From contig JAIORZ010000011.1 in assembly GCA_021107855.1 (NCBI GenBank), forward strand, positions 7,686 to 71,685: DNA of 64,000 nt. Direction: 5' to 3'. The notes under the pieces are model-generated. The model made no database searches. It was given only the letters and a program-made list of their open reading frames with translations, and was not told the DNA's origin. The position numbers were made by a program, and so were the translations under genes. The DNA comes from an archaeon. GTDB taxonomy: Archaea > Nanobdellota > Nanobdellia > Pacearchaeales > GW2011-AR1. Below, piece by piece: positions 1-64,000 of this stretch. Numbering within the stretch: the first letter of the stretch is position 1; every line of letters starts with the position of its first letter.

Positions 1-642
1 AGGAAGTTGGAGGAGATTTTGCGGAAGATTCGGAAGGATGTTTTGATTGTGATGTGTCCGGGGCAGAATGATGCTGTTTGGTTGGGGGAGCCGCAGGCTG
101 CGATTTCGGATAAGTGGGCGCCTGGTTTAGTTGGGATGGAGAATTTATTTTTGGTTTCAAATCCTTGTGAGGTTGAGATTGGTTCGGGTTTTAGGGTTTT
201 GATGTATCATGGGGCGAGTATAAATGGGTTTATTGCTGAGATGCCGAAACTTCGTGGTGTTAAGGTTAGTAAGATTATGGAGGAGATTTTGAGGCGAAGG
301 CATTTGGCGCCGATTTATGGAATTATGGATTATATTCCTAGGAAGGAAAAGGATGATTTGGTTATTGAGAGTGTTCCGGATATTTTTGTTGTGGGTGATA
401 GGCATCGGGCGGAGGTTGAGAGTTATAATAATGTTTTGATGGTTTCGACTTCTTGTTGGCAATCGATTACGCCGTTTGAGGAGAGAGTTGGGAATAAGCC
501 TGACCCTTGTAAGGTGCCGTTGTTTAATTTGAAGACGCGTGAAGTTAAGATTGTGGATTTTAGTGATAGTGAGATTAAGTGGGATGAGGGAGATGATTTA
601 ATTTGTAAATTGGAGGGTTGTGATAATGAAAATTGCGATTGA
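1..642 (+). CDS. DNA polymerase D (PolD) small subunit DP1, C-terminal part; 5' end lies outside the window
   Basis: Frame 1 is open from base 1 (track start at 7 is TTG). It carries phosphoesterase-type blocks CPGQND, LMYHGAS and VVGDRH. The DP2 gene follows in the same transcription direction. Confidence 0.8.
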   Translation, partial: RKLEEILRKIRKDVLIVMCPGQNDAVWLGEPQAAISDKWAPGLVGMENLFLVSNPCEVEIGSGFRVLMYHGASINGFIAEMPKLRGVKVSKIMEEILRRRHLAPIYGIMDYIPRKEKDDLVIESVPDIFVVGDRHRAEVESYNNVLMVSTSCWQSITPFEERVGNKPDPCKVPLFNLKTREVKIVDFSDSEIKWDEGDDLICKLEGCDNENCD

Positions 643-1234
643 TATTGATGAGGTTGTTGTGAAATTTGTTGAGAGGTATTTGGAAGTTGCTAAGAGTCGA
701 GGATATAAGAGTGTTTTATATGAGGATGTTTTTACTTATAATTTATGGAAGGTTTTGGAGATTGAGAAGAAAGTGATGTTTGATATAATGGAGGAATATA
801 ATTTGATGGGTTATTATAAGGATGTTATTTTTGTTGAGGGTGCGCAAAAAGGGGTGAGGTTTTTGAGAGATAATTATGATATTTATTTTATTACATCGAG
901 GCCGAAGAGTATTTCTAAGGTGACCCGTGATTTAATTTTTAATGAGTTTGGGGTTTTGGGAGATAGGGTGATTTTTTCTGGGGATGTTTTGGGTGGAGCT
1001 AAGAATAAGGATGAGATTTGTAGGGAATTGGGGATTAAGGTTATTATTGAGGATAGTGAGGACGAATCTCTTGGTTACGCTAAGAATGGGTTGAGGGTTT
1101 TGTTATTAGACAAGCCTTGGAATCAGAGTGTTAAGCATGAGAATGTTTGTCGGTGTAGGGATTGGGGAGAGATTTTGGAGAGAGTTGAGGTCCTCGACGG
1201 ACATGACTCTAGTGAGCCCGAGGTGAAAGAATGA
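626..1234 (+). CDS. HAD-superfamily phosphatase, 5'(3')-deoxyribonucleotidase-like
   Basis: N-terminal DIDEV (DxDx[TV]) motif, then ITSRP and IIEDSED blocks. GGAGGG lies 8-9 nt before ATG 626 (track start 620 is GTG). It overlaps the DP1 stop and shares an ATGA overlap with the DP2 start. Confidence 0.5.
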   Translation: MKIAIDIDEVVVKFVERYLEVAKSRGYKSVLYEDVFTYNLWKVLEIEKKVMFDIMEEYNLMGYYKDVIFVEGAQKGVRFLRDNYDIYFITSRPKSISKVTRDLIFNEFGVLGDRVIFSGDVLGGAKNKDEICRELGIKVIIEDSEDESLGYAKNGLRVLLLDKPWNQSVKHENVCRCRDWGEILERVEVLDGHDSSEPEVKE

Positions 1235-4200
1235 AGAAGTATTTTGAGGACTTGAAGAGAAATGTGGATGCGGCTTATGTTGCGGCGCGTGAGGCTCGGT
1301 CAAAGGAGTTGGATTCTGTTGGTGATGTTGAGTGTCCTTTGGCTATGACGATGGCGGAGCGAGCTGTTAATTTGGTTAAAACTATTTATTCTGGTTTGTC
1401 GGTTGAGAAGGTTTCTGTGCGGATTTTGGAATTGGAAGAGAGGTATGGGAAATTGGATTCTACGGTTGCGTTTGTTGTTGCTAGGGAAATTGCGGAGGGG
1501 AAATTTGGGAAGTTTGGGGGTGAGCTTGAGAGAATTGATATTGGGATTCGTGTTGGTTTTGCTTATATGACCTTGGGGGTTGTTGCGAGTCCGATTGAGG
1601 GTTATACTGGTTTGAGGTTGGGGAAGACGAAGAGTGGTGAGAATTATTTTATTGTGAGTTTTAGTGGGCCGATTCGGAGTGCTGGGACTACGAGTGTTTG
1701 TTTGGTTTTGATGTTGATTGATTATTTAAGGGAGAGTTTTGGGTATGCGAAGTATGATTCTAATGAGGAGGAGGTTGGAAGGTATGTGGCGGAAAACAGG
1801 GATTTCCATGAGAGGGTTAGTAATTTGCAGTATTTTCCGACTGAGAAAGAGATTAGGTTTTTGGCTGAGGGTTTGCCGATTCAGATTGATGGTGACCCGA
1901 CCGAGCGGATTGAGGTTTCGAATTTTAAGGATTTAGATAGGGTTGGAACGAATCGGATTAGGGGTGGTATGTGTTTGGCTTTTTCGGAGGGGTTGGCTCA
2001 GAAAGCGGGGAAGGCTTTGGGTCGTTTAAGGGGGGTGAAGAAAAATGGTGTGGTTTGTAGTGGTTGGGATTATTTAGAAGATTATTTGATTTTGCATAAA
2101 AAGAAAGAGGCGGGAGATGTGGAAGTTGAAGCGACTTATATTAAGGATTTGGTTGCAGGACGTCCTGTTTATGGGCATCCGGGTCGGTCGGGTAGTTTTC
2201 GGTTTCGTTATGGGAGAGGTAGGACGGCTGGGTTTAGTGCGGTTTCAGTTCATCCTGCGACGATGGGTGTTACTGGCGGGTTTTTGTCTCATGGGACACA
2301 ATTGAGATTGGAGCGACCGACGAAAGGCTGTATTATAACTTCTTGTGATTCCATTGATGGACCTATTGTGAAATTGAAGGACGGTTCGGTTAGGAGACTT
2401 AGTGATTATGATGAGGCTCGTAAGTTGTATAATGATGGAGAGATTGAGGAAATTATTTATTTGGGGGATATTTTGTTTCCTGTTGGGGATGTGATTGATA
2501 GGAATGCGGATTTGGTGAGGTCTGGGTATGTTGAGGAGTGGTGGGCGCTTGAGGTTGGAGAAGAGTTAGATGTTGAAAATTTGAGTTTTGAAGATGTCGT
2601 GAAAATTAGTAAAGAGAAAAGGGTTCCGCTTCATCCAGATTTTATTTTTTATTGGTCGCAGATTTCTAATGAGAAATTTGTTGGTTTGTTGAAGTGGTTG
2701 AATGGAGGGATTTGGCGTGCGGGTAAGTTGGTGTTGAATTGGGAAAGGGGTGTTAGGGAGCAGTTTGACTCGGGGAAGCGGGCGCTTGAGATTTTGGGTG
2801 TGGAGCATGAAGTTGTGTTGGATAATATTGTTGTTGAAAAGGATGCTCGGGCATTGTTGTTTAATCTTGGGAAGTCGGAAGTTTATAATGGAGAGGTTTT
2901 GGAGTTTAAGGCGGATGAGAGTGACGAAAGGGATGTTTTGGAGATTGTGAATGGGTTGTGTGAATTTGAAGTGAAAGATAAGGCTGGGGTTTTTATTGGG
3001 GCTCGAATGGGTCGGCCCGAAAAAGCGAAGTTGCGGAAGTTGGCGGGTAGTCCGAATGCTTTGTTTCCTGTTGGGAATCAGGGTGGGAGATTGAGTAGTA
3101 TTCAGGAGGCGATTGAGAAGGGTTTTGTTAGAGGGGATTTTCCGGTGTTTAAATGTGGATGTGGCGAGGTTGGTTTTTGTGAGAGGTGTTTGGCGTGTGG
3201 AGAGAAAGGAGTGAGGATGAATTATTGTCGGCAGTGTAATGAGATTAAGGATGGGGAGTGCAAGTTGCATGGCGAGGTTGGTTTTTTTTGGAATAGGAAG
3301 GTTGAAATTGGAGGGTATTTTAATAGGGCGATTGAGGATTTGGGTTTTAAGGATTTTGAGGTTCCGGCGATGGTTAAGGGGGTGAAGAGGTTGAATAGTA
3401 AGTTGAGGGTTCCGGAGAATTTGGCGAAGGGGATTTTGCGGGCGAAGTTTGGTTTGAGTGTTAATAAGGATGGGACGATTCGTTATGATGCTACGGAGAT
3501 TCCGTTGACACATTTTAAGCCGAAGGAGGTTGGGGTTGGTTTTGAGAAGATTAGAGAGCTTGGATATTTGAAGGATGTTGGTGGGAAGGATTTGGTGAGT
3601 GATGACCAAATTTTGGAGTTGAAGCCGCATGATATTGTTTTACCTAATTGTTCTGAGGCGAAGGATGAGAGGGCTGGCGAGGTGTTTTTTAATATTGCGA
3701 ATTTTGTTGACGAGGAGTTGAGTAGGTTTTATGGGTTGGAGCGGTTTTATAATTTGGAGGGTAGGGGTGATTTGATTGGGGTTGAGGTTGTTTGTATGGC
3801 GCCGCATAATTGTGCTGGTGTTATTGGGAGGATTATTGGGTTTTCAAATATGCAGGGTTTGTTGGCGAGTCCGTATATGCACGCAGCGATGAGGCGGGAT
3901 TGTGATGGGGACGAGTGTTCGGTTATGTTGTTGATGGATGTTTTGTTGAATTTTTCTAGAGAGTTTTTGCCGAGTCATCGTGGTGGTCGGCAGGATGCGC
4001 CGTTGGTTCTGAATGCGAGGATTAGAGCAGGGGAGGTTGATGACCAGATTTTGTTTTTTGAGAGTTGTGGGAAATATCCGTTGGAATTATATAAGGCTGC
4101 CGAGCAGGGGTTGCATTCAAGTGTGATTAAGAATAAGGTTGAGACGATTTCGGATAAATTGAAAGCTGGAGAGGATGGGTTTGTTGGAAATGGTTTTAGT

Positions 4201-4647
4201 CATGATACCGGTGATTTTAATTTTGGTAATAATAATGGAATGTATAAGGTTTTGCCGACGATGAAAGAGAAGGTCGCGGCGCAGATGGAGTTGGCGGGGA
4301 AGCTTCGTTCGGTTGATGAGGACGATGTTGCAAGGTTGGTTTTGGAGAGGCATTTTCTTCGGGATATTCGTGGGAATTTGCGGAAGTTTGGGAGGCAGGG
4401 TTTTAGGTGTTCGGTTTGTAATGAGAAATATCGCCGGGTGCCGTTGAAGGGGAGTTGTTTTAAGTGTGATGGGAAGGTGATTTTCACGGTGAGTGAGGGG
4501 AGTGTTCGGAAGTATTTGGAGCCGGCGATGGAGTTGGTTAGGGATTATAATATTTCGAGTTATACTAAGGAGAATGTGGAGCTGATAGGGGATTATATTG
4601 AGAGGATTTTTGGGAAGGGGGAGGAGCAGAGTAGTTTGGGATTATGA
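1231..4647 (+). CDS. DNA polymerase D (PolD) large catalytic subunit DP2
   Basis: 1138 aa with a typical DP2 N-terminus (KYFEDL...), several CxxC zinc clusters (CGCGEVGFCERCLACG, CSVCNEKYRRVPLKGSCFKCDG) and CDGDE. GAGGTGA precedes the ATG. Confidence 0.9.
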   Translation: MKKYFEDLKRNVDAAYVAAREARSKELDSVGDVECPLAMTMAERAVNLVKTIYSGLSVEKVSVRILELEERYGKLDSTVAFVVAREIAEGKFGKFGGELERIDIGIRVGFAYMTLGVVASPIEGYTGLRLGKTKSGENYFIVSFSGPIRSAGTTSVCLVLMLIDYLRESFGYAKYDSNEEEVGRYVAENRDFHERVSNLQYFPTEKEIRFLAEGLPIQIDGDPTERIEVSNFKDLDRVGTNRIRGGMCLAFSEGLAQKAGKALGRLRGVKKNGVVCSGWDYLEDYLILHKKKEAGDVEVEATYIKDLVAGRPVYGHPGRSGSFRFRYGRGRTAGFSAVSVHPATMGVTGGFLSHGTQLRLERPTKGCIITSCDSIDGPIVKLKDGSVRRLSDYDEARKLYNDGEIEEIIYLGDILFPVGDVIDRNADLVRSGYVEEWWALEVGEELDVENLSFEDVVKISKEKRVPLHPDFIFYWSQISNEKFVGLLKWLNGGIWRAGKLVLNWERGVREQFDSGKRALEILGVEHEVVLDNIVVEKDARALLFNLGKSEVYNGEVLEFKADESDERDVLEIVNGLCEFEVKDKAGVFIGARMGRPEKAKLRKLAGSPNALFPVGNQGGRLSSIQEAIEKGFVRGDFPVFKCGCGEVGFCERCLACGEKGVRMNYCRQCNEIKDGECKLHGEVGFFWNRKVEIGGYFNRAIEDLGFKDFEVPAMVKGVKRLNSKLRVPENLAKGILRAKFGLSVNKDGTIRYDATEIPLTHFKPKEVGVGFEKIRELGYLKDVGGKDLVSDDQILELKPHDIVLPNCSEAKDERAGEVFFNIANFVDEELSRFYGLERFYNLEGRGDLIGVEVVCMAPHNCAGVIGRIIGFSNMQGLLASPYMHAAMRRDCDGDECSVMLLMDVLLNFSREFLPSHRGGRQDAPLVLNARIRAGEVDDQILFFESCGKYPLELYKAAEQGLHSSVIKNKVETISDKLKAGEDGFVGNGFSHDTGDFNFGNNNGMYKVLPTMKEKVAAQMELAGKLRSVDEDDVARLVLERHFLRDIRGNLRKFGRQGFRCSVCNEKYRRVPLKGSCFKCDGKVIFTVSEGSVRKYLEPAMELVRDYNISSYTKENVELIGDYIERIFGKGEEQSSLGL

Positions 4648-4702
4648 AATATGTAGTCATTTTAAAGTGATTATTTATAGGAAAGTTTATATATTATAAT
4701 TG

Positions 4703-5095
4703 ATGGGATTAGATATGGAAGAATTGCGAAATGTTATTATTAAACCTCTTATGAAAGGAAGTAGTATAATAGAGAGAAACCCTTTAGTGTTATTAATTTT
4801 GGAGGGTTCAGATGGTGCTGAGCAATTAGTTCTAGGTGAATTTGAAGAAATGAGGGGTTCTCGTCAAGAACCAAAGATAAAATTAGAAAATTCAATAGTT
4901 TTTAAGCGTCCTGACCAGACTCATTATTCCGATTGTCAAGATCATTATTCTCTTCCACGTGTTACTGATTCTCCCGAAAATGGAGAATATTCTTCATTAT
5001 GGAGCTTTGCATATACTGGAAGTAAAAAAATTATTAAAGAGCTCAAAAAAAGAGAAGATTGGACAAGTCCATATGCAGGCTTGATAAAAAGATAA
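4703..5095 (+). CDS. hypothetical protein (orphan, atypical composition)
   Basis: 130-aa ORF with an ATG start and no motif I recognise. Its coding strand is A+T rich with A>T, unlike the G+T-rich neighbours. Confidence 0.4.
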   Translation: MGLDMEELRNVIIKPLMKGSSIIERNPLVLLILEGSDGAEQLVLGEFEEMRGSRQEPKIKLENSIVFKRPDQTHYSDCQDHYSLPRVTDSPENGEYSSLWSFAYTGSKKIIKELKKREDWTSPYAGLIKR

Positions 5096-5146
5096 TTTTG
5101 ATTGATTATTTGTTTTTATTGTTGTAACTTAACAAGAGCACGACAA

Positions 5147-5156
5147 TTTTTTTAAA
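5147..5156 (+). promoter_or_regulatory. TATA-like box upstream of dnaE
   Basis: tttttttaaa is centred about 27 nt upstream of ATG 5178. This is the same spacing as the TTAAAAA boxes upstream of the three tRNAs in this window, which implies a very short or absent leader. Confidence 0.35.
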
Positions 5157-5177
5157 GTGGTTTGACTTTTTTGGAAG

Positions 5178-8100
5178 ATGGGGTTCACGCATTTACATTT
5201 ACATACGGAGTATTCTCTTTTGGACGGGGCGACGAAGGTTGATGAATTGTTTGGCAGGGTGAAGGAGTTGGGGCAGGATGCGGTTGCGATTACGGAGCAT
5301 GGAAATATGGGGGCTGTGATTAAGAAATATCAGGCGGCGAAGAAAGCTGGGGTTAAGTTGATTATGGGTTGTGAGGTTTATGTTTGTGATGATATTGGGA
5401 TTAAGGATAAGGACGCGAAGAGGTATCATTTGATTTTGTTGGCGAAGGATTTGGAGGGTTATCAGAATTTAGTTAAGCTTGATTCGATTGCGAATAATGA
5501 GGGTTTTTATTATAAGGCTCGGGTTGATAAGAAATTGTTGCGGAAGTATTCTAAGGGATTGATTTGTATGACGGCGTGTTTGGCGAATGATGTTGACCAG
5601 GCGGTTGTTGGTGGGGACGAGGAGAGGGCGAAGAAGTTGATTGAAGAATATATTGATATTTTTGGGAAGGAGAATTTTTATTTAGAGGTGCAGGATCATG
5701 GGATTTCTGAGGAGAAGGTTGTTGCCGATTTTTATAAGAGAATTGCGAAAGAAATGGATTTGAAGATTGTTGCGACTTGTGATTCGCATTTTTTGAAGAA
5801 GGATGATGCTTATGCTCATGAGGTTATGCTTGCGATTCAGACTAATGGTGATATGAATGTTGAGAAACGATTTAAGTTTTCTGGGAGTGGATATTGGATT
5901 AAGAGCGAGGAGGAGATGAGGAAGATTTTTCCGCAGGAGTATTTAGACTTGAGTTGTGAGATTGCTGATAGGTGTAATGTTGAGTTGGAGATGGGTGAGC
6001 CGATTTTTCCTGATTTTGAGACGCCGGATGGTTCGACGCATAGGGAGTATTTGTATAAGTTGTGTAAGAACGGGGTTGATAGGATTTATGGGGATAGGGA
6101 TAATTATGAGGAGGCTTTGAAGAGGATGGAATTTGAGTTGGATGCGATTTCGAATATGGGGTTCGAGGCGTATTTTTTGATTGTTGCGGATTTTATCGAG
6201 GACGCGAAGAAACATTGTCAGGTTGGGCCGGGACGAGGGAGTGGTGCGGGTTCGATTGTTGCGTATGCTTTGGGGATTACTCAGCTTGACCCCTTGGAAT
6301 TAGGATTGTTGTTTGAGAGGTTTATTAATCCAGATAGGATTTCATTACCGGACTTTGATATTGATTTTGGGGATAAGGATGTTGTTTTGGATTATGTTCG
6401 GAAGAAATATGGTGAGGATAAGGTGTCGTTGATTGGGACGTTTGGGACGATGAGTGCGAAGGCGGTTTTGAAAGATGTGATGAGGGTTTTTAGGGTTCCG
6501 TTTGATGAGGCGAATGCGATTACGAAGTCGGTTGCTGAAGGGACGATTCAGAAAAGTTTGGATGCCGAGAGGGATGGGCATTTGACGGACGAGGCTAGGA
6601 AGCTTCGGGATTTTGAAAAGAAGTTTAAAAAGATTTTTAAGATTGCGAAAAGGCTGGAGGGCTGTGTTCGGCATAAGGGTGTTCATGCTTGTGGTGTTGT
6701 TTGGGGGAAGAAAGCGATTAATGAATATATTCCGACTTATGGGAAGAATGGAGATGTGATTACGCAGATTGAGGGACCAGATGTCGAGAGTTATGGTTTG
6801 GTGAAGTTTGATTTTTTGGGGCTGGAGACTTTAAATGTTGTGAAGAAGGTTTTGGATGCGATTGGGAAGGATTCGGAGTGGTTGGAAAATATTCCGATGG
6901 ATGATGATTCGGTTTATGAGATGTTGCGGGATGAAAAGAGTATTGGGGTTTTTCAGATTGAGAGCGAGGGAATGAGGAAGGTTTTGGCGCAGATTAAACC
7001 TACTTGTTTTGATGATATTATTGCGATTGTTGCGCTTTATCGTCCTGGTCCGATGCAATATATTCCTATGTATGCGAATAGGAAGGCAGGTAGGGAGGCG
7101 GTTAGTTATGTTCATCCTAATGCTGAGAAAATTTTGGCGCCGACTTATGGGATTATGGTTTATCAGGAGCAGGTGATGCAGTTGAGTCGGGCTTTGGCTG
7201 GGTTTAGTGCGGGGGACAGTGATGTTTTGAGGAAGGCGATTGGGAAGAAAATTTTAGCTTTGATGGAAAAAATGGAGGGGCAGTTTAAGTCGGGTTGTGT
7301 TAAGCATTCAGGGATGGAGAAGAGTGAGGTGAATCATTTATGGGATGATATTGTGAAGTTTGCGGCTTATAGTTTTAATAAATCTCATGCAGCTGCGTAT
7401 GCTTTGATTTCGTATCGGACCGCTTACTTGAAGAAGTATTATCCTGTTGAGTTTTATGCTGCGACGATTTCTTCGGCTGTTAAGAATCCTGAGAAGTTGG
7501 CGCTTTATTTGGAATCTGCTAGGGGTGAGGGTATTAAGATTTTGCATCCAGATATTAATAGTTCGAAAGAGGATTTTTCGGTTGATTTAGTCGAGGTTCG
7601 CGAGGAAGATTTTCCACAAAAAGTCAAGGAGTCTTCGACTCACGTGACTTCTCGTGGAGGGAAGGTTGGGAGTTTTATGGAGAAAGATGAAAAGAGGCAT
7701 GAGAAAGTGATTCGTGTGGGGTTGAGTGGGATTAAGAATGTTGGAGGAGAGGCTATGGCGAAGATTCTCGAGGGGCGACCGTATAAGTCATATCAGGATT
7801 TTATTAATAGGGTTGATTTATCGAAGGTGAATAAGAGAGTTTGTCATAGTTTGATTTCGGTTGGATGTTTTGATGATATGGGGATTAATAGGGCGAGTTT
7901 GCTTTCTGTTTATGATAGGGTTTGTGTGACCCAGAATTCTCGTGAGAAGCAGATGGCGCTTTTTGGTGGGGGGATTGCAAATGTTGTGGAGTATCCTGAT
8001 TTGGAGCCGTTGAGCTTGAAGGAGCAGTTGGATTTGGAGGAGGAGTTGTTGGGGGTTTGTGTTTCGGGGCATGCGGTTGATGCTTACGCTGAGTCTAAGA

Positions 8101-8408
8101 ATAATGAGTTTGTTCCTTTTAATAAATTGAAAGAGGATTTGGAGGTGGATGTTTTTGGTTTGGTTAAGAGGTTTACGAAGATTATGACGAAGAAAGGGGA
8201 TGATATGGCGTTTATGGATTTGAGTTCTAGGTCTGGGGATTTGAAAGTGACGATTTTCCCTCGGGATTTTGAGAAGATGAGGGAGGATGCGGAGAGGATT
8301 AAGATTGGGGATGGCGTGAAGATTGCGGGGAAACTTAAGGAAAGTGAGGAGTTTGGGGATGCGTTTATTGCTAAGAGTGTTTTGGTTTGTTCTCCTGTTG
8401 CAAAGTAG
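5178..8408 (+). CDS. dnaE: DNA polymerase III alpha subunit (bacterial C-family replicase, DnaE type)
   Basis: 1076 aa. PHP motifs HLHLHTEYS, ITEHGNM and CDSHF; palm motif LPDFDIDF; GVHACGVV; HhH GLSGIKNVGG; QMALF at aa 925-929; C-terminal OB-like region. Confidence 0.9.
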   Translation: MGFTHLHLHTEYSLLDGATKVDELFGRVKELGQDAVAITEHGNMGAVIKKYQAAKKAGVKLIMGCEVYVCDDIGIKDKDAKRYHLILLAKDLEGYQNLVKLDSIANNEGFYYKARVDKKLLRKYSKGLICMTACLANDVDQAVVGGDEERAKKLIEEYIDIFGKENFYLEVQDHGISEEKVVADFYKRIAKEMDLKIVATCDSHFLKKDDAYAHEVMLAIQTNGDMNVEKRFKFSGSGYWIKSEEEMRKIFPQEYLDLSCEIADRCNVELEMGEPIFPDFETPDGSTHREYLYKLCKNGVDRIYGDRDNYEEALKRMEFELDAISNMGFEAYFLIVADFIEDAKKHCQVGPGRGSGAGSIVAYALGITQLDPLELGLLFERFINPDRISLPDFDIDFGDKDVVLDYVRKKYGEDKVSLIGTFGTMSAKAVLKDVMRVFRVPFDEANAITKSVAEGTIQKSLDAERDGHLTDEARKLRDFEKKFKKIFKIAKRLEGCVRHKGVHACGVVWGKKAINEYIPTYGKNGDVITQIEGPDVESYGLVKFDFLGLETLNVVKKVLDAIGKDSEWLENIPMDDDSVYEMLRDEKSIGVFQIESEGMRKVLAQIKPTCFDDIIAIVALYRPGPMQYIPMYANRKAGREAVSYVHPNAEKILAPTYGIMVYQEQVMQLSRALAGFSAGDSDVLRKAIGKKILALMEKMEGQFKSGCVKHSGMEKSEVNHLWDDIVKFAAYSFNKSHAAAYALISYRTAYLKKYYPVEFYAATISSAVKNPEKLALYLESARGEGIKILHPDINSSKEDFSVDLVEVREEDFPQKVKESSTHVTSRGGKVGSFMEKDEKRHEKVIRVGLSGIKNVGGEAMAKILEGRPYKSYQDFINRVDLSKVNKRVCHSLISVGCFDDMGINRASLLSVYDRVCVTQNSREKQMALFGGGIANVVEYPDLEPLSLKEQLDLEEELLGVCVSGHAVDAYAESKNNEFVPFNKLKEDLEVDVFGLVKRFTKIMTKKGDDMAFMDLSSRSGDLKVTIFPRDFEKMREDAERIKIGDGVKIAGKLKESEEFGDAFIAKSVLVCSPVAK

Positions 8409-8450
8409 GCTAATGAGAATGTTTAAGTATGGAAGTTTGTTGTTGATGTT

Positions 8451-8654
8451 ATGGTAAAAGTGGAAACACAAGCTGCACCAGCGGTTGCGACTCCTGCGAC
8501 TTCGGCTCCGGCTGAAGCGGCTACGACTCCCGCGACTCCTGCGACTCCTGCTGCGGTTCCAGCAAAAGAAGGTGGTTCTAAAATGTGGCTTTGGATGGGG
8601 ATTGTCGCTGCGGTTATTGTCGTCGCTGGTCTTGCATACTGGTTGCTAATTTAG
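8451..8654 (+). CDS. small Ala/Thr/Pro-rich tail-anchored membrane protein (hypothetical)
   Basis: 67 aa with a low-complexity ATP-rich N-terminal part (short gcgactcct repeats) and a single C-terminal TM helix (MWLWMGIVAAVIVVAGLAYWLLI). Confidence 0.4.
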   Translation: MVKVETQAAPAVATPATSAPAEAATTPATPATPAAVPAKEGGSKMWLWMGIVAAVIVVAGLAYWLLI

Positions 8655-8788
8655 AGGAACTTAACTTCTTGATTTAGAATTATTTTAGTTTTACTGCGGT
8701 TCTAAAAGTAGTGCTCGAGATGCCTCGAATGTTGATATAACTTTTTGATGATATAAATACTTAAATAATTAGAGGTGGTTTTTGTTTT

Positions 8789-9190
8789 ATGGATGAAAGA
8801 TTAGTCTTTAAATTTTATGATATATATACGAAAAATTTACGTAGGTTGCGTTTTTCTTTTATGCCTGGAGCTAGGAGAAAAGTTAAAGGAAATATGAAAT
8901 CTGCTGTTAATGGGATTAAGCGAAACTTGTCCCAAAGTGAGGATATTTTTATTCCTCTTAGAGATGGGTTGATTGAAAAATTACGGGATTGTGGGCAAGA
9001 TTGTTTTTATGATGCCAAGGAAGTCCGAAGGTGGTATGAGGTTATGGAGAGATTAAACAATAGGAGCACGAGGAAAGAGGAATATAGGGAATTGCAACAT
9101 AATTTTAGATTTAGAGAATATCTGAGTAAAGCGGATATTGAGAATTATGCAAAATATTTAGAGAGAGAGTTGGAGCGTAGAAGGGGTTAG
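8789..9190 (+). CDS. hypothetical protein (orphan, atypical composition)
   Basis: 133-aa ORF with a charged helical sequence and no recognisable motif. Its coding strand is A-rich, unlike the flanking + strand genes. Confidence 0.4.
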   Translation: MDERLVFKFYDIYTKNLRRLRFSFMPGARRKVKGNMKSAVNGIKRNLSQSEDIFIPLRDGLIEKLRDCGQDCFYDAKEVRRWYEVMERLNNRSTRKEEYRELQHNFRFREYLSKADIENYAKYLERELERRRG

Positions 9191-9202
9191 GTTGTTAGAA
9201 TT

Positions 9203-9526
9203 TTATTTAAGTTTTATAGCTGTGCCATAAACCAGCATCTCAGCTGCACCTTGCATCACCATCGCTGTTGAGAATCTTACTCCGATTATTGCGTCGGCTT
9301 TCATGTCGATTGCTTGGTTTACCATTCTGTTGAATGCTTCTTCTCTTGCTTGGGTTGTCATTTGGGTGTAAGATTTTATCTCGCCGCCTACGACGTTTTT
9401 GAGTCCGGCCAGAACATCTCTACCTATATGTCTTGCTCTGATAGTGTTTCCTTTTGCTATACCTAAGACTTTTGTGATTTTTTTGCCGGGTATTTCTAGT
9501 GCCGTTGTTGTGGGTAGTTCTTTCAT
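9203..9526 (-). CDS. YbjQ/UPF0145 family protein
   Basis: 107 aa with the family-typical sequence KVLGIAKGNTIRARHIGRDVLAGLKNVVGGEI...AIIGVRF...VYGTAIKL. Confidence 0.75.
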   Translation of the reverse strand: MKELPTTTALEIPGKKITKVLGIAKGNTIRARHIGRDVLAGLKNVVGGEIKSYTQMTTQAREEAFNRMVNQAIDMKADAIIGVRFSTAMVMQGAAEMLVYGTAIKLK

Positions 9527-9693
9527 TTTTTATCCCTCCTTTTCTCTATTTTGTTTTCTTCTTTGTAGAAGATTATTAGTGCGATTCCGATTATGGCTGG
9601 GACTAGGGATGGGATGATTGCGTTGGTTTTTGAGTATATTCCTATTCCGAGAATTATTCCTGCGATTCCCAAGAGGGCGGACTCTTTTGTCAT
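9523..9693 (-). CDS. small two-TM membrane protein (hypothetical; below ORF-track cutoff)
   Basis: Manual translation gives MTKESALLGIAGIILGIGIYSKTNAIIPSLVPAIIGIALIIFYKEENKIEKRRDKK. Its stop overlaps the YbjQ start as ATGA. Confidence 0.45.
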   Translation of the reverse strand: MTKESALLGIAGIILGIGIYSKTNAIIPSLVPAIIGIALIIFYKEENKIEKRRDKK

Positions 9694-9733
9694 GGTTTAG
9701 TAAGGGTATTTTGGTTTATAAGTTTTTAGAAGA

Positions 9734-10921
9734 TTAGAAGGGGAGGTAGAAAATAATTGTTGGGATTAGGATTGCGCCCATTAGGATGCTTTTTCTGGTT
9801 TGGAATTCTATGCAGGTTAGACCTAGTGATGTTGAGACGGCTAAGACGATTAGGCCGAGAATTCCTGTGAAGTAAAATGTGATGGCAGTCAGAAAAATTA
9901 TGATAGCTAGGGAAATTTTACTGTATGGAAATTTGTGGATTATTTTTGCTATCTTTTTTGCGAAGAAGATTGTTATTGGAATTGAGATTATTGATGAGAT
10001 TAGGATTGTTGTGAAAATTGTTAGTAAGTTTGTCGTCGATATTTGGGTTATTTGTGAGATGGCGGCGGCGATTCCTGTTCTTTGTTTCTGGAATAGGTAG
10101 AGAGTTAGGAAGGAGGTAGCGGTCACTAGGGTGTTGATTGACCCGAGGAGGATTAGGAATTGTTCTCGGTTTAGTTTTTTGAATATTGAAGAGCTTATTA
10201 TTGCGGCTTGGCTGGAACCGAGTCCTGGGAGGAAGGAGCAGATTGGAGAGATGAGGATGGTTGCTAGTGTTGGTTTGATTAGTTCTTTTTTGTCGATGTG
10301 GAGTTTTTCCAGGGATTGTTTTGGAGGGATTGATTTTGATTTTATTGAATAAATTATTGTTGAAGTTCCGAATAGTCCTGTCAAAAGTGGGAGGAGGGGT
10401 TGTTGTAGGTTTAGGTTGAAAGTTGCTAAGCCGAGGAATCCTGCTAGGGCAAAAATTAGGATAGATTTCATTTTTTCTTTTTCTGTATAAAGTAGGAAGA
10501 TTGCTACCCAGATTAGGAAGAACGCCATCATTTGTTTGATGAATGGGTAGAGTTTTGGGAGGATGAAGAGGAAGATAGGGATGACGATAATCATTGAGGC
10601 GATTGCGATGGTCGAGCCTATGATGGTCAGTTTTGTTGCGTGGATTCCGAGTCCTTTTAGTAGAAATTTGTGTCCTGGGAGAACCCCTAGGAATGAGTCC
10701 TCGTCTGGTGCTCCGAAGAAGATTGATGGGATGAAGTTTAGGAAAGTGTGTGTTATCGCGGTGCTGGTGAGGAAGATGAGGAGGGTGGTGGTTGGTAGTT
10801 TTAGGAAGAAAGGGATGGAGATTATTATTGTGGCTATGAGGTTGGTGTGGATTCCGGGGGTTAGGCCGCTGATGGTTCCGGAGAGGATGCCGAGGAGCAG
10901 GGGGAGAATTAGGTTGAGCAT
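9734..10921 (-). CDS. polytopic membrane protein, TctA/DUF112-like
   Basis: 395 aa with about 10 TM helices. The N-terminal LLGILSGTISGLTPGIHTN resembles the GxxxGxxPGxG signature of TctA-family proteins. Confidence 0.45.
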   Translation of the reverse strand: MLNLILPLLLGILSGTISGLTPGIHTNLIATIIISIPFFLKLPTTTLLIFLTSTAITHTFLNFIPSIFFGAPDEDSFLGVLPGHKFLLKGLGIHATKLTIIGSTIAIASMIIVIPIFLFILPKLYPFIKQMMAFFLIWVAIFLLYTEKEKMKSILIFALAGFLGLATFNLNLQQPLLPLLTGLFGTSTIIYSIKSKSIPPKQSLEKLHIDKKELIKPTLATILISPICSFLPGLGSSQAAIISSSIFKKLNREQFLILLGSINTLVTATSFLTLYLFQKQRTGIAAAISQITQISTTNLLTIFTTILISSIISIPITIFFAKKIAKIIHKFPYSKISLAIIIFLTAITFYFTGILGLIVLAVSTSLGLTCIEFQTRKSILMGAILIPTIIFYLPF

Positions 10922-10922
10922 T

Positions 10923-11210
10923 TTATTTTAGGACGGAAATTCTTTCGATGATGATTTGTTTTTTATTTTTGTAAATGCTGGATTTTCCTTGGAATTTTAT
11001 TTGGTCGTTTTTATTGAGAGATAGATTTATTTTGTCGAATATAATTAATTCGGCTGAGTGGTTTTCTAGTTGGATTGTGGTTTTTGTAGGGGAATAGTGG
11101 ATTGAGCTTATTGTGGCGGTTTGGATTGATTTTGTTTGGGCGAGGAAGATTAGTAAGAGAATTCCTAGGAGAGTTAAGATAAGAGTTAACTTTTCCGCTC
11201 TTGTTGTCAT
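10923..11210 (-). CDS. membrane-anchored OB-fold-like small protein (hypothetical)
   Basis: 95 aa with an N-terminal TM helix followed by a beta-rich domain. ATGA overlap with the upstream GTPase gene. Confidence 0.4.
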   Translation of the reverse strand: MTTRAEKLTLILTLLGILLLIFLAQTKSIQTATISSIHYSPTKTTIQLENHSAELIIFDKINLSLNKNDQIKFQGKSSIYKNKKQIIIERISVLK

Positions 11211-12121
11211 TCTGTTTGAAACTCTATTATGTCTTTGTCTTTTAGGTGGTGTTCTAATCCGATTATTTGACCGCCGAATTTACTAGATGGTCCCCAGACT
11301 CGTGCTCGTTTGATTTTTTTTGACATTCCTTTTCGAATTTTTTCTGCGGCATCTCTGAAAGTTGAATTTTTCTTTAATATCATTGGTTCTTTACTTGGAA
11401 TTTTTTTGGGTTCTTTTGTGTAGATTCGGATGATTGGGAATGTTTTGAATATCTTTCGTTTTAGTTGTGTGAGTTTCGTTTTAGTCGGTGAATTTGATAG
11501 AAATATGTAGGAGAGTTTTTTGTGTTTTGATTTTAGGGTTGCTTCTATTTTTCTTTTTTCTATTTCTGAGAGGAGGTCTTCTTTATTAAATACTAAGATG
11601 GTTTTTGCGTGGGTTCTGTAAAGGAGGTCTGTGGCTTTTTTGATTTGGTCAAGGTTGTCGATTGTTAGGAGGAGTGTGTCGGTTGAGTTGACGAGGGATT
11701 TGTCGTGGTTTGGGAATGAGGGGATGTCGATGATTTGGATTTGGGCGTCTTTGTAGTGGAAGGTTCCGAGTTGGGGTTGGTATGTTGTGAAAGGGTGTGG
11801 GGAGGTTTTTGTTTCTTGGGACGTTAGGGTTTGGAAGATTGTGGATTTTCCGGTGTTTGGGAATCCTGTGAGGACGCATTGCATATCAGCTTTTTTGATT
11901 CCGACTTGGTTCCCTTTGCCTGATTTTTTTTGTTTGACTAGAGAGGTTTTTAGTTTTTTGTAGCGATTTGTTAAATTCTTTCGCATGTTTTCCGAAGATT
12001 TATGTTTTGGGACTTCCTTCATCATGATTTCTAGGCATACGAGTCTTTCTTCGTCCGAGGTGGCTTCTTGATATTCTTGTTCGGCTTTTTGGTAGAAGGG
12101 TGATTGGTTTGTGCTTGCCAT
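11207..12121 (-). CDS. DRG/Obg-like GTPase with C-terminal TGS domain
   Basis: G1 motif GFPNTGKST, FTTYQP (G2 region), and a C-terminal TGS-like ARVWGPSSKFGGQIIGLEHHLKDKDIIEF. Confidence 0.8.
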   Translation of the reverse strand: MASTNQSPFYQKAEQEYQEATSDEERLVCLEIMMKEVPKHKSSENMRKNLTNRYKKLKTSLVKQKKSGKGNQVGIKKADMQCVLTGFPNTGKSTIFQTLTSQETKTSPHPFTTYQPQLGTFHYKDAQIQIIDIPSFPNHDKSLVNSTDTLLLTIDNLDQIKKATDLLYRTHAKTILVFNKEDLLSEIEKRKIEATLKSKHKKLSYIFLSNSPTKTKLTQLKRKIFKTFPIIRIYTKEPKKIPSKEPMILKKNSTFRDAAEKIRKGMSKKIKRARVWGPSSKFGGQIIGLEHHLKDKDIIEFQTE

Positions 12122-12203
12122 GATTTCTTTCTTTTTAGAAAAAAGAAATTTCTCGCAAGTAAAAAAACTTATTTTCCAAAACTGCGTTTTGATTTAGTTC
12201 CAT
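12122..12203 (-). repeat. intergenic repeat family A, copy 1 (mini-ORF plus hairpin, abuts the DRG start codon)
   Basis: 82 nt, about 90% identical to 42109-42190 by manual alignment. The minus strand reads ATG..MELNQNAVLENKFFYLREISFF..TAA (12203-12135). Confidence 0.85.
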
Positions 12204-12236
12204 AAGGTTTTTAATGTTAGGAGGTTTATTAAATTT

Positions 12237-12467
12237 ATGAGGTTTAGTTTCGTGTGGCTGTTTGTTTTTGTTTTGGTTATGGGTGGGGTTTTTGGAGATG
12301 AAAATGGGACTGAAGAGATTGTTGTTGAAGATGGAGGTTCGGGAGACGGGAAGGTTTTTACTGCTGAGTTTTATGTTGCTTTGTTGATTGGCGTTGTGAT
12401 ATTGGCTCTTCTTGGTTGGGTTGTTTGGTTAGTGATTCGGGGACCGAAGAATAAGTGGGATAAGTAA
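12237..12467 (+). CDS. small type I membrane protein (hypothetical)
   Basis: Signal-peptide-like N-terminus MRFSFVWLFVFVLVMGGVFG, a C-terminal TM helix and a basic tail. GGAGG lies 12 nt upstream of the start. Confidence 0.4.
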   Translation: MRFSFVWLFVFVLVMGGVFGDENGTEEIVVEDGGSGDGKVFTAEFYVALLIGVVILALLGWVVWLVIRGPKNKWDK

Positions 12468-12519
12468 TTGTTTTTGGTTTGCGGTAAAAGTTTAAATAGA
12501 TTAGAAACGTGAATTTGTT

Positions 12520-12906
12520 ATGGTGAAAATAGAGTTGGGGAAGAGAGATTTTATTTGGATTGGGTTGATTGTTGTTTTGTTGGGTGTTGGGGTTGTTTAT
12601 GCTTTTGGGGGAAGTGAGCCTGCTGTTATGGGACATGATGCTGGGGAACTTGGGGGGACTTGTTTGAGCGATGGGACGAATTGTGATGTGACGAGGGCGT
12701 GGGTCAATAACAGAGTTGCTAGTGTAAGCACTTCATTGGGGCAAAGTACTTGTCAGTGGATATATGTTAGTACATGCGGGCATTCTTGTGGTGCAGGGGC
12801 ATATTATCAAGCGGTTTGTCCAGTTGGATATTATATGGCAGGTCACTCGATGTATACTTGGGCTTCGTATGCGACATATAATCATCGAATTTACTGTTGT
12901 AGATAA
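12520..12906 (+). CDS. small Cys-rich surface protein, family member 1 (paralog of 52121-52516)
   Basis: N-terminal KRDFIWIGLIVVLLG anchor, then PAVMGHDAGEL, a Cys-rich body, and a C-terminus ending YCCR. Confidence 0.6.
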   Translation: MVKIELGKRDFIWIGLIVVLLGVGVVYAFGGSEPAVMGHDAGELGGTCLSDGTNCDVTRAWVNNRVASVSTSLGQSTCQWIYVSTCGHSCGAGAYYQAVCPVGYYMAGHSMYTWASYATYNHRIYCCR

Positions 12907-12947
12907 GAAGTAGAAAGGTTGTTAAATTAAGAGATTTTTTTATTTTT

Positions 12948-13613
12948 ATGAAATTAGCTGTTTTGTTTAGTGGGGGAAAGGATTCTAGTTTGGCTTTGCA
13001 TAAGGTTTTGAAACGTGGAGATGATGTTAAATTTTTGTTGAATGTTTTTCCTAAGAATGAGGATAGTTTTATGTTTCATAAGCAGGATTTCGGTTTGTTG
13101 GAGGCGCAGGTTGAGAGGTTGGGGATTGAGATGATTTCGGTTGAGAGCGAGGGGAGGAAAGAGGAGGAATTGGATGATTTAAGGAAGTTGATTGGGAAGA
13201 TTAAGGATGATGTTGAGGGGATTGTGGTTGGAGGGATTGCGTCTTCTTACCAGGGGACGAGGATTGAGAAAATTTGTGGTGAATTTGGGTTGGAATTTGT
13301 TGCACCTATTTTAGATTATGAGTCGGAAAAACTTTGGGAGGAATTGTTGGCGGAAGGTTTTGAGGTTGTGATGATTAAGATTGCTTCTGATGGGATTGGA
13401 AAGGAGTGGCTTGGCCGGGTGATTGACAGGGAGGCTTTTGGTGAGCTGAAGAATTTGGCTGAGAAGTATAAGTTTAGGTTGGATTTTGAGGGTGGCGAGG
13501 CAGAGAGTTGTGTTTTGAATATGCCAGGGTATTCGAAGAGGATTGAGATTGATTTTGAGATTGAGAGTGAGGGGGAGTTTCGGCATTTTATGAGGGGGGT
13601 GAGGGTTAGATGA
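12948..13613 (+). CDS. diphthine-ammonia ligase (Dph6-type PP-loop ATPase, MJ0570 family)
   Basis: PP-loop SGGKDS at aa 8-13; the length and layout are typical of the archaeal family. Confidence 0.75.
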   Translation: MKLAVLFSGGKDSSLALHKVLKRGDDVKFLLNVFPKNEDSFMFHKQDFGLLEAQVERLGIEMISVESEGRKEEELDDLRKLIGKIKDDVEGIVVGGIASSYQGTRIEKICGEFGLEFVAPILDYESEKLWEELLAEGFEVVMIKIASDGIGKEWLGRVIDREAFGELKNLAEKYKFRLDFEGGEAESCVLNMPGYSKRIEIDFEIESEGEFRHFMRGVRVR

Positions 13614-13858
13614 GAGAAAGAGTTTTTACAGAGATTGGATTTGGAAATGGGAGTTTTCTTTCTACGGAAATAGAAGGTAGAAAAAAAGAATATCGAGTTG
13701 GAAAGTTTGTTAAACCGAAAAAAATAGATGGAGTTTATTTGAGGGTGTGGATTTTAAAAAGAGTATTTATTTTATCGAGTTGTGATGGTTTTAAGTTTGG
13801 GAAAAAGAGTAGGATAGATTTTAAATTTTTGTTTGGAGTTCAGGGGATTGGAGTATGA
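13610..13858 (+). CDS. hypothetical small protein
   Basis: 82 aa with ATGA overlaps to both neighbouring genes, which suggests translational coupling. No motif recognised. Confidence 0.4.
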   Translation: MRERVFTEIGFGNGSFLSTEIEGRKKEYRVGKFVKPKKIDGVYLRVWILKRVFILSSCDGFKFGKKSRIDFKFLFGVQGIGV

Positions 13859-14568
13859 ATTTGATTAAAGAAGTTAAAAAGAAGAGAGAGTTTTTTGGGT
13901 TGCCAGATTCTGTTGTGAAGAGAGCGTTGGTGGAATCAAAGGATGATATTAAAGAGGCTCGGAGTTTGCTTCGGAAATATTTTGGTGTGTTTTTGACGAA
14001 TCGGGTTTTGAAGGGGAAGGGGGATTTATTGGGAATTCATATGTCGTCGAAGAAACGTGATTATGGGGAATTTTATTCTAAGATCCTTAAAGGGGTTGAT
14101 GATGTTGGGAGTGTTGTTGATTTGGGATGTGGGGTGAATGGGTTTAGTTATGAATATCTACCTAAAGGTATTGAGTATGTTGGGATTGAGGCTGCGGGGC
14201 AGTTGGTTGAGTTGATGAATGTTTATTTTAAGGAAAAGGATTTTGATGCTCGGGCGGTTTGTTTGGATTTGTTTGACGTTGAAGGAGTTGTGAAAATTTT
14301 AAGGAAGGCAAAGAAATCTCGGGTTGTTCTTATGTTTCAGGTTATTGATGCTTTGGAGAATATGAAGAGGGATTTTTCTAAGGAGTTTATTTCTGTCGTG
14401 ATGGAAAATGTAGAGGTTTTGGTGATTAGTTTGCCGTTGGTTAGTCTGGGTGGGAGGAAGAAGTTTGCGGTTAGAAGGAAGTGGTTGGTTGATTTTTTAA
14501 TAAAGAATTTTGATGTGAAAAAAGATTTTGAGATGTTTGGGGAAAGAATTATTTGTGTTCGTAAATAA
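13855..14568 (+). CDS. SAM-dependent methyltransferase (possibly FmrO/Rmt-like rRNA methyltransferase)
   Basis: Motif I VVDLGCGVNG within a Rossmann-like layout. The subfamily guess rests only on the helical N-terminal domain. Confidence 0.55.
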   Translation: MNLIKEVKKKREFFGLPDSVVKRALVESKDDIKEARSLLRKYFGVFLTNRVLKGKGDLLGIHMSSKKRDYGEFYSKILKGVDDVGSVVDLGCGVNGFSYEYLPKGIEYVGIEAAGQLVELMNVYFKEKDFDARAVCLDLFDVEGVVKILRKAKKSRVVLMFQVIDALENMKRDFSKEFISVVMENVEVLVISLPLVSLGGRKKFAVRRKWLVDFLIKNFDVKKDFEMFGERIICVRK

Positions 14569-14655
14569 ATCATTCACACTTCTCTGGCTCAATGTGAGAG
14601 AATTATAATTGTTGAGAAGCGTTAGGTATTTAAGTTTAGGAATTTTATTTTTATT

Positions 14656-15561
14656 ATGGTGATATATGCTGTTGGGCATAAGAGTCCGGATAGTGATGCG
14701 GTTTGTGCGGCTATTGCTGTTGCGGAGCTGAAGAGGCAATTAGGTGTTGAGTGTGAGGCGAGAATTTCTGAGGAGCTTAATACGGAGACTAAGTTTGTTT
14801 TGGAAAAATTTGGGGTTGCGGTGCCTGAGATTTTGAAAAGTGCAAAAGATGAGAAAATTATTTTGGTTGACCATACGGAATTGTCGCAGGCTGTTGATGG
14901 TATGGACGAGGCGGATATTGTAGGGATTGTTGACCATCATAATCTTGGGGATGTTAGTACGGATAGTCCGGTTGATATTTTGGTTCGTCCGCTTGGGAGC
15001 ACGTGCACTATTCTTAAGGGTTTGTTTGATTTTTTTAAGAAAGAGATTCCTGAAGATATTGCCGGAATAATGCTTTGTGCTCTTTTGAGTGATACTGTTA
15101 TTTTTAGGTCGCCTACTACTACGGATGTGGATAGGTGGGTTGCTGACGAGTTGGCGGAAATTGCTGGTGTCGAGGATGTTGAGGCGTTGGGGGTTGAGAT
15201 GTTTAAGGTTAGGTCGGATATTAAGGGGATAAGTGCTAAGCGTTTAGTGACGAGGAATTATAAGAATTATGAGATGAATGGGAAAAAGATTGGGATTGGT
15301 CAGTTGGAGTTGGCTGGTTTGGATGAGGCTTTGAAGATGAAGGATAAGTTGTTGAAGGAGGCTGTGAAGTTGAAGAAGGGGCGGTATGCGGTTTTTTTGA
15401 TGTTGACTGATGTTTTGAAGCAAGGGACGGAGTTGATTTGTATTAGTGGGGATAAACATTTAGAGAGGAAGGTTTTTGGTTGTGGTGAGGATTGTTGGGT
15501 TGGTGGTATGATGAGTCGGAAGAAGCAGGTTGTTCCTAAACTAGAAGAATTCTTTGAGTAA
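14656..15561 (+). CDS. ppaC: manganese-dependent inorganic pyrophosphatase (family II, DHH-DHHA2)
   Basis: GHKSPDSDAVCAA, ILVDHTE, IVDHHNLGD, and C-terminal DHHA2-like SRKKQVVP. Confidence 0.85.
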   Translation: MVIYAVGHKSPDSDAVCAAIAVAELKRQLGVECEARISEELNTETKFVLEKFGVAVPEILKSAKDEKIILVDHTELSQAVDGMDEADIVGIVDHHNLGDVSTDSPVDILVRPLGSTCTILKGLFDFFKKEIPEDIAGIMLCALLSDTVIFRSPTTTDVDRWVADELAEIAGVEDVEALGVEMFKVRSDIKGISAKRLVTRNYKNYEMNGKKIGIGQLELAGLDEALKMKDKLLKEAVKLKKGRYAVFLMLTDVLKQGTELICISGDKHLERKVFGCGEDCWVGGMMSRKKQVVPKLEEFFE

Positions 15562-15660
15562 TTTTGATTTTCAATGCTTTATACTTCGTTGGACGAACCC
15601 TCACGTACCTCTGTACGCCACAGAACCGTTCGCCTCGTCTAAATCTATTGAAAATAAAAA
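15562..15660 (+). repeat. structured repeat family B, copy 1 (candidate 3' UTR RNA element)
   Basis: Terminal helix ttttgattttcaat/attgaaaataaaaa, a conserved core GCTTTATACTTCGTTG...CGTACctctGTACGCCAC...CTAAATCT, placed directly after the ppaC stop. Confidence 0.8.
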
Positions 15661-15709
15661 TTGTTTTTTGTTTGGAAATGTATTTAAGTGGAATTTTTCT
15701 TGTTGGTTT

Positions 15710-16903
15710 ATGAAATTTCAGAAGAAAGTTTTGGATAACGGGCTGACTGTTTTATTTGAGAAGCGGGATGTTGATGTGACGACGGTGATGTTGGGGGTGA
15801 AGTATGGTTCGGGTTATGATTCGGTTGAGGAGAAAGGGATGGCGCATTTTATTGAGCATTTGTGTTTTAAGGGGACGGAGAAGAGAAATGTTAAGGAGGT
15901 TGTTGATGAAGTTGAGAAGATTGGTGGTGAGTTGAATGCGTTTACCCATGAAGAGACAACGGCTTATTATGTAAAGTTGCCTTCGAAGCATTTTGGGGTT
16001 GCTATGGATGTAATTTTTGATATTTTTTTCAATCCGATTTTTCCTGAGGAAGATGTTGCTCGTGAGGCGAGTGTTATTTGTGAGGAGATCAAAATGATTA
16101 AAGATAATCCGATGAGACATACTCTGGAGGAGATCAAAGGAAATTTGTATGAGGAGCCGTTTGGTTATTTTGGTGGTGGGAGAGCTGAAGTTGTTAGAGC
16201 GATGACAAGAGAGCAGTTGAAGGGTAAACATGATAAGATTTATATTCCGAAAAATTCTGTTCTTTGTGTTGTAGGGAATAATAATTTTGAGGAAGTTGTT
16301 TCTTTGGCTGAGAAGTTGTCTGGAGAGAATGAATCACGTGTGAAAGTAGAGTTGCCCGAAATTGTTTTGAAGAATGTTAAAAACGAAGAAAAGAGGGCTG
16401 GCTTGGAGCAGGCGAATGTTACACTTGGTTTTCATTTTCCGAAAGCTGGGAATGAAGGTAATTATGCGGCTGAGATTTTTTCTGCTATTTTGGGGCATGG
16501 GATGAGTAGTAAACTTTTTAGTGAGGTTAGGGAAAAGAGGGGGCTTGTCTATGGAGTTAAGACGGATTTGGATAATGGGAAAAATTATGGTTATATGGTA
16601 ATTTGGGCTGGGACTGACCCAGCTAAAGTTGAGGAAGTGAAGAAGATTTGTTTGGAGGAGTTTGGGAAGATGGGGAATATTAGTCAGAAAGAGTTGGAGG
16701 AGGCGAAAGTCCAGGTTGTTGGGAACAGAAAAGTTGAATCGGAGGGTTCGAGTGAGACGGCTGTGAATTTGATTATGGAGGAGATTGCTGGGGACGCCGA
16801 GGAATATTATGATTATGAAAAAAAGATTAATGAGGTGACGTTGGAGGATATTAAGGGATTGGCTTCGAAGACAGAATTTGCTTCATTTAGTCTTGGTCCG
16901 TAG
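15710..16903 (+). CDS. M16 family zinc peptidase (pitrilysin-like)
   Basis: Inverted zinc motif HFIEH (HxxEH) followed by EE...E. The track ORF start at 15554 reads through repeat B, so ATG 15710 (MKFQKKVLDNG) was chosen. Confidence 0.8.
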   Translation: MKFQKKVLDNGLTVLFEKRDVDVTTVMLGVKYGSGYDSVEEKGMAHFIEHLCFKGTEKRNVKEVVDEVEKIGGELNAFTHEETTAYYVKLPSKHFGVAMDVIFDIFFNPIFPEEDVAREASVICEEIKMIKDNPMRHTLEEIKGNLYEEPFGYFGGGRAEVVRAMTREQLKGKHDKIYIPKNSVLCVVGNNNFEEVVSLAEKLSGENESRVKVELPEIVLKNVKNEEKRAGLEQANVTLGFHFPKAGNEGNYAAEIFSAILGHGMSSKLFSEVREKRGLVYGVKTDLDNGKNYGYMVIWAGTDPAKVEEVKKICLEEFGKMGNISQKELEEAKVQVVGNRKVESEGSSETAVNLIMEEIAGDAEEYYDYEKKINEVTLEDIKGLASKTEFASFSLGP

Positions 16904-16952
16904 AAATATAAGATAGAAAGTTTTTGAGGGTTTATATGATTGTTGGTTTTTG

Positions 16953-17354
16953 ATGTGTATTTTTTGGTATATGTTTTTTTATAAAGGGGAGATAGATGGA
17001 GGGTTAATGGAAGTCATAGAAGAAATTGTTGGGATTTCCTTAATGGAGTTGGAAAAGAGTCCGGGTGCTTTTGAGTTTGAGAAGAGAGTTAAGCGTGGTA
17101 TTTTTAAGGTGTTGGGGAAAGGTGGGTTTGTGGATGTTTCTTCTGGGATGGTTGAGAAATATTTTAGGGCGACTTATTGGGAGTTGTTTTGTAATGGTAG
17201 TGATTTGGCTAGGCATGTGCAGGCGAGGAAGTATGGGGATAGGAATCGGGTTGAATTAATGAAGGTTTATGGAGAGGAAGATATTAGAAGTCTTGGTGAG
17301 GTCGTTTTGAGAAAGTATGGCTCTGGTGTTTCTAATTATTTAGGTCGTGATTGA
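16953..17354 (+). CDS. hypothetical protein (start uncertain)
   Basis: 133-aa ORF with the usual G+T-rich composition of + strand genes. No motif recognised. Confidence 0.35.
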   Translation: MCIFWYMFFYKGEIDGGLMEVIEEIVGISLMELEKSPGAFEFEKRVKRGIFKVLGKGGFVDVSSGMVEKYFRATYWELFCNGSDLARHVQARKYGDRNRVELMKVYGEEDIRSLGEVVLRKYGSGVSNYLGRD

Positions 17355-17392
17355 TTAGATATGTTTAAAATATTATTTTGTTGGGTCTTTTT

Positions 17393-18166
17393 ATGGAAAT
17401 TGTAAGTGTGCCGCGAATTAATGGACTTGGAAAGAGCGGTCCGGAGAAGATGGTGGGGGCTGTTTTAGGTGAGCTTGGGATTAAGGATGCTTTGGAGATT
17501 AAAGTTGGGAATGAGGATATCTATGAAGACGAGGAGAGGATTTATTTGGAGAGTAGAAAAATTTTTGAGGGGAACGAACAAGCTTGTTTTATTGGGGGTG
17601 ACCATTCTATTAGTTATCCGATTTTTAGGGCGTTTAGTAAAGAAAACCGGGAACCTTTTTTGATTGTGTTTGATGCACATGCGGATTGTATGCCACCGAT
17701 GAAGGAGCCTACACATGAGGAGTTTTTGAGGGGTTTGATTGAAGGGGGATTCGTTGAGGGTGAGAATGTTATTTTGATTGGGGCGAGGAAGGTTGAAGAC
17801 GAGGAAAGGAGATTTTTGAGAGAGAAAGGGGTTAAGGTTTTTGGCGAGGTTTATGATGTGGAGGCTGTGGCGGATTATGTTAGTGAGCGGGCGCTTGGGA
17901 AAGATGTTTATGTTTCGGTTGATTTGGATGTTTTAGACCCGGCGTTTGCGCCTGGGGTTAATTGCCCGGAACCGAATGGCTTGTTGTCAAAGGAATTGTT
18001 TTATTTATTGAGGAGGATTTTTGTGGTTAGGGGGGTGAAGTGTCTGGATGTTGTTGAAGTTTGTGTTGATAAAGATAAGAGGTATGATTTTAGGACGGTG
18101 AAGGTTGCGGCGAAGATTGTTGAGGAATTTTGTGGGAAGGATAGATATATAAGAAAGAAAGTATAG
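17393..18166 (+). CDS. arginase/agmatinase family ureohydrolase
   Basis: GGDHSIS, FDAHADC and VSVDLDVLDPAFAPG metal-binding blocks. ATG 17393 is preferred over TTG 17378. Confidence 0.8.
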   Translation: MEIVSVPRINGLGKSGPEKMVGAVLGELGIKDALEIKVGNEDIYEDEERIYLESRKIFEGNEQACFIGGDHSISYPIFRAFSKENREPFLIVFDAHADCMPPMKEPTHEEFLRGLIEGGFVEGENVILIGARKVEDEERRFLREKGVKVFGEVYDVEAVADYVSERALGKDVYVSVDLDVLDPAFAPGVNCPEPNGLLSKELFYLLRRIFVVRGVKCLDVVEVCVDKDKRYDFRTVKVAAKIVEEFCGKDRYIRKKV

Positions 18167-18174
18167 ATATTTTG

Positions 18175-19095
18175 ATGAGAGGGAAGCTGGGGTGGATTCG
18201 GATTTTAGAGGCTACGGTTGCGGTGTTAATTGTGAGTGGGGCTATAATTGCGGTTTATTCTAATCATCCGTCGCGGGGAGAGAGTATTGAGGAGCAGGCT
18301 TATAGTTTACAGAGGCAGATTTTGGATGAGGTTGCTATGGATGAGGGGTTGAGGTTGGCGGTTTTGAATGTTGAGACGGATTTGCCTGGGGATACTAATT
18401 ATGATGAGTTGGATGAGTATGTTGCGGAGAGTATTCCGGATGGGTTTGGTTATTTGCTTCGGATTTGTCTTATGGGAGATGAGAGGGATTTTTGTAAGAT
18501 GGACAAGATGACATTTAGTGCGACTAAGGATTATGATATTTTTGTCGAGGATGTTTTGATTTCTGCGGAGATTGGGAATGGTTCGGGGGAGGAGGTTTAT
18601 TTGCCGAAGAAGGTGAGGTTGTTTTTTTGGGAGGGTGGTTGGCCGGAGGGATTTTGTAGGGATGAGTGTGCTATAGGAGGCCATATTTTAGGTTGTTCTG
18701 CCGATTTGACGCGGGTCGTGAATAGGAGTTGTGTTTACAATGTGACTAGTGGGTGTAATTATTATGATAATCCTGCTGATGTTGAGAGTTGTGAAACGTA
18801 TGAATTTTGTGTTAATGGTGCGTGTGAGGAAAGTGAGTATAAGATATGGAGATGTGAGATGAGAACTGTGATGGTGGATGACTGGACAGATAGTCGTTCT
18901 AATATTCCGTATTTGTGCGCGGCGTATGACGATTGGGCGTGGATAGGGTCCATAGAATGTCCTTGGTATAATTCGGATTGTGATGATCGCCATTATCAGT
19001 GTTATAATATTGATGAAGAAGAGACGGCTTGTGAAGTGGATCCAGCTTGTTCTAATGGATATACTTTAGCTGAGGCTATAGCGTGTATCTCTTAA
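18175..19095 (+). CDS. Cys-rich surface protein with pilin-like N-terminus (hypothetical)
   Basis: N-terminus MRGKLGWIRILEATVAVLIVSGAII, then a Cys-rich extracellular part (CETYEFCVNGACEE). Confidence 0.5.
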   Translation: MRGKLGWIRILEATVAVLIVSGAIIAVYSNHPSRGESIEEQAYSLQRQILDEVAMDEGLRLAVLNVETDLPGDTNYDELDEYVAESIPDGFGYLLRICLMGDERDFCKMDKMTFSATKDYDIFVEDVLISAEIGNGSGEEVYLPKKVRLFFWEGGWPEGFCRDECAIGGHILGCSADLTRVVNRSCVYNVTSGCNYYDNPADVESCETYEFCVNGACEESEYKIWRCEMRTVMVDDWTDSRSNIPYLCAAYDDWAWIGSIECPWYNSDCDDRHYQCYNIDEEETACEVDPACSNGYTLAEAIACIS

Positions 19096-19099
19096 ATAC

Positions 19100-19792
19100 T
19101 TAAGTTTTTGATTTTAGTAGAGATGTAAATTTTACCACTTTATTTTTATCAAATATTTTTTCTAATTGTTTTTCTGTGGCATTAAATATGTTATTTAGTG
19201 ATTTAAATTCTTTTAAAAGATTTTTTGCTAGAGTTGGACCTATCCCTGGGAAGCCTTCTAATATGAATTGTTTTTGTAGCTTTGATGTTTGTTGTGTCTT
19301 GATTTGGCGTATTGCATTTTGTGATTTTTGTTTTTCGTAGCGCTTGGCGGTTAGGATTAGGAATCTTGCAGTGTCTTTTTCATTTTTTGTGTAGATGATT
19401 GGAACTTGGTAATCTGTTGTTATTGAAAGGAGCATGCCTCGGATTGCGTTTTCGTGGACGTTAAATTGATTGTAGTTGTAGTGAAAGTTTTCTAGAATTA
19501 GGAAATGTTTCGAGTATTTTTTTATTTCTAGAAGTTGTTTATGAAGTCTTTTGTCTAACATGGAGCCTATGAAGTCTGGGAAGGTTTTTCGTTCGATGAT
19601 TGTGTCGTTGATTAGGTAGTCGCCGATTTGGAGAAGTTCGTGTTGGATGTTGGCTTTTTGTTCGATGAGATTTGCGGTGATTAGGGATTGTCTTTCTCGG
19701 GTGTCAATGATGATTGGAGTTTTTGGGTTTGGGCAGGGGATGGTTGAGGATAAGGTTTTGGTTTTGGAGAAGATGTTTTCGATTTGTTTCAT
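19100..19792 (-). CDS. XPF/Hef-type ERCC4 nuclease with C-terminal HhH2
   Basis: ERCC4 blocks IIIDTRE, GDYLI and ERKTFPDF; HhH2 LEGFPGIGPTLAKNLL. ATGA overlap with the helicase gene. Confidence 0.8.
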   Translation of the reverse strand: MKQIENIFSKTKTLSSTIPCPNPKTPIIIDTRERQSLITANLIEQKANIQHELLQIGDYLINDTIIERKTFPDFIGSMLDKRLHKQLLEIKKYSKHFLILENFHYNYNQFNVHENAIRGMLLSITTDYQVPIIYTKNEKDTARFLILTAKRYEKQKSQNAIRQIKTQQTSKLQKQFILEGFPGIGPTLAKNLLKEFKSLNNIFNATEKQLEKIFDKNKVVKFTSLLKSKT

Positions 19793-21333
19793 AATAATGT
19801 GTGCTGTGTCTCTTTGGTTGGGTTTTCAAAATCTTTTTTTATTTGTTGGATTGCGGAGTGCATTCTTTTTTCTTTGTGGTGTGCGACATAGTGGAATGTT
19901 TCGTCGAGGGTTTTTTTAGTGATTAGGATTTTTAGTTTTCCTTTTGATAGTCTGGCGGTTCTTCCGGTTCGTTGAATTTTTCGGATTGCGGAAGGGATTG
20001 GTTCGTAAAATATGACCTCGTTTACTTCTGGGATGTCTAGTCCTTCTTCGGCTATTGACGTTGCGACTAGAACATTTATTTCTCCACGTTTAAATTTTTC
20101 TATTATTTCTTTTTGTTCTTTTTGCTTGAGTCCTGTTGTTTTTCCTTTGGCATGATTTTTGATTGCTTGACCGACGAAGTTTTCTGCTTTGATTTGAGGG
20201 AGTTTGTTTAGTTCTTCGGAGATTGTTCTTACGGTTTCTCTAAATTGGGCGAAGATTATGATTTTGGAATTTGGATTTTCTTTAAATTGAGTTTTGATTA
20301 AGTTTTTTAGTTTGTCGAGTTTTGGGTGTTCATGGGTTAGGAGTTGGGCTAAGGAGAATGCCTTTGTAAATTCTGGGGACTTTGTTAATTTCTGGACAGC
20401 TTTTGATTTTTTTTCTGCGGCTTGTTTGAAGAGGTCTTTTAGATATGCGATGAAAGAGGAGATTGTTTGAGTTTCTAGGAGGGTTAGGGCGTGGGATATT
20501 TTTAGTGCGGTTGCTGTGGCTGAGACTGCGAGCATTTTGTTGAGGTCTTTTTTTCTTTTGATTTCTTGCATGAGTCGGCTTTGGGTTTTTAGGAGCATTG
20601 TTTTTGATGGGTGACCAAAGAGGACTCGTCGGTGTTTTAGTTCGGAAATTTTTCTGTTGTAAATTATTTCTAATAAGATTTTTATTTCTAGGAAACTTGG
20701 TGGAAAATCAACTTCTATTTTTTCGAATTCTAGGTCTTGGAGGTAGGGTTTGACGTCGGGGGATTCTCGGGTTCTGATTTCAACTGCGGAAACTCCGAGG
20801 TTATCGCAGACGGTTGAAATTGTTTTTTTGTCGCCACCAGGGGAAGCTGTTAGGGCTAGGACTCGAGGATTGGTTGCTTGCATTTTGTAACGCTGGGCTA
20901 TGTTGTTATAGGCATAATTTTTGAGGCAGCGGTGACATTCGTCTACTACGAGGAGTGAGACTTCGTCTAATTTGTAGAGCTCTTTTCTGATGTCGTTTGC
21001 TATGCATTGAGGAGTCGAGAAAACGAATTCTGCGGTTTCCCATATCTCTTTTCTTTTTGTCGCGGGTGTTTTTCCTGTGAATAATTGCATGTCGGCCCAG
21101 TCTTCGGGGAGATTTTTTTTGAATGAGTCAAAATGTTGTTCGATTAGTGGTTTTGTTGGGGCGAGGATTAGAATTTTTTGAAGAGGGTATTTTTTGAAGC
21201 GTTGGATTGTTAGCATTACAGCTATGAGGGTTTTCCCTGTTCCAGTTGGTAGGATTACGAGGCAGTCTTCTTCTTTGCAAGTTTTATATATTGCGGATTG
21301 ATATTTTCGTGGGGTTAATTTTAGTTCTTCCAT
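19789..21333 (-). CDS. Hef-type SF2 helicase (DEAH box)
   Basis: Walker A PTGTGKT, DECH, helicase C motifs VATSIAEEGLDIP and QRTGRTAR. The layout matches the N-terminal half of archaeal Hef. Confidence 0.8.
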   Translation of the reverse strand: MEELKLTPRKYQSAIYKTCKEEDCLVILPTGTGKTLIAVMLTIQRFKKYPLQKILILAPTKPLIEQHFDSFKKNLPEDWADMQLFTGKTPATKRKEIWETAEFVFSTPQCIANDIRKELYKLDEVSLLVVDECHRCLKNYAYNNIAQRYKMQATNPRVLALTASPGGDKKTISTVCDNLGVSAVEIRTRESPDVKPYLQDLEFEKIEVDFPPSFLEIKILLEIIYNRKISELKHRRVLFGHPSKTMLLKTQSRLMQEIKRKKDLNKMLAVSATATALKISHALTLLETQTISSFIAYLKDLFKQAAEKKSKAVQKLTKSPEFTKAFSLAQLLTHEHPKLDKLKNLIKTQFKENPNSKIIIFAQFRETVRTISEELNKLPQIKAENFVGQAIKNHAKGKTTGLKQKEQKEIIEKFKRGEINVLVATSIAEEGLDIPEVNEVIFYEPIPSAIRKIQRTGRTARLSKGKLKILITKKTLDETFHYVAHHKEKRMHSAIQQIKKDFENPTKETQHTLL

Positions 21334-21350
21334 GATTTTTTAGAAAGAAT

Positions 21351-22292
21351 TTATTTGAGTTTTTGAATATCTTTGAATATCTTCTTTGTTTCTGTTATTG
21401 GGAAGGTTATTAATCTTTTTAATGATGTTCTTTTCTTTTTCTTTTCTTCTTTTCTCTTTGGTATTTTCTTTGCTTTATCGAAATATTTTTTTATTTCGAA
21501 GTATCCGGCCTCAATGATTTTTTTGTAGTTGATAAGCTTGTGTGAATTGAATCCTTTCAAATCGGGTTCGATTAAGATGAGTTTTTTTACTGTGTTTAAT
21601 TTGGCTTCGGTTTGATTTTCGAGATAGTATCTGGATACGCTTTTTAGGATGGCGAATTTTGTTTTGAGGTTGCTGATGAGTCCTTTTTTTGGGTTGTGGT
21701 AGTGGTAGTTTTTGACTTTTCTATTAAGTACATTTATCGCTAGTTTTATATTATTTCCTTTTGCTACTTCGATTGGAAGGTTTGAGCTGACGCATCCGTC
21801 GATATAAATTTCTCCTTTAATTCGTTTTGCAGTAAGGACGCCTGGGATTGCGATTGAGGCTAATATTGCGTCGTAGATTAAAATGTTGTCGTTTTTTGTA
21901 AAGACTTTTTTCTCGCCATTTTTAATGTTTGTTGCGATTATTTTTAGCGGTATTTTTGTTTCGGATATTTTCTTATTTCGAAATATTTCTTTTAGTATAT
22001 CCTTTGCTTTTTTATATTCTATTCTGCCTTGGAAGTATTTTATTTCAAAAAGGTCTCGTGCCTTTAGTCCTTTTAATTTTTCGCTGATTGTTTCTGAGGT
22101 GTTTCCTATTGCGTAGAGTGCTCCGACGACGCTTCCCATAGATGTTCCGATTATTTCTGAAGGTTGAAGTTTTTGTTCTTCTAAAAATTTGATTATTCCG
22201 ATGTGAGCTAATCCTAGCGATGAGCCTCCAGATAAGATTAGGGAGAAGTCTTTTTTTTGTAGGTTGTTTATTTTGAAAAGTTTTTCTGGCAT
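21351..22292 (-). CDS. patatin-like phospholipase
   Basis: GGSSLGLAHIG oxyanion block, GTSMG (GxSxG) and YIDGC (DG) dyad. The start was reset to ATG 22292 (TAATG overlap) because the track N-terminal extension overlaps the upstream gene. Confidence 0.75.
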   Translation of the reverse strand: MPEKLFKINNLQKKDFSLILSGGSSLGLAHIGIIKFLEEQKLQPSEIIGTSMGSVVGALYAIGNTSETISEKLKGLKARDLFEIKYFQGRIEYKKAKDILKEIFRNKKISETKIPLKIIATNIKNGEKKVFTKNDNILIYDAILASIAIPGVLTAKRIKGEIYIDGCVSSNLPIEVAKGNNIKLAINVLNRKVKNYHYHNPKKGLISNLKTKFAILKSVSRYYLENQTEAKLNTVKKLILIEPDLKGFNSHKLINYKKIIEAGYFEIKKYFDKAKKIPKRKEEKKKKRTSLKRLITFPITETKKIFKDIQKLK

Positions 22293-22906
22293 TAGATGAT
22301 TAATCCCCAGCCTAATACTATTGCTGTTATTGTAAATATTGTTATCCAGAGTGCTCGGCTTGCGTAGAAGATTCTTGATCCGTCGAGTCGTCCGAATGGA
22401 ATTATTGACCAGGCGATGAAATAGATTGAGAGTTTTGTGAAGAGTTCGAATCCGATGAGGTATGCCATTAGGGCTGCTATTAGATTTATTACGATTCCCC
22501 ATGTTACTATTAGTGCCATGTGCCATTCGGTGACTTGTGTGAATCGGTATAGCCCGTGTCTTTTCGCAACTCGCTCGGTCTTTGCTTTAATGTCGAATTC
22601 TAAAATCGCGAGCCAGAGAAAGAGTCCTTTTGAAAAGAGTGCTATTAGAAGTGGGAGCCATGCCATCGGAATTGGGTGTTTAAAGTGCATATCTTTTCTG
22701 AATCCGTATTGGGAGAGTGTCCAGAATTTTGTTTTGACGGATGTTTCGAAGTGGTAGCCGACGATTTTTTTTGTTAGGACGTTTAGGATTAAAATTATGG
22801 TGAAACTTAGTAAGGCGGGAAAGAATATTTCGGTATTTTTGAATGCGGTCGCAAGTGCAAGGATTAGGGCTGCAAGGATTATAGTAAAAAGTTCTTTTCC
22901 GTTCAT
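22292..22906 (-). CDS. polytopic membrane protein, site-2-protease (M50)-like but without an evident HExxH
   Basis: About 6 TM helices. C-terminal IIPFGRLDGSRIF resembles the S2P LDG motif. I could not find an HExxH. Confidence 0.35.
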   Translation of the reverse strand: MNGKELFTIILAALILALATAFKNTEIFFPALLSFTIILILNVLTKKIVGYHFETSVKTKFWTLSQYGFRKDMHFKHPIPMAWLPLLIALFSKGLFLWLAILEFDIKAKTERVAKRHGLYRFTQVTEWHMALIVTWGIVINLIAALMAYLIGFELFTKLSIYFIAWSIIPFGRLDGSRIFYASRALWITIFTITAIVLGWGLII

Positions 22907-23008
22907 GCAAGTTAGGGGTTAAAGATTTTTATAAAGTTATCTGGGTTGGTGTGGTTGTATGTTTTAGAACATAGAAATCTATTTAAATGAAAAGTTTGTT
23001 GTTTCCCC

Positions 23009-23314
23009 ATGTTGAAGATAAAGCGCTTGAGTGAAGTCGTCGGAAAGAAGGTATATGCCGATTCTGGAGATTTGTTTGGAATAATTGAAGAGGTTAATTT
23101 GGTTGATAATAAGATTGATGGCTGGAGGATTGTTGTTTCTAGGGATTCTGGAATGATTGAGGTTTTGGGTGGAGCTCGGGGAATTATTGTTCCGCATCAG
23201 TTTATTAAGGCGATTGGAGATGTTGTGATTATTAATAGGAATGCTGTTCCGGTTAGGCAAGAAGAAGAGTTGAGTGGTAGTGATGATTTTGATTCTGAAG
23301 AAGAGTTAATGTAA
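23009..23314 (+). CDS. PRC-barrel domain protein
   Basis: LSEVVGKKVYADSGDLFGIIEEVNLVDNKIDGWRIVV is typical of small archaeal PRC-barrel proteins, followed by an acidic tail. Confidence 0.55.
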   Translation: MLKIKRLSEVVGKKVYADSGDLFGIIEEVNLVDNKIDGWRIVVSRDSGMIEVLGGARGIIVPHQFIKAIGDVVIINRNAVPVRQEEELSGSDDFDSEEELM

Positions 23315-23415
23315 TTTCTATTTTCGCTGTCAATTTTATTGTAAAATTTTTTTTACGTACTCTTGTGCGCCGCAAAAATTTTTACTTCAAAACTTAACTA
23401 CCGAAAATAGAAATT
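23313..23415 (+). repeat. structured repeat family B, copy 2 (A+T-rich, more diverged)
   Basis: Terminal helix aatttctattttcg/cgaaaatagaaatt. The core retains ACGTACtcttGTGCGCCGC and ...CTTAACTA. It starts at the stop codon of the PRC-barrel gene. Confidence 0.65.
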
Positions 23416-23469
23416 GTTTTGAGTGTCAGTATTAGTAATATTTAAATAAGTTTGATTATTTGATTTGAT

Positions 23470-23949
23470 ATGATATTTGAGAATGCGTTTTTTACGGAGA
23501 TGTTGTTACCGTTTTTATTGGTGTTTGTCGTCGTGTTTGCGATTTTGCAGAAGTCGAAGATTTTGGGCGACGGGAAGGCTCAGGTTGATGCGATTGTTAG
23601 TTTAGTTATTGGTCTGATTTTGATTGGAGTTCCGGGACCGCGAGATATCCTCGTCGGGATTATGCCTTGGATGGCGGTTGGTGTCGCAGTGATTTTGGTG
23701 TTTATGATTTTGTATGGTTTTGTCGCGGGGGATTTGAGTGGGAGTAATATGCCCAGTGGTTTGAAGTATACTTTTTTAGGCTTGGCTGCCGTGTTCACTG
23801 TGGGTGTTGTTTTATTTATTAGTGGGATGTGGGATAAGATTTGGGATTCGTTTGGAACGTCGAGTGATATTTGGATGAATATTGTTATGATTGTTTTGGT
23901 TTTAGGTGCGGTTGCTGTTGCGATTTTTAGTGGGAAGAAAGGCAAGTGA
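23470..23949 (+). CDS. 4-TM membrane protein, tandem paralog 1 of 3
   Basis: Shares the N-terminal helix motif VFAILQKSKILG with the next two genes and has a similar size and TM layout. Confidence 0.6.
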   Translation: MIFENAFFTEMLLPFLLVFVVVFAILQKSKILGDGKAQVDAIVSLVIGLILIGVPGPRDILVGIMPWMAVGVAVILVFMILYGFVAGDLSGSNMPSGLKYTFLGLAAVFTVGVVLFISGMWDKIWDSFGTSSDIWMNIVMIVLVLGAVAVAIFSGKKGK

Positions 23950-23990
23950 GAACTGGAAAGATATATAAATATGGATTATTAGATTAGATT

Positions 23991-24500
23991 ATGGTTACAA
24001 CGATTACCGAAGTCTTGAATATCTGGAATGACATGGGTGTTTTTTCATACGTGATTCCGTTTCTGTTGATTTTTGCGGTTGTGTTTGCGATTTTGAAGAA
24101 GACGAAAATTTTAGGGGAGGATAACGACGGTATTCTGGCGATTATTTCGGTTGCATTGGGGCTGTTGTCGTTGCAGTTTGACTTTGTGAGTGAGTTTTAT
24201 GCAGTGATTTTTCCACGGTTTGGGATTGGACTGAGTATTTTTTTAGTGTTGATAATTTTTATTGGATTCTTTTTCCCTGAGGATAAAGATATTGGGAGTA
24301 TGAAATGGATAGGGTATGTTGTTGGTATTGGGGCTGTTATTTGGGCGCTTAGTGATTGGGATGAGTGGAGTAATTATGGTGGATTTGGTGGATGGTTCGG
24401 TGAGAATTTTTGGGCGCTGGTGATTTTAGGTGGTATTATAGCGGTTATTTCTATTGCAGTTAAGGGGAAGGATTCTTCAAAAGGGAAGGGCTCTTCGTAA
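23991..24500 (+). CDS. 4-TM membrane protein, tandem paralog 2 of 3
   Basis: VFAILKKTKILG motif, Trp/Gly-rich loop, C-terminal Lys/Gly/Ser tail. Confidence 0.6.
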   Translation: MVTTITEVLNIWNDMGVFSYVIPFLLIFAVVFAILKKTKILGEDNDGILAIISVALGLLSLQFDFVSEFYAVIFPRFGIGLSIFLVLIIFIGFFFPEDKDIGSMKWIGYVVGIGAVIWALSDWDEWSNYGGFGGWFGENFWALVILGGIIAVISIAVKGKDSSKGKGSS

Positions 24501-24979
24501 TGGCAGTTGCTGATGTTTCGGCGATTGGATATTTTATGCCTATTTTTGCGTTCTTGTTAGTATTTATTGTGATTTATGCTTTACTTGTTAAGACTAAGGT
24601 TTTGGGTGAGAGTCCGGCGGTGATGCTTTTTATTTCGTTTATTCTTTCGAGTTTTTTTATTGTCGAAGCGAGTTTGGTTGATTTTGTGCAATTTAGTTCG
24701 GCTTGGTTTGGGGTGATTGTGATTTCGTTGTTTTTTTTGATTGTGGTTATAGCGTTTATTCCTGATATTGACTTGGCGGCTTTTTTTGGCAAGGGGAACT
24801 GGTTTGCTTGGGTTCTATTGGGGGGCATGCTTTTATTTTTTATTTTTAGCTCGGCTTATGTTTTTAATTGGGTTGTGAATTGGGGGATGCTTAAGGACTG
24901 GTTTGATAGTGATTGGTTTGGGATGGGTTTGTTATTAGTTATCGCAGGGGTCGTGTCTTTTGTATTGACAAAAAAATAA
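24500..24979 (+). CDS. 4-TM membrane protein, tandem paralog 3 of 3
   Basis: IYALLVKTKVLG motif. TAATG overlap with paralog 2. Confidence 0.6.
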   Translation: MAVADVSAIGYFMPIFAFLLVFIVIYALLVKTKVLGESPAVMLFISFILSSFFIVEASLVDFVQFSSAWFGVIVISLFFLIVVIAFIPDIDLAAFFGKGNWFAWVLLGGMLLFFIFSSAYVFNWVVNWGMLKDWFDSDWFGMGLLLVIAGVVSFVLTKK

Positions 24980-25675
24980 TTATTTAGAAAGTTTTTTCAT
25001 TTCCTTGACGTTATCGATTAAGGGGTCCATTAATTTTGAGACTGTTCCGTGAAGGTTGTCGAGGTCTTTGTGTATCATTGCGGAGGATTCCCCGAATTCT
25101 GCCATTTTTCCTATGACTGCCTGTTGGAGTTGTTGAATTGAGTTTTCGATTCGTTTTAGGCGGTCGTCCATATTATCAACTTTATCTTGAATCTGGTTTT
25201 TGAATGAAACCATGTCGCCGACTTTTGTTTTATAATTTTCTAATTTTTCGGTTGCTACTTGTTCTGCAATTTCGGAGATTGTTTCGGTGTCCATGGATCC
25301 TTGTGGTGCGTAGTAGTCTTGTTCAGAATATGCTTGTGGTGTTGGTTGATAGTAGTCTTCTTCTTGTTGTGGCGGTGCTGGCTGGGCATATTCTTCTTGT
25401 TGAGGTTGTGGCGGTGCGGGTACCGGTGGTTGTGCCGCGGGCTGCTGTTCTGGTTCTCCTGGCATCATGGAAGCTTGCATCCCTTGTGGAGGTGGTGCGC
25501 TTGGCATTCCTTGTGCTGGTTGTTCTGGAGGCGATACGGCTTGTTTTATTTTAGCTTGACTGAGTGCATCGTTGATTTCTGCGGGAGAAATTCCTTCGTT
25601 TTGGAGTTGTGTTGTTATTTCAGCTTCAGATTTATTTTGTTGTTGCATTTCTGTTATTCGATCGAGAGTTGCCAT
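24980..25675 (-). CDS. hypothetical protein: small helical N-domain, Pro/Gln-rich linker, C-terminal coiled coil
   Basis: Start reset to ATG 25675 (MATLDRITEM); the track extension to 25741 runs through repeat A. The composition-biased PQ linker spans roughly 25300-25520. Confidence 0.55.
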   Translation of the reverse strand: MATLDRITEMQQQNKSEAEITTQLQNEGISPAEINDALSQAKIKQAVSPPEQPAQGMPSAPPPQGMQASMMPGEPEQQPAAQPPVPAPPQPQQEEYAQPAPPQQEEDYYQPTPQAYSEQDYYAPQGSMDTETISEIAEQVATEKLENYKTKVGDMVSFKNQIQDKVDNMDDRLKRIENSIQQLQQAVIGKMAEFGESSAMIHKDLDNLHGTVSKLMDPLIDNVKEMKKLSK

Positions 25676-25787
25676 GATTTCTTTCTCTTTAGAAAAGAGA
25701 AATTTCTCTTCCACCCAAATGGCGTACCTCTGTTGAGGCAAAGTAGAGAAACTTAATTTCCAAAACTGCGTTTTGATTTAATTCCAT
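25676..25787 (-). repeat. intergenic repeat family A, copy 2 (with a net 30-nt internal insertion)
   Basis: Same ends as copies 1 and 3. The mini-ORF (25787-25689) is 32 codons long because the insertion at about 25709-25742 is in frame. Confidence 0.85.
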
Positions 25788-25788
25788 G

Positions 25789-26172
25789 TTAAGATATAGG
25801 CTTTACGCTTTTTATTTCTTTGTTAATTAGTTCTTCGACGTCTTTTTTCCGCATAAATTCTAAGGGTTGGAAATCTTTTAACATTCTTTCGATCAGCCCG
25901 ATTTCTTCTCGTTTGACGAATTTGTTGAATTCGGTTAAGAGGGAATTTGAGACTTTTTTTATTTTTTCGACGTCTTGTTTGATTGTTTGATTCTCCCGTT
26001 TTATTTCCCTTAAGTTTTCTTCTATGTCTTGGCGCGAGGATATTAAATTTTTGCCTAAAAGTAAGACACGTTCCCTGATAAGCTTGTTCCGTTCATCTAG
26101 GTCTCGGAGTCTTGTGTTGAAATCGGATAAGAGGAACTTAATTTGGTTGTCTTGGGGTTGAGGGTCGACCAT
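25789..26172 (-). CDS. coiled-coil protein (hypothetical)
   Basis: 127 aa with a heptad-rich charged sequence. Transcribed divergently from the secretion ATPase gene. Confidence 0.5.
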   Translation of the reverse strand: MVDPQPQDNQIKFLLSDFNTRLRDLDERNKLIRERVLLLGKNLISSRQDIEENLREIKRENQTIKQDVEKIKKVSNSLLTEFNKFVKREEIGLIERMLKDFQPLEFMRKKDVEELINKEIKSVKPIS

Positions 26173-26295
26173 GTTGGTGATTAGTCGGAGAAGTTTATAA
26201 TTGTTTAGGAAGGTTGGCGCGAGGATGAGAATATAAGGCTTCGGGATACATATCTTTTAATATTCTTTTTTGTTTGAATTTTTAGGTGAAGAAAA

Positions 26296-28575
26296 ATGAT
26301 GTTTAAGGATGACGCGCCGCTTTATTCTTATGAGGTTGTGCGTGAGAGTGGGGAGAATGTGATGTATATTAATTATCTTGGTGCGGCTGAGGTGCCGTCG
26401 CTTGTTGATTCGGGCGAGGTAATGGCTCGGGTGATTGATAATTTGAGGGAGGAGGCAAATGTTTCTAGAATTGTTTTTGTGCAGCAGAGGAATTATTCTC
26501 ATGATTTTGTGCAGGTTCGGATGTTGGTTGAAATTGCGAATTTGATTGATTTTTTGGTGAAACAGGAGAGAGTTGTTTCACCTGATAAGTTGTCGCATTT
26601 AGACGGGTTGTATCAGGAGGCTTATGCTTTTTTGAATCATGTGATTAATGAGGTTTTGTCGTCGGACCCTGTGAAAGCTTATCGTGAGTTGCGGGGGGAG
26701 CTGTTTCGGCAGCGGGCCAAGGTGGATGGTAAGGAAAAGAGGACGGAAGGTAGTGAGTATATTGGTATTTTGGAGAGGGTGATTGGTTTTTTTGGTGATT
26801 TGGAATTAATTAAGATAGCTAAGGGCAAGTTTGATTCTTATGTCTCTGGAAATCGGGAGATTTATAATGAGTTTTTTCGGGCGGACATTATGCCGAATTT
26901 TACGTTTACTCGTATGGTTGCAAAATTGCCGGCGGACGCGGAGATTGTGAAGCAGTATCAGATTGCGGAGGGGAGCGATGGTAGTATGGTGACGATTTTT
27001 AGAAGGCCGAATAAGGCGAAGTTTGTTTATCACTTGTCGCCGCCGGAGTATATGCTTTCTGAGGACCATCATATGTTGTTGAATTTGGCGCGGAATGTTT
27101 TGATTGAACATAGCCCGACGGCTGAGGAATTTAACGATCCCGAGAGGACGCGGCAAGTTTTTTTTAATGTAGCGAAGGATTTGCTTAGTGATTTGGCTGA
27201 GAGTAAGAATATCGCTTTGAGTTATGGGGATTTGAAGAAGTTGTCGAATATTTTGGTTAGGCATACGATTGGGTTTGGTGTTTTGGAGGTTTTGTTGAAG
27301 GACGAGGATTTGCAGGATATTATGGTTAATGCGCCTGTGAGTTTGTCGAATATTTTTGTTAGGCATAATGAGTTTGGCGAGTGTGTTTCGAATTTGGTGC
27401 CGTCGATGGAGGATGCGGATTCTTGGGCTGCGAAATTTAGGATGACCTCGGGTCGGGCGCTTGATGAGGCGAATCCTATTTTGGATACTAATTTGGAGCT
27501 TGAGGATGTTAGTGCGAGGGTTGCGATTATTCAGCAGCCGCTTTCTGCTGGTGGGCTTGCGTATACTTTGAGGAGGCATAGAAGTAAACCTTGGACTTTG
27601 CCGTTGTTTGTTAAGAATGGGATGATTGATTCTTTGGGCGCGGGGTTGCTTAGTTTTATGATTGATGGGGCTCGTACGATGTTGGTTGCGGGGACTCGGT
27701 CTAGTGGGAAGACGAGTTTGCTTGGGAGTTTGTTGTTGGAGATTATGCCGGATAAGAGGATTATTACGATTGAGGATACGTTGGAGTTGCCCGTCGCTGC
27801 GATGAGAAGGTTGGATTATGATATTTTGTCTATGAAGGTTCGGAGTGCTTTGGGTGGCGAGTCTGCGGAGGTTAGTGCGGAGGAGGGGATTCGGGCTTCT
27901 CTTCGTTTGGGTGATTCAAGTTTGATTGTTGGGGAAATTCGGTCGGGTGAGGCGAAGGCTTTGTATGAGGCGATGAGAGTTGGGGCTTTGGCGAATGTTG
28001 TTGCCGGGACGATTCATGGTGCGAGTCCTTATGGTGTTTTTGATAGAGTTGTTAATGATTTGGGGGTTCCGACTACGAGTTTTAAGGCTACGGATTTGAT
28101 TGTTGTTGCGAATCCGATTAAGTCGGCTGATGGACTGCATTCATGGAGACGGGTTTTGTCTATTAGTGAGATTAGGAAGCATTGGGAGAAAGACCCGTTG
28201 AGGGAGGGAGGTTTTGTTGATTTGATGAAATATGATGTGAAGGCGGATAAGGTTTTGCCGACGGATGACTTGATTAATGGGGATAGTGAGATTATGAAGG
28301 ATATTGCTTCTAATGTTAAGGGTTGGGTTGGGGATTGGGACGCTGTTTGGGATAATGTTGTTTTGAGGTCTAATATTAAAAAGGAGACTGTGAAAGTTGC
28401 AACTAAGGCGAATATGCCGGACCTTTTGGAGGGCGAGTTTACGGTGAAGTCGAATAATGCGTTTCATCAGATTTCGAATGAGGTTGTTAAGGATGTTGGA
28501 GTACCGGTTGGGGATGAGGTTTTTCCTAAGTGGAAGCGGTGGCTTGAGAAGGAAGTGAAGAAATTTGATTTGTAG
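26296..28575 (+). CDS. type II/IV secretion-system family ATPase (archaeal pilus/archaellum assembly ATPase-like) with a long N-terminal extension
   Basis: Walker A GTRSSGKTSLLGS, Walker B-like RIITIEDTLEL, and GEIRSGEAKALYEAMRVG (His/Asp-box region). Confidence 0.8.
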   Translation: MMFKDDAPLYSYEVVRESGENVMYINYLGAAEVPSLVDSGEVMARVIDNLREEANVSRIVFVQQRNYSHDFVQVRMLVEIANLIDFLVKQERVVSPDKLSHLDGLYQEAYAFLNHVINEVLSSDPVKAYRELRGELFRQRAKVDGKEKRTEGSEYIGILERVIGFFGDLELIKIAKGKFDSYVSGNREIYNEFFRADIMPNFTFTRMVAKLPADAEIVKQYQIAEGSDGSMVTIFRRPNKAKFVYHLSPPEYMLSEDHHMLLNLARNVLIEHSPTAEEFNDPERTRQVFFNVAKDLLSDLAESKNIALSYGDLKKLSNILVRHTIGFGVLEVLLKDEDLQDIMVNAPVSLSNIFVRHNEFGECVSNLVPSMEDADSWAAKFRMTSGRALDEANPILDTNLELEDVSARVAIIQQPLSAGGLAYTLRRHRSKPWTLPLFVKNGMIDSLGAGLLSFMIDGARTMLVAGTRSSGKTSLLGSLLLEIMPDKRIITIEDTLELPVAAMRRLDYDILSMKVRSALGGESAEVSAEEGIRASLRLGDSSLIVGEIRSGEAKALYEAMRVGALANVVAGTIHGASPYGVFDRVVNDLGVPTTSFKATDLIVVANPIKSADGLHSWRRVLSISEIRKHWEKDPLREGGFVDLMKYDVKADKVLPTDDLINGDSEIMKDIASNVKGWVGDWDAVWDNVVLRSNIKKETVKVATKANMPDLLEGEFTVKSNNAFHQISNEVVKDVGVPVGDEVFPKWKRWLEKEVKKFDL

Positions 28576-29568
28576 TTAGATATCTATGTCACGTAGTCCG
28601 TTGGTTTCAATCATGAATACTGTTTCGTTGTCTGGTAAATCTGGACTGTCAATTAGTTTGCAAACTCGGGAGTCTTTTTTCCCTCTTCTTAGATACATTC
28701 TGTAGGTGCAGGCGTGTCCGACGATGTTTCCTCCGATTGCTTTCGTTGGGTCTCCGAACATTTGTGCTGGGTCGCTCATGACTTGGTTAGTGACGTAAAC
28801 TGCTAGATTGTTTTGTTCGGCGACTTTCATTAGGTTGTGTAAATATCTGTTCAGCCTTTGTTGTCTATCGGCTAATTGGCCTCGCCCACTATATTCAGCT
28901 CTAAAATGTGCGGTCAAAGAATCGATAATCATTAGTCTAATGGGCTCGCCTTCTTTGATTAAATCTGCAATCCTATCAAGTAGCAGCATCTGGTGGTCTG
29001 AATTGAAAGCTCGTGCTACTAAAATATTTTTTAAAACTTTGTCTGGATTTGCATCAATTCCTTCTGCGAATTGCCTGATTCTCTCTGGTCTAAATGTTCC
29101 TTCTGTGTCGATGTAAACTGCTTTCCCGTTTGCGCCGCCTTGTTCAATTGGTAGTTGGACGCCGACAGCTAAAGACAAAGCCAACTGAGTCTTGCCGGAG
29201 CCGAAAGCCCCAAAAGCCTCAGTAATAGCCTTAGTCTGAATTCCTTTTCCTCCCAGAAGGTTATCTAAATTTTTTGAACCAGTAGTAATATGAAATAATT
29301 CTTTTCTTTTTTCCTCATGTTCTAGCCCGTCGACAAAGCCCATATCCATCATTTTACGCGATGCCTGAATAGCTTTCCTTGCGACCGACTCGCTCATGCC
29401 AGCCATTTCGCTTAGTTGAGCGGGCGTTAAAACAGCGAGTCCCATTAGTTCGTAAATTCCGGCGGCTTCTAATTTGGCAACGGCTCCGGGTCCGACACCA
29501 GGAAGGTCGATTAATTTTGGCTCTTTTTCTTCTTTCTCTTTAGGGGTTTTTTTATCCTTGTCAGCCAT
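28576..29568 (-). CDS. radA: DNA repair and recombination protein RadA
   Basis: N-terminal HhH LPGVGPGAVAKLEAAG, Walker A GAFGSGKTQ, Walker B LMIIDS. Start reset to ATG 29568 (MADKDKK); the track extension overlaps the next gene. Confidence 0.9.
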   Translation of the reverse strand: MADKDKKTPKEKEEKEPKLIDLPGVGPGAVAKLEAAGIYELMGLAVLTPAQLSEMAGMSESVARKAIQASRKMMDMGFVDGLEHEEKRKELFHITTGSKNLDNLLGGKGIQTKAITEAFGAFGSGKTQLALSLAVGVQLPIEQGGANGKAVYIDTEGTFRPERIRQFAEGIDANPDKVLKNILVARAFNSDHQMLLLDRIADLIKEGEPIRLMIIDSLTAHFRAEYSGRGQLADRQQRLNRYLHNLMKVAEQNNLAVYVTNQVMSDPAQMFGDPTKAIGGNIVGHACTYRMYLRRGKKDSRVCKLIDSPDLPDNETVFMIETNGLRDIDI

Positions 29569-29609
29569 ATTGTGAAATATCTCTCTTCCTTTATAAGAAT
29601 TTATATCAT

Positions 29610-30053
29610 CTAAAACAATTTTTGGAAAACCATCACAATAATTAGAAGGAGGAAGCCAACGAAAATAATATCTTCGGTCCATGACCCGCTCTTGACGAAG
29701 CCACGAATTCGAAAACCGAGTGGCCAGAATAATTTTACGCCAGCGCGGGTGAAGCAATCTAAAATTAAATGTGATAGGTATCCGATGAAGAAACCGAATC
29801 CTGCCCAGAGGTTTAGTAGTCCGAGGAGTAAGCTTAGAAGGACGCAGAATGTTAGACTGTGTAGACATCCGCGATGTTTTAAAATCCATGATAGTGGCCA
29901 GAATATTCTGCTGATTTTGCTATTTAGAGAATCAATGTCGACGAAGATTGCTCCTAATAAGATGAATCCTGGAATCCAAAATGGCATTTTAATGAAGAAA
30001 TCTAATGTGAGATAACTGACTAGGGCGAATGCGATATGAGAGCGAAATAACAT
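29610..30053 (-). CDS. YdjM/DUF457 family membrane-bound metal-dependent hydrolase
   Basis: MLFRSHIAFAL..., HRGCLHS and SHLILDCFT motifs. The track start at 30068 is TTG, so ATG 30053 is used. Confidence 0.6.
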   Translation of the reverse strand: MLFRSHIAFALVSYLTLDFFIKMPFWIPGFILLGAIFVDIDSLNSKISRIFWPLSWILKHRGCLHSLTFCVLLSLLLGLLNLWAGFGFFIGYLSHLILDCFTRAGVKLFWPLGFRIRGFVKSGSWTEDIIFVGFLLLIIVMVFQKLF

Positions 30054-30077
30054 GGATAGAAAAATCAAAACGAACTT

Positions 30078-31025
30078 TTAATCTTTCTTATCCAGTTTCT
30101 CAATCAACTTTTCAACATCTACCCTCTCAATCCCAGAAGCGACAATCTCTAAATTATTAAATAACTGATTGCGATTAACTCTTCCATTCAAATAAATCTC
30201 TGTTCCTAAAAAATCGTCTCTGAATGCCGTTGCTTTTGCTTCATCCTTTAAATCTTCTTCTGGCACAACCTGTCCAATTTGGTCGGAGAACATTACAACT
30301 CTCATAGTTTCTATTCCATCATCCAGAACAAAATTCAAAATTGCTCTGTCTTTTTTCTCGACAACTCCGTGTTCTGCGCACTTATATTTCTCATCTTCTC
30401 CGGCAACGACTTTTTTGTTGCAGGTTGGGCAGACGTGGTAAAATCTGGGTTGGAAAACTTGCACTACGGTGCCTCTAACTTTTATATTTTGTCCTTGCCT
30501 GACTTCATCTAGGTTAACTTCGCTGGCAACTGGTGCCTCTTTGACGTTATCCATCTTAACTGAACTTTTTTTAATTTCGCTAAATCCACTCAGGTGAATT
30601 TCACTGTCTCGCGTAGAGCCGTTCTTGATTTCAATCGTGTCACCGACTTTGATGGTTTCATCTTCGATTAGGGCAATATGATTGATGTCCCATAAAACGA
30701 CTCGCGTGGACCCGGTCTCGTCTGCCAAAATAAAATTAGCGACTTTCCCTTTTCTGTCGTTTTTTTCAAATTCTCTTACTGGAAAAATATTAACAACTTT
30801 GCCGACGATGTTTACTTTTCGCATTCCTGCCATTAATTCACTAACCTTTAATTCTTGGTCTTCAAAATTAATTCCTAATTCGGCTGCAATGATTTGTGCT
30901 GCACCTTCTTTTGAGATTAATCCTGATAGTTTCGCTTTTTTTGCTTCGACTTTTCGTTCGACTTCGACTTTCTCTAGTTTTGCTGATTTTGCGATTCTTT
31001 CGATTAAGAGTTCATAGTTGTTCAT
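30078..31025 (-). CDS. replication protein A (RPA; OB folds plus zinc ribbon)
   Basis: OB-fold blocks (VNIVGKVVNIFPVREF...ILADETGSTRVVLWD) and Zn ribbon CPTCNKKV...YKCAEHG. ATG 31025 is preferred over GTG 31046. Confidence 0.75.
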   Translation of the reverse strand: MNNYELLIERIAKSAKLEKVEVERKVEAKKAKLSGLISKEGAAQIIAAELGINFEDQELKVSELMAGMRKVNIVGKVVNIFPVREFEKNDRKGKVANFILADETGSTRVVLWDINHIALIEDETIKVGDTIEIKNGSTRDSEIHLSGFSEIKKSSVKMDNVKEAPVASEVNLDEVRQGQNIKVRGTVVQVFQPRFYHVCPTCNKKVVAGEDEKYKCAEHGVVEKKDRAILNFVLDDGIETMRVVMFSDQIGQVVPEEDLKDEAKATAFRDDFLGTEIYLNGRVNRNQLFNNLEIVASGIERVDVEKLIEKLDKKD

Positions 31026-31139
31026 ATCTGGGAAACTCACATTCACTATTTAAGTATTATTGAGATGGACTACATTGGTGATTGTAAATTGGTGGAATTA
31101 GGTAGGAATATTTATAAACCAAATTCGGGACAAGTAAAT

Positions 31140-31286
31140 ATGAAATGTATAAGTTGTAGCAAGGAGACGTCGAAGATTGTGAGGTTTCCGTGTCCGGGAT
31201 GTGGCGAGGAGATTTTGCGATGTGATAAGTGTAGGGGTCTTTCGATTGAATATAAATGTCCGAAATGTGGGTATAAAGGACCTTAG
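31140..31286 (+). CDS. small zinc-ribbon protein (the type usually encoded upstream of aEF-1beta)
   Basis: MKCISCSK...FPCPGCGEEILRCDKCRGLSIEYKCPKCGYKGP has four CxxC pairs. It sits directly upstream of aEF-1beta, a conserved archaeal gene pair. Confidence 0.65.
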   Translation: MKCISCSKETSKIVRFPCPGCGEEILRCDKCRGLSIEYKCPKCGYKGP

Positions 31287-31562
31287 ATGGGAACGGCGGG
31301 AATACAATTTAAGATAATGCCTGAGGGTGTGGATACGGATTTTGAGGAGCTTAAGGTGAAGGCGAAGGAAGCGGTTGAGTCTTTTGAGTCTGGGGTTTTT
31401 AATGGCGCGAAGGAAGAACCGATTGCGTTTGGGTTGAAGGCATTGATTATAACAATTGCACTTTCTGAGGATGAGGAATCTGATGCTGTTGAGTCTGCTT
31501 TGTCTAAGATTGCGGGAATTTCTTCTGTTGAGCTTATCGATTATAGAAGAGTTGTTGGATAA
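31287..31562 (+). CDS. translation elongation factor aEF-1 beta
   Basis: 91 aa; FKIMPEGVDTDFEELK...EPIAFGLKALIITI...VELIDYRR is typical of aEF-1beta. Confidence 0.8.
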   Translation: MGTAGIQFKIMPEGVDTDFEELKVKAKEAVESFESGVFNGAKEEPIAFGLKALIITIALSEDEESDAVESALSKIAGISSVELIDYRRVVG

Positions 31563-31600
31563 CTCGCTAAGTTTATAATATCTGTTTTCTTAAATTCTAA

Positions 31601-32194
31601 ATGTCAATAACAAGTGAAGAGGCTTCTAAAATAAAGGAACATCTTCTTGGGCAGCTTGAGAATTTCCCAGAAGATAAGCGTTCTCAGATAACTGAGCAGA
31701 TTAATTCTATGACGGATGAGCAGATTGAGGCTTTTATTGAACAGAATAAGTTGGGTCATTTGGGAGGAGGTTGTGTGTTTTGTTCGATAGTTAAGGAGGA
31801 AATTCCTTCATATAAAATTGCTGAGGATTCTTCGGGTATTGCGGTTCTTGAACTTAATCCGTTGAGTAAGGGTCATGCTTTGATTATTCCGAAAGAGCAT
31901 TTGGAGGAGGTTCCTGTGTCTTTGAAGTCTTTGACCCAGGAGGTTGCGAAAAAATTGGAGAGGAGGTTTTTGCCGGAGAAAGTGGAAATTAATGAGATAA
32001 AAATTATGAATCATGCTCTTGTGGAGGTTGTCCCGATTTATGGAGATGAAACCGAAAGGTCTAAGGCGTCGGAAAAAGAGTTGAAAAGTCTTCAAGAGGA
32101 AATTCTAAAGCCGGTAAAAATAAAAATCGAAGAGCCGCAAAGTCATGTTGATATGAAAGAAGAGATTCCGATACTTCCGCCGAGGATACCGTAG
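31601..32194 (+). CDS. HIT-like protein with a degenerate histidine triad and an N-terminal extension
   Basis: CVFCSIV...PLSKGHALIIPKEH matches the HIT fold, but the triad position reads NHALVEVVP instead of HxHxHxx. Confidence 0.55.
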   Translation: MSITSEEASKIKEHLLGQLENFPEDKRSQITEQINSMTDEQIEAFIEQNKLGHLGGGCVFCSIVKEEIPSYKIAEDSSGIAVLELNPLSKGHALIIPKEHLEEVPVSLKSLTQEVAKKLERRFLPEKVEINEIKIMNHALVEVVPIYGDETERSKASEKELKSLQEEILKPVKIKIEEPQSHVDMKEEIPILPPRIP

Positions 32195-32195
32195 T

Positions 32196-33014
32196 TTATC
32201 CTAATAAGATTCCGATGAACCAGTCTTTTAAAAATATATAACCTAAAAAAGCAATTAAAAATGCTGGCACGAAGGCTATCCCTTCTTTGATTAGGATGAT
32301 CTTTTTCTTTTTTAATAGTTTGATGTCATTTAGACTTAGTCCATCCCAGTTTGCTTTGATAATTTTTTTGCCTATTTTGATGTCTTTGACTAGCCAGTCT
32401 CCTTCTCGAAGATTTTCTCCTGAGATTTTTCGAATCATTGATACGTTTTCTAGTCCCTTGGCAAAAATGTAGAGTCCCATAAATATGATAGAGAAAATTC
32501 CGGCTAAGAGGAATAGGAAATTAACAAAACCTAATAAAATCAATCCTAAGCTGAGTGATAGATGCCAGATGGTGAATTTTTTTGCGACGCGACCCATTTC
32601 TTTGTTTACAGTTTTTCTGTTTTTAGAATATAAAAATCCGGAATAGAGTAAGCCATAAATGGAGCCGCTTAGCATTAAAAAGAATAAGAAGACTCCGATG
32701 TTGGTTGTTGATTCGTAAAAAGAAGCTCCGATGAAAAGGGCTGTCATCGCGATTAATAATTTTGCATCTCCTCCTGCGAAGACTCGTCCGTAGTAGAATA
32801 GGTTCATGATTCCGAACATTATGATTAAGATGAATCCAAGATGGAAAATGGTGTTGTAACTTTTATCTAGAATTGCTCCGTAGGAAATGAAGACGATTCC
32901 CCCTATCATCAAAAATAAATTCAGCCAGTTGTCAACTTCTCGTCTTTTTAAATCTTGTAAGGTTGCAATAATAATACCAATCAAAAAAAACCAAATTAAA
33001 AATTCAAAACTCAT
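32196..33014 (-). CDS. A24-family prepilin/preflagellin peptidase
   Basis: First catalytic Asp block ATLQDLKRREVDNWLN, second block FAGGDAKLLIAMTALF, multiple TM helices, and an extra C-terminal soluble segment. Confidence 0.8.
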   Translation of the reverse strand: MSFEFLIWFFLIGIIIATLQDLKRREVDNWLNLFLMIGGIVFISYGAILDKSYNTIFHLGFILIIMFGIMNLFYYGRVFAGGDAKLLIAMTALFIGASFYESTTNIGVFLFFLMLSGSIYGLLYSGFLYSKNRKTVNKEMGRVAKKFTIWHLSLSLGLILLGFVNFLFLLAGIFSIIFMGLYIFAKGLENVSMIRKISGENLREGDWLVKDIKIGKKIIKANWDGLSLNDIKLLKKKKIILIKEGIAFVPAFLIAFLGYIFLKDWFIGILLG

Positions 33015-33068
33015 CTCAAATTTTCCTTATAATAATTAGTCATATTATTCAACTAATCTAAAATTTAT

Positions 33069-33242
33069 TTAAACCTTCCTTTTTTTGTTCTTAACCAACT
33101 TCCCCATTTTGTCTTTCATCTCGCTACTTTCTTCGGTTACGTTATTAGACCTGAATTTTCCACCTCTTTTGTATCCTCGCGCCAGTCGTTTTCTTTTTAA
33201 GTCTTTTTTTGTTCTACGCCTTTCGCATCCTCCAAAATCCAT
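33069..33242 (-). CDS. small highly basic protein (hypothetical; below ORF-track cutoff)
   Basis: Manual translation gives MDFGGCERRRTKKDLKRKRLARGYKRGGKFRSNNVTEESSEMKDKMGKLVKNKKRKV. Confidence 0.3.
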   Translation of the reverse strand: MDFGGCERRRTKKDLKRKRLARGYKRGGKFRSNNVTEESSEMKDKMGKLVKNKKRKV

Positions 33243-33287
33243 GTAAGATTAAAGTTAAACAACTTAATAAATCTTTTTTATGTTCGA

Positions 33288-33848
33288 TTATTCATCATTT
33301 ACCAAGAAGGTTCCACTTTTTTTGGTTATTGAATATTCTTTGTCAAACTCGAAATAAAAGTCAACAGGGAAATTAACTTTCTCAATTTTTAGTGCTTTTA
33401 ATTCGAAAGTTTTTCCAATTTTTCCACGTCTGAATTTCATTTCGTTAGAACTGATTTCGCTTAGGCTTTCTTTATAGGCGATGTTTTCTAGAAAAGTATC
33501 TTCGTTGAAAGTTCCTTCTTCTAAGGCTTTTCCTTCCCAAAATAAATTTGAAAAAATGAAGTTTTTCATTTCATCGTTGATTCCGGAAATAAATTTGGTT
33601 CTAAATTCTTTCATGAATTCGGCAGTTCCAAAATTTGCTTCGACTTCGTCTAAGGTTTTTTTGATTAATTCTGTTTCCCTCATTTCGAAGATGGTTTTAT
33701 TGTCGCGGATTTCTAGGACGGTTAGTGGTGAGACCAAAGAACTTTGCACGTTCCCTTGTTGTTTTAGGTAAATTGTGATGGAAAGGCTGCACATCATTAT
33801 GGTTATGAGAAGTAAAATAAATGAAAAGAGTTGTGCTTTTTTATTCAT
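33288..33848 (-). CDS. pilin-like protein (class III signal peptide)
   Basis: N-terminus MNKKAQLFSFILLLITIMM. An alternative upstream ATG exists at 33866. Confidence 0.6.
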   Translation of the reverse strand: MNKKAQLFSFILLLITIMMCSLSITIYLKQQGNVQSSLVSPLTVLEIRDNKTIFEMRETELIKKTLDEVEANFGTAEFMKEFRTKFISGINDEMKNFIFSNLFWEGKALEEGTFNEDTFLENIAYKESLSEISSNEMKFRRGKIGKTFELKALKIEKVNFPVDFYFEFDKEYSITKKSGTFLVNDE

Positions 33849-34152
33849 CTTTTTGTTTCTCGGCATTTAATATTTCTTCCATTCTTTGTAGCGCTTCTTC
33901 TACGCTTTCTCCTTCTGCGACTAAAAATTTGGCATCATTTAGTAAGATGAATCTATCTGAGTAGTCAAAAATGTTATCTAGCTCGACTTTTTCTTCATCG
34001 TAAATTCCGACTTCTGCAGCGTGGTTTTTGTTGTCTAGTTTTTTGATGATTCCGCCGGCTACGATGTAGACGATTAAAATTAGAACGATTAAAATTGTCG
34101 CTCCGAAAAATATGATGAAGTTAGATAGAAGTCCTCGTTTATTCGTCTCCAT
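33841..34152 (-). CDS. pilin-like protein (class III signal peptide)
   Basis: N-terminus METNKRGLLSNFIIFFGATILIVLILIV. Overlaps both neighbouring genes. Confidence 0.6.
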   Translation of the reverse strand: METNKRGLLSNFIIFFGATILIVLILIVYIVAGGIIKKLDNKNHAAEVGIYDEEKVELDNIFDYSDRFILLNDAKFLVAEGESVEEALQRMEEILNAEKQKDE

Positions 34153-34672
34153 AGTTGACTAGAACCTCCATTTCCATTCTTCCGGCGTATTTTTTTCGGT
34201 CTTCTAATATTAGAACGGAATAATTTGCGATGTAATATCCTGGGTCGTATTTAACGAGATCGTTGGTGTTTTTTCCTAGTAGATTGTTTCCGACTGTGGT
34301 GGTTTTACCGAATAGGTCTTTAATCCAGAGTGCTCCCGAATCTCCTATGTTTCCTTTGGTGACTTTTTCGCCATCTTCATCGAAGACATTTACTTCGACA
34401 TAAAATCTTTCGCTGTCTGCGATTTTGCAATCTTTTAGTGTGTCGCTGATTTTTTCTTCTAGGTTTAAAATGCCTTTCGGTGCTAAACATTCGACGGTTT
34501 CTCGTGCCAAAATTCTGGCTTCTACATCTCGGACGTCAATATAATAAGCGTAGACAAACGAGCCGGCTCCGAATACTACGAATGCAACCAGCGTGACCAT
34601 GAATAACCGATACATCATATGAATTCCTTCTGCCATCTGTCCTCTTTTATTTACGCTTTTGGAAATTTTCAT
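34139..34672 (-). CDS. pilin-like protein (class III signal peptide)
   Basis: N-terminus ...VNKRGQMAEGIHMMYRLFMVTLVAFVVFG. TAATG overlap with the upstream gene. Confidence 0.55.
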   Translation of the reverse strand: MKISKSVNKRGQMAEGIHMMYRLFMVTLVAFVVFGAGSFVYAYYIDVRDVEARILARETVECLAPKGILNLEEKISDTLKDCKIADSERFYVEVNVFDEDGEKVTKGNIGDSGALWIKDLFGKTTTVGNNLLGKNTNDLVKYDPGYYIANYSVLILEDRKKYAGRMEMEVLVNYGDE

Positions 34673-35022
34673 TATTTGACTTTTACAATAAATTTACTTT
34701 CATTCTCATCGACTTCCACGGAATATCTGGAGAAGTAGGGATAGCCTTTGGTTGACCCGAATCCTTCTACTCCGACGAAAACTTTTCCGTCTCGGACTTC
34801 TACTTTATCGACTAGTCCGTTCATGTTTATTTTATTGATTTCAAAGCTCATGCCTGCTTCTGCGGAATCTATGAGTAGCGCGATTTGTTTTTCTATGACT
34901 TGTTGTTTAACGTCTCGTCCTCCGACTCGTCCTGCTGTGGCGAATAGGAAAACGGCGAGGACTAGAGCGATTAGGATTATGTGGATTATGACTTCGTTTA
35001 GGAGTGAGGCTTTTTTGTTCAT
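34672..35022 (-). CDS. pilin-like protein (class III signal peptide)
   Basis: N-terminus MNKKASLLNEVIIHIILIALVLAVFLF, with an ATGA overlap to the upstream gene at 35019-35022. Confidence 0.6.
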   Translation of the reverse strand: MNKKASLLNEVIIHIILIALVLAVFLFATAGRVGGRDVKQQVIEKQIALLIDSAEAGMSFEINKINMNGLVDKVEVRDGKVFVGVEGFGSTKGYPYFSRYSVEVDENESKFIVKVK

Positions 35023-36026
35023 GCTGGGATTCCTTCCCATGTTTCGCAGAATCCTATGTTAGCATTATCTACTGATTCTTTATAAGTCTCAAAATGCTTC
35101 CACTGTTCTCCCAATATAGAATTCTTAATGTATCCCCAATATTGAGTTAAAGATCCATAAGAAAGATCTAGAATAAAACTTTTTCTTACTTCTGTGAAGG
35201 GGTCGTCTTTTTGATTAGTTTGAAAATAGAAAAGATAAGGTACATATTTCCCAAAGGGGTCTTTGCCCATAGAGGCGATTCCGTAATTAATTAGTAGGTC
35301 TCCGTCTTTTGCACTGAAAGTTTCGGGTAGTGAAATATTAATGGTTTTCATATATGCTTCGAATTCTCCTCCGGTGAGCTTGTTTTTCAAGTCAACAAAT
35401 TCAATGCCATAGAATTTTTCTGTTTTTTTAATTTCAAATTTCTCCCCGTATAAATTGAAAGGTATCCCATTTCCGAAATCAAATGCTGCGAATTTTTTCC
35501 CTGAATCTCGTAAATAAACATAGTAACTATATTTTGGGGTCATTGGTAGGTCTAGTGCGTTTCGGATGTTGATGGTTTTATCTCCCAGTTTTTCTTTGGC
35601 TTCGGGTGTTAGGTGAATTCTGGCGCAGGGGACGCAGGTGCTTGATTTGAAGAATTTTGAAGGGAAGGCGCTGGCGTCTCCTTTGTCATAGAGTGCCCAA
35701 CATTCTGCCATTGTCTCAGCGATTTTTGTTTCTATCTCCATTCTCCCGTCTTTGTCTGGGGTGACATCATTTTTATCAATTTCAATAACACGTGTTTTGC
35801 ATTTTAGTGGGAATTCGTCTTTGAAAGAGGGTCCGTCAAATTTTGCAATCGTTAGTTCGGGCAAGGTTGACCTTACCTGGATACTCTGTCGGCAAATTTC
35901 CCATTCCATATCTTCGCTGGTGAAATATTCGTTAAAGATAAAATATAGACTTAAGCTTAAAATTAAGAGTCCTAAAATTAGTGATAGCATGATGTCCCAT
36001 TTGTAGTCACCTTTTTTATTCACCAT
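35019..36026 (-). CDS. 335-aa protein with pilin-like N-terminus (hypothetical)
   Basis: N-terminus MVNKKGDYKWDIMLSLILGLLILSLSLYF. No motif recognised in the extracellular part. Confidence 0.55.
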   Translation of the reverse strand: MVNKKGDYKWDIMLSLILGLLILSLSLYFIFNEYFTSEDMEWEICRQSIQVRSTLPELTIAKFDGPSFKDEFPLKCKTRVIEIDKNDVTPDKDGRMEIETKIAETMAECWALYDKGDASAFPSKFFKSSTCVPCARIHLTPEAKEKLGDKTINIRNALDLPMTPKYSYYVYLRDSGKKFAAFDFGNGIPFNLYGEKFEIKKTEKFYGIEFVDLKNKLTGGEFEAYMKTINISLPETFSAKDGDLLINYGIASMGKDPFGKYVPYLFYFQTNQKDDPFTEVRKSFILDLSYGSLTQYWGYIKNSILGEQWKHFETYKESVDNANIGFCETWEGIPA

Positions 36027-36056
36027 AGGACAAAATATAAAACAAAGTTAATAAAT

Positions 36057-36185
36057 CTACCCAATAATTTTGGCGACAATTTTCCAGACTGCGAAACTCG
36101 ATGCGATTAGGAGCCCTAGATATCCGATTAATTTGATTGTGTTGTCTGTAAGGGCTTCTCCGCTTTTATCGGATGCTAAATTCAT
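36057..36185 (-). CDS. 42-aa single-TM protein (hypothetical; below ORF-track cutoff)
   Basis: Manual translation gives MNLASDKSGEALTDNTIKLIGYLGLLIASSFAVWKIVAKIIG. Overlaps the end of the upstream gene by 20 nt. Confidence 0.3.
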   Translation of the reverse strand: MNLASDKSGEALTDNTIKLIGYLGLLIASSFAVWKIVAKIIG

Positions 36186-36666
36186 AGACTCCTCCTTCCT
36201 TTTCTAATTTGAGTCTTACTCCTTCCCTAATAGTCCAATTTTCTGAATGTGTTTTTCCGGCGTTGGTGTCAAAAAAAGTCGCGGGTAAATCTAAATTGGT
36301 GCAGTGGTTGCAGACTGCATTATTTCCATCGTATGCGCAGAGGCAGATTATGCTGTTGCCCGATTTCTTTTTGGAGACAAAGGAGATTTTTTTCCAGTTA
36401 AAACTTATTGCTTTTCCAAAATAAACCATATAAGAATCGAGGTCTTCGATTCCATCATCTATCATAAAAAAGCCGGCTTCCCTTCCTTCATCAGCTTCTC
36501 CTATGGCTTCCTCGAGTTGCTTAAGGTAGGATTCTCCTTTTTCGTCTCCTTTGTCAAAGGCAGGGGCGAATATAGCGACCATTAGCCAAATCATTAGTGC
36601 GAGGACTGTGACGGCTAGGATGACTTTTACGCTTTCTTCGCTGAATAAATTTCCTTTTTTGTTCAT
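36166..36666 (-). CDS. pilin-like protein (class III signal peptide)
   Basis: N-terminus MNKKGNLFSEESVKVILAVTVLALMIWL, with an ATGA overlap to the upstream gene at 36663-36666. Confidence 0.6.
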   Translation of the reverse strand: MNKKGNLFSEESVKVILAVTVLALMIWLMVAIFAPAFDKGDEKGESYLKQLEEAIGEADEGREAGFFMIDDGIEDLDSYMVYFGKAISFNWKKISFVSKKKSGNSIICLCAYDGNNAVCNHCTNLDLPATFFDTNAGKTHSENWTIREGVRLKLEKEGGVYEFSIR

Positions 36667-38501
36667 CTGCATTTCTCCTGTAGAAGCTCTTTAACAATAC
36701 TCGCCACAAAAACTTCTCTAAAGTGATTTTCGTATAATTGGTAAGCATTTTTGTCCCCAACTCCAACCCATTCCTCATCAATCCATTTCGCGAGGGAAAC
36801 TGGGAAATATCTTATTTTGACTTTTCTAAAAGAGCCATCAATCCAGAATTCTAAATTGCTAAATGCTCTTCCTGTTCCGCTGTACTTTAATCCGTATTTT
36901 TCACCGTTGGATTCTAAAACTAAAACGGGTTTGTCGTTGGGTTTTTCTACATTAACGTTAAATGTTTTGCCGTCAATTTCAACTTCTTGAGGGACGCTGT
37001 TTAGTCTGTCAAAAATTTCTTCTGGCAGGGTGGCTTCTTCTAGTAGTTTTGTTTGTATCTCGATGATTGCTTTTTTTAGTCTGAGAATATTTTTATCGTT
37101 ATCGAGACCCTTTTTGGTTCCGTCTTCTTTCATTTTTTCATCTCTTAAAAAGTTAAGTACTAAGTTGAATCTCTTTTCGTATCTTTCATCTTCCTCGTGC
37201 ATCCCACCAGCGCCAAATCTCCATTCCCTCCAAACTTCATCTACGTTTCCTTTTCGCCTTAGGTTGATTTCTTCAATCATTTTAATCGCCATTTGTTTAT
37301 ACATGGCTTTATCGGCGTCGCTTGTTAGCTCTCCTGCTCCTCCGTAATCGTAGAGTGGGTCGTATTCTGTTCCAGTACTGATTTTGAGGTTCGCATAGGT
37401 TAGGGGATTTTTTGTGACAACACTAGGGTCAACGGTTCCAGCATCTTTCCTGTCTCCATGTGCTAGGAATCTCCATCCTTGTTCGATGTATCTTCCTAAA
37501 AATTTTTCTTCCTCTGGTGTCCAGTCGACTACTTCGTTCTTTAGGTGGGATTGGACTAATCCTTTTGTGATTTGGACGGGACCGTAGGCGGTAGATGTTG
37601 AGCCATGTACTTTGGTTCTAATCCATGGAGTGTAGCTCCAGGTGAATCTATCGGTTCTGTAATTATAGTTTGTTCCGTGTTCGGAGGCCATTAGTGCTTT
37701 GTAAATTTTGTCCGAAGAAAAGTAGAAATCTGCTCCTATCCTTTTATCTGAGAGAAGCATGTTGCCAATTTCGCTTCCTAAGAAGGAGCCCTTAAGGTAG
37801 GTTTCGTCTGGGCTTTCTGGCTCTTCTATTTTCCAAAAGACTTCGTCGTCCCACATATCATTTACTCCTTCTAGGAACTTGGCGATTGCTTCATCATTAT
37901 CGGTAAAAATTTCTCCTTCCTCTCCATCAACGCTAACAACCCACTGTCCGTTTGCCCAGGTTGCAGTGGTGGGCTTGTCCCATGGTCCTGAGCCGTCTCC
38001 GCTTAAGACGAATCGCCTAGTCTGCCCTTCGTCATATAGTTTTCTGGTTTCAGCATCTTCTAATAAAGTAACACCTTTGTGATAAATTTCCCAGTGTAAT
38101 TCGCTTGAATCAATGTCTCCGTCAATTAGGGCGCGGCATTCTTTCCAGCCGGTTATATCTATTTTTTCAAGGATTCCTCTGTTTAGTCTGTAACCTACTC
38201 CGGTCCAGGACAAATTGCAAAATCCGGGACAGATACCTAATGTGGCATCTGGGATTCTTAGTTTATTTAGAAATTCCTCTCCTCCTCCGATATCTGAAAT
38301 TTTAAATTCGTTGCAATTTTCTAAATCGAAGTCTTCGCCAAAAGAGCTTATGAAATAGATTGTGTCTTCCCATTGCTCTTTTAATTTTTCAATCAATGGG
38401 TTTAATCCTCCCGTAATTGCTCCGAAGAGAATAATTAAAACGACGATTGCTAAAACGAAAACAATCACTTTTCTAAGAGATAATTCTCCGTTTTTTATCA
38501 T
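36663..38501 (-). CDS. 612-aa protein with pilin-like N-terminus and a large extracellular domain (possible lysozyme/SLT-like region)
   Basis: N-terminus MIKNGELSLRKVIVFVLAIVVLIILFG. Internal ALMASEHG...STSTAYGPVQITKG...WREWRFGAGG resembles ES...GLMQ...AYNxG of lytic transglycosylases, but only weakly. Confidence 0.6.
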   Translation of the reverse strand: MIKNGELSLRKVIVFVLAIVVLIILFGAITGGLNPLIEKLKEQWEDTIYFISSFGEDFDLENCNEFKISDIGGGEEFLNKLRIPDATLGICPGFCNLSWTGVGYRLNRGILEKIDITGWKECRALIDGDIDSSELHWEIYHKGVTLLEDAETRKLYDEGQTRRFVLSGDGSGPWDKPTTATWANGQWVVSVDGEEGEIFTDNDEAIAKFLEGVNDMWDDEVFWKIEEPESPDETYLKGSFLGSEIGNMLLSDKRIGADFYFSSDKIYKALMASEHGTNYNYRTDRFTWSYTPWIRTKVHGSTSTAYGPVQITKGLVQSHLKNEVVDWTPEEEKFLGRYIEQGWRFLAHGDRKDAGTVDPSVVTKNPLTYANLKISTGTEYDPLYDYGGAGELTSDADKAMYKQMAIKMIEEINLRRKGNVDEVWREWRFGAGGMHEEDERYEKRFNLVLNFLRDEKMKEDGTKKGLDNDKNILRLKKAIIEIQTKLLEEATLPEEIFDRLNSVPQEVEIDGKTFNVNVEKPNDKPVLVLESNGEKYGLKYSGTGRAFSNLEFWIDGSFRKVKIRYFPVSLAKWIDEEWVGVGDKNAYQLYENHFREVFVASIVKELLQEKCR

Positions 38502-38635
38502 CTTCCAAATCTCATTAAATTTTTAATCGACCCGAGTAAATCACCACCACCACCGAAGAAATAAATTGTTGCTCCAATCATGACAACTAAAACAGCTACA
38601 AAAATTATAATTTTAATGAGTTCCTCTATTTCCAT
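38498..38635 (-). CDS. 45-aa single-TM protein (hypothetical; below ORF-track cutoff)
   Basis: Manual translation gives MEIEELIKIIIFVAVLVVMIGATIYFFGGGGDLLGSIKNLMRFGR. Its stop overlaps the next start as ATGA. Confidence 0.4.
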   Translation of the reverse strand: MEIEELIKIIIFVAVLVVMIGATIYFFGGGGDLLGSIKNLMRFGR

Positions 38636-38675
38636 GTTAATAAAGTGTTGGACTAATTAATAAAGATTGCTAAAA

Positions 38676-39056
38676 TTAGCAAAGACTCGGGCAGCTATCG
38701 ACATTTACGCCAGGGTATTTGGTCGAATCAGTCATGTCTTTGCAGGTTCCGGGGGAAGATTCGACATCCTCTGAAATGGCTGTTCCATCCCATGCCTTAA
38801 CTCCTTTCCCATATTTTACAGTTCTTTCCTCTTGACAAAATCCGTATGTATCTCCCGTTGAACATCTTAATGCACAAGCTTGTACAATCGTGTTGACGTT
38901 ATTGTCTGTGCCCCCAAAAGACGTTACTTTGCTCCATAAATTATTCCATCCCGTGGAAAACCCGAAAATTAAGAATACTAAAACTGCGATACCTAAGACG
39001 ATTGTGATAATTGTTCCTAGCGCCATTTCTTGGCCGCGCTTGTCCATCCTCTTCAT
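38676..39056 (-). CDS. archaeal type IV pilin-like protein (probable major subunit candidate)
   Basis: N-terminus MKRMDKRGQEMALGTIITIVLGIAVLVFLIFGF (basic residues, G-Q, hydrophobic helix). Small Cys-containing globular part. First pilin gene after the platform gene. Confidence 0.7.
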   Translation of the reverse strand: MKRMDKRGQEMALGTIITIVLGIAVLVFLIFGFSTGWNNLWSKVTSFGGTDNNVNTIVQACALRCSTGDTYGFCQEERTVKYGKGVKAWDGTAISEDVESSPGTCKDMTDSTKYPGVNVDSCPSLC

Positions 39057-39106
39057 ATAGGTCTAACAATTCTCTTATTTATAAAACTTCTCATCTTGAA
39101 TTTTGT

Positions 39107-41281
39107 TTAGGTTAGTCCGGCTAGGGCGACGGAGCCGATTACTGTTAATCCGATGATGGAACCTGCGGCGATAATCGTGTATAAAATCATTGTTACTTTT
39201 AGGTTTTTCCCGGTTTCTGCTGTGGTTTGCAATAAATCCCTTCCGCTTTTAATTGTTACGAGAGTGGATGTTAGGATGAAAACGACTTGGATTAAGTAGA
39301 CTCCTATGACAATTTGTAGCCAATAGGTTGGAATCATTTTTGTAATGTCGAAGATGGATAAGATTCCTGAGATTCCTCCGGCTCCTAATTCTGCGCCCAT
39401 TCCTCCTCCCTCGAACATTGCGCTCAGGCTTCCTAGAATTGTCGTAATCATTCCGGATAGCCCGACGATAATTCCGGATAGTAAGGGTGCCAGAAAGGTC
39501 ATGTTTGATTTCATGTCTGAGATAATGTTGGCTAGTAAATCGTTTAGTCTCGCGTCAATTTTTTTGATATTTTTAACGTAATCGCTGATTGCCATCAGGC
39601 TTCGGGCTGCGACCTTTAGTCCCTTTTTGGCTGATTCTATTAAAATTTTCATGGAGGTTGCGACTAATTGGCTTGGGTAAAAGGTGACGGCACCTCTTTT
39701 GGGGTCGAAGAGTGCTCTTTCTAAATTCATGCCGAGTCTTCCGATGTTTTCGTTGACGATTCTGAAGAAGCCCTCGGTTGCGGTTCCTTTCACGGAGCCA
39801 GCGACTTTTGAGAAGGCGATTTCTGCTGGGGAGCCGTCGCCGATACGGTTTCCTAACTGGAATAATGAGGATGTGAATTCTTTTTCAATGTCTTTGTATT
39901 TGTTTCTCATTTCTATGATTTCGTGGGTTTTTTCTTTAGCGGCTACGATGAAAATGATGGCGATTCCAGCTGGGATTGCGAGGCTCAAGAGTAGTGCGCC
40001 TGACCCGAACGGTCCGGATAGAGCTCCGGCAGAATCTTCTAGAATTCCGAATATTCCTCCGTTGCCTAAGAAGCCTAATCCTATTTGTGACCAGGCATAA
40101 TCTCGGGATGTGTCTAGCCAAATTGGGACGGGGGTGTATCGCCAGAGGAAGGGAATTAGTCCGATGAGGAAGAGTGGTGAGGCTAGGAAAAATCCTTTCC
40201 AGTATCCGGCGTTGCTGGCGTATTTTGGGTAGAGTGGATTTTTTTCTAGCAGGTCACTTTCCCCGTAGCCACCGGGGCGTCTCATCATGACATTTCCTGT
40301 CATATAGACAACCATCATCGGGATAATGATATTAAAAATCAAAAGTACGTGGTACCATCTAATTGCTCCGCCAAGCATTGTGGAGGCGAGGGGTAGGATT
40401 GCTAGGGCTAGTGTTGGTAGGACGATGCCGAGCATGTAAACATTGGTTAGCGGTGCTTTTGCCTCGTGTGTGTATTTCAACATCTTGTCGTAAACTCCGT
40501 CTAAAATAACTTGTAAACTTTTTTCTAAAACTTGTATCCTCCGTGATTCGCTTGGCTCGAATAAACTCGACTCGATTAAATGGAACGCTTCGATAAATTC
40601 CATACTGTAATCTCGCCATCTTTCTAGATAGTGGTCGACGCTTTCTTTAATGGTTGAAAATCGTCCGACCTCAACATCCCAGAAAATTTTTCTAAAGTCT
40701 AGGCTTAATGGTTCGGATAAATGTTCTGCCGCAAAACTCATGGCTTTTTCGAAGTTGCTTGTGTGTTTCATGTAAATTACGATATACAAAATTGCCGGAA
40801 CCATTTGACTTGAGGCTTTTAACCGCCATTTAATCGCCAATCGTTCCGGGGTTTTGGATGCGTAAAAGAATGTGAAGATTCCTAAAATGAAAATTAGGAA
40901 TAGGAACATTAGGGAGAATGCTCCGGTTAATAGCCAGATGGCCGTGAAAAGTAGGCTTCCTCCGAATAAAATTCCGAACATTAATGCTGTTGCGAGGACT
41001 ACAACTTCGCCTGGTGTTACGTTTAAGTGTGCGATGTCGATTGCCCGTTGGATTCGGGCATTGTCTTTTTCTCCCACCTTCATTTTTATGAAATTTCCAA
41101 AGGTTTTACACCATTTTTCATATCGGGAGAATTCTGGTATCATTGACCCTTTAAATTTTGCATAACTTTTTGAGAATTTTTGTGTTTCGCTGGAAGTGCT
41201 ATGACTACCCATCTGTTTTTTAATCCGTGCTCCATATTTTTTTAAAATATCGTCTGTGCTAGGCGCCTCTTTTTTTGCCAT
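39107..41281 (-). CDS. polytopic membrane protein, probable pilus/secretion platform protein (FlaJ/TadC/PilC-like)
   Basis: About 725 aa with a cytoplasmic helical N-domain followed by multiple TM blocks in two halves. The call rests on position at the head of the pilin cluster. ATG 41281 (MAKKEAP) chosen. Confidence 0.45.
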   Translation of the reverse strand: MAKKEAPSTDDILKKYGARIKKQMGSHSTSSETQKFSKSYAKFKGSMIPEFSRYEKWCKTFGNFIKMKVGEKDNARIQRAIDIAHLNVTPGEVVVLATALMFGILFGGSLLFTAIWLLTGAFSLMFLFLIFILGIFTFFYASKTPERLAIKWRLKASSQMVPAILYIVIYMKHTSNFEKAMSFAAEHLSEPLSLDFRKIFWDVEVGRFSTIKESVDHYLERWRDYSMEFIEAFHLIESSLFEPSESRRIQVLEKSLQVILDGVYDKMLKYTHEAKAPLTNVYMLGIVLPTLALAILPLASTMLGGAIRWYHVLLIFNIIIPMMVVYMTGNVMMRRPGGYGESDLLEKNPLYPKYASNAGYWKGFFLASPLFLIGLIPFLWRYTPVPIWLDTSRDYAWSQIGLGFLGNGGIFGILEDSAGALSGPFGSGALLLSLAIPAGIAIIFIVAAKEKTHEIIEMRNKYKDIEKEFTSSLFQLGNRIGDGSPAEIAFSKVAGSVKGTATEGFFRIVNENIGRLGMNLERALFDPKRGAVTFYPSQLVATSMKILIESAKKGLKVAARSLMAISDYVKNIKKIDARLNDLLANIISDMKSNMTFLAPLLSGIIVGLSGMITTILGSLSAMFEGGGMGAELGAGGISGILSIFDITKMIPTYWLQIVIGVYLIQVVFILTSTLVTIKSGRDLLQTTAETGKNLKVTMILYTIIAAGSIIGLTVIGSVALAGLT

Positions 41282-41350
41282 AGGTACTATTATAGTTATT
41301 GTTGAATAGCTATTTAAATTCATCCAAATTTTAAGAAAGTTTTATTAAGT

Positions 41351-41370
41351 TTTCATTTCATTTCATTTCA
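41351..41370. repeat. pentanucleotide microsatellite (TTTCA)x4
   Basis: tttcatttcatttcatttca lies immediately upstream of ATG 41372, in the divergent intergenic region between the platform gene and the UDG gene. Confidence 0.9.
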
Positions 41371-41371
41371 A

Positions 41372-41974
41372 ATGGAATCGAATAAGAAATCGAGTGAATT
41401 TAATTTTTTGGAGGCGGCGATGGTGAAGCGGACGGAGTTGTTTAGGGAGTGTACTAATATTGTTGTTGGAAAGGGGAATTTGAATGCGGATATTTTGTTT
41501 GTCGGTGAGGCGCCTGGTCGGAACGAGGATTTGCAGGGTGTGGCTTTTGTTGGGGCGGCTGGGAAGAATTTGGATAAATTGTTATTGAGTGTTGGGCTAA
41601 GTTTGGATGATGTTTATATTGCGAATATTTTGAAGTGTCGACCGCCTGAAAATCGTGACCCGTTACCGGAGGAGATTGTTGCGCATACGCCTTGGTTGTT
41701 GAAACAGATTCGGGAGATGAAGCCGAAAGTTGTTTGTTCGCTTGGGAATTATGCGACGAAGTTTTTTTTGGCTGGGGGGGATGTTGAGGGGATGAAAAGT
41801 CAGCTGGGGATTACGCAGGTTCATGGAGTTGTTAGAGAGATTGAGATGGAAGGAGTGGGATTTAAATTGATTCCTTTATTTCATCCGGCTGCGATTATTT
41901 ATAATAGGACGAAGTTGACGCCGTTATGGGAGGCTGATATGGAAGTTGTGAAGAGAGAAGTTAGCGCCGTTTAA
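41372..41974 (+). CDS. uracil-DNA glycosylase, family 4
   Basis: GEAPGRNED motif A, AGKNL, and C-terminal LFHPAAIIYN motif B. Confidence 0.8.
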   Translation: MESNKKSSEFNFLEAAMVKRTELFRECTNIVVGKGNLNADILFVGEAPGRNEDLQGVAFVGAAGKNLDKLLLSVGLSLDDVYIANILKCRPPENRDPLPEEIVAHTPWLLKQIREMKPKVVCSLGNYATKFFLAGGDVEGMKSQLGITQVHGVVREIEMEGVGFKLIPLFHPAAIIYNRTKLTPLWEADMEVVKREVSAV

Positions 41975-42107
41975 ACGGGGCTGACCTTGGTGGTGCGTTT
42001 CTGATTTTTGAGAAGGTGTAGTGAGCGGAGTTTGTTTCTTTTGAGCATTTATCACAGGTGTCTTTGAGGGTGTAGGTTTTGCAGGTTGGGCATTTTTTGA
42101 GGTGCAT
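41961..42107 (-). CDS. nop10: H/ACA RNP protein Nop10 (below ORF-track cutoff)
   Basis: Manual translation gives MHLKKCPTCKTYTLKDTCDKCSKETNSAHYTFSKIRNAPPRSAPFKRR (Zn-ribbon CxxC...CxxC plus a YTL motif). It lies downstream of aIF2-alpha, as in the conserved archaeal cluster. Confidence 0.7.
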   Translation of the reverse strand: MHLKKCPTCKTYTLKDTCDKCSKETNSAHYTFSKIRNAPPRSAPFKRR

Positions 42108-42190
42108 TGATTTCTTTCTCTTTAGAAAAGAGAAATTTCTCGCAAGTAGAGAAACTTAGATTCCAAAACTGCGTTTTGATTTAATTTCAT
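42108..42190 (-). repeat. intergenic repeat family A, copy 3 (between aIF2-alpha and Nop10)
   Basis: Mini-ORF MKLNQNAVLESKFLYLREISLF (42190-42122). Its ATG is 1 nt after the aIF2-alpha stop, and its stop is 14 nt before the Nop10 ATG. Confidence 0.85.
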
Positions 42191-42191
42191 A

Positions 42192-42896
42192 TTACTTATC
42201 TTCGGTTGCGTGGAATTCGCAGTTGTTTTCTTTTGCTCGTTTTTCTAATTCTTCTAGAATATCTACCATTTCTTTTTTGCCTTGCTTAAAGTCTTTTACG
42301 GTTAGTTTTAAGGAAAAGTTTCCTGCGGAGATGTAGGTTACTTTTACGTCGTCGTTTTTTAGGTCGAAGATTTTTTTGATTCGGGTTAGTCCATCGTCTT
42401 CTAGACATTTGATTTTTATGTTTTGGCGAAGTTGCTCGTTTTTTCTTTTTTTGTTGATGATTTTTTCTATTGCTGTTTGTTTCTCTTTTGGGATGTATTT
42501 TTGAAGGAGTTCTGGGGCTGTTCGAACTTCTGTCGTGAATTCGTAGAGGGTGTCAAAATCGTTTAGTATTTTCTTTTTGATTTTTTCTTCATCTTCTTTT
42601 AGAATTTGTTTAAAGGATACGTTGATTGATTGGGATTGTTTGAATTTTTGTAGCACTTCTTTTTTTTCTTTTGAGTTTACTCTTCTGAGGGAGAGGTGTG
42701 CGTGGTTGCCTTCGATTCTTAGGACTTTGCAGACGACTTGTTTATTTGGGACGACGTATTGCCTCATTAGTTTTATTCGTCCTGCGGCGATTTCGGATGA
42801 GATGATTGTGCCTTCTTGTCCGTTTGGCATTTCTACGAATGTGATTGTGTTTGTTACTTCTTTGACTTTGCAGAGTATTAGGTCTCCTTCATTCAT
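42192..42896 (-). CDS. translation initiation factor aIF2 alpha subunit
   Basis: N-terminal S1 domain (GDLILCKVKEVTNTITFVEMPNGQEGTIISSEIA...), a helical middle and an alpha-beta C-terminus. Neighboured by eS27 and Nop10. Confidence 0.65.
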   Translation of the reverse strand: MNEGDLILCKVKEVTNTITFVEMPNGQEGTIISSEIAAGRIKLMRQYVVPNKQVVCKVLRIEGNHAHLSLRRVNSKEKKEVLQKFKQSQSINVSFKQILKEDEEKIKKKILNDFDTLYEFTTEVRTAPELLQKYIPKEKQTAIEKIINKKRKNEQLRQNIKIKCLEDDGLTRIKKIFDLKNDDVKVTYISAGNFSLKLTVKDFKQGKKEMVDILEELEKRAKENNCEFHATEDK

Positions 42897-42965
42897 TTTA
42901 TTTTTAAGAAATTTGGTTATTTAAGGTTTGGTGTATAGTTGATGTAGAGGGTGTTTCATGCGGGA

Positions 42966-43298
42966 CTATTGTTTATTATTTAGGTAGACTCCTTTCCTGG
43001 TCATGACAAATCCGTGTCCTTGCGCTAAATTTTCTAATCCTTTTTGTTGTCTTTCTATCTCTTCTGAGTTAGGATTCCCTTCAATTATTTCGTATAAATT
43101 GGGAAGGTAATTTTCTGAATCTGACAAAGCTGCCATTTTTCCAGAAAACTCTTTTTCTTGGGCGGCTTGATTAATCATTTTGAAGACAATCCTATTCAGT
43201 TCCCAGTATCTAATTCCGATTCTAGTTCCTTCTTCTTTTCCCTCACGATAGGACTCTTTTCTTATTTGGGCATCTTTTGCTCTTTCATCTTCTGCCAT
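42966..43298 (-). CDS. hypothetical protein
   Basis: 110-aa ORF between eS27 and aIF2-alpha. No motif recognised. Confidence 0.4.
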   Translation of the reverse strand: MAEDERAKDAQIRKESYREGKEEGTRIGIRYWELNRIVFKMINQAAQEKEFSGKMAALSDSENYLPNLYEIIEGNPNSEEIERQQKGLENLAQGHGFVMTRKGVYLNNKQ

Positions 43299-43365
43299 AC
43301 TTCAATAATTTAAATTTAATTTATAAAAATATGTATGAGGGAAGATATATATCCGATTGGATGTC

Positions 43366-43536
43366 CTATAAGACTTCTTCAACTTTGGCTCGGATTTTCG
43401 CTTTGCCTGCGGATGGTAGAGCTAGAACTGTTTTGCATCCTAGGCATCTGACTTTAGTGGAGGCTTTTCCGAAAATGGTTTGCGTTTCTTTGCATTTTGA
43501 GCATTTTACCCTTATGAATTTTCCTTTTTGTTCCAT
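43366..43536 (-). CDS. ribosomal protein eS27 (S27e) (below ORF-track cutoff)
   Basis: Manual translation gives MEQKGKFIRVKCSKCKETQTIFGKASTKVRCLGCKTVLALPSAGKAKIRAKVEEVL, with a C4 zinc ribbon typical of S27e. Confidence 0.75.
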   Translation of the reverse strand: MEQKGKFIRVKCSKCKETQTIFGKASTKVRCLGCKTVLALPSAGKAKIRAKVEEVL

Positions 43537-43679
43537 GTAAATTTGTGAGGGTTTTGGTTTTTAAGAGTTTCGGATGCTCTTAAAAACCAAGGTTTTTACC
43601 CAGTAGGTGATCTGGTGATCTAAGTGTTTTTGGGGTGAAATATATTCTGGAGTATAATATTATTTAAAAGGAATTTTTG

Positions 43680-45284
43680 ATGATGGGGTGTATGCAGAGG
43701 AAATATATTGTGGTGACTGGGGGTGTTCTTTCGGGGCTTGGTAAGGGAATTGCTATGGCGAGTATGGGGAATATTTTGTCGTCGTCGTATAAGGTTGTTC
43801 CGATTAAATGCGATGGTTATTTGAATGTGGACCCCGGGACGATGAATCCGATTGAGCATGGGGAAGTTTTTGTTTTGGACGATGGGGGTGAGGTTGATAT
43901 GGACTTTGGGCATTATGAGAGGTTTTTGGGAGTGAGTTGTAAGTTCGATTGGAATTTGACGATGGGGCGTGTTTTTGATGAGATTAGGAAGAAGGAGAGG
44001 CGGGGGGATTATTTGGGGAAAACGGTTCAGATGATTCCACATGTTTCGAATTTTATTAAGGAGCATATTTTGAAGGTTGGGAGGGAGAGCGAGGCTGATG
44101 TTGTTTTGGTTGAGATTGGTGGGACGATTGGGGATATTGAGAATGAGTTGTATTTGGATGCGGTTCGGAGTTTGGCGAGAAAGGTGGGTCGGGATGATAT
44201 TTTGTTTGTTCATTTAACTTATGTGCCGATTCCTCATGGTGTTGACGAGCAGAAGTCGAAGCCGACGCAACAGAGTGTGAATTTGCTTCGGCATCGGGGG
44301 CTTGAGCCGGATATTGTTATTGCGAGGTGCAGTGAGATGTTGACTGATAAGATTCGTCGGAAGATTGCGAAGTTTGGGAATTTGGATGCGGAGAATATTA
44401 TTACGGGGATTGATGTTGATGATGTTTATAAGATTCCACTTAGTTTTGAGGAGCAGGGTTTGTCGCAGTTGGTTGCTCGGAGGTTGAATATGTCGATTAG
44501 TGTTGATTTGTCTGAGTGGAGGGCTTTGATTAAGAAGAAAGAGGAAGCTACTGAGGAGATTGTTGTGGGGATTGCTGGGAAGTATACTTCTTTGGAGGAT
44601 TCTTATGCGAGTATTGTCGAGGCTTTGAAACATTGTGAGGCGAATCTTGGGGTGAGGGTTGGGATTAAGTGGATTGACACGGAGAAGGGTGGGCTTGATG
44701 TTTTGGATGAGGTTGATGGGGTTATTGTTCCTGGTGGTTTTGGTTCGCGTGGGACTGAAGGGAAGATTGATATCATAAGTTATTGTCGTAAGAATGATAT
44801 TCCGTTTTTGGGGCTTTGTTACGGGTTGCAGATGGCTGTGATTGAGTTTGCTCGGAATGTTTGTGGCCTGAAGGGTGCTAATACGACGGAGGTTGATAAG
44901 GGGTGTGTTCACCCGGTTATTGATATTTTGGAGGAGCAGAAAGGCGTTAAGGATAAGGGTGGGACCATGAGACTTGGGGCGCACAGGGCTTTTATTAAGG
45001 AGGGGTCGAAGGTGTTTGATTTGTATGGGAGTGATGAGGTTTCTGAGAGGCATCGGCATAGGTTTGAGGTGAATCCGGCTTATCATGAGGCGCTGGAGGG
45101 GAAGGGTTTGGTTTTGTCTGGGATTTCGCCTGATGGGAAGTTGGTTGAGTTTATTGAACTTAATGACCATCCTTATTTTGTTGCGACGCAGGCTCATCCG
45201 GAGTTGAAGAGTTCGTTGTTGGCACCGGCTCCACTTTTTGAGGGATTTGTTAAAGCGATGGTTGGACAGAAGGATAGAGAGTAG
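43680..45284 (+). CDS. pyrG: CTP synthase
   Basis: KYIVVTGGVLSGLGKG, GATase GLCYGLQ and HRHRFEVN. Candidate starts at ATG 43680, 43683 and 43692. Confidence 0.9.
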   Translation: MMGCMQRKYIVVTGGVLSGLGKGIAMASMGNILSSSYKVVPIKCDGYLNVDPGTMNPIEHGEVFVLDDGGEVDMDFGHYERFLGVSCKFDWNLTMGRVFDEIRKKERRGDYLGKTVQMIPHVSNFIKEHILKVGRESEADVVLVEIGGTIGDIENELYLDAVRSLARKVGRDDILFVHLTYVPIPHGVDEQKSKPTQQSVNLLRHRGLEPDIVIARCSEMLTDKIRRKIAKFGNLDAENIITGIDVDDVYKIPLSFEEQGLSQLVARRLNMSISVDLSEWRALIKKKEEATEEIVVGIAGKYTSLEDSYASIVEALKHCEANLGVRVGIKWIDTEKGGLDVLDEVDGVIVPGGFGSRGTEGKIDIISYCRKNDIPFLGLCYGLQMAVIEFARNVCGLKGANTTEVDKGCVHPVIDILEEQKGVKDKGGTMRLGAHRAFIKEGSKVFDLYGSDEVSERHRHRFEVNPAYHEALEGKGLVLSGISPDGKLVEFIELNDHPYFVATQAHPELKSSLLAPAPLFEGFVKAMVGQKDRE

Positions 45285-45285
45285 A

Positions 45286-46668
45286 TTAAACTTTTACAAT
45301 TTCAACTTCCAGTTCTCTTTTCAGAGTTTCAATAAATGAAGATTCTTTTTCTTTTTCAACTAGGCAACCGGCTGCGAAGTGATGACCTCCGACTTCGGCA
45401 ATTGTTTGTGGATTTTCTCCTTTGAATGTTGTGACGGTTTTTTCTAAGACTTCTTTTAGGTTTCGTCCTTCGTGTCCGACGATTCTTGCCGAGACTTTGA
45501 TTTTGTCTTTGTTATATGCCATTCCGATTAGGATTGTTCCTTGTTCGTATGTTGGGGAGCTCGAGAGCATTGAGCAGATTGTTCCGACGATTGCATCTTT
45601 GATTTGGTCCTTGGCGTTTAGGATGACGAAACCTTTGCCTTTGATTTTGTCCATTTTTTCTGCGACTTTTAGTCCGGAGACGAGTTCTTGTTTGTATTTT
45701 GTGTAGATGTCTAGAGCTTGGGTTTTTGCTTTTTCATTTTCGAGGCAGTATGATATTGCGATGTCTGAGTGTCCGAGTCGGGAGCATGCGTTGACTAGGG
45801 TCGAGATTTCTCGGACGTCTTCTTTTGTGTTGAAGAATTTTAGAATGTAGAGGTTGCCGAGGATGTCTTCGGCTTTTCCGTGTTGGGCGCGTCGGACCAT
45901 GACTGCGGTTATTAATTTTGACATTTCTTCGTCTGATAATTCTAAGAGTGTTTTGTTGTAGGGGATTCCTGTTTCGCGTAGGATTTCCATTGCTCCTGGT
46001 CCTGAGCCGGTGACTCCTGGGATGTATGGTGATGTTGACCATTCGAGTGCTCTTCTTAGCGGTCTTGTTGCCGGGTAGATTGCGATTCCTTTTTTTATTT
46101 TGAGATCTTGGGCGTCTGTGACTATTTGTTGGTTTATTTTGGAGAGGTTTGTTTCGTGTCGGTCGCCGATTAGTCCGATTATTGCTAGGGACGAGAGGTC
46201 TTGGTTTTCTGGGGAGATTGATTTTGCGAAAAGGTAGCAGAGTCCGGCTCCCGTTGCGGTGTTGTCTTCTGGGTTGGAAGTTAGGTGATGGTTGATGATT
46301 TTTATTTTGTCGTTTACTTTCGTTGAGTCGATTTCGTGGTGGTCTAGGATGAAGACTGGGTAATCGAGGTTTTTGAAATGGTCTAAACTTGAGGAACCTA
46401 GGTCTGAGATGAGGATGACTTCGTTTGGTTGGCGTTTTAGTTCTTCCCGGATTATGCTTTCTTCTAGTCCTTTGACAATTCGGATTGAGAATTTTTTGTC
46501 GAGGCGTTTGAAGGTTTTTGCGAGGATTGCAGCTGAGGTTATACCGTCGGTGTCGTAGTGTGAGATGATTCTTATTGGTTTGTCTTTTGAAAATTCTAAA
46601 AATTCCTTTGCGAAAGTATCAATCTCTTTTAGCATAGATGTAGATAATTTAGATTTGCTTAAAAACAT
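45286..46668 (-). CDS. DHH-family RecJ-like nuclease (archaeal GAN/Cdc45-like)
   Basis: DHH motifs HYDTDG, ISDLG and LDHHE; DHHA1 motif GGHHFAAG. Confidence 0.7.
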   Translation of the reverse strand: MFLSKSKLSTSMLKEIDTFAKEFLEFSKDKPIRIISHYDTDGITSAAILAKTFKRLDKKFSIRIVKGLEESIIREELKRQPNEVILISDLGSSSLDHFKNLDYPVFILDHHEIDSTKVNDKIKIINHHLTSNPEDNTATGAGLCYLFAKSISPENQDLSSLAIIGLIGDRHETNLSKINQQIVTDAQDLKIKKGIAIYPATRPLRRALEWSTSPYIPGVTGSGPGAMEILRETGIPYNKTLLELSDEEMSKLITAVMVRRAQHGKAEDILGNLYILKFFNTKEDVREISTLVNACSRLGHSDIAISYCLENEKAKTQALDIYTKYKQELVSGLKVAEKMDKIKGKGFVILNAKDQIKDAIVGTICSMLSSSPTYEQGTILIGMAYNKDKIKVSARIVGHEGRNLKEVLEKTVTTFKGENPQTIAEVGGHHFAAGCLVEKEKESSFIETLKRELEVEIVKV

Positions 46669-46695
46669 TTGTGTAGTATTGGGAGTAGTGACAGG

Positions 46696-47058
46696 TTATT
46701 TTTTCTTTTTTCGGTCTCGGATTGGAATGCCGAAGTATTTTTTGATGATGTTTAGTCGAGATTGTGCGTGTTGTAGTTTGTGTTTTGCGCTTCGGTCTGT
46801 GATGTTGTTTTTTAGGTGTTCTTTCATTCGGTCTACCTTTTTTTCTGCGTTTTCTAGGTCTTCATTTCTTTCGATTCCTAGTTCTTTTAGGTAGGCTTTT
46901 AGTTTTTTGCCGAATACTTTTGTTGTTGGAATGCCGTATTGGTCTCTTAGAACTAGTCCGATTTGCGAGGGTGCGTATGTTTCTGAGAGTTCTAGAATTA
47001 CTTTTTTTAGTTCGGGTTCTTTCATTTTTACCCATGTCGGTTTTTTCATTTCTGTCAT
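46696..47058 (-). CDS. ribosomal protein uS15 (S15P/S13e)
   Basis: PSQIGLVLRDQYGIP...LKAYL...HLKNNITDRSAKHKLQHAQSRL is typical of archaeal S15. Confidence 0.8.
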   Translation of the reverse strand: MTEMKKPTWVKMKEPELKKVILELSETYAPSQIGLVLRDQYGIPTTKVFGKKLKAYLKELGIERNEDLENAEKKVDRMKEHLKNNITDRSAKHKLQHAQSRLNIIKKYFGIPIRDRKKKK

Positions 47059-47115
47059 TGTAGTTCTTGTAAAATTGGCTTTTTAAGATTAACTGTGGAG
47101 GAATTAGTAGAAAGG

Positions 47116-47832
47116 TTAAAAGAATCTTTTGAACCAGTCGATTATTTTTCTGATGAATCCTGTGCTTATACATTCGCCTGATACGCAGACGTTGCTTTCG
47201 CATTCGAAGTTGTTTTCGCATTCGATTTCTTCTTCGAATTGTTTTGTTAGGTTGAAGTTGTTCGCGCAGAATGTTCCGTTTATTCGATGACCTAGAGGGT
47301 AGCATATTTCATTTGATAGGCATCCGTTGCAGGGAGTTGGTTCTGGGGTGGTTGAGTGGTTTTCTTCCTCTTCTTCCTCTTCTTCTACATCCTCCTCTTC
47401 CTCTGAAGGCACCTCTTCTTCTTCTAAAATCTCATCCTCTTCCTCTATAACCTCTTCCTCCTCTTCCCCTAGCCATGTTTTTACTTGGTTGCTGTATGTT
47501 CCGCATTGCCCTCCTAGGTATTCACATACTCTCACGTAGTATTCTCCCGCTCCATTGAAATCTGTTAGGGTGTCTTCGCTTTTATTGGGGTCTGAGTGAT
47601 AGTGGTATTTGTCTCCTTCTCGGGTTGGATATGTTGGGTTTTCGTTTTTAGACCAGGTGACCTTGAATCCTGAGGCTGAGGTTCCGTTTGTTTCCCATGA
47701 GATTTCACTTTCGTTTGCTTCCAGGGTTATTGATTCTACGTTTGATTCTGGCGGTTCTCCGCTTCCTGGTGCTATAATTGTTGGTAGGGATAGTAGGCAG
47801 AAGGTTAGGATTAGGAGTAGTGCTCTTTTCAT
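47116..47832 (-). CDS. secreted protein with a poly-Glu acidic tract and a Cys-rich C-terminal domain (hypothetical)
   Basis: Signal peptide MKRALLLILTFCLLSL, an acidic run EEEEEVIEEEDEILEEEE...EEEEEEEE, and ECENNFECESNVCVSGEC. Confidence 0.55.
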   Translation of the reverse strand: MKRALLLILTFCLLSLPTIIAPGSGEPPESNVESITLEANESEISWETNGTSASGFKVTWSKNENPTYPTREGDKYHYHSDPNKSEDTLTDFNGAGEYYVRVCEYLGGQCGTYSNQVKTWLGEEEEEVIEEEDEILEEEEVPSEEEEDVEEEEEEEENHSTTPEPTPCNGCLSNEICYPLGHRINGTFCANNFNLTKQFEEEIECENNFECESNVCVSGECISTGFIRKIIDWFKRFF

Positions 47833-48051
47833 TTTTGTTTAATGTTGTTGCTGTTTAAAAGGTTTTTGTAGATTCTTCGGGATTTGGTTTCAAGTCTTAT
47901 AATAACTCCGCGAGGATTCGCCTTCGTGCCGCAAGGACACTCGGACACGAAAATCTAGCCCCGCTCTCATAATTCACTCTAAAATTTTTCTAATCGCTCC
48001 GCAGAGAAAAATTCGAGCAAATCATTCGGAATTCGACTTCGAATCGCAGAA

Positions 48052-48124
48052 TAGCCCCGCGAGGATTCGAACCTCGGTTGCTGGGATCAAAACCCAGAGT
48101 CCTTGACCACTAGACTACGGGACT
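48052..48124 (-). tRNA. tRNA-Gln (anticodon TTG)
   Basis: Manual cloverleaf: acceptor AGTCCCG/CGGGGCT, D stem GTCT/GGAC, anticodon stem CTGGG/CCCAG with loop TTTTGAT, T arm CGAGG-TTCGAAT-CCTCG. 73 nt, no encoded CCA. Confidence 0.85.
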
Positions 48125-48147
48125 ATTGATTTTATGAGATTGAGTTG

Positions 48148-48155
48148 ATTTTTAA
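48148..48155 (-). promoter_or_regulatory. TATA-like box of tRNA-Gln
   Basis: The minus strand reads TTAAAAAT at -31..-24 relative to tRNA position 1. The same motif and spacing occur at the other two tRNAs. Confidence 0.5.
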
Positions 48156-48246
48156 GGTCTTCCATAGGAAGACCATGAAGTCAATCAAAGATTGGCTAAA
48201 GGTCTTCAATGGGAGAATCATAAATTTAAAAAGATTAGTTGAAGTA

Positions 48247-48507
48247 TTAGTATTTCTTAGAATTTTCGTATCTGTCGTAAAAGTAGGTGGCGAGTTTTCT
48301 TTGTGCTTCTAGTGTTATGGTGAATGGTCCGGTGAATTCTTTGTTTTTTCGCATGAGTCTTATTGTTTCTGTGATGGAGGCAGCTCCTTTTAGGTCATAG
48401 TGTCGCCCTATCTTTTCTCCGTTCCTTGTTAGTTCGAATATTCCTTCAATTTTGTCATCAGTACTTAGCTCCAGGGATTTTGCGTTTGTGATTTTTTTAC
48501 TTGGCAT
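48247..48507 (-). CDS. hypothetical protein
   Basis: 86-aa ORF. No motif recognised. Confidence 0.4.
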   Translation of the reverse strand: MPSKKITNAKSLELSTDDKIEGIFELTRNGEKIGRHYDLKGAASITETIRLMRKNKEFTGPFTITLEAQRKLATYFYDRYENSKKY

Positions 48508-48623
48508 TTTTAGAGGGAGGGAGTTTGGTTTAAAAGAATTTATGTGGTTTGGTTTGGATATTTGTGATTGGGTAAAAGGTGAGTAAATTTATAAGTAATA
48601 ATGCGTTGAGATAATGGTATAAG

Positions 48624-49427
48624 ATGGTGGATAAAATAGGGTTTGTTTTGGTGATTTTGGTTTTAATGGTTGGCGTTGGGTTTGCGTATGTTCAGCAGGT
48701 TCCGAGTCCTGGGCATGGGGGAGATATTGTTTTGATTTCAATAAATAATTCTGAAATGACCTTGCAGGGGGCGATAGATAGCGATTTGTTTTTGAATTTG
48801 CCTAGTCCAAGTTCGCCTTATATTCAGTCGGTTTCGAATCCGGGTCATTCCGCAAGTGAAGTTTGGATTTCTGTAAATGGGGTTGAGAATACGTTGCAGG
48901 ATGCGATATCGATAATGGAACTTTGTGGGAATTCTTCACATGTTTATAATAATATGAACTATGGTCATTCCGCAAGTGAAGTTTGGATTTCTGTAGATGG
49001 TTCTGAAATGACTTTGCAGGATGCGATTGATTCTGGGGAATTTTGTTGTGTTTCTCATGCTTCGTCTGCCTGTTATGATGATGATGTTTATTGGTATGAT
49101 TCTTGTGGCAACAGAGAAGAGAAGGGGGAAGAATGTGGGGCTCCGGGGTGTTCTGATGGGCAGTGTGGAATAAGAGAATGTAATTGGGCTCAGTGGATTG
49201 GTTGTCAATCAGTATCTGCAGCATATGTTAATTGGTTTGTGGGGGATTTTGATGATTGTGCAGATTGGTGTCGTGCGTATTCTTTGGGAACGGTGTGTTG
49301 TAGTTTTAGCACAGGGGCTCCAACTGGTTTTCAACAGTGTAGCGTTCATTATAGCTTGGCAACAAGAGCGTGGTACGGCACGAATAATGGATGGTGGCAG
49401 AATTATTGTATAATACCCGCGGGATAA
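48624..49427 (+). CDS. surface protein with three ~40-aa GH(S/G)xxE...TLQxAI repeats and a Cys-rich C-terminal domain
   Basis: N-terminal anchor. Repeats are PGHGGDIVLISINNSEMTLQGAID, PGHSASEVWISVNGVENTLQDAIS and YGHSASEVWISVDGSEMTLQDAID. A 33-bp perfect DNA repeat occurs at 48843 and 48963. Confidence 0.65.
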   Translation: MVDKIGFVLVILVLMVGVGFAYVQQVPSPGHGGDIVLISINNSEMTLQGAIDSDLFLNLPSPSSPYIQSVSNPGHSASEVWISVNGVENTLQDAISIMELCGNSSHVYNNMNYGHSASEVWISVDGSEMTLQDAIDSGEFCCVSHASSACYDDDVYWYDSCGNREEKGEECGAPGCSDGQCGIRECNWAQWIGCQSVSAAYVNWFVGDFDDCADWCRAYSLGTVCCSFSTGAPTGFQQCSVHYSLATRAWYGTNNGWWQNYCIIPAG

Positions 49428-49441
49428 ATATATTGTGTAAT

Positions 49442-50041
49442 TTAGTGTTTGTATCGGCCGCGTTTTTCTACTATCTTTAATCTGTCTACTATTTTTTTTG
49501 AGTCTTGCCATGTATACCCTTTTTTGAAGGCTTGGAAGAGTTTGTCGGCGTTTTGGAAGTGTTTTGCTTGGAGGGCTTGTTTGATTAAGTGAAGGTCGAC
49601 GGCTTTGTCTTCGATTTTTGTTGAGATGTAGGAGAGGCCAAAGTCGATTAGGAAGATTTTGGAGTTGGAGAGTATTGTGTTGGAGGTTGTGAGGTCGGAG
49701 TGGATGATGTTGTTGGCGTGGAGTTTTGCGACTTGGCGGCCGAGTTTTTGCATTGAGGAGAGTTGTTTTTTTTCTGGGTAGGAGTTTAGGGTTTGGGAGA
49801 GGCGGTCGCCTTTGATGTGTTGCATTTGGATGTCGTGTTTGGATGTTTGGATTATTTTTGGGACGTTTATTTTGTATTGGAGGGCTTTGGTTAGGATTTT
49901 GGATTCGGAGCGGGTTCGGCGGGTTCGGATTTGGGTGTCGAGTTGGGGGTGGCGGTAGGATTTTGGGGTTCTGTTTTTTAGGATGATGTTTTTTGTTAGG
50001 TAGATTTTTGCTTCGGCGCCTTGGTGGATTGGGGTTGTCAT
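49442..50041 (-). CDS. Bud32/PRPK-type KEOPS kinase
   Basis: GAEAKIY, the catalytic loop IIHSDLTTSN, and DFGLS. Size is typical of stand-alone Bud32. Confidence 0.8.
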   Translation of the reverse strand: MTTPIHQGAEAKIYLTKNIILKNRTPKSYRHPQLDTQIRTRRTRSESKILTKALQYKINVPKIIQTSKHDIQMQHIKGDRLSQTLNSYPEKKQLSSMQKLGRQVAKLHANNIIHSDLTTSNTILSNSKIFLIDFGLSYISTKIEDKAVDLHLIKQALQAKHFQNADKLFQAFKKGYTWQDSKKIVDRLKIVEKRGRYKH

Positions 50042-50637
50042 CTGAGGTCTTTTGCTATTTCTTTTATTAAATTTCGTCCTTTGGGTAAATTATTGTCTAT
50101 CAAGTTTTTTAGCTCACTTTTTAGCTTTTTGTTTTTTATATTATTCGCGTAATGAAGGGCGAGTCCAATTATTTTCATATGGTTTGATAGGAATTCAATG
50201 GTTTTTCTTTTTACTTCTTTGCTTTTGACTGCATATTGTAATCTTCCTTTGGAAGAAAATTTTTCCGAATTTTTGTTGTCTTCTAGTTCATCCAACGCCT
50301 TCATTATTTCATCACTTTTGAATTTTGGCGTAATTTTTTCTCCAAATTTTTCCGATATTTGTTTTACCATTGTGTCATCTATAACAGCTTGTATTGATGA
50401 ATAGGAATTCATTATTTCTTCTATCCCCATAGAAATTCTGTCTAAGAATTCGATTTTTTTCTTAAATATTAATTGTTTTTTCATATAATCAATTTTGTTT
50501 TTATGTTCTTTGTTTAGTCTTCCTAGGTTTCTTTTGTGATTCATCCAATCGGCCAAGAGTGCTCCAGTAGTTTGTACTAAAATTGCTCCAACAAAAAATA
50601 TTCCTGCAACAAGAAATCCTATTAAAAGTTCTGCCAT
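50038..50637 (-). CDS. hypothetical membrane-anchored protein
   Basis: N-terminal TM helix MAELLIGFLVAGIFFVGAILV followed by a helical charged domain. The track start at 50643 is TTG, so ATG 50637 is used. Confidence 0.45.
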   Translation of the reverse strand: MAELLIGFLVAGIFFVGAILVQTTGALLADWMNHKRNLGRLNKEHKNKIDYMKKQLIFKKKIEFLDRISMGIEEIMNSYSSIQAVIDDTMVKQISEKFGEKITPKFKSDEIMKALDELEDNKNSEKFSSKGRLQYAVKSKEVKRKTIEFLSNHMKIIGLALHYANNIKNKKLKSELKNLIDNNLPKGRNLIKEIAKDLR

Positions 50638-50639
50638 TT

Positions 50640-52034
50640 TCAAAACTTCATCTTCCCTTTAAACTTCTTAGCCATTTTCTGCATCATCTTTTGGTCTATC
50701 TCCCCGTCAGCCATTCCGGATTGCATGCCCATCATTTCTTTGAGTAGTTTGTATTGCTTAAGGAGCTCGCGGATTTCTGTTGTTGTTGTTCCGGAGCCTT
50801 TTGCGATTCGTTGAATTCGGGTTGTTTGTTTTTCTAAAATTTCTGGGTTTTCGATTTCGTCTTCTGTCATTGAAGAGATTGCGGATTTCCAGTTTTTCAT
50901 TTTGGCTTCTTGTTTGTCTAGGGCGTCTTTTGGGACTTTTGCGGCGGACATTCCGGGAATCATTCCTACAAGTTTGTCCATTGAGCCCATTTTGTTCATT
51001 TGTTCGAGTTGGGAGTAGAGGTCTAGGAGGGTGAATTTCCCTTCTTTGAGTCGGTCTTCGATTCGTTGGGTTTGGGTTTCATCTGTTGCGGATTTGACGT
51101 GTTCTAGGAGAGCTTGGAGGTCGCCCATTCCGAGGAGTCTTTGGATGAAGGATTCTGGGTTGAAGGTTTCGATTTCGTGGATTTGTTCGCCGACACCGAT
51201 GAAAAATACTGGGGCTTTTGTTTCTGCGCATGCGGTTAGGGCTCCGCCGGCTTTTGAGGTTCCGTCCATTCTTGTGATTATTACGCCGTCGATTGAGAGG
51301 GCTTTTTGGAATTCGTCGGCTTGAGTTTTTGCGGCTTGACCTACGTCTGCTGGCATTACGAGGAGTCGGTGGGTTGGTTTTGTTGCTTTGTCTAGGGTTT
51401 TGATTTCTTTGATTAGCTCTTTATTTAGTCCGTCTCGTCCGGCGGTGTCGATTAGGATTAGGTCGTATTTTGTTAGGTCCTTTTTGTGTTGTTTGATGAC
51501 TTCGAGGGAGCGTTTTGTGTGGGTTAGTTTTTTGTTTTTCTTTGCGTCTTCTTTGGATTCGATGAATGCTGGGAGTTTTGCTTTGTCGGCCATTTGTTGG
51601 AGTTGTTCCATTGCGGCTGGACGTTGGGTGTCGAGTCCTAGGAGTGCGACTTTGCGACCTCGTTTTGCGTAGTATTTTCCTAGTTTTGCGATTGTTGTGG
51701 TTTTACCGGCTCCGTATAATCCGAGGAACATGATGCTTGCTTTTTTTGGGAGTTTGAGTTCTTTTTGGTCGCCGCCGAGGATTTGAAGGATTTCGTCATG
51801 GATTAGTTTTACAAGTTGTTCTTTTTTGTCGATGTTTTGGATTGATTCGTCGTAGGCTATTTTTTTGATTTTCTGGGTTAGGGCGAAGACTAGTTCGATG
51901 TTGACGTCTGCTTCGATTAGGGATTTTTGGATGTCTTTTATGATTGCATCTATGAGTTTCTTGTCTACGAATATCGCGTTTGATATTTTTTTGATTCCGG
52001 ATTTTAGGGTTGAACCTAGCTTTTCTAGTACCAT
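50640..52034 (-). CDS. signal recognition particle protein SRP54
   Basis: N domain, G domain GLYGAGKTTT, DTAGR, and a Met-rich M domain (MGSMDKLVGMIPGM). Confidence 0.9.
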   Translation of the reverse strand: MVLEKLGSTLKSGIKKISNAIFVDKKLIDAIIKDIQKSLIEADVNIELVFALTQKIKKIAYDESIQNIDKKEQLVKLIHDEILQILGGDQKELKLPKKASIMFLGLYGAGKTTTIAKLGKYYAKRGRKVALLGLDTQRPAAMEQLQQMADKAKLPAFIESKEDAKKNKKLTHTKRSLEVIKQHKKDLTKYDLILIDTAGRDGLNKELIKEIKTLDKATKPTHRLLVMPADVGQAAKTQADEFQKALSIDGVIITRMDGTSKAGGALTACAETKAPVFFIGVGEQIHEIETFNPESFIQRLLGMGDLQALLEHVKSATDETQTQRIEDRLKEGKFTLLDLYSQLEQMNKMGSMDKLVGMIPGMSAAKVPKDALDKQEAKMKNWKSAISSMTEDEIENPEILEKQTTRIQRIAKGSGTTTTEIRELLKQYKLLKEMMGMQSGMADGEIDQKMMQKMAKKFKGKMKF

Positions 52035-52120
52035 GGAGATAGGGGGTTTTGGAGGTTTTTAGAGTTTATTATTGAGGTAATAGGAGTTTATTTAAAGCAT
52101 AAACCGTTAGTAATATTAAA

Positions 52121-52516
52121 ATGGTGAGTGTGAAAGTTGATTTAAAGAAGGGGGATTTTATTTGGGTCGGGTTGTTTGTAATTTTATTTGGAGTTAGTGT
52201 CGCTATTGCCTATGGGGGAGATACTCCTCCTGTAATGGGGCATAATTTGGGAGAACTGGATTTGCCTGCTTGTGCGAATGGTCAAATAATGGTGAAGAAT
52301 GATAGTGGGTGGGATTGTGAGAATGCAAGCGTGGGGGCTTCTGATATTTGTGTCTGGAGAAATTCTCCTACTGCCTGTGTGTCGGGTGCTACCAGAGAGG
52401 AAACTCAATGTTTGCCTGATGAATATGTAAGATCTGTTAGGACCCACCAGCAGTGCCATATTTCAGATAGTACTTATAAAACTAAGACAGATTTATATTG
52501 TTGTAAGTTTGATTAA
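52121..52516 (+). CDS. small Cys-rich surface protein, family member 2 (paralog of 12520-12906)
   Basis: KKGDFIWVGLFVILFG anchor, PPVMGHNLGEL, a Cys-rich body, and a C-terminus ending LYCCKFD. Confidence 0.6.
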   Translation: MVSVKVDLKKGDFIWVGLFVILFGVSVAIAYGGDTPPVMGHNLGELDLPACANGQIMVKNDSGWDCENASVGASDICVWRNSPTACVSGATREETQCLPDEYVRSVRTHQQCHISDSTYKTKTDLYCCKFD

Positions 52517-52573
52517 AAATTGTTAAAATTTTGGGTTTAGGAATATTTAAATGGATTAGTTTGTTTTTTATTG

Positions 52574-53485
52574 ATGATGAAGCGATATTTTTTTTGGGCT
52601 TTCCTTTCGGTTTTTTTATTGGTGTTTATAGCTACTTTATTTTATTTTACTGGATTCTTGCAAAAGAATGGGATTGATTCGAGAGATGTTGAGTATTGGA
52701 ATTATTCTGATGGGGAGATTTCGGGGACTGGGGAGATTTATCTAGAAGGGAATAACGGGACTTGTTGGCTTTTAATTCATAGTTATGTTGCTACGCCTCT
52801 TGAGATGAGGGAGCTTGCTTTTGAGGTTCATGGAGAGTTTGGTGATAGCGTTAAGGTGATGAGGTTGGTTGGGCATGGCGGTGTTCCGAGTGATTTGGAG
52901 GATGTTTCTTTTGGTGATTTGTATGCTGATGTTGAGAAGGAGTTTGTTTTTTTGGAGGAGAGTTGTGAGGAGGTGAATGTTGTTGGTTCGAGTATGGGTG
53001 GGACGTTGGCTGTTTATTTGGCGGAGAATGAGGATTTGAAGAATTTGTATTTGGTGAATGCTTATTTGTCGATTGTGTATGAGTGGTATTATGTTTTTTA
53101 TCCTGGGTTTTATATTGAGTATTTGGGTCCTGGTTTGCATTATTCGAAGAAGGGGCAGATTGCTAGGATTAGTGACCCGTTGGGTAGGGCTGAGCATGTC
53201 GCTTATTTGAATATGCCTTATTATACTTTGAAGACGACTGAGGATATTTTGGCTGGGGTGAGGGATGATGCTGGGCTTGTGACGGAAAATGTTTTGGCTC
53301 AGCATTCGGTTAATGACCCTGTTGCTAATGTGGGGAGTGTGGAGGATTTTGTTGGAGCGGTTTCTTCTGAGAATAAGGAGATGGTTTTATTTGAGGATTC
53401 TCACCATGTTCTTTTGATGGATTATGATGCGGATTTTGTTATTGAGAATATTTTGGAATTTGAAGGGAAGTTTAGATTGGGGTAG
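52574..53485 (+). CDS. alpha/beta hydrolase (esterase/lipase-like), membrane anchored
   Basis: N-terminal TM helix, nucleophile elbow GSSMGG, later HSVNDPV and DSHHVLL (Asp/His candidates). Confidence 0.6.
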   Translation: MMKRYFFWAFLSVFLLVFIATLFYFTGFLQKNGIDSRDVEYWNYSDGEISGTGEIYLEGNNGTCWLLIHSYVATPLEMRELAFEVHGEFGDSVKVMRLVGHGGVPSDLEDVSFGDLYADVEKEFVFLEESCEEVNVVGSSMGGTLAVYLAENEDLKNLYLVNAYLSIVYEWYYVFYPGFYIEYLGPGLHYSKKGQIARISDPLGRAEHVAYLNMPYYTLKTTEDILAGVRDDAGLVTENVLAQHSVNDPVANVGSVEDFVGAVSSENKEMVLFEDSHHVLLMDYDADFVIENILEFEGKFRLG

Positions 53486-53533
53486 GGGCTTGGGTGTAAT
53501 AAAACATTTAAAGAAGGGTTTCTTTGGATTGAT

Positions 53534-54190
53534 ATGGATAGGATGGTTGCGACTGCTATTGTTGGAGAGAGAGGATTAAGGAGACATCTTGATGAAAAAG
53601 TTATTTTGAGGAAGAGGGGAGTTGAATATAGTGGTCCTTTGGGGGTTCATGGGGATAGGAAATTTTTTGTGGGAGTTGAGTCTATTTGGGAAGGTCCTGG
53701 CGAGGAGGATAGAAAGTGTGGGAATGATAACGCTAGGGTTTATATCAATGAGCCAGGGAAAGACATAATTCATCTTTTGGGGAAAAATTATCGTGTTGGT
53801 TCTGGTAAGAGAGTGGACCAGTTTAGGGATTTTATGTTTGTTAGTGAAAATCCGACTGAGTATAAGGCGAATAGAAGGCGACTTTCTAATTGGGCGCCTG
53901 TGATAACTGAGAGGGGGCTGGAGAAAAATTTGTTTAATTTTTGTGCGGTTAGAAAGCCCTCAAAATGTGGCGGATATTCTGAAGTTCAATCTGGGCTTAT
54001 TGTGGGAGATAAAGAGAGGGGATTTGGTATTATATGGATGGGGAATGGGAAGTCTGTAGGGATTGAGGAGTGGGATAGAATAATCTTGACTCAGAAAGCT
54101 CGTGGCGGCGGTCGATATTATAAGAACTATACTTATAGGGAAAGGTTGAATCCTGGGGAAGAGAAAAAAAAATCAGCTTTTGTTTATTAA
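53534..54190 (+). CDS. hypothetical protein (orphan)
   Basis: 218-aa ORF. No motif recognised. Its coding strand is purine rich (A about equal to G) rather than G+T rich. Confidence 0.4.
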   Translation: MDRMVATAIVGERGLRRHLDEKVILRKRGVEYSGPLGVHGDRKFFVGVESIWEGPGEEDRKCGNDNARVYINEPGKDIIHLLGKNYRVGSGKRVDQFRDFMFVSENPTEYKANRRRLSNWAPVITERGLEKNLFNFCAVRKPSKCGGYSEVQSGLIVGDKERGFGIIWMGNGKSVGIEEWDRIILTQKARGGGRYYKNYTYRERLNPGEEKKKSAFVY

Positions 54191-54263
54191 AAAAAAGCCG
54201 AAAATTGTTTATAGAAAAGATTGTAGTCCCAATATTTATAAAAACATGTTACTTTAATGTCTT

Positions 54264-54548
54264 ATGAGAAAGAATTTGATTATTGGGATTATGGCCATTG
54301 TGAGTTTAGTTGTAATATTTGCAGTTTATTTTTCTTTTTCGGGAGAGGAATTGATATCTGAAAAAAGTTGTGATCGGGATGCGGATTGTGAATGTGGTGT
54401 TCATGTAGAAACGAGGGAGTGTTTTTATGGGAATAAAGATTATGTGGATAGTAATCCCGCTAAAGCTTGCCCTGATTTTTGTGCGGGGATAGATGGGAGT
54501 TTTGAGATTAGGTGTGTTGAAAATTTATGTAGGCAAGTTTCAGAATAA
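54264..54548 (+). CDS. small membrane-anchored Cys-rich protein (hypothetical)
   Basis: N-terminal TM helix, then CDRDADCECGVH...CPDFCAG...CVENLC. Confidence 0.45.
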   Translation: MRKNLIIGIMAIVSLVVIFAVYFSFSGEELISEKSCDRDADCECGVHVETRECFYGNKDYVDSNPAKACPDFCAGIDGSFEIRCVENLCRQVSE

Positions 54549-54577
54549 GGCTTTATAGTATAGTTCCAATTTCTTAA

Positions 54578-55213
54578 TTAGTTTTTTCTTACTAAAAGAA
54601 AGCCGAAAATTGCTGAGAAGATTATTAATGCTAATCCAATGGCATCAGAGATGTTCATTGAGAGGTTTGCTATTGTGTTCCCGGTAATATTTGGGGATAG
54701 AAAGATTAAGCTTGTTCCTGCTGCGGCGAATAGGAAGATTTTTTTTAGTAGGTTTGAAAATTTGCTTCTTTTGACTTTTTTTCTGGGGATTTCTCTTATT
54801 CTTTTTTCTCCTAGCTCAGGCATTTTAACTTGCACATAGAGTTTTTTTGCTAATTCCCCTAATTCTTTTCCATCCTCTCCTCCTATTTTTTTTGCTGTTC
54901 GAATAATTGCTGCAGCATACAATAGATTTTTATCGGCATCTCCTCCGTAGCAGTCCCATTTAACTTTGTATTTCTGATTCCGATTATCTCCCCTCTCCAT
55001 TTTTATTGCCTTATCTGTTAGCTTTATAGCACTCTTTAAGCTCGATGTTACTCTATCCATTTTTCCCCTATCAATCCAGCGGATATATTTTTTAGAATCT
55101 TTTTTTACTAATTTAAGAAAGTCATTATGTGATTTTATTGGGTGTGTACTTCCTTCAAAGAATTTCCTTTTCTTCCCTTTATTATATTCTGCACTAAAAT
55201 CAGTATATGACAT
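54578..55213 (-). CDS. hypothetical protein with C-terminal TM helices
   Basis: Start reset to ATG 55213 (MSYTDFSAEY) to avoid overlapping the FtsY 3' end. Lys-rich soluble part with a hydrophobic C-terminus. Confidence 0.4.
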   Translation of the reverse strand: MSYTDFSAEYNKGKKRKFFEGSTHPIKSHNDFLKLVKKDSKKYIRWIDRGKMDRVTSSLKSAIKLTDKAIKMERGDNRNQKYKVKWDCYGGDADKNLLYAAAIIRTAKKIGGEDGKELGELAKKLYVQVKMPELGEKRIREIPRKKVKRSKFSNLLKKIFLFAAAGTSLIFLSPNITGNTIANLSMNISDAIGLALIIFSAIFGFLLVRKN

Positions 55214-55256
55214 ATAGCGAAGAAGCTTTTCATATTTAAAAATCTTTAGGAAAAAA

Positions 55257-56384
55257 TCACAATCCCAATTTCTCAATCAGTTTTTCTTTATCAAAAATTT
55301 CCAAATCCTTATATTTTTGACCGGTTCCCAAAAACAAAATTGGTTTGCCTGTGACGTGTGCCACTGAGAGTGCGGTTCCGCCTTTTTCGTCTACGTCAGC
55401 TTTTGAGAGGATTATTCCGGTTAGTCCGATTGAGTCGTTGAAGGCTTTTGCTTGGAGGGTTGCGTCGTTCCCTGTGATTGATTCGCCTAGGAAGATTTTC
55501 ATGTCAGGTTTTGTGATGCGGGATATTTTTTCGATTTCTTTCATTAGGGAGTCGCGGTTTTGCATTCGTCCTGCGGTGTCGATTAGGACTACGTCGATTT
55601 TGTTTTTGGCTGCGTGTTTTATTGCTTCGAATCCGACTGAGGCTGGGTCTGCTCCGTAGTCTTTCTTGATGATTGGGACTTTGAGTTTGTTCGCGTGTTC
55701 TTCTAGTTGTTGGATTGCGGCTGCTCGGAATGTGTCGGCGGCGGCTAGGCAGACAGAGAGCTTGTTTTGTTTGAGGTAGTGTGCCATTTTTGCGATTGTT
55801 GTTGTTTTGCCTGAGCCGTTGATTCCGGAGAATAGGATTACGAAAGGTTTTGATTCGGAGTTTTTTATTTCTTGGAGGAAGTTTGGTGGATTGATTAGGA
55901 GGGATTGGATTGAGGTTTTTAGTTCGTTGGATAGGTCGAGGTTTTTTGTTGGTTTTCCGATTAGGGATTCTTTTAGGGATTGTTCTATTGCTTCGACTGT
56001 TTCGTAAGCGACGTTGTTTTGGAGGAGGATTAGTTGGAGTTCTTGGAAGAGGTCGTCGAATTTTTCTTGGTCTAGGGTTTTTTGGAACTTGGAGAGGAAG
56101 GATTTTTTTTGTTTTGGGACTTCTACGGGGGTTTCTTCTTTTATCTCAGGTTCTTCTTTTCTTTCTTCTTTTTTGAATTTTGAGAAGAATGATTTCTTTT
56201 CTTTTGGCTCTTCTGGTTCTTTAGTTATTTCTTTTATTTTTTTCGATTTCTTTTTCGATTCTTTTTTAGCTGGCTTCTTTGTTTTTTTCTTTGTTGGTTT
56301 TTTTATGGGTTTCTCTATGACTTCTTCTGGTTCTTCATTTTTTGTAACCCATTTTTTGAGCTTTTCTTTTAGTGAGCCGAACAT
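55257..56384 (-). CDS. ftsY: signal recognition particle receptor FtsY
   Basis: Lys/Glu-rich N-terminal region, G domain GINGSGKTTT, DTAGR and GIILSKAD. ATG 56384 (MFGSLKEKLKKW) chosen. Confidence 0.9.
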   Translation of the reverse strand: MFGSLKEKLKKWVTKNEEPEEVIEKPIKKPTKKKTKKPAKKESKKKSKKIKEITKEPEEPKEKKSFFSKFKKEERKEEPEIKEETPVEVPKQKKSFLSKFQKTLDQEKFDDLFQELQLILLQNNVAYETVEAIEQSLKESLIGKPTKNLDLSNELKTSIQSLLINPPNFLQEIKNSESKPFVILFSGINGSGKTTTIAKMAHYLKQNKLSVCLAAADTFRAAAIQQLEEHANKLKVPIIKKDYGADPASVGFEAIKHAAKNKIDVVLIDTAGRMQNRDSLMKEIEKISRITKPDMKIFLGESITGNDATLQAKAFNDSIGLTGIILSKADVDEKGGTALSVAHVTGKPILFLGTGQKYKDLEIFDKEKLIEKLGL

Positions 56385-56469
56385 GGAAGGTCGAGGGTGT
56401 GGGGTTTTAAATTTGTTTGGGAAAGTGGGGTATAACAATTGTTTTAAAGAGGAAAGGGGTTTTTGTTTT

Positions 56470-57027
56470 ATGTTGACGTTTAGTGATATTTATGAGGCTA
56501 TGAGGAAGGAAAAGTATAGTGAGAATTTGCAGATTTTGTTGCGGAATTTTTTGGTCGAGGTGAGTGGTTATTTTGCTGAGAAGAAGGAGTTTTTGAATCG
56601 TGAGGATGATTTGTTTTCGGATGTTGCAATTAAGGGGAAGAAGAAGTTGGATAATGCGGTTTCGAGTTTTAGGGATTTGTTGAGAATTCGGAAGAAGAAG
56701 ATTTTGAATTTGGCGTTTGTCGCGTCGCAGGTTGGGATTTCTAAGAAAGATTTTGAGAATTTGTTGGGGTTTGAGAAGGATTTGTTTGAGGAGTTGGTGA
56801 GGGCGTTGGAGAGGGCGGAGAAGAATCAGGTTGGGGAGATGAATGGTGGTGGGAAGGAGAAGGAATGTCGGCATCGATTGGTTCGATTTTTGGATGATTT
56901 GCCAGAGTTTTTGAATGCTGAGGGTAATCCGATTGGGCCGTTTGCGAAGGGTGAGGTTGCGAATTTGGAGTGTGAGATTGTTCCTGTTTTGGAGGGCGAT
57001 AAAAAAATTGAAATTATTGATTATTAA
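56470..57027 (+). CDS. GINS subunit-like protein (Gins51-type, tentative)
   Basis: MLTFSDIYEAMRKEKYSENLQILLRNFLVEVSGYF matches the usual GINS A-domain opening. The track N-terminal 152 aa is antisense to ftsY and was rejected. Confidence 0.45.
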   Translation: MLTFSDIYEAMRKEKYSENLQILLRNFLVEVSGYFAEKKEFLNREDDLFSDVAIKGKKKLDNAVSSFRDLLRIRKKKILNLAFVASQVGISKKDFENLLGFEKDLFEELVRALERAEKNQVGEMNGGGKEKECRHRLVRFLDDLPEFLNAEGNPIGPFAKGEVANLECEIVPVLEGDKKIEIIDY

Positions 57028-57118
57028 TTCTTACTGCTTTATACTTCGTTGAAAGAACACTCGCGTACGCTTGTACGCCACGCAACCTTTCGCCTTGCCT
57101 AAACCTAGTAAGAATTAA
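57024..57118 (+). repeat. structured repeat family B, copy 3
   Basis: Terminal helix ttaattcttact/agtaagaattaa (includes the TAA stop of the preceding gene). Core GCTTTATACTTCGTTG...GCGTACgcttGTACGCCAC...CTAAACCT. Confidence 0.8.
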
Positions 57119-57156
57119 TAATTTTTTGGAGGGTTGTTTTTTGAGCGTCGGAAAAC

Positions 57157-57164
57157 TTAAAAAT
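57157..57164 (+). promoter_or_regulatory. TATA-like box of tRNA-Thr
   Basis: TTAAAAAT at -30..-23, preceded by a purine-rich cggaaaac (BRE-like). Confidence 0.5.
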
Positions 57165-57186
57165 GGTTTTGTTGGTTAACTGTTAT

Positions 57187-57258
57187 GCCTGCGTAGCTCA
57201 GTGATAGAGCATCTGTCTTGTAAACAGAGGGTCGAGGGTTTGACTCCCTTCGCAGGCT
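57187..57258 (+). tRNA. tRNA-Thr (anticodon TGT)
   Basis: Manual cloverleaf: acceptor GCCTGCG/CGCAGGC, D arm GCTC-AGTGATA-GAGC, anticodon stem TCTGT/ACAGA with loop CTTGTAA, T arm GAGGG-TTTGACT-CCCTT. 72 nt. Confidence 0.85.
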
Positions 57259-57306
57259 TTGGTCGTCGAACCAAACATTTAAAACAAGATAAAAGGATAA
57301 AATAAT

Positions 57307-57501
57307 ATGCCAGGAAAAAATAAGCCGAAGCGACTTGATAGGAACCGAGCTTGGAGAGTTGCGCGACGGAAGAAGAGAGTTGCGAAGTTGGTTAATGGGA
57401 ATTCTAGGAATAGGAAGCCGAGGGCGAAGAATAAAGGGAAGATTGTTGTTGAAAAAGTTGAAAAGAAAACAGTGAAGAAAGTTATTAAGAAAAAAGAATA
57501 A
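57307..57501 (+). CDS. small highly basic Lys/Arg-rich protein (hypothetical)
   Basis: 64 aa, MPGKNKPKRLDRNRAWRVARRKKR.... A TATA-like atttaaaa lies about 27 nt upstream of the start. Confidence 0.4.
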   Translation: MPGKNKPKRLDRNRAWRVARRKKRVAKLVNGNSRNRKPRAKNKGKIVVEKVEKKTVKKVIKKKE

Positions 57502-57516
57502 TTTTAAGTTGATTTT

Positions 57517-58011
57517 TTAAAATACGTGATGTTCGTCGGCTCTTTTGTAATCGCATAATTCGTCTATGGAGAACCAGAGGGCTATTTCGTGTTTTGCGTC
57601 GAATTCATCTGCTGATGCGTGGATTATATTTCTTACTGGAATTTCTTTTGCATCTGCGTGAGAGAAGCTGACATGAGAGAAGTCTCCTCGTATTGTTCCT
57701 GGTAGTGCGGATTTGGATTCTGTTGCCCCGGTGATTTTTCTGATGTTTTCTATTGCGTCGACTCCTTCGATAATCATTGCTACGACTGGTCCTTCCGTTA
57801 TAAAATCAAGGAGCATGCTTCTGACTTTTTCTCCGCGTCTTTCTGTGATGTCTTCGGTGTAGTGTTGTTTTGCGTGGTCCATGTTTACTCGAACTAATTT
57901 TAATGCAACTAGTTTTAGTCCTCGTTGTTCGAATCGTTTGATTATTTCTCCGGTCAATCCTCTTGCTACTCCGTCAGGTTTTATTAGAACTAGTGTTTGT
58001 TGTAGTACCAT
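57517..58011 (-). CDS. ndk: nucleoside diphosphate kinase
   Basis: TLVLIKPDGV, GPVVAMIIEG, and the active-site NIIHASAD. Confidence 0.9.
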   Translation of the reverse strand: MVLQQTLVLIKPDGVARGLTGEIIKRFEQRGLKLVALKLVRVNMDHAKQHYTEDITERRGEKVRSMLLDFITEGPVVAMIIEGVDAIENIRKITGATESKSALPGTIRGDFSHVSFSHADAKEIPVRNIIHASADEFDAKHEIALWFSIDELCDYKRADEHHVF

Positions 58012-58649
58012 TATTCTTTTTTTACCTCTTCTTCTTTTTCTGATTCAATTTCTTCTTCCGGTTCAATTTCTTGGATGTCTTCAATTTCTGGTTCTGGTAG
58101 TGCGATTGCTTTTTCCATATCTATTTTTTGTAGTTCTTTCGTTTCGAATACTCTAATGTCGCAGAAGGATAATGGGTAGACTTTTTTGAGTTTTGGGAGG
58201 AGTGTTTTTTGGAAGGTTCCGCTTAGGATTTCTTCTGCTAGTTCTACGAATGTTTTTTCTTTTGCGTATTCTGTTATGAATTCTTTGCAGGTGTTCCGGA
58301 GGTTTTTTCTGACTACGCGGGATACTTTTTTTCGCGTTATTAGGTGTGGTTTGAATGTCGCTCGGATGTCGGCGCATCGGGCCATGAATGAGTCTTCTAC
58401 GTAGTTTGTTCTTTTTCGCATCATTCTTCTGATGTAGGAGGTTGCTAGTGTTAGGCTGTTTGGGATTCCGTAGAGGGTTTCTTTTTGGTTGAATATTCTT
58501 AGTTTGAGAGTTAGTCCTTTGCCGTGGAGTTTCCGCGTTAGGTCGAGGCTGATTGTTTTGTTGTGGAGTTCTTGAGGTGTTCCGAGGATTCGTAGATTTT
58601 CGTTTAAGAATGGGACTTGCACTTCGATGTATTTCTTTCTTTCTGCCAT
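58011..58649 (-). CDS. ribosomal protein eS1 (S3Ae)
   Basis: ISLDLTRKLHGKGLTLKLRI...SYIRRMMRKRTNYVED...FKPHLITRKK is typical of S3Ae. TAATG overlaps on both sides. Confidence 0.75.
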   Translation of the reverse strand: MAERKKYIEVQVPFLNENLRILGTPQELHNKTISLDLTRKLHGKGLTLKLRIFNQKETLYGIPNSLTLATSYIRRMMRKRTNYVEDSFMARCADIRATFKPHLITRKKVSRVVRKNLRNTCKEFITEYAKEKTFVELAEEILSGTFQKTLLPKLKKVYPLSFCDIRVFETKELQKIDMEKAIALPEPEIEDIQEIEPEEEIESEKEEEVKKE

Positions 58650-58951
58650 TATTCTAATACTAATTTACTTGTTCGCTTACCTTTCTTTTGGTCTTTGCCT
58701 TTGCCGCAGACCGTGCAGGTGTAGACGATAGCTGTTTTTTTAGTTGTTTTACGTTGACCTTTTGCTTGGTTTTTCATACGGGAGAAACGTCCTAGGTTTC
58801 CGATTCCTCGGTTTAGTCCTCGAAGTTTCGCTCTTTGTTTCGCTCCTCGTTTCAATGTGGAAGGTCTTCCAGTACTTTGTTGTTTTACTTTTTGCTCTGT
58901 TTTCTTTTTGCAAGAAGGGCAGTATCTTTGGATTTTCTTTGGTTTTTTCAT
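58649..58951 (-). CDS. ribosomal protein eL42 (L44e)
   Basis: YCPSCKKKTEQKV...YTCTVCGKG zinc ribbon, basic composition, about 100 aa. Confidence 0.75.
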   Translation of the reverse strand: MKKPKKIQRYCPSCKKKTEQKVKQQSTGRPSTLKRGAKQRAKLRGLNRGIGNLGRFSRMKNQAKGQRKTTKKTAIVYTCTVCGKGKDQKKGKRTSKLVLE

Positions 58952-59038
58952 GGTATTAGTTTTGAAATTTTGTTTTTAAAGTTTTGGGTGGGATGGTCCC
59001 GTAGTTGTTTTTATAAAGGTTGGAGTGTTGTTTTTATT

Positions 59039-59320
59039 ATGAGGATTCGGTTTAAGAAGGGTGGACAGAGAGTGTTTTTGGATTTGGTGATTGAGAAGTT
59101 AAGGGCGCCGTCGCTTAGAGGGTTGTTGCAGTTTGGGTTTGATGTGAGGTATTCGACGTTGAAGAATTATTATGTTGGGGTTCGGTTGATGCCGAAGGGA
59201 TTGGTTTTGGATTTTTGTGAGGTGGCTGGGATTAAGTTTGAGGGATTGGGGGTTGAGGAGGTTGAGGAGAATTGGGGGAGGGTGAAGGGGGGAAAGGTTT
59301 CTAAAATTGCATTGTCATAA
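59039..59320 (+). CDS. hypothetical protein
   Basis: 93 aa starting at ATG 59039 (MRIRFKKGGQR). The track N-terminal extension is antisense to the eL42 gene. Confidence 0.4.
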   Translation: MRIRFKKGGQRVFLDLVIEKLRAPSLRGLLQFGFDVRYSTLKNYYVGVRLMPKGLVLDFCEVAGIKFEGLGVEEVEENWGRVKGGKVSKIALS

Positions 59321-59351
59321 TATATTTAAAATAAGTTTTTCTAGCTTTTTT

Positions 59352-59888
59352 ATGACAAAGAAGACTGTTAGGGAGTATGAAGAAGGAAAATTTAATGAAA
59401 TTTCTAGGTTAGACTTGGGGGGTATCCATAAGCCTACAATTTATGTTGCAAGTATTTATGGTAGAGAGGATAGGCATTTGTTCGAGTGGGGTGTTCCAGG
59501 GAGTGTTGGCGGAATAGATAAGATAAAGATAAAGGTTTCTGAGTATCTTCAAAAAAACTATGATTTAGAAAATAATGCCTTCGCAATTTTGGCGTTTCCC
59601 CATGTTACAACTTTTTTCCGTCGTAAGAGTATGTATCCCCAATCGAATTTACACACTAGTTTATGGAATACTTGTGATATGTCCCCAAATTGTGGAATAG
59701 TTAAAGGAAGGAATGAAGTTTCTGAATGCAGTATTGAATCAAGGGTTAAAGTTGTTGAGAGTGGACTCTGGTTTCCCTCTAAAAACTTAGATGATTATTA
59801 TTCTAAAGATAGAGTTGAGATTATGAAAAAAGTAGTTGATGCACTCGGGGGAGAGTTGAGATTGCATCCTGTCAATAAGTTCTCTTGA
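59352..59888 (+). CDS. hypothetical protein (orphan, atypical composition)
   Basis: 178 aa starting at ATG 59352 (MTKKTVREYEEG). A and T are roughly balanced, unlike other + strand genes. Lies adjacent to tRNA-Val. Confidence 0.4.
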   Translation: MTKKTVREYEEGKFNEISRLDLGGIHKPTIYVASIYGREDRHLFEWGVPGSVGGIDKIKIKVSEYLQKNYDLENNAFAILAFPHVTTFFRRKSMYPQSNLHTSLWNTCDMSPNCGIVKGRNEVSECSIESRVKVVESGLWFPSKNLDDYYSKDRVEIMKKVVDALGGELRLHPVNKFS

Positions 59889-60028
59889 AAATTTTCTGAT
59901 TCCGTCTTGTAAATCGTCGAAGCAATTTTGTGAAGTATTTTAATTTGTTCACAAAACAGCATCTCCTCCAATCGAACTAAGTTGTCCCATGTCTTGGAGA
60001 ATGAAATACCATCTTTGATGGTATAATA

Positions 60029-60099
60029 TGATCCCGCCAAGAATCGAACTTGGGCGTCATCGAAGTCAACGATGCGTTCTACCATTAGACTACGGGATC
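60029..60099 (-). tRNA. tRNA-Val (anticodon GAC)
   Basis: Manual cloverleaf: acceptor GATCCCG/CGGGATC, anticodon stem CATCG/CGATG with loop TTGACTT, T arm CCAAG-TTCGATT-CTTGG. 71 nt. Two oddities: position 37 is T, and the D stem has one mismatch. Confidence 0.7.
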
Positions 60100-60122
60100 T
60101 TAGTGTTATATTGTGGGTTTTG

Positions 60123-60130
60123 TTTTTAAA
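60123..60130 (-). promoter_or_regulatory. TATA-like box of tRNA-Val
   Basis: The minus strand reads TTTAAAAA at -31..-24 relative to tRNA position 1. Confidence 0.5.
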
Positions 60131-60200
60131 TTTTGGGACTTATGCGTTTGAATGAAATCATCAATTATATAAAGTCTGTAAGCTATTTTTTTGGTAGATT

Positions 60201-61523
60201 ATGGTAGAAGGTGAAAATGTTGGTTTTGTTCGGCCGAATGGTGGTGGTGTTCAGGTGCAGCCGGCTCAGGACGCGGGTTCTCCTATTGTGTTTGAAGAAA
60301 GTCAAACGTCTTCCCGTCGGGGTTGGATAATTGGTGGTGTTTGTTTTGTTGTTGTAATAGTAGCAGTGTTTTTGGCAGTGATTCATTTGGGCTCTATGGA
60401 GAATCTTTCTATTGAAGATATTGAAATGGGTAAAGCTATCAGCCTTGAAGCTGGTAATAAAGTTATATTTAAATTTGCCGAAGAGGATCATAGCATTAGT
60501 GTGGGTTCTGTAGGGGATTCTTCGGTTGAGATAATTATTCAAAGTGAAATTATTCGGGCTACGTTGAATGTCGGGGAGAGTAAAAGTTTTGATTTGGATG
60601 GAGATGGGGTTGATGATTTGAGTGTTAAATTGGAAAGAATAGTTGATGGTGAGCCTGTTTTGTTTGTTAAGAAGTTTGTTGCTGAGATTACTGGGGAGAA
60701 CTTGGGGGTAGAAAGTTCTGAAAATGAGACTGTGATTATATCCAATAATGAATCAAATGTAAGTGAGGTTCGGACTTGTGTGGGGGATGGGGGATATATT
60801 TGTAATAGTACTGAGGTGTGTGGAGGGAATTTGTTAAATGTTTCTGATAGTAATTTTTGTTGTGATGAGATATGTGTAGTTAAAGATGTAATTAGTGATT
60901 CTTCTGGGATACAATTAGGAATTACTCTTCCGAAAACTTCTTATGAGATTGGCGAGGTTGTATCTGGTGATTATTTCTTGAGTTATGAAGGCGAATCCTT
61001 TAAGGGAATTGTGCTTTATACTTATTCAAGGAATGAATGCAATGAAAATCAGTATGCAAAAGCCTTAGGGCTTATTAGCACGGGTAGTTTTGAGGATGGA
61101 ACATTGTCAATGTTTAAAACGGCATTTCAGGCATTTAGATATGATAAGGTTGATGGTTCTGCTGGCTATTGTAGTTATATGGGAGGAACTGATTCTTTTT
61201 ATGAAGAAGGAACCTATATTTATACACTTTCAGTTTATGATTGTTCTGTTGTTGAAAATGAGTTAGAAAAAGATTGTTCTGATGCGGATTCGGATGAACT
61301 GATGATCATTGTGCCTATAAAGTCTGTGTCTGAAGAAGTGATTGTGGCGGGAGGGGAGTCTTCGACTGAATGTGAGAATAATAATGATTGTACGGTATTA
61401 TGTGAAGGGTGTACAGGGGGAAAGCAAATATGTAGACTTCCTTCAGGGATTTGCTCTGATTGTATTTTTTCTTGCAATGATGGTTATGCCTGTGAAGAGT
61501 ATAGTTGTGTACTCTCTGAATAA
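60201..61523 (+). CDS. membrane-anchored surface protein with Cys-rich modules (hypothetical)
   Basis: TM helix WIIGGVCFVVVIVAVFLAVI, then a large extracellular part ending CENNNDCTVLCEGCTGGKQIC...CNDGYACEEYSC. Confidence 0.55.
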   Translation: MVEGENVGFVRPNGGGVQVQPAQDAGSPIVFEESQTSSRRGWIIGGVCFVVVIVAVFLAVIHLGSMENLSIEDIEMGKAISLEAGNKVIFKFAEEDHSISVGSVGDSSVEIIIQSEIIRATLNVGESKSFDLDGDGVDDLSVKLERIVDGEPVLFVKKFVAEITGENLGVESSENETVIISNNESNVSEVRTCVGDGGYICNSTEVCGGNLLNVSDSNFCCDEICVVKDVISDSSGIQLGITLPKTSYEIGEVVSGDYFLSYEGESFKGIVLYTYSRNECNENQYAKALGLISTGSFEDGTLSMFKTAFQAFRYDKVDGSAGYCSYMGGTDSFYEEGTYIYTLSVYDCSVVENELEKDCSDADSDELMIIVPIKSVSEEVIVAGGESSTECENNNDCTVLCEGCTGGKQICRLPSGICSDCIFSCNDGYACEEYSCVLSE

Positions 61524-61632
61524 TCTAAATTAGTTTTTGATATCGTTTTTCTTAGTAAGTAAGTTACTAATTAATTAACTAAGTAAGTTAGTTAGGAAGT
61601 TTTATAAGTTGGATTTTCTTGGGGCTTTGAGA

Positions 61633-61755
61633 ATGAAAAAGTATTTGTTGTTAGTCGAAGATGAAGAGTTGTGGGCGAAGTTTAAGGAAAGTATAGAAAA
61701 AGATATTAATAGTGAGATTATGAAGTTAATTAAGGAGAAAGTTGATGGTAAGTAA
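61633..61755 (+). CDS. 40-aa protein (hypothetical; possible ribbon-helix-helix-like; below ORF-track cutoff)
   Basis: Manual translation gives MKKYLLLVEDEELWAKFKESIEKDINSEIMKLIKEKVDGK. Overlaps the next gene start by 11 nt. Confidence 0.3.
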   Translation: MKKYLLLVEDEELWAKFKESIEKDINSEIMKLIKEKVDGK

Positions 61756-63580
61756 GAGGGCGCAGGTGACGATTTTTATTATTGTGGCGATAGTTTTGGT
61801 TGGGGGTGTTATTGCTTATTTTGCTTTCCGGGATTCTTTTGGGGTTAGTGTGCCTGAGGAGTTGAGACCGGTTTATGATTATTATATTTCGTGTTTGGAG
61901 GCTACAGTTGGGGAAGGGGTTGCTCTTCTGGGTGAGCAGGGAGGTAGGATTGACACGGGGGAGTTTATTCCGGGTTCTGCTTATATGCCGTTTAGTTCTC
62001 ATCTGGATTTTCTCGGGCAGGGGATTCCGTATTGGATGTATGTTTCTGGGAATAATTTGTTGAAGGAGAATGTTCCTACGAGGGAGGATATGGAGAGGGA
62101 GTTGGAGGTTTATATTGAGGACAGGCTTGGAGATTGCGATTTTTCGGATTTTGAATCGGCTGGATTTGATGTTTATGTTGGGGAGGGAAATGTTGCTGTT
62201 GATGTGAATGATTTGAATGTTGGTGTTGAGATTAAGAATCCTGTGACGATTTTTAAGGGGGAGTCTTCTGTTATTGTTAGTAATCATGAGTTTAGGGTTT
62301 CTAGTAAGTTGGGGAAGTTTTATGATTTGGCGAAGGAGGTTTATGATTATGAGAAGGCGAATATGTTTTTGGAGAAGTATGCGCTTGATGTTTTGAGGAT
62401 TTATGCTCCGGTTGATGGGGTTGAGGATGGTTGTTCTCCGATGATTTTTGTTGACTCGGAAATTCGTGAGGATATTATTATGGGTTTGGTTGCGAATATT
62501 GCGACGGTGAAGTTGGATGGGAGTTATTATGATTTGGGGTCGAAAAGTCGTGAGTATTTTGTTGAGGATGCTGGTTTGAATTTGGATGAGAGTGTGAATT
62601 TTATGTATTTGCCGGATTGGCCGACTCGGGTTGAGATTTATGGAGACAGGGTTGCGCGTCCGGTCGGGATGCAGGAGGGGATGGGTATTTTGGGCTTTTG
62701 TTATGTGCCGTATCATTTAGTTTATGATATTGATTTCCCTGTGTTAGTGCAGTTTTATGATGACGAGGAGTTGTTCCAGTTTCCTTTGGCGGTTATTATT
62801 TCTAAGAATCAGGCTCGTGAGGCGTTGCCAACTTATGCGGGGGAGAATATTGAATCGAAGGTTTGCGAGTTTATGAATCAGGAGGTTGATGTTTTTACTT
62901 ATGATGTTGATTTGGAGCCTGTCGAGGCGCGGATTAGTTTCAAGTGTTTGAATAGCGTTTGTAATATTGGGGAGACAAAACTTAGGGGTGGGGATGCCGT
63001 TTTGAGTGGTGATTTTCCTCAGTGTGTTAATGGGTTTATTATTGCGAGCGCCGAGGGGTATAGTGATTCTAAGTATCAGATTTCTACAAATGAAGAGACT
63101 CTGGCTAATATTCTTTTGAATAAGGAGTATGAGGTGAAGTTGGGATTGGAGGGTGTGAAGAGTGCGCTTGTGAATTTTGTTTCTGATGATTATTCGGCGA
63201 CGGTTCTTTATCCGGATATGAAGAGTGTGACGTTGGTCGAGGGTTATTATAATGTGTCGGTTTATGTTTATGATAATTCGAGTTTGAAGTTCCCAGCGAC
63301 TAATAGGCGGGAATGTGTTGATGTTCCGGAAACTGGTTTGGCGGGTTTCCTTGGTATGGAGACAGAGAAGTGTTATGATATTAATACGCCAGCGATGGAT
63401 GTTGATTTCGCGGTTGTTGGAGGTGGGAAGCAGTTTGAGTATATTACTTCTGAGGATTTGGAGAATGTTGTTAAATTAAATTTAGATGTGCCCTTGTTTG
63501 GTTTGCCGACGAGTATTGAGGAGATGTCGGCGAATTATAATAGGGTTGATGATGAGGTGGTTTTTTTAGAATTTGAATGA
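61745..63580 (+). CDS. 611-aa surface protein with pilin-like (class III) N-terminus (hypothetical)
   Basis: N-terminus MVSKRAQVTIFIIVAIVLVGGVIAYF. No motif recognised in the remainder. Confidence 0.6.
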   Translation: MVSKRAQVTIFIIVAIVLVGGVIAYFAFRDSFGVSVPEELRPVYDYYISCLEATVGEGVALLGEQGGRIDTGEFIPGSAYMPFSSHLDFLGQGIPYWMYVSGNNLLKENVPTREDMERELEVYIEDRLGDCDFSDFESAGFDVYVGEGNVAVDVNDLNVGVEIKNPVTIFKGESSVIVSNHEFRVSSKLGKFYDLAKEVYDYEKANMFLEKYALDVLRIYAPVDGVEDGCSPMIFVDSEIREDIIMGLVANIATVKLDGSYYDLGSKSREYFVEDAGLNLDESVNFMYLPDWPTRVEIYGDRVARPVGMQEGMGILGFCYVPYHLVYDIDFPVLVQFYDDEELFQFPLAVIISKNQAREALPTYAGENIESKVCEFMNQEVDVFTYDVDLEPVEARISFKCLNSVCNIGETKLRGGDAVLSGDFPQCVNGFIIASAEGYSDSKYQISTNEETLANILLNKEYEVKLGLEGVKSALVNFVSDDYSATVLYPDMKSVTLVEGYYNVSVYVYDNSSLKFPATNRRECVDVPETGLAGFLGMETEKCYDINTPAMDVDFAVVGGGKQFEYITSEDLENVVKLNLDVPLFGLPTSIEEMSANYNRVDDEVVFLEFE

Positions 63581-64000
63581 TGAGAAGGATATTTATTTTG
63601 GCGAGTGTGTTGGTTTTGTTTTTTAGTTCGGGTGTTTTGGCGACCTTTGATAATCCGTCGAGTAATTGGCAGGCACAGCAACCGAATTTTAATACTCTTT
63701 ATTCTGGTGAAGATATAAGTAATTATTGGCCGATTTTGAAGGACATGCAGGATGGGGAATGTGCCGAGGGTACGGATTTTGTGATTGGGATTCCGCCTGG
63801 GGGATGTAGTCCGACGGTTGTTCGGAGCGATTTGTTGGCTGAGCAGAATGTGCCAGTGTTTTGTCAGTTGTATGCGATTAAAGTGAATCCGTTGATTAAG
63901 GTTTCTGCGATTAAGTCGATTTCGTTTAAGGGGGACTATCCCGAGGGTGTTCGGAGCGTTGTGTTTCATCCGGCTAGGGCGGCGGTTAAGTCTTATTCGA
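63577..64000 (+). CDS. secreted protein, N-terminal part (3' end outside window; absent from ORF track)
   Basis: The ATG at 63577 overlaps the previous stop (ATGA). Signal peptide MMRRIFILASVLVLFFSSGVLA. Frame 1 stays open to base 64000. Confidence 0.55.
   Translation, partial: MMRRIFILASVLVLFFSSGVLATFDNPSSNWQAQQPNFNTLYSGEDISNYWPILKDMQDGECAEGTDFVIGIPPGGCSPTVVRSDLLAEQNVPVFCQLYAIKVNPLIKVSAIKSISFKGDYPEGVRSVVFHPARAAVKSYS

Follow-up and report, generated by a model that had tools for sequence, protein, structure and literature searches.

We found that the minus-strand genes at 32196-41281 are best explained, with a probability of roughly three in four, as coding for the subunits, platform and leader peptidase of a machine for type IV filaments (T4F), one that is core to a class of DPANN archaea, the Pace- and Woesearchaeota-type Nanoarchaeota. 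The window, by which we mean the whole 64,000-nucleotide stretch analysed, comes from this lineage (Pacearchaeota/Nanoarchaeota), and the original prediction is supported in that the locus is one for type IV filaments, has its own A24 peptidase and is unusually rich in pilin-like genes. The prediction's claim that the set was complete within those coordinates is not, as the 759-aa ATPase that is the motor of the system lies outside them, with coiled-coil and four-transmembrane (4-TM) genes beside it (Table 1). The platform protein was found in 398 of 401 genomes and 278 of 280 genera in a sample of the phylum.

Table 1. Features of the filament locus and its surroundings in the window. A slash separates a leader from the residues that follow it.
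Feature	Coordinates	Strand	Remarks
Three paralogous ~160-aa 4-TM proteins	23470-24979	+	candidate accessory parts
Two coiled-coil genes (253, 127 aa)	24980-26172	-	divergent from ATPase; candidate accessory parts
759-aa FlaI/TadA/GspE2-type assembly ATPase	26296-28575	+	Pfam T2SSE 2.3e-17
Inverted chromosomal block, RadA to platform gene	28576-41323		uninverted order in G375
272-aa A24 (FlaK/PibD-type) prepilin peptidase	32196-33014	-	Pfam PF01478
57-aa basic soluble protein	33069-33242	-	MDFGGCERRRTKKDLKRKR...; conserved
192-aa pilin-like	33288-33866	-	..MNKKA/QLFSFILLLITIMM...; class III pattern, orthologues
103-aa pilin-like	33841-34152	-	METNKRG/LLSNFIIFFGATIL...; class III pattern, orthologues
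177-aa pilin-like	34139-34672	-	..VNKRG/QMAEGIHMMYRLFMVTLVAF...; orthologues in relatives
122-aa pilin-like	34672-35040	-	MNKKA/SLLNEVIIHIILIAL...; class III pattern, orthologues
335-aa pilin-like	35019-36026	-	MVNKKG/DYKWDIMLSLILGLL...; six invariant Cys, incl. CVPCARIH
42-aa mini-pilin	36057-36185	-	class III-like leader MNLASDKSG/EALTDNTIKLIGYLGLL...
168-aa pilin-like	36166-36672	-	MQMNKKG/NLFSEESVKVILAV...; class III pattern, orthologues in relatives
612-aa modular pilin-like protein	36663-38501	-	MIKNG leader, TM helix, inserted centre
Central domain of 612-aa protein	37152-37718	-	lysozyme/lytic-transglycosylase-like, phage-type
45-aa helix-only mini-pilin	38498-38635	-	MEIEELIKIIIFVAVLVV...; without leader
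126-aa pilin	38676-39056	-	MKRMDKRG/QEMALGTIITIV..., Cys-rich head; class III pattern
725-aa polytopic membrane protein	39107-41281	-	indicated as diverged fused GspF/TadC-type platform; upstream ATG at 41323 gives 738 aa

Gene order and the inverted block

All 13 predicted minus-strand ORFs were recovered at their expected positions, with junctions that are mostly overlaps or gaps of at most 54 nt, and their order is the same in four related Pacearchaeota contigs (L010, L012, L013 and L014). Read in one direction, the order in the same-genus genome G375 is ATPase, platform, pilins, peptidase, HIT, EF1b and Zn-ribbon (these last three on the minus strand), RPA, YdjM, RadA and UDG. The missing mirror skew of the block had been taken as a hint of a different history; comparison with G375 shows instead one local inversion of the segment from platform gene to RadA, and it is this inversion, rather than foreign origin, that accounts for the odd strand skew. 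Plus-strand GC skew over minus-strand genes is -0.22 to +0.13 in the block against +0.15 to +0.31 for minus-strand genes elsewhere, and in L010 and L012 the coding-strand skew of the block's genes is +0.4 to +0.66; the composition of the block has re-equilibrated only in part since the inversion. The same departure from other minus-strand genes is what would recommend a horizontally acquired island as the source of that history, but the anomaly extends to the housekeeping genes for RadA, RPA, EF-1beta and HIT, the gene order in G375 is identical and uninverted, the filament genes of the block are core to the class and its G+C content is not deviant. We consider an island very improbable. The gene set is ordinary for the lineage, though the block is flipped here.

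Motor, platform, peptidase and accessory genes

The best PDB matches of the ATPase are 2oap, CpaF and FlaI, its nearest solved relatives being GspE2, CpaF and FlaI, and it is extended at the N-terminus by about 290 uncharacterised aa. The gene precedes that of the platform, on the same strand, in the four related contigs, in G375 and in a further genome (G324), and the platform directly follows it in six of six class-level loci (L015-L020). No retraction ATPase was identified. The peptidase, encoded by the last gene of the operon, matches Pfam Peptidase_A24 above the cut-off (PF01478, 1.3e-8) and NCBIfam FlaK below the equivalog cut-off (8.8e-8); both catalytic Asp motifs, noted earlier, QDLKRRE and GGDAK, align to those of FlaK (3S0X). 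This likeness to FlaK, together with an ATPase that falls under the NCBIfam FlaI and TadA cut-offs (131 bits against 550 for FlaI), is what an archaellum, that is, a motility locus, would have in its favour. Searches for the archaellin, FlaF/G, FlaH and FlaC/D/E families gave no match among the locus proteins, in line with the original prediction, and the platform is not recognisable as FlaJ, which leaves this reading close to negligible.

The naming of the 725-aa protein as the platform found no backing in Pfam or NCBIfam, where there was no match (Pfam T2SSF also fails), but a fold search, a comparison of profiles and the gene neighbourhood, taken together, indicate that it is a GspF/TadC-type platform, fused and highly diverged. 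The protein has about 9-10 hydrophobic segments, and its homologues number more than 2665, at 70-96% identity. The only specific Foldseek matches were SpoIIIAB (6bs9; probability 1.0, TM 0.71) and the cytoplasmic domain of EpsF (2vma/2vmb; probability 0.75), from a model of moderate quality (pLDDT 61) in which repeat 2 is poorly modelled. Aligned by hhalign to TadB/C of its own genome, which also holds separate canonical two-gene TadB/C loci, both repeats are in register (repeat 1, probability 42%, E = 2.6e-4; repeat 2, E = 0.014), and the best non-self match in an HMM comparison with all ORFs of the genome was canonical TadB.

The two coiled-coil genes and the three 4-TM genes beside the ATPase are linked to the platform class-wide. 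The former stay beside the ATPase in loci at both the order and the class level; the latter share the motif PFLLVFxVVFAILxK[ST]K[IV]LG[DE], gave no match in a family search and adjoin the coiled-coil genes and ATPase in L012-L014 and L016-L020. By description, the coiled-coil genes fit the coiled-coil proteins of the conserved type IV pilus-like loci described in cluster 2 DPANN by Hamm et al. 2024 (PMC11291902), some of which are detected by proteomics. As far as the loci are described there, they combine an ATPase of the CpaF type with a TadC-type platform and coiled-coil neighbours in Pacearchaeota, Woesearchaeota, Nanoarchaeota and others. Going by that description, just this core is present in the window (24980-28575 and 39107-41281), and it is conserved across the class. 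In the same description, filament proteins (FlaF, PilA) are named for one of two loci only, and the features found here beyond it are the block of about ten pilins, the mini-pilins, the terminal peptidase, the three 4-TM genes and a putatively muralytic modular pilin.

Pilin-like subunits

Of the eight consecutive class III leaders that had been predicted, seven show the canonical [KR][GA] ahead of a hydrophobic helix, and that of the 612-aa protein has K-N-G instead. Since a crude leader filter passes 67 of 2431 ORFs genome-wide (2.8%) and six of the eight at the locus, the clustering is far above chance. The [KR][GA] site is retained in nearly all orthologues of the four related loci, the exceptions being the 612-aa and 42-aa genes of L013. 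Some subunits have Gln at +1 (RGQ, KAQ), and several mature N-termini place 5-9 polar residues ahead of the helix, an arrangement not typical of pilins. Two of three supposed micro-ORFs, those of 45 and 42 aa, are mini-pilins as well; the third encodes the basic soluble protein of 57 aa, which occurs at the same position in four relatives (65-71% identity) and gave no match in a family search. The 45-aa mini-pilin has no in-frame start codon upstream and is 58-61% identical to copies in four relatives; an L017 gene of 50 aa resembles it (phmmer 5.8e-8) and has the leader KRG/E, and a 52-aa gene in the same position in L020 has KKG/E. Orthologues of the 42-aa mini-pilin have the leaders SKRG/ELVSGETIKWILV and NKAG/AVFANETVRWIG. 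The 335-aa protein found no match in a PDB sequence search. Orthologues of the 126-aa pilin occur in all four related contigs, and of the pilins with a globular head it alone can still be detected by sequence in the class-level loci; its ATG is preceded, at a distance of about 25-35 nt, by a TATA-like TTTATAAATA, and a T-rich stretch follows its stop, both putative signals. This pilin and the 45-aa mini-pilin are the two candidates for the major subunit.

The set is unusually large, as originally claimed, but it is normal within the lineage: ten pilin-like genes occur in fixed order across the four related contigs, and 9-11 follow the platform in L016, L017 and L020. Such a number of distinct genes with one-to-one orthology recalls GspG-K and ComGC-GG, and could mean that the "minor pilins" are the whole structure, a short type II secretion- or competence-like pseudopilus that exports proteins or imports DNA or other macromolecules. 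The near-universal presence of the system in a class that needs to scavenge nucleotides (PMC8204110) and an ATPase nearest to the CpaF, TadA and GspE2 types speak for this. However, ComEC (Pfam Competence) was not found in the genome, which is 85% complete, a secretin or other channel is neither expected nor found, a pilin with an enzyme domain suits surface display better, and archaeal T4F studied to date make real filaments (PMC4371748). We regard a pseudopilus as unlikely, and a bindosome-like arrangement as more doubtful still. In the latter, leaders and ATPase-platform would only anchor surface proteins of large size (612 and 335 aa) and arrange them at the envelope, without an extended filament; non-pilin domains in the large proteins and a weak ATPase match to NCBIfam BasE (1.3e-18, far under the cut-off) agree with it, but the locus proteins match no substrate-binding-protein family and the operon is dominated by small helix-rich subunits (42, 45, 103, 122 and 126 aa), as a filament predicts.

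Among archaeal T4F, system 1/Epd pili of Methanococcus (Makarova et al. 2016, PMC4858521; PMC13705601) resemble this locus in having numerous minor pilins together, helix-only pilins of very small size, +1 Gln in some subunits and a dedicated peptidase. They have two separate platform genes and a large EppA-type peptidase, whereas here there is a fused 725-aa platform without a family model, an ATPase of about 760 aa and a FlaK-like 272-aa peptidase. Ordered T4F loci were reported as rare in DPANN in a 2026 PLoS Genetics survey (PMC13705601); the present locus, in contrast, is strictly ordered.

A phage-type domain in the 612-aa pilin and possible contact with bacteria

No extracellular domain had been recognised in the original prediction, but residues ~260-455 of the 612-aa protein resemble a phage-type lytic transglycosylase or lysozyme. 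A representative search with modular matches divides the protein into an N module (~1-250), the inserted central domain and a C module (~470-612). Orthologues are present in L010, L012 and L014, with a marginal match (E = 0.006) to a 528-aa gene in the same position in L013, and orthologues of 400-470 aa are without the central domain. The AF2 model of this domain has a pLDDT of 93. Its best match in a BFVD structure search was a Vibrio phage VpV262 protein (E = 1.2e-8), and the further matches were mostly phage proteins named SLT or GEWL (probability at most 0.95); the domain also occurs on tailed-phage contigs, where very large proteins carry it at their ends. Foldseek matches in the PDB were all non-significant.

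As in family 1 lytic transglycosylases and goose-type lysozymes, among them muralytic domains of phage virions, the fold is mostly helical and an invariant Glu (Glu274, encoded at 37680-37682) ends the first helix. The family alignment contains AE[TH]G, PWIRT, GSSAYGPxQ[IL]T, YDYGGxG and WREWRFG, the third of which resembles the S-x-x-G-A-x-G-L-M-Q block of those enzymes. The domain differs from these enzymes in a further beta-hairpin (PWIRT), which separates the Glu from motif II, and Pfam SLT, PHROGs and PDB sequence searches gave no match; hhalign against E. coli SLT domains gave E = 0.021 over the motif II region only. Pfam SLT has no match in the whole genome, and the only candidate muralytic domain lies within this pilin-like gene of the filament operon. 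As it was found in one of 301 genomes sampled from the phylum, it cannot account for the function of the system class-wide.

Castelle et al. 2021 (PMC8204110) described extracellular murein lytic-transglycosylase proteins of up to ~3000 aa with a recognisable SLT/GH23 domain in Pace- and Woesearchaeota, and took them as suggesting bacterial partners. The 612-aa protein has in common with these the lineage and the inferred target, bacterial peptidoglycan, but its domain lies in a pilin-like gene and escapes Pfam SLT. The joining of a functional module to a pilin module is also seen in the modular pilins PilB and PilC of Streptococcus sanguinis, as they are described in PMC8179133; those are displayed on the filament. 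In the 612-aa protein, for which such display is predicted, the graft is an enzyme-like domain inserted into an archaeal pilin-like protein, with the N module on one side and the C module on the other.

In the mechanism that we propose, prepilins would enter the membrane by their N-terminal helix and be cleaved by the peptidase behind the conserved [KR]-[G/A], and a hexameric ATPase would power the diverged double-GspF platform, raising subunits from the membrane into a helical filament. The shaft would consist of one abundant subunit, with the 126-aa pilin and the 45-aa helix-only mini-pilin as the two possibilities, and the remaining individually orthologous pilin-like proteins would make up a complex at the tip or for priming. 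The 612-aa subunit would, in this lineage alone, act as a modular pilin displaying a phage-derived lysozyme/lytic-transglycosylase-like domain, which would probably cut the bacterial cell wall. A phage-type domain in a filament subunit hints at contact with bacteria, and we infer a contact filament aimed at them. The core of ATPase, platform and coiled-coil proteins has already been noted in DPANN (Hamm et al. 2024); new here are the pilin genes as a full set, about ten in number, and the lytic-transglycosylase-like central domain of the 612-aa pilin, by displaying which the filament would probably touch bacteria and open their peptidoglycan locally.

Composition of the filament locus

All 13 reverse-strand open reading frames (ORFs) of the original prediction were found, most of them overlapping or separated by gaps of at most 54 nt. 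They comprise a putative platform gene, ten pilin-like genes, a small basic gene and a peptidase gene (see table), and are referred to here by product length in amino acids. Each pilin-like protein carries a single N-terminal helix, while the 725/738-aa protein has about 9-10 hydrophobic segments by hydropathy. The 272-aa protein is the only locus product with a match to a curated family (Peptidase_A24, PF01478, 1.3e-8; 35.7 bits against a cut-off of 26.5); as it aligns with the solved FlaK (3S0X) over QD(L/F)(K/R)xRE and GGD(A/G)K, both catalytic Asp residues predicted for a prepilin peptidase are present. The pilin-like proteins and the platform gave nothing above noise in searches of Pfam, NCBIfam, PHROGs and PDB sequences. 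An archaellum, which would have undone the pilus reading, is effectively excluded: no archaellin, FlaF/FlaG, FlaH, FlaC/D/E or FlaX family of Pfam or NCBIfam matched any locus protein.

We searched the 936-kb genome for class III leaders with a crude filter, requiring [KR][GA] within the first 30 residues and then a strongly hydrophobic 17-mer, in ORFs of at least 60 aa. The filter was passed by 67 of 2431 ORFs genome-wide against six of eight in a row at the locus, a clustering that chance cannot produce. The remaining two proteins (177 aa and 612 aa) fit the pattern at slightly looser settings, the leader of the latter being K-N-G and not [KR][GA]. Pattern and hydropathy thus bear out the predicted leaders (short and basic, G/A at -1, then a hydrophobic helix), and almost every orthologue retains the site, [KR][GA] being lacking only in the copies of the 612-aa and 42-aa genes in one related locus, L013. 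The same scan returned a 3688-aa ORF elsewhere in the genome with an N-terminal hydrophobic signal (MKERGYFLLFVGFLL...).

Coordinates of features (window positions unless a contig is named; C1 and C2 are contigs of the source genome, L014 a related Pacearchaeota contig, L021 and L022 phage-like contigs)
Feature	Position	Strand	Identity to relatives (%)	Remarks
Three paralogous 4-TM protein genes	23470-24979			Beside the ATPase gene, also in distant loci; motif PFLLVFxVVFAILxK[ST]K[IV]LG[DE]
Two coiled-coil protein genes	24980-26172			Beside the ATPase gene; conserved also in distant class-level loci
ATPase gene	26296-28575	+	76-84	759 aa
Block of intermediate skew	28576-41323
Filament locus	32196-41323	-
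Peptidase gene		-	56-62	272 aa
57-aa basic gene	33069-33242	-	65-71	MDFGGCERRRTKKDLKRKR...; between last pilin gene and peptidase gene, in 4/4 related loci
Pilin-like genes		-	27-66
335-aa gene	35019-36026	-
Central domain of 612-aa protein	37152-37718	-		Residues ~260-455
T-rich stretch	38636-38675			Region after the stop of the 126-aa gene
TATA-like element	39057-39106			Region containing TTTATAAATA, ~25-35 nt 5' of the 126-aa ATG
Platform gene		-	71-77	725/738 aa
Further type IV filament sets	C2:195413-198144; C1:273513-276328; C1:223951-228278
3688-aa ORF	C1:118512-129578
ATPase orthologue with two inteins	L014:3127-9024 (GCA_018830525.1)			1965-aa ORF
Central-domain family, N-terminal	L021:10001-18286			2761-aa protein
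Central-domain family, single gene	L022:8001-8519			172 aa

The three predicted micro-ORFs exist, and two of them (42 aa and 45 aa) are themselves pilin-like; the very basic 57-aa protein is not. In relatives, the leader of the 42-aa family ends in SKRG and is followed by ELVSGETIKW.... The 45-aa protein begins at a mature-type sequence, MEIEELIK..., with no in-frame start codon upstream. Among class-level loci, a 50-aa gene of L017 matches it (phmmer, 5.8e-8) and has the leader KRG followed by E, and L020 has in the same position a 52-aa gene with KKG followed by E. Invariant in the 335-aa family are six cysteines, including those of a CVPCARIH motif, which points to disulfide bonds or metal binding in an extracellular domain that is otherwise unrecognisable. 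The TATA-like element and the T-rich stretch flanking the 126-aa gene would fit separate strong transcription of this predicted subunit. A scan for bacterial-type promoters and terminators gave counts equal to the shuffle expectation, the scan model being bacterial and therefore uninformative for an archaeon.

The filament set had been taken to be complete within 32196-41281, and in this respect the original prediction does not stand: the assembly ATPase (Pfam T2SSE, 2.3e-17, above cut-off) is encoded outside that interval, on the opposite strand. Similarity to A. fulgidus GspE2, CpaF and FlaI is confined to the core, the N-terminal ~290 residues being without a match. In all relatives examined its gene adjoins or precedes that of the platform; in the related contigs L010, L012, L013 and L014 (4/4), the platform gene is preceded, on its own strand, by a gene for a T2SSE ATPase of about 760 aa. 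The L014 orthologue contains two inteins (Intein_splicing and LAGLIDADG). Beside the ATPase gene are those of three 4-TM and two coiled-coil proteins, none of which matched any family. They stay by the ATPase even where the platform is only about 42% identical, and are probably further parts of the machine.

We tentatively read the 725-aa protein as a fused, strongly diverged double-GspF platform, on several weaker but concordant lines of evidence from modelling, sequence and gene neighbourhood. It did not match Pfam T2SSF, and among 23 homologues one reached E 4.8. Its AF2 model is moderate (pLDDT 61, the second repeat being unreliable); the only specific Foldseek matches were to SpoIIIAB (6bs9; prob 1.0, TM 0.71) and to the cytoplasmic domain of EpsF (2vma/2vmb; prob 0.75, TM ~0.65). 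EpsF is a type II secretion platform protein, and SpoIIIAB presumably has the same helical bundle. Aligned by hhalign with the four canonical TadB/C proteins of the genome, residues 128-309 correspond to T2SSF positions 87-265 (prob 15%, E 0.0018 at first; prob 42%, E 2.6e-4 with a more diverse alignment), and part of the second half (456-501) aligns with the beginning of T2SSF, again in register (E 0.014). When a family HMM of the protein was run against all ORFs of the genome, the top non-self match was a canonical TadB (E 0.015). The gene also invariably adjoins the ATPase gene in relatives. An internal duplication was rejected, as the two halves are not detectably similar (hhalign E 0.67).

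Conservation and rearrangement

Homologues of the 725-aa protein number more than 2665, and the top 120 share 69-96% identity with it; those with names are pacearchaeal or nanoarchaeal, and JGI annotates a few as 'TadB'. In L010, L012, L013 and L014 the gene order corresponds one to one: platform, 126, 45, 612, 168, 42, 335, 122, 177, 103, 192, 57 and, last, the peptidase, the L013 contig ending before the peptidase position. At greater distance, in six class-level genomes whose platforms are 41-45% identical, the ATPase is followed immediately by the platform in 6/6; in three of them the platform is succeeded by 9-11 class III genes, some encoding 35-75 aa and others 270-550 aa. Of the globular-headed pilins, that of 126 aa alone can still be recognised throughout the class. 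In a sample across the phylum, the platform is present in 398 of 401 genomes and 278 of 280 genera; this is therefore a core machine of the class and is not peculiar to the source genome. The source genome has further canonical type IV filament (T4F) sets, with two T2SSE ATPases, two pairs of separate TadB/TadC-type genes that match Pfam T2SSF normally, and their own pilin clusters. Comparative genomics supports an ordered filament locus that is near-universal in the class. Two local features stand out: an inversion that explains the skew of the block, and the central domain of the 612-aa pilin, a rare module of probable phage-type lytic character (1/301 genomes).

The genome shows extreme strand bias (GC skew +0.30, -0.21 and +0.23 in its contigs C1, C2 and C3), and related Pacearchaeota loci are equally asymmetric. 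Within the window, skew reaches +0.5 to +0.6 in forward-strand genes and is positive even over reverse-strand genes. The + strand value is -0.22 to +0.13 for reverse-strand genes of the block, compared with +0.15 to +0.31 for the other reverse-strand genes; in L010 and L012, where the coding strand is the G-rich strand, the same block genes have +0.40 to +0.66. This anomaly had been taken as a hint of a different history of the block, and it traces instead to rearrangement. A same-genus genome has the order ATPase, platform, pilins, peptidase, HIT(-), EF-1beta(-), Zn-ribbon(-), RPA, YdjM, RadA, UDG, Nop10(-), aIF2alpha(-), against ATPase, RadA(-), YdjM(-), RPA(-), Zn(+), EF-1beta(+), HIT(+), peptidase(-) to platform(-), UDG in the window. 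The two orders differ by exactly one inversion, with endpoints between ATPase and platform and between RadA and UDG. Partial re-equilibration after such an inversion would give the intermediate skew of the block. Given the skew data and this gene order, inversion is preferred and horizontal transfer of the block is effectively excluded. Elsewhere in the genus and family, the ATPase-platform pair has been rearranged in different ways. The inversion, with its partly re-equilibrated skew, is a natural marker of the rate at which strand bias is imposed.

The central domain of the 612-aa protein

Searching 1.84 billion representatives exhaustively resolved the 612-aa protein into modules. The N-terminal (~1-250) and C-terminal (~470-612) modules are common to orthologues of 400-470 aa, from which the central segment (~260-455) is missing; this segment occurs in about ten orthologue clusters of 590-646 aa and in about 100 other representative clusters, whose members are unrelated proteins of 130-350 aa up to 2-3 thousand residues. 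Two of these proteins are encoded on phage-like contigs. On L021, a tailed-phage contig with tail proteins, an exonuclease, NrdD and a DnaB-type helicase, the family forms the N-terminus of a 2761-aa protein after the tail genes; on L022 it is a 172-aa gene beside a 2172-aa GGDEF-containing protein.

The central domain probably is a divergent lysozyme- or lytic-transglycosylase-type domain of phage origin, its activity being predicted. No Pfam, PHROG or PDB sequence match was obtained for it. Its AF2 model is confident (pLDDT 93); among viral predicted structures (BFVD) the top match was an uncharacterised protein of Vibrio phage VpV262 (E 1.2e-8), and the other named neighbours are nearly all SLT, LT_GEWL, endolysin or tail-lysin proteins (prob up to 0.95, TM 0.35-0.58). 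A fold search of the PDB returned MltD, Slt, destabilase and Man134A among the top matches, all with E > 0.3 and prob <= 0.2. The family alignment contains the motifs AE[TH]G, PWIRT, GSSAYGPxQ[IL]T, YDYGGxG and WREWRFG. Glu274 is invariant (26/26 sequences) and ends helix 4-16 of the model, so that, as in lytic transglycosylases, a helix ends C-terminally in a Glu and an S..GA.G.MQ-type motif follows. In an hhalign comparison with EmtA, MltC, MltD and Slt of E. coli, the aligned part was limited to GSSAYGPvQlT against S..A.GLMQ (E 0.021; reversed control 0.53). The view that none of the extracellular domains is recognisable probably no longer holds.

Among 301 sampled genomes of the phylum, the domain was found in one, the source genome. 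The SLT model (PF01464) matched neither the 612-aa protein nor ten relatives, and no canonical SLT was found elsewhere in the genome. This indicates a recent, lineage-specific graft on a conserved pilin-like scaffold.

Relation to known systems and predicted function

The accessible text of Hamm et al. 2024 (PMC11291902) describes a pair of T4P-like loci that are conserved in cluster 2 DPANN archaea, including Pacearchaeota, and encode a CpaF ATPase, a TadC platform and coiled-coil proteins; some of the locus proteins were detected by proteomics in Nanohaloarchaeum. Here and in ten related loci we find this architecture as described there. Since ATPase, platform and coiled-coil proteins already figure in that account, the core of our locus is of a known kind and ordinary for its lineage. 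Beyond what that text describes are a fixed block of about ten pilins with mini-pilins, the terminal peptidase, the linked 4-TM triplet and the putatively muralytic modular pilin. Multi-pilin archaeal systems are known (clade 1 / system 1, PMC4858521), as are bacterial modular pilins (PMC8179133). Epd / system 1 differs in having two separate platform genes where we find a single fused 725-aa protein, and +1 Gln throughout with an EppA-type peptidase, whereas here +1 Gln occurs in three of about ten subunits and the peptidase is FlaK-like. A 2026 MacSyFinder survey reported that ordered T4F loci are rare in DPANN archaea (PMC13705601). Family models miss the platform and all pilins, which may explain that conclusion; the locus and its invisibility to current models qualify the survey's statement. 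Within the type IV filament family, the system is thus a variant typical of its lineage. The identification as a type IV filament locus stood; the completeness of the set, the hint of a different origin and, probably, the lack of recognisable domains did not.

From the T4F parts list and its conservation, as documented here, a probable assembly route can be proposed. The operon's peptidase would cut leaders after [KR][G/A], and ATP-driven assembly would proceed on the platform, with a shaft built from the 126-aa pilin or the 45-aa mini-pilin; the remaining orthologous pilin-like proteins may form a priming or tip complex. These archaea presumably have no peptidoglycan of their own, and a muralytic-like module on a subunit therefore makes sense only with an extracellular target. 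The smallest Pacearchaeota and Woesearchaeota have been suggested to associate with bacteria (PMC8204110, PMC11537232), and an extracellular module of this predicted type fits that suggestion. A bolder reading, less likely than not (probability about 0.3), would be that the filament attacks or feeds on bacteria, with the 612-aa modular pilin at its tip cutting the peptidoglycan of a bacterial partner. That the machine is a pseudopilus for secretion or uptake appears unlikely, and the idea of DNA uptake was rejected, as ComEC was not found in the genome, which is 85% complete. A bindosome-like anchoring system is less probable still.

We know of no cultivated member of the Pacearchaeota or Woesearchaeota, nor of established hosts or contact mechanisms for them. 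A single T4F machine of strict gene order occurs in nearly the whole class, and its roughly ten orthologous subunits are now available as targets for proteomics or cryo-ET. The lineage-specific subunit with a phage-type muralytic-like domain makes a proposed association of some of these archaea with bacteria testable at the bench. If the attack reading is true, this lineage of Pacearchaeota would live on bacteria and not on archaea, and the class-wide machine of ATPase, platform, coiled-coil and 4-TM proteins would be the general host-contact apparatus of these archaea, having exchangeable tip modules.
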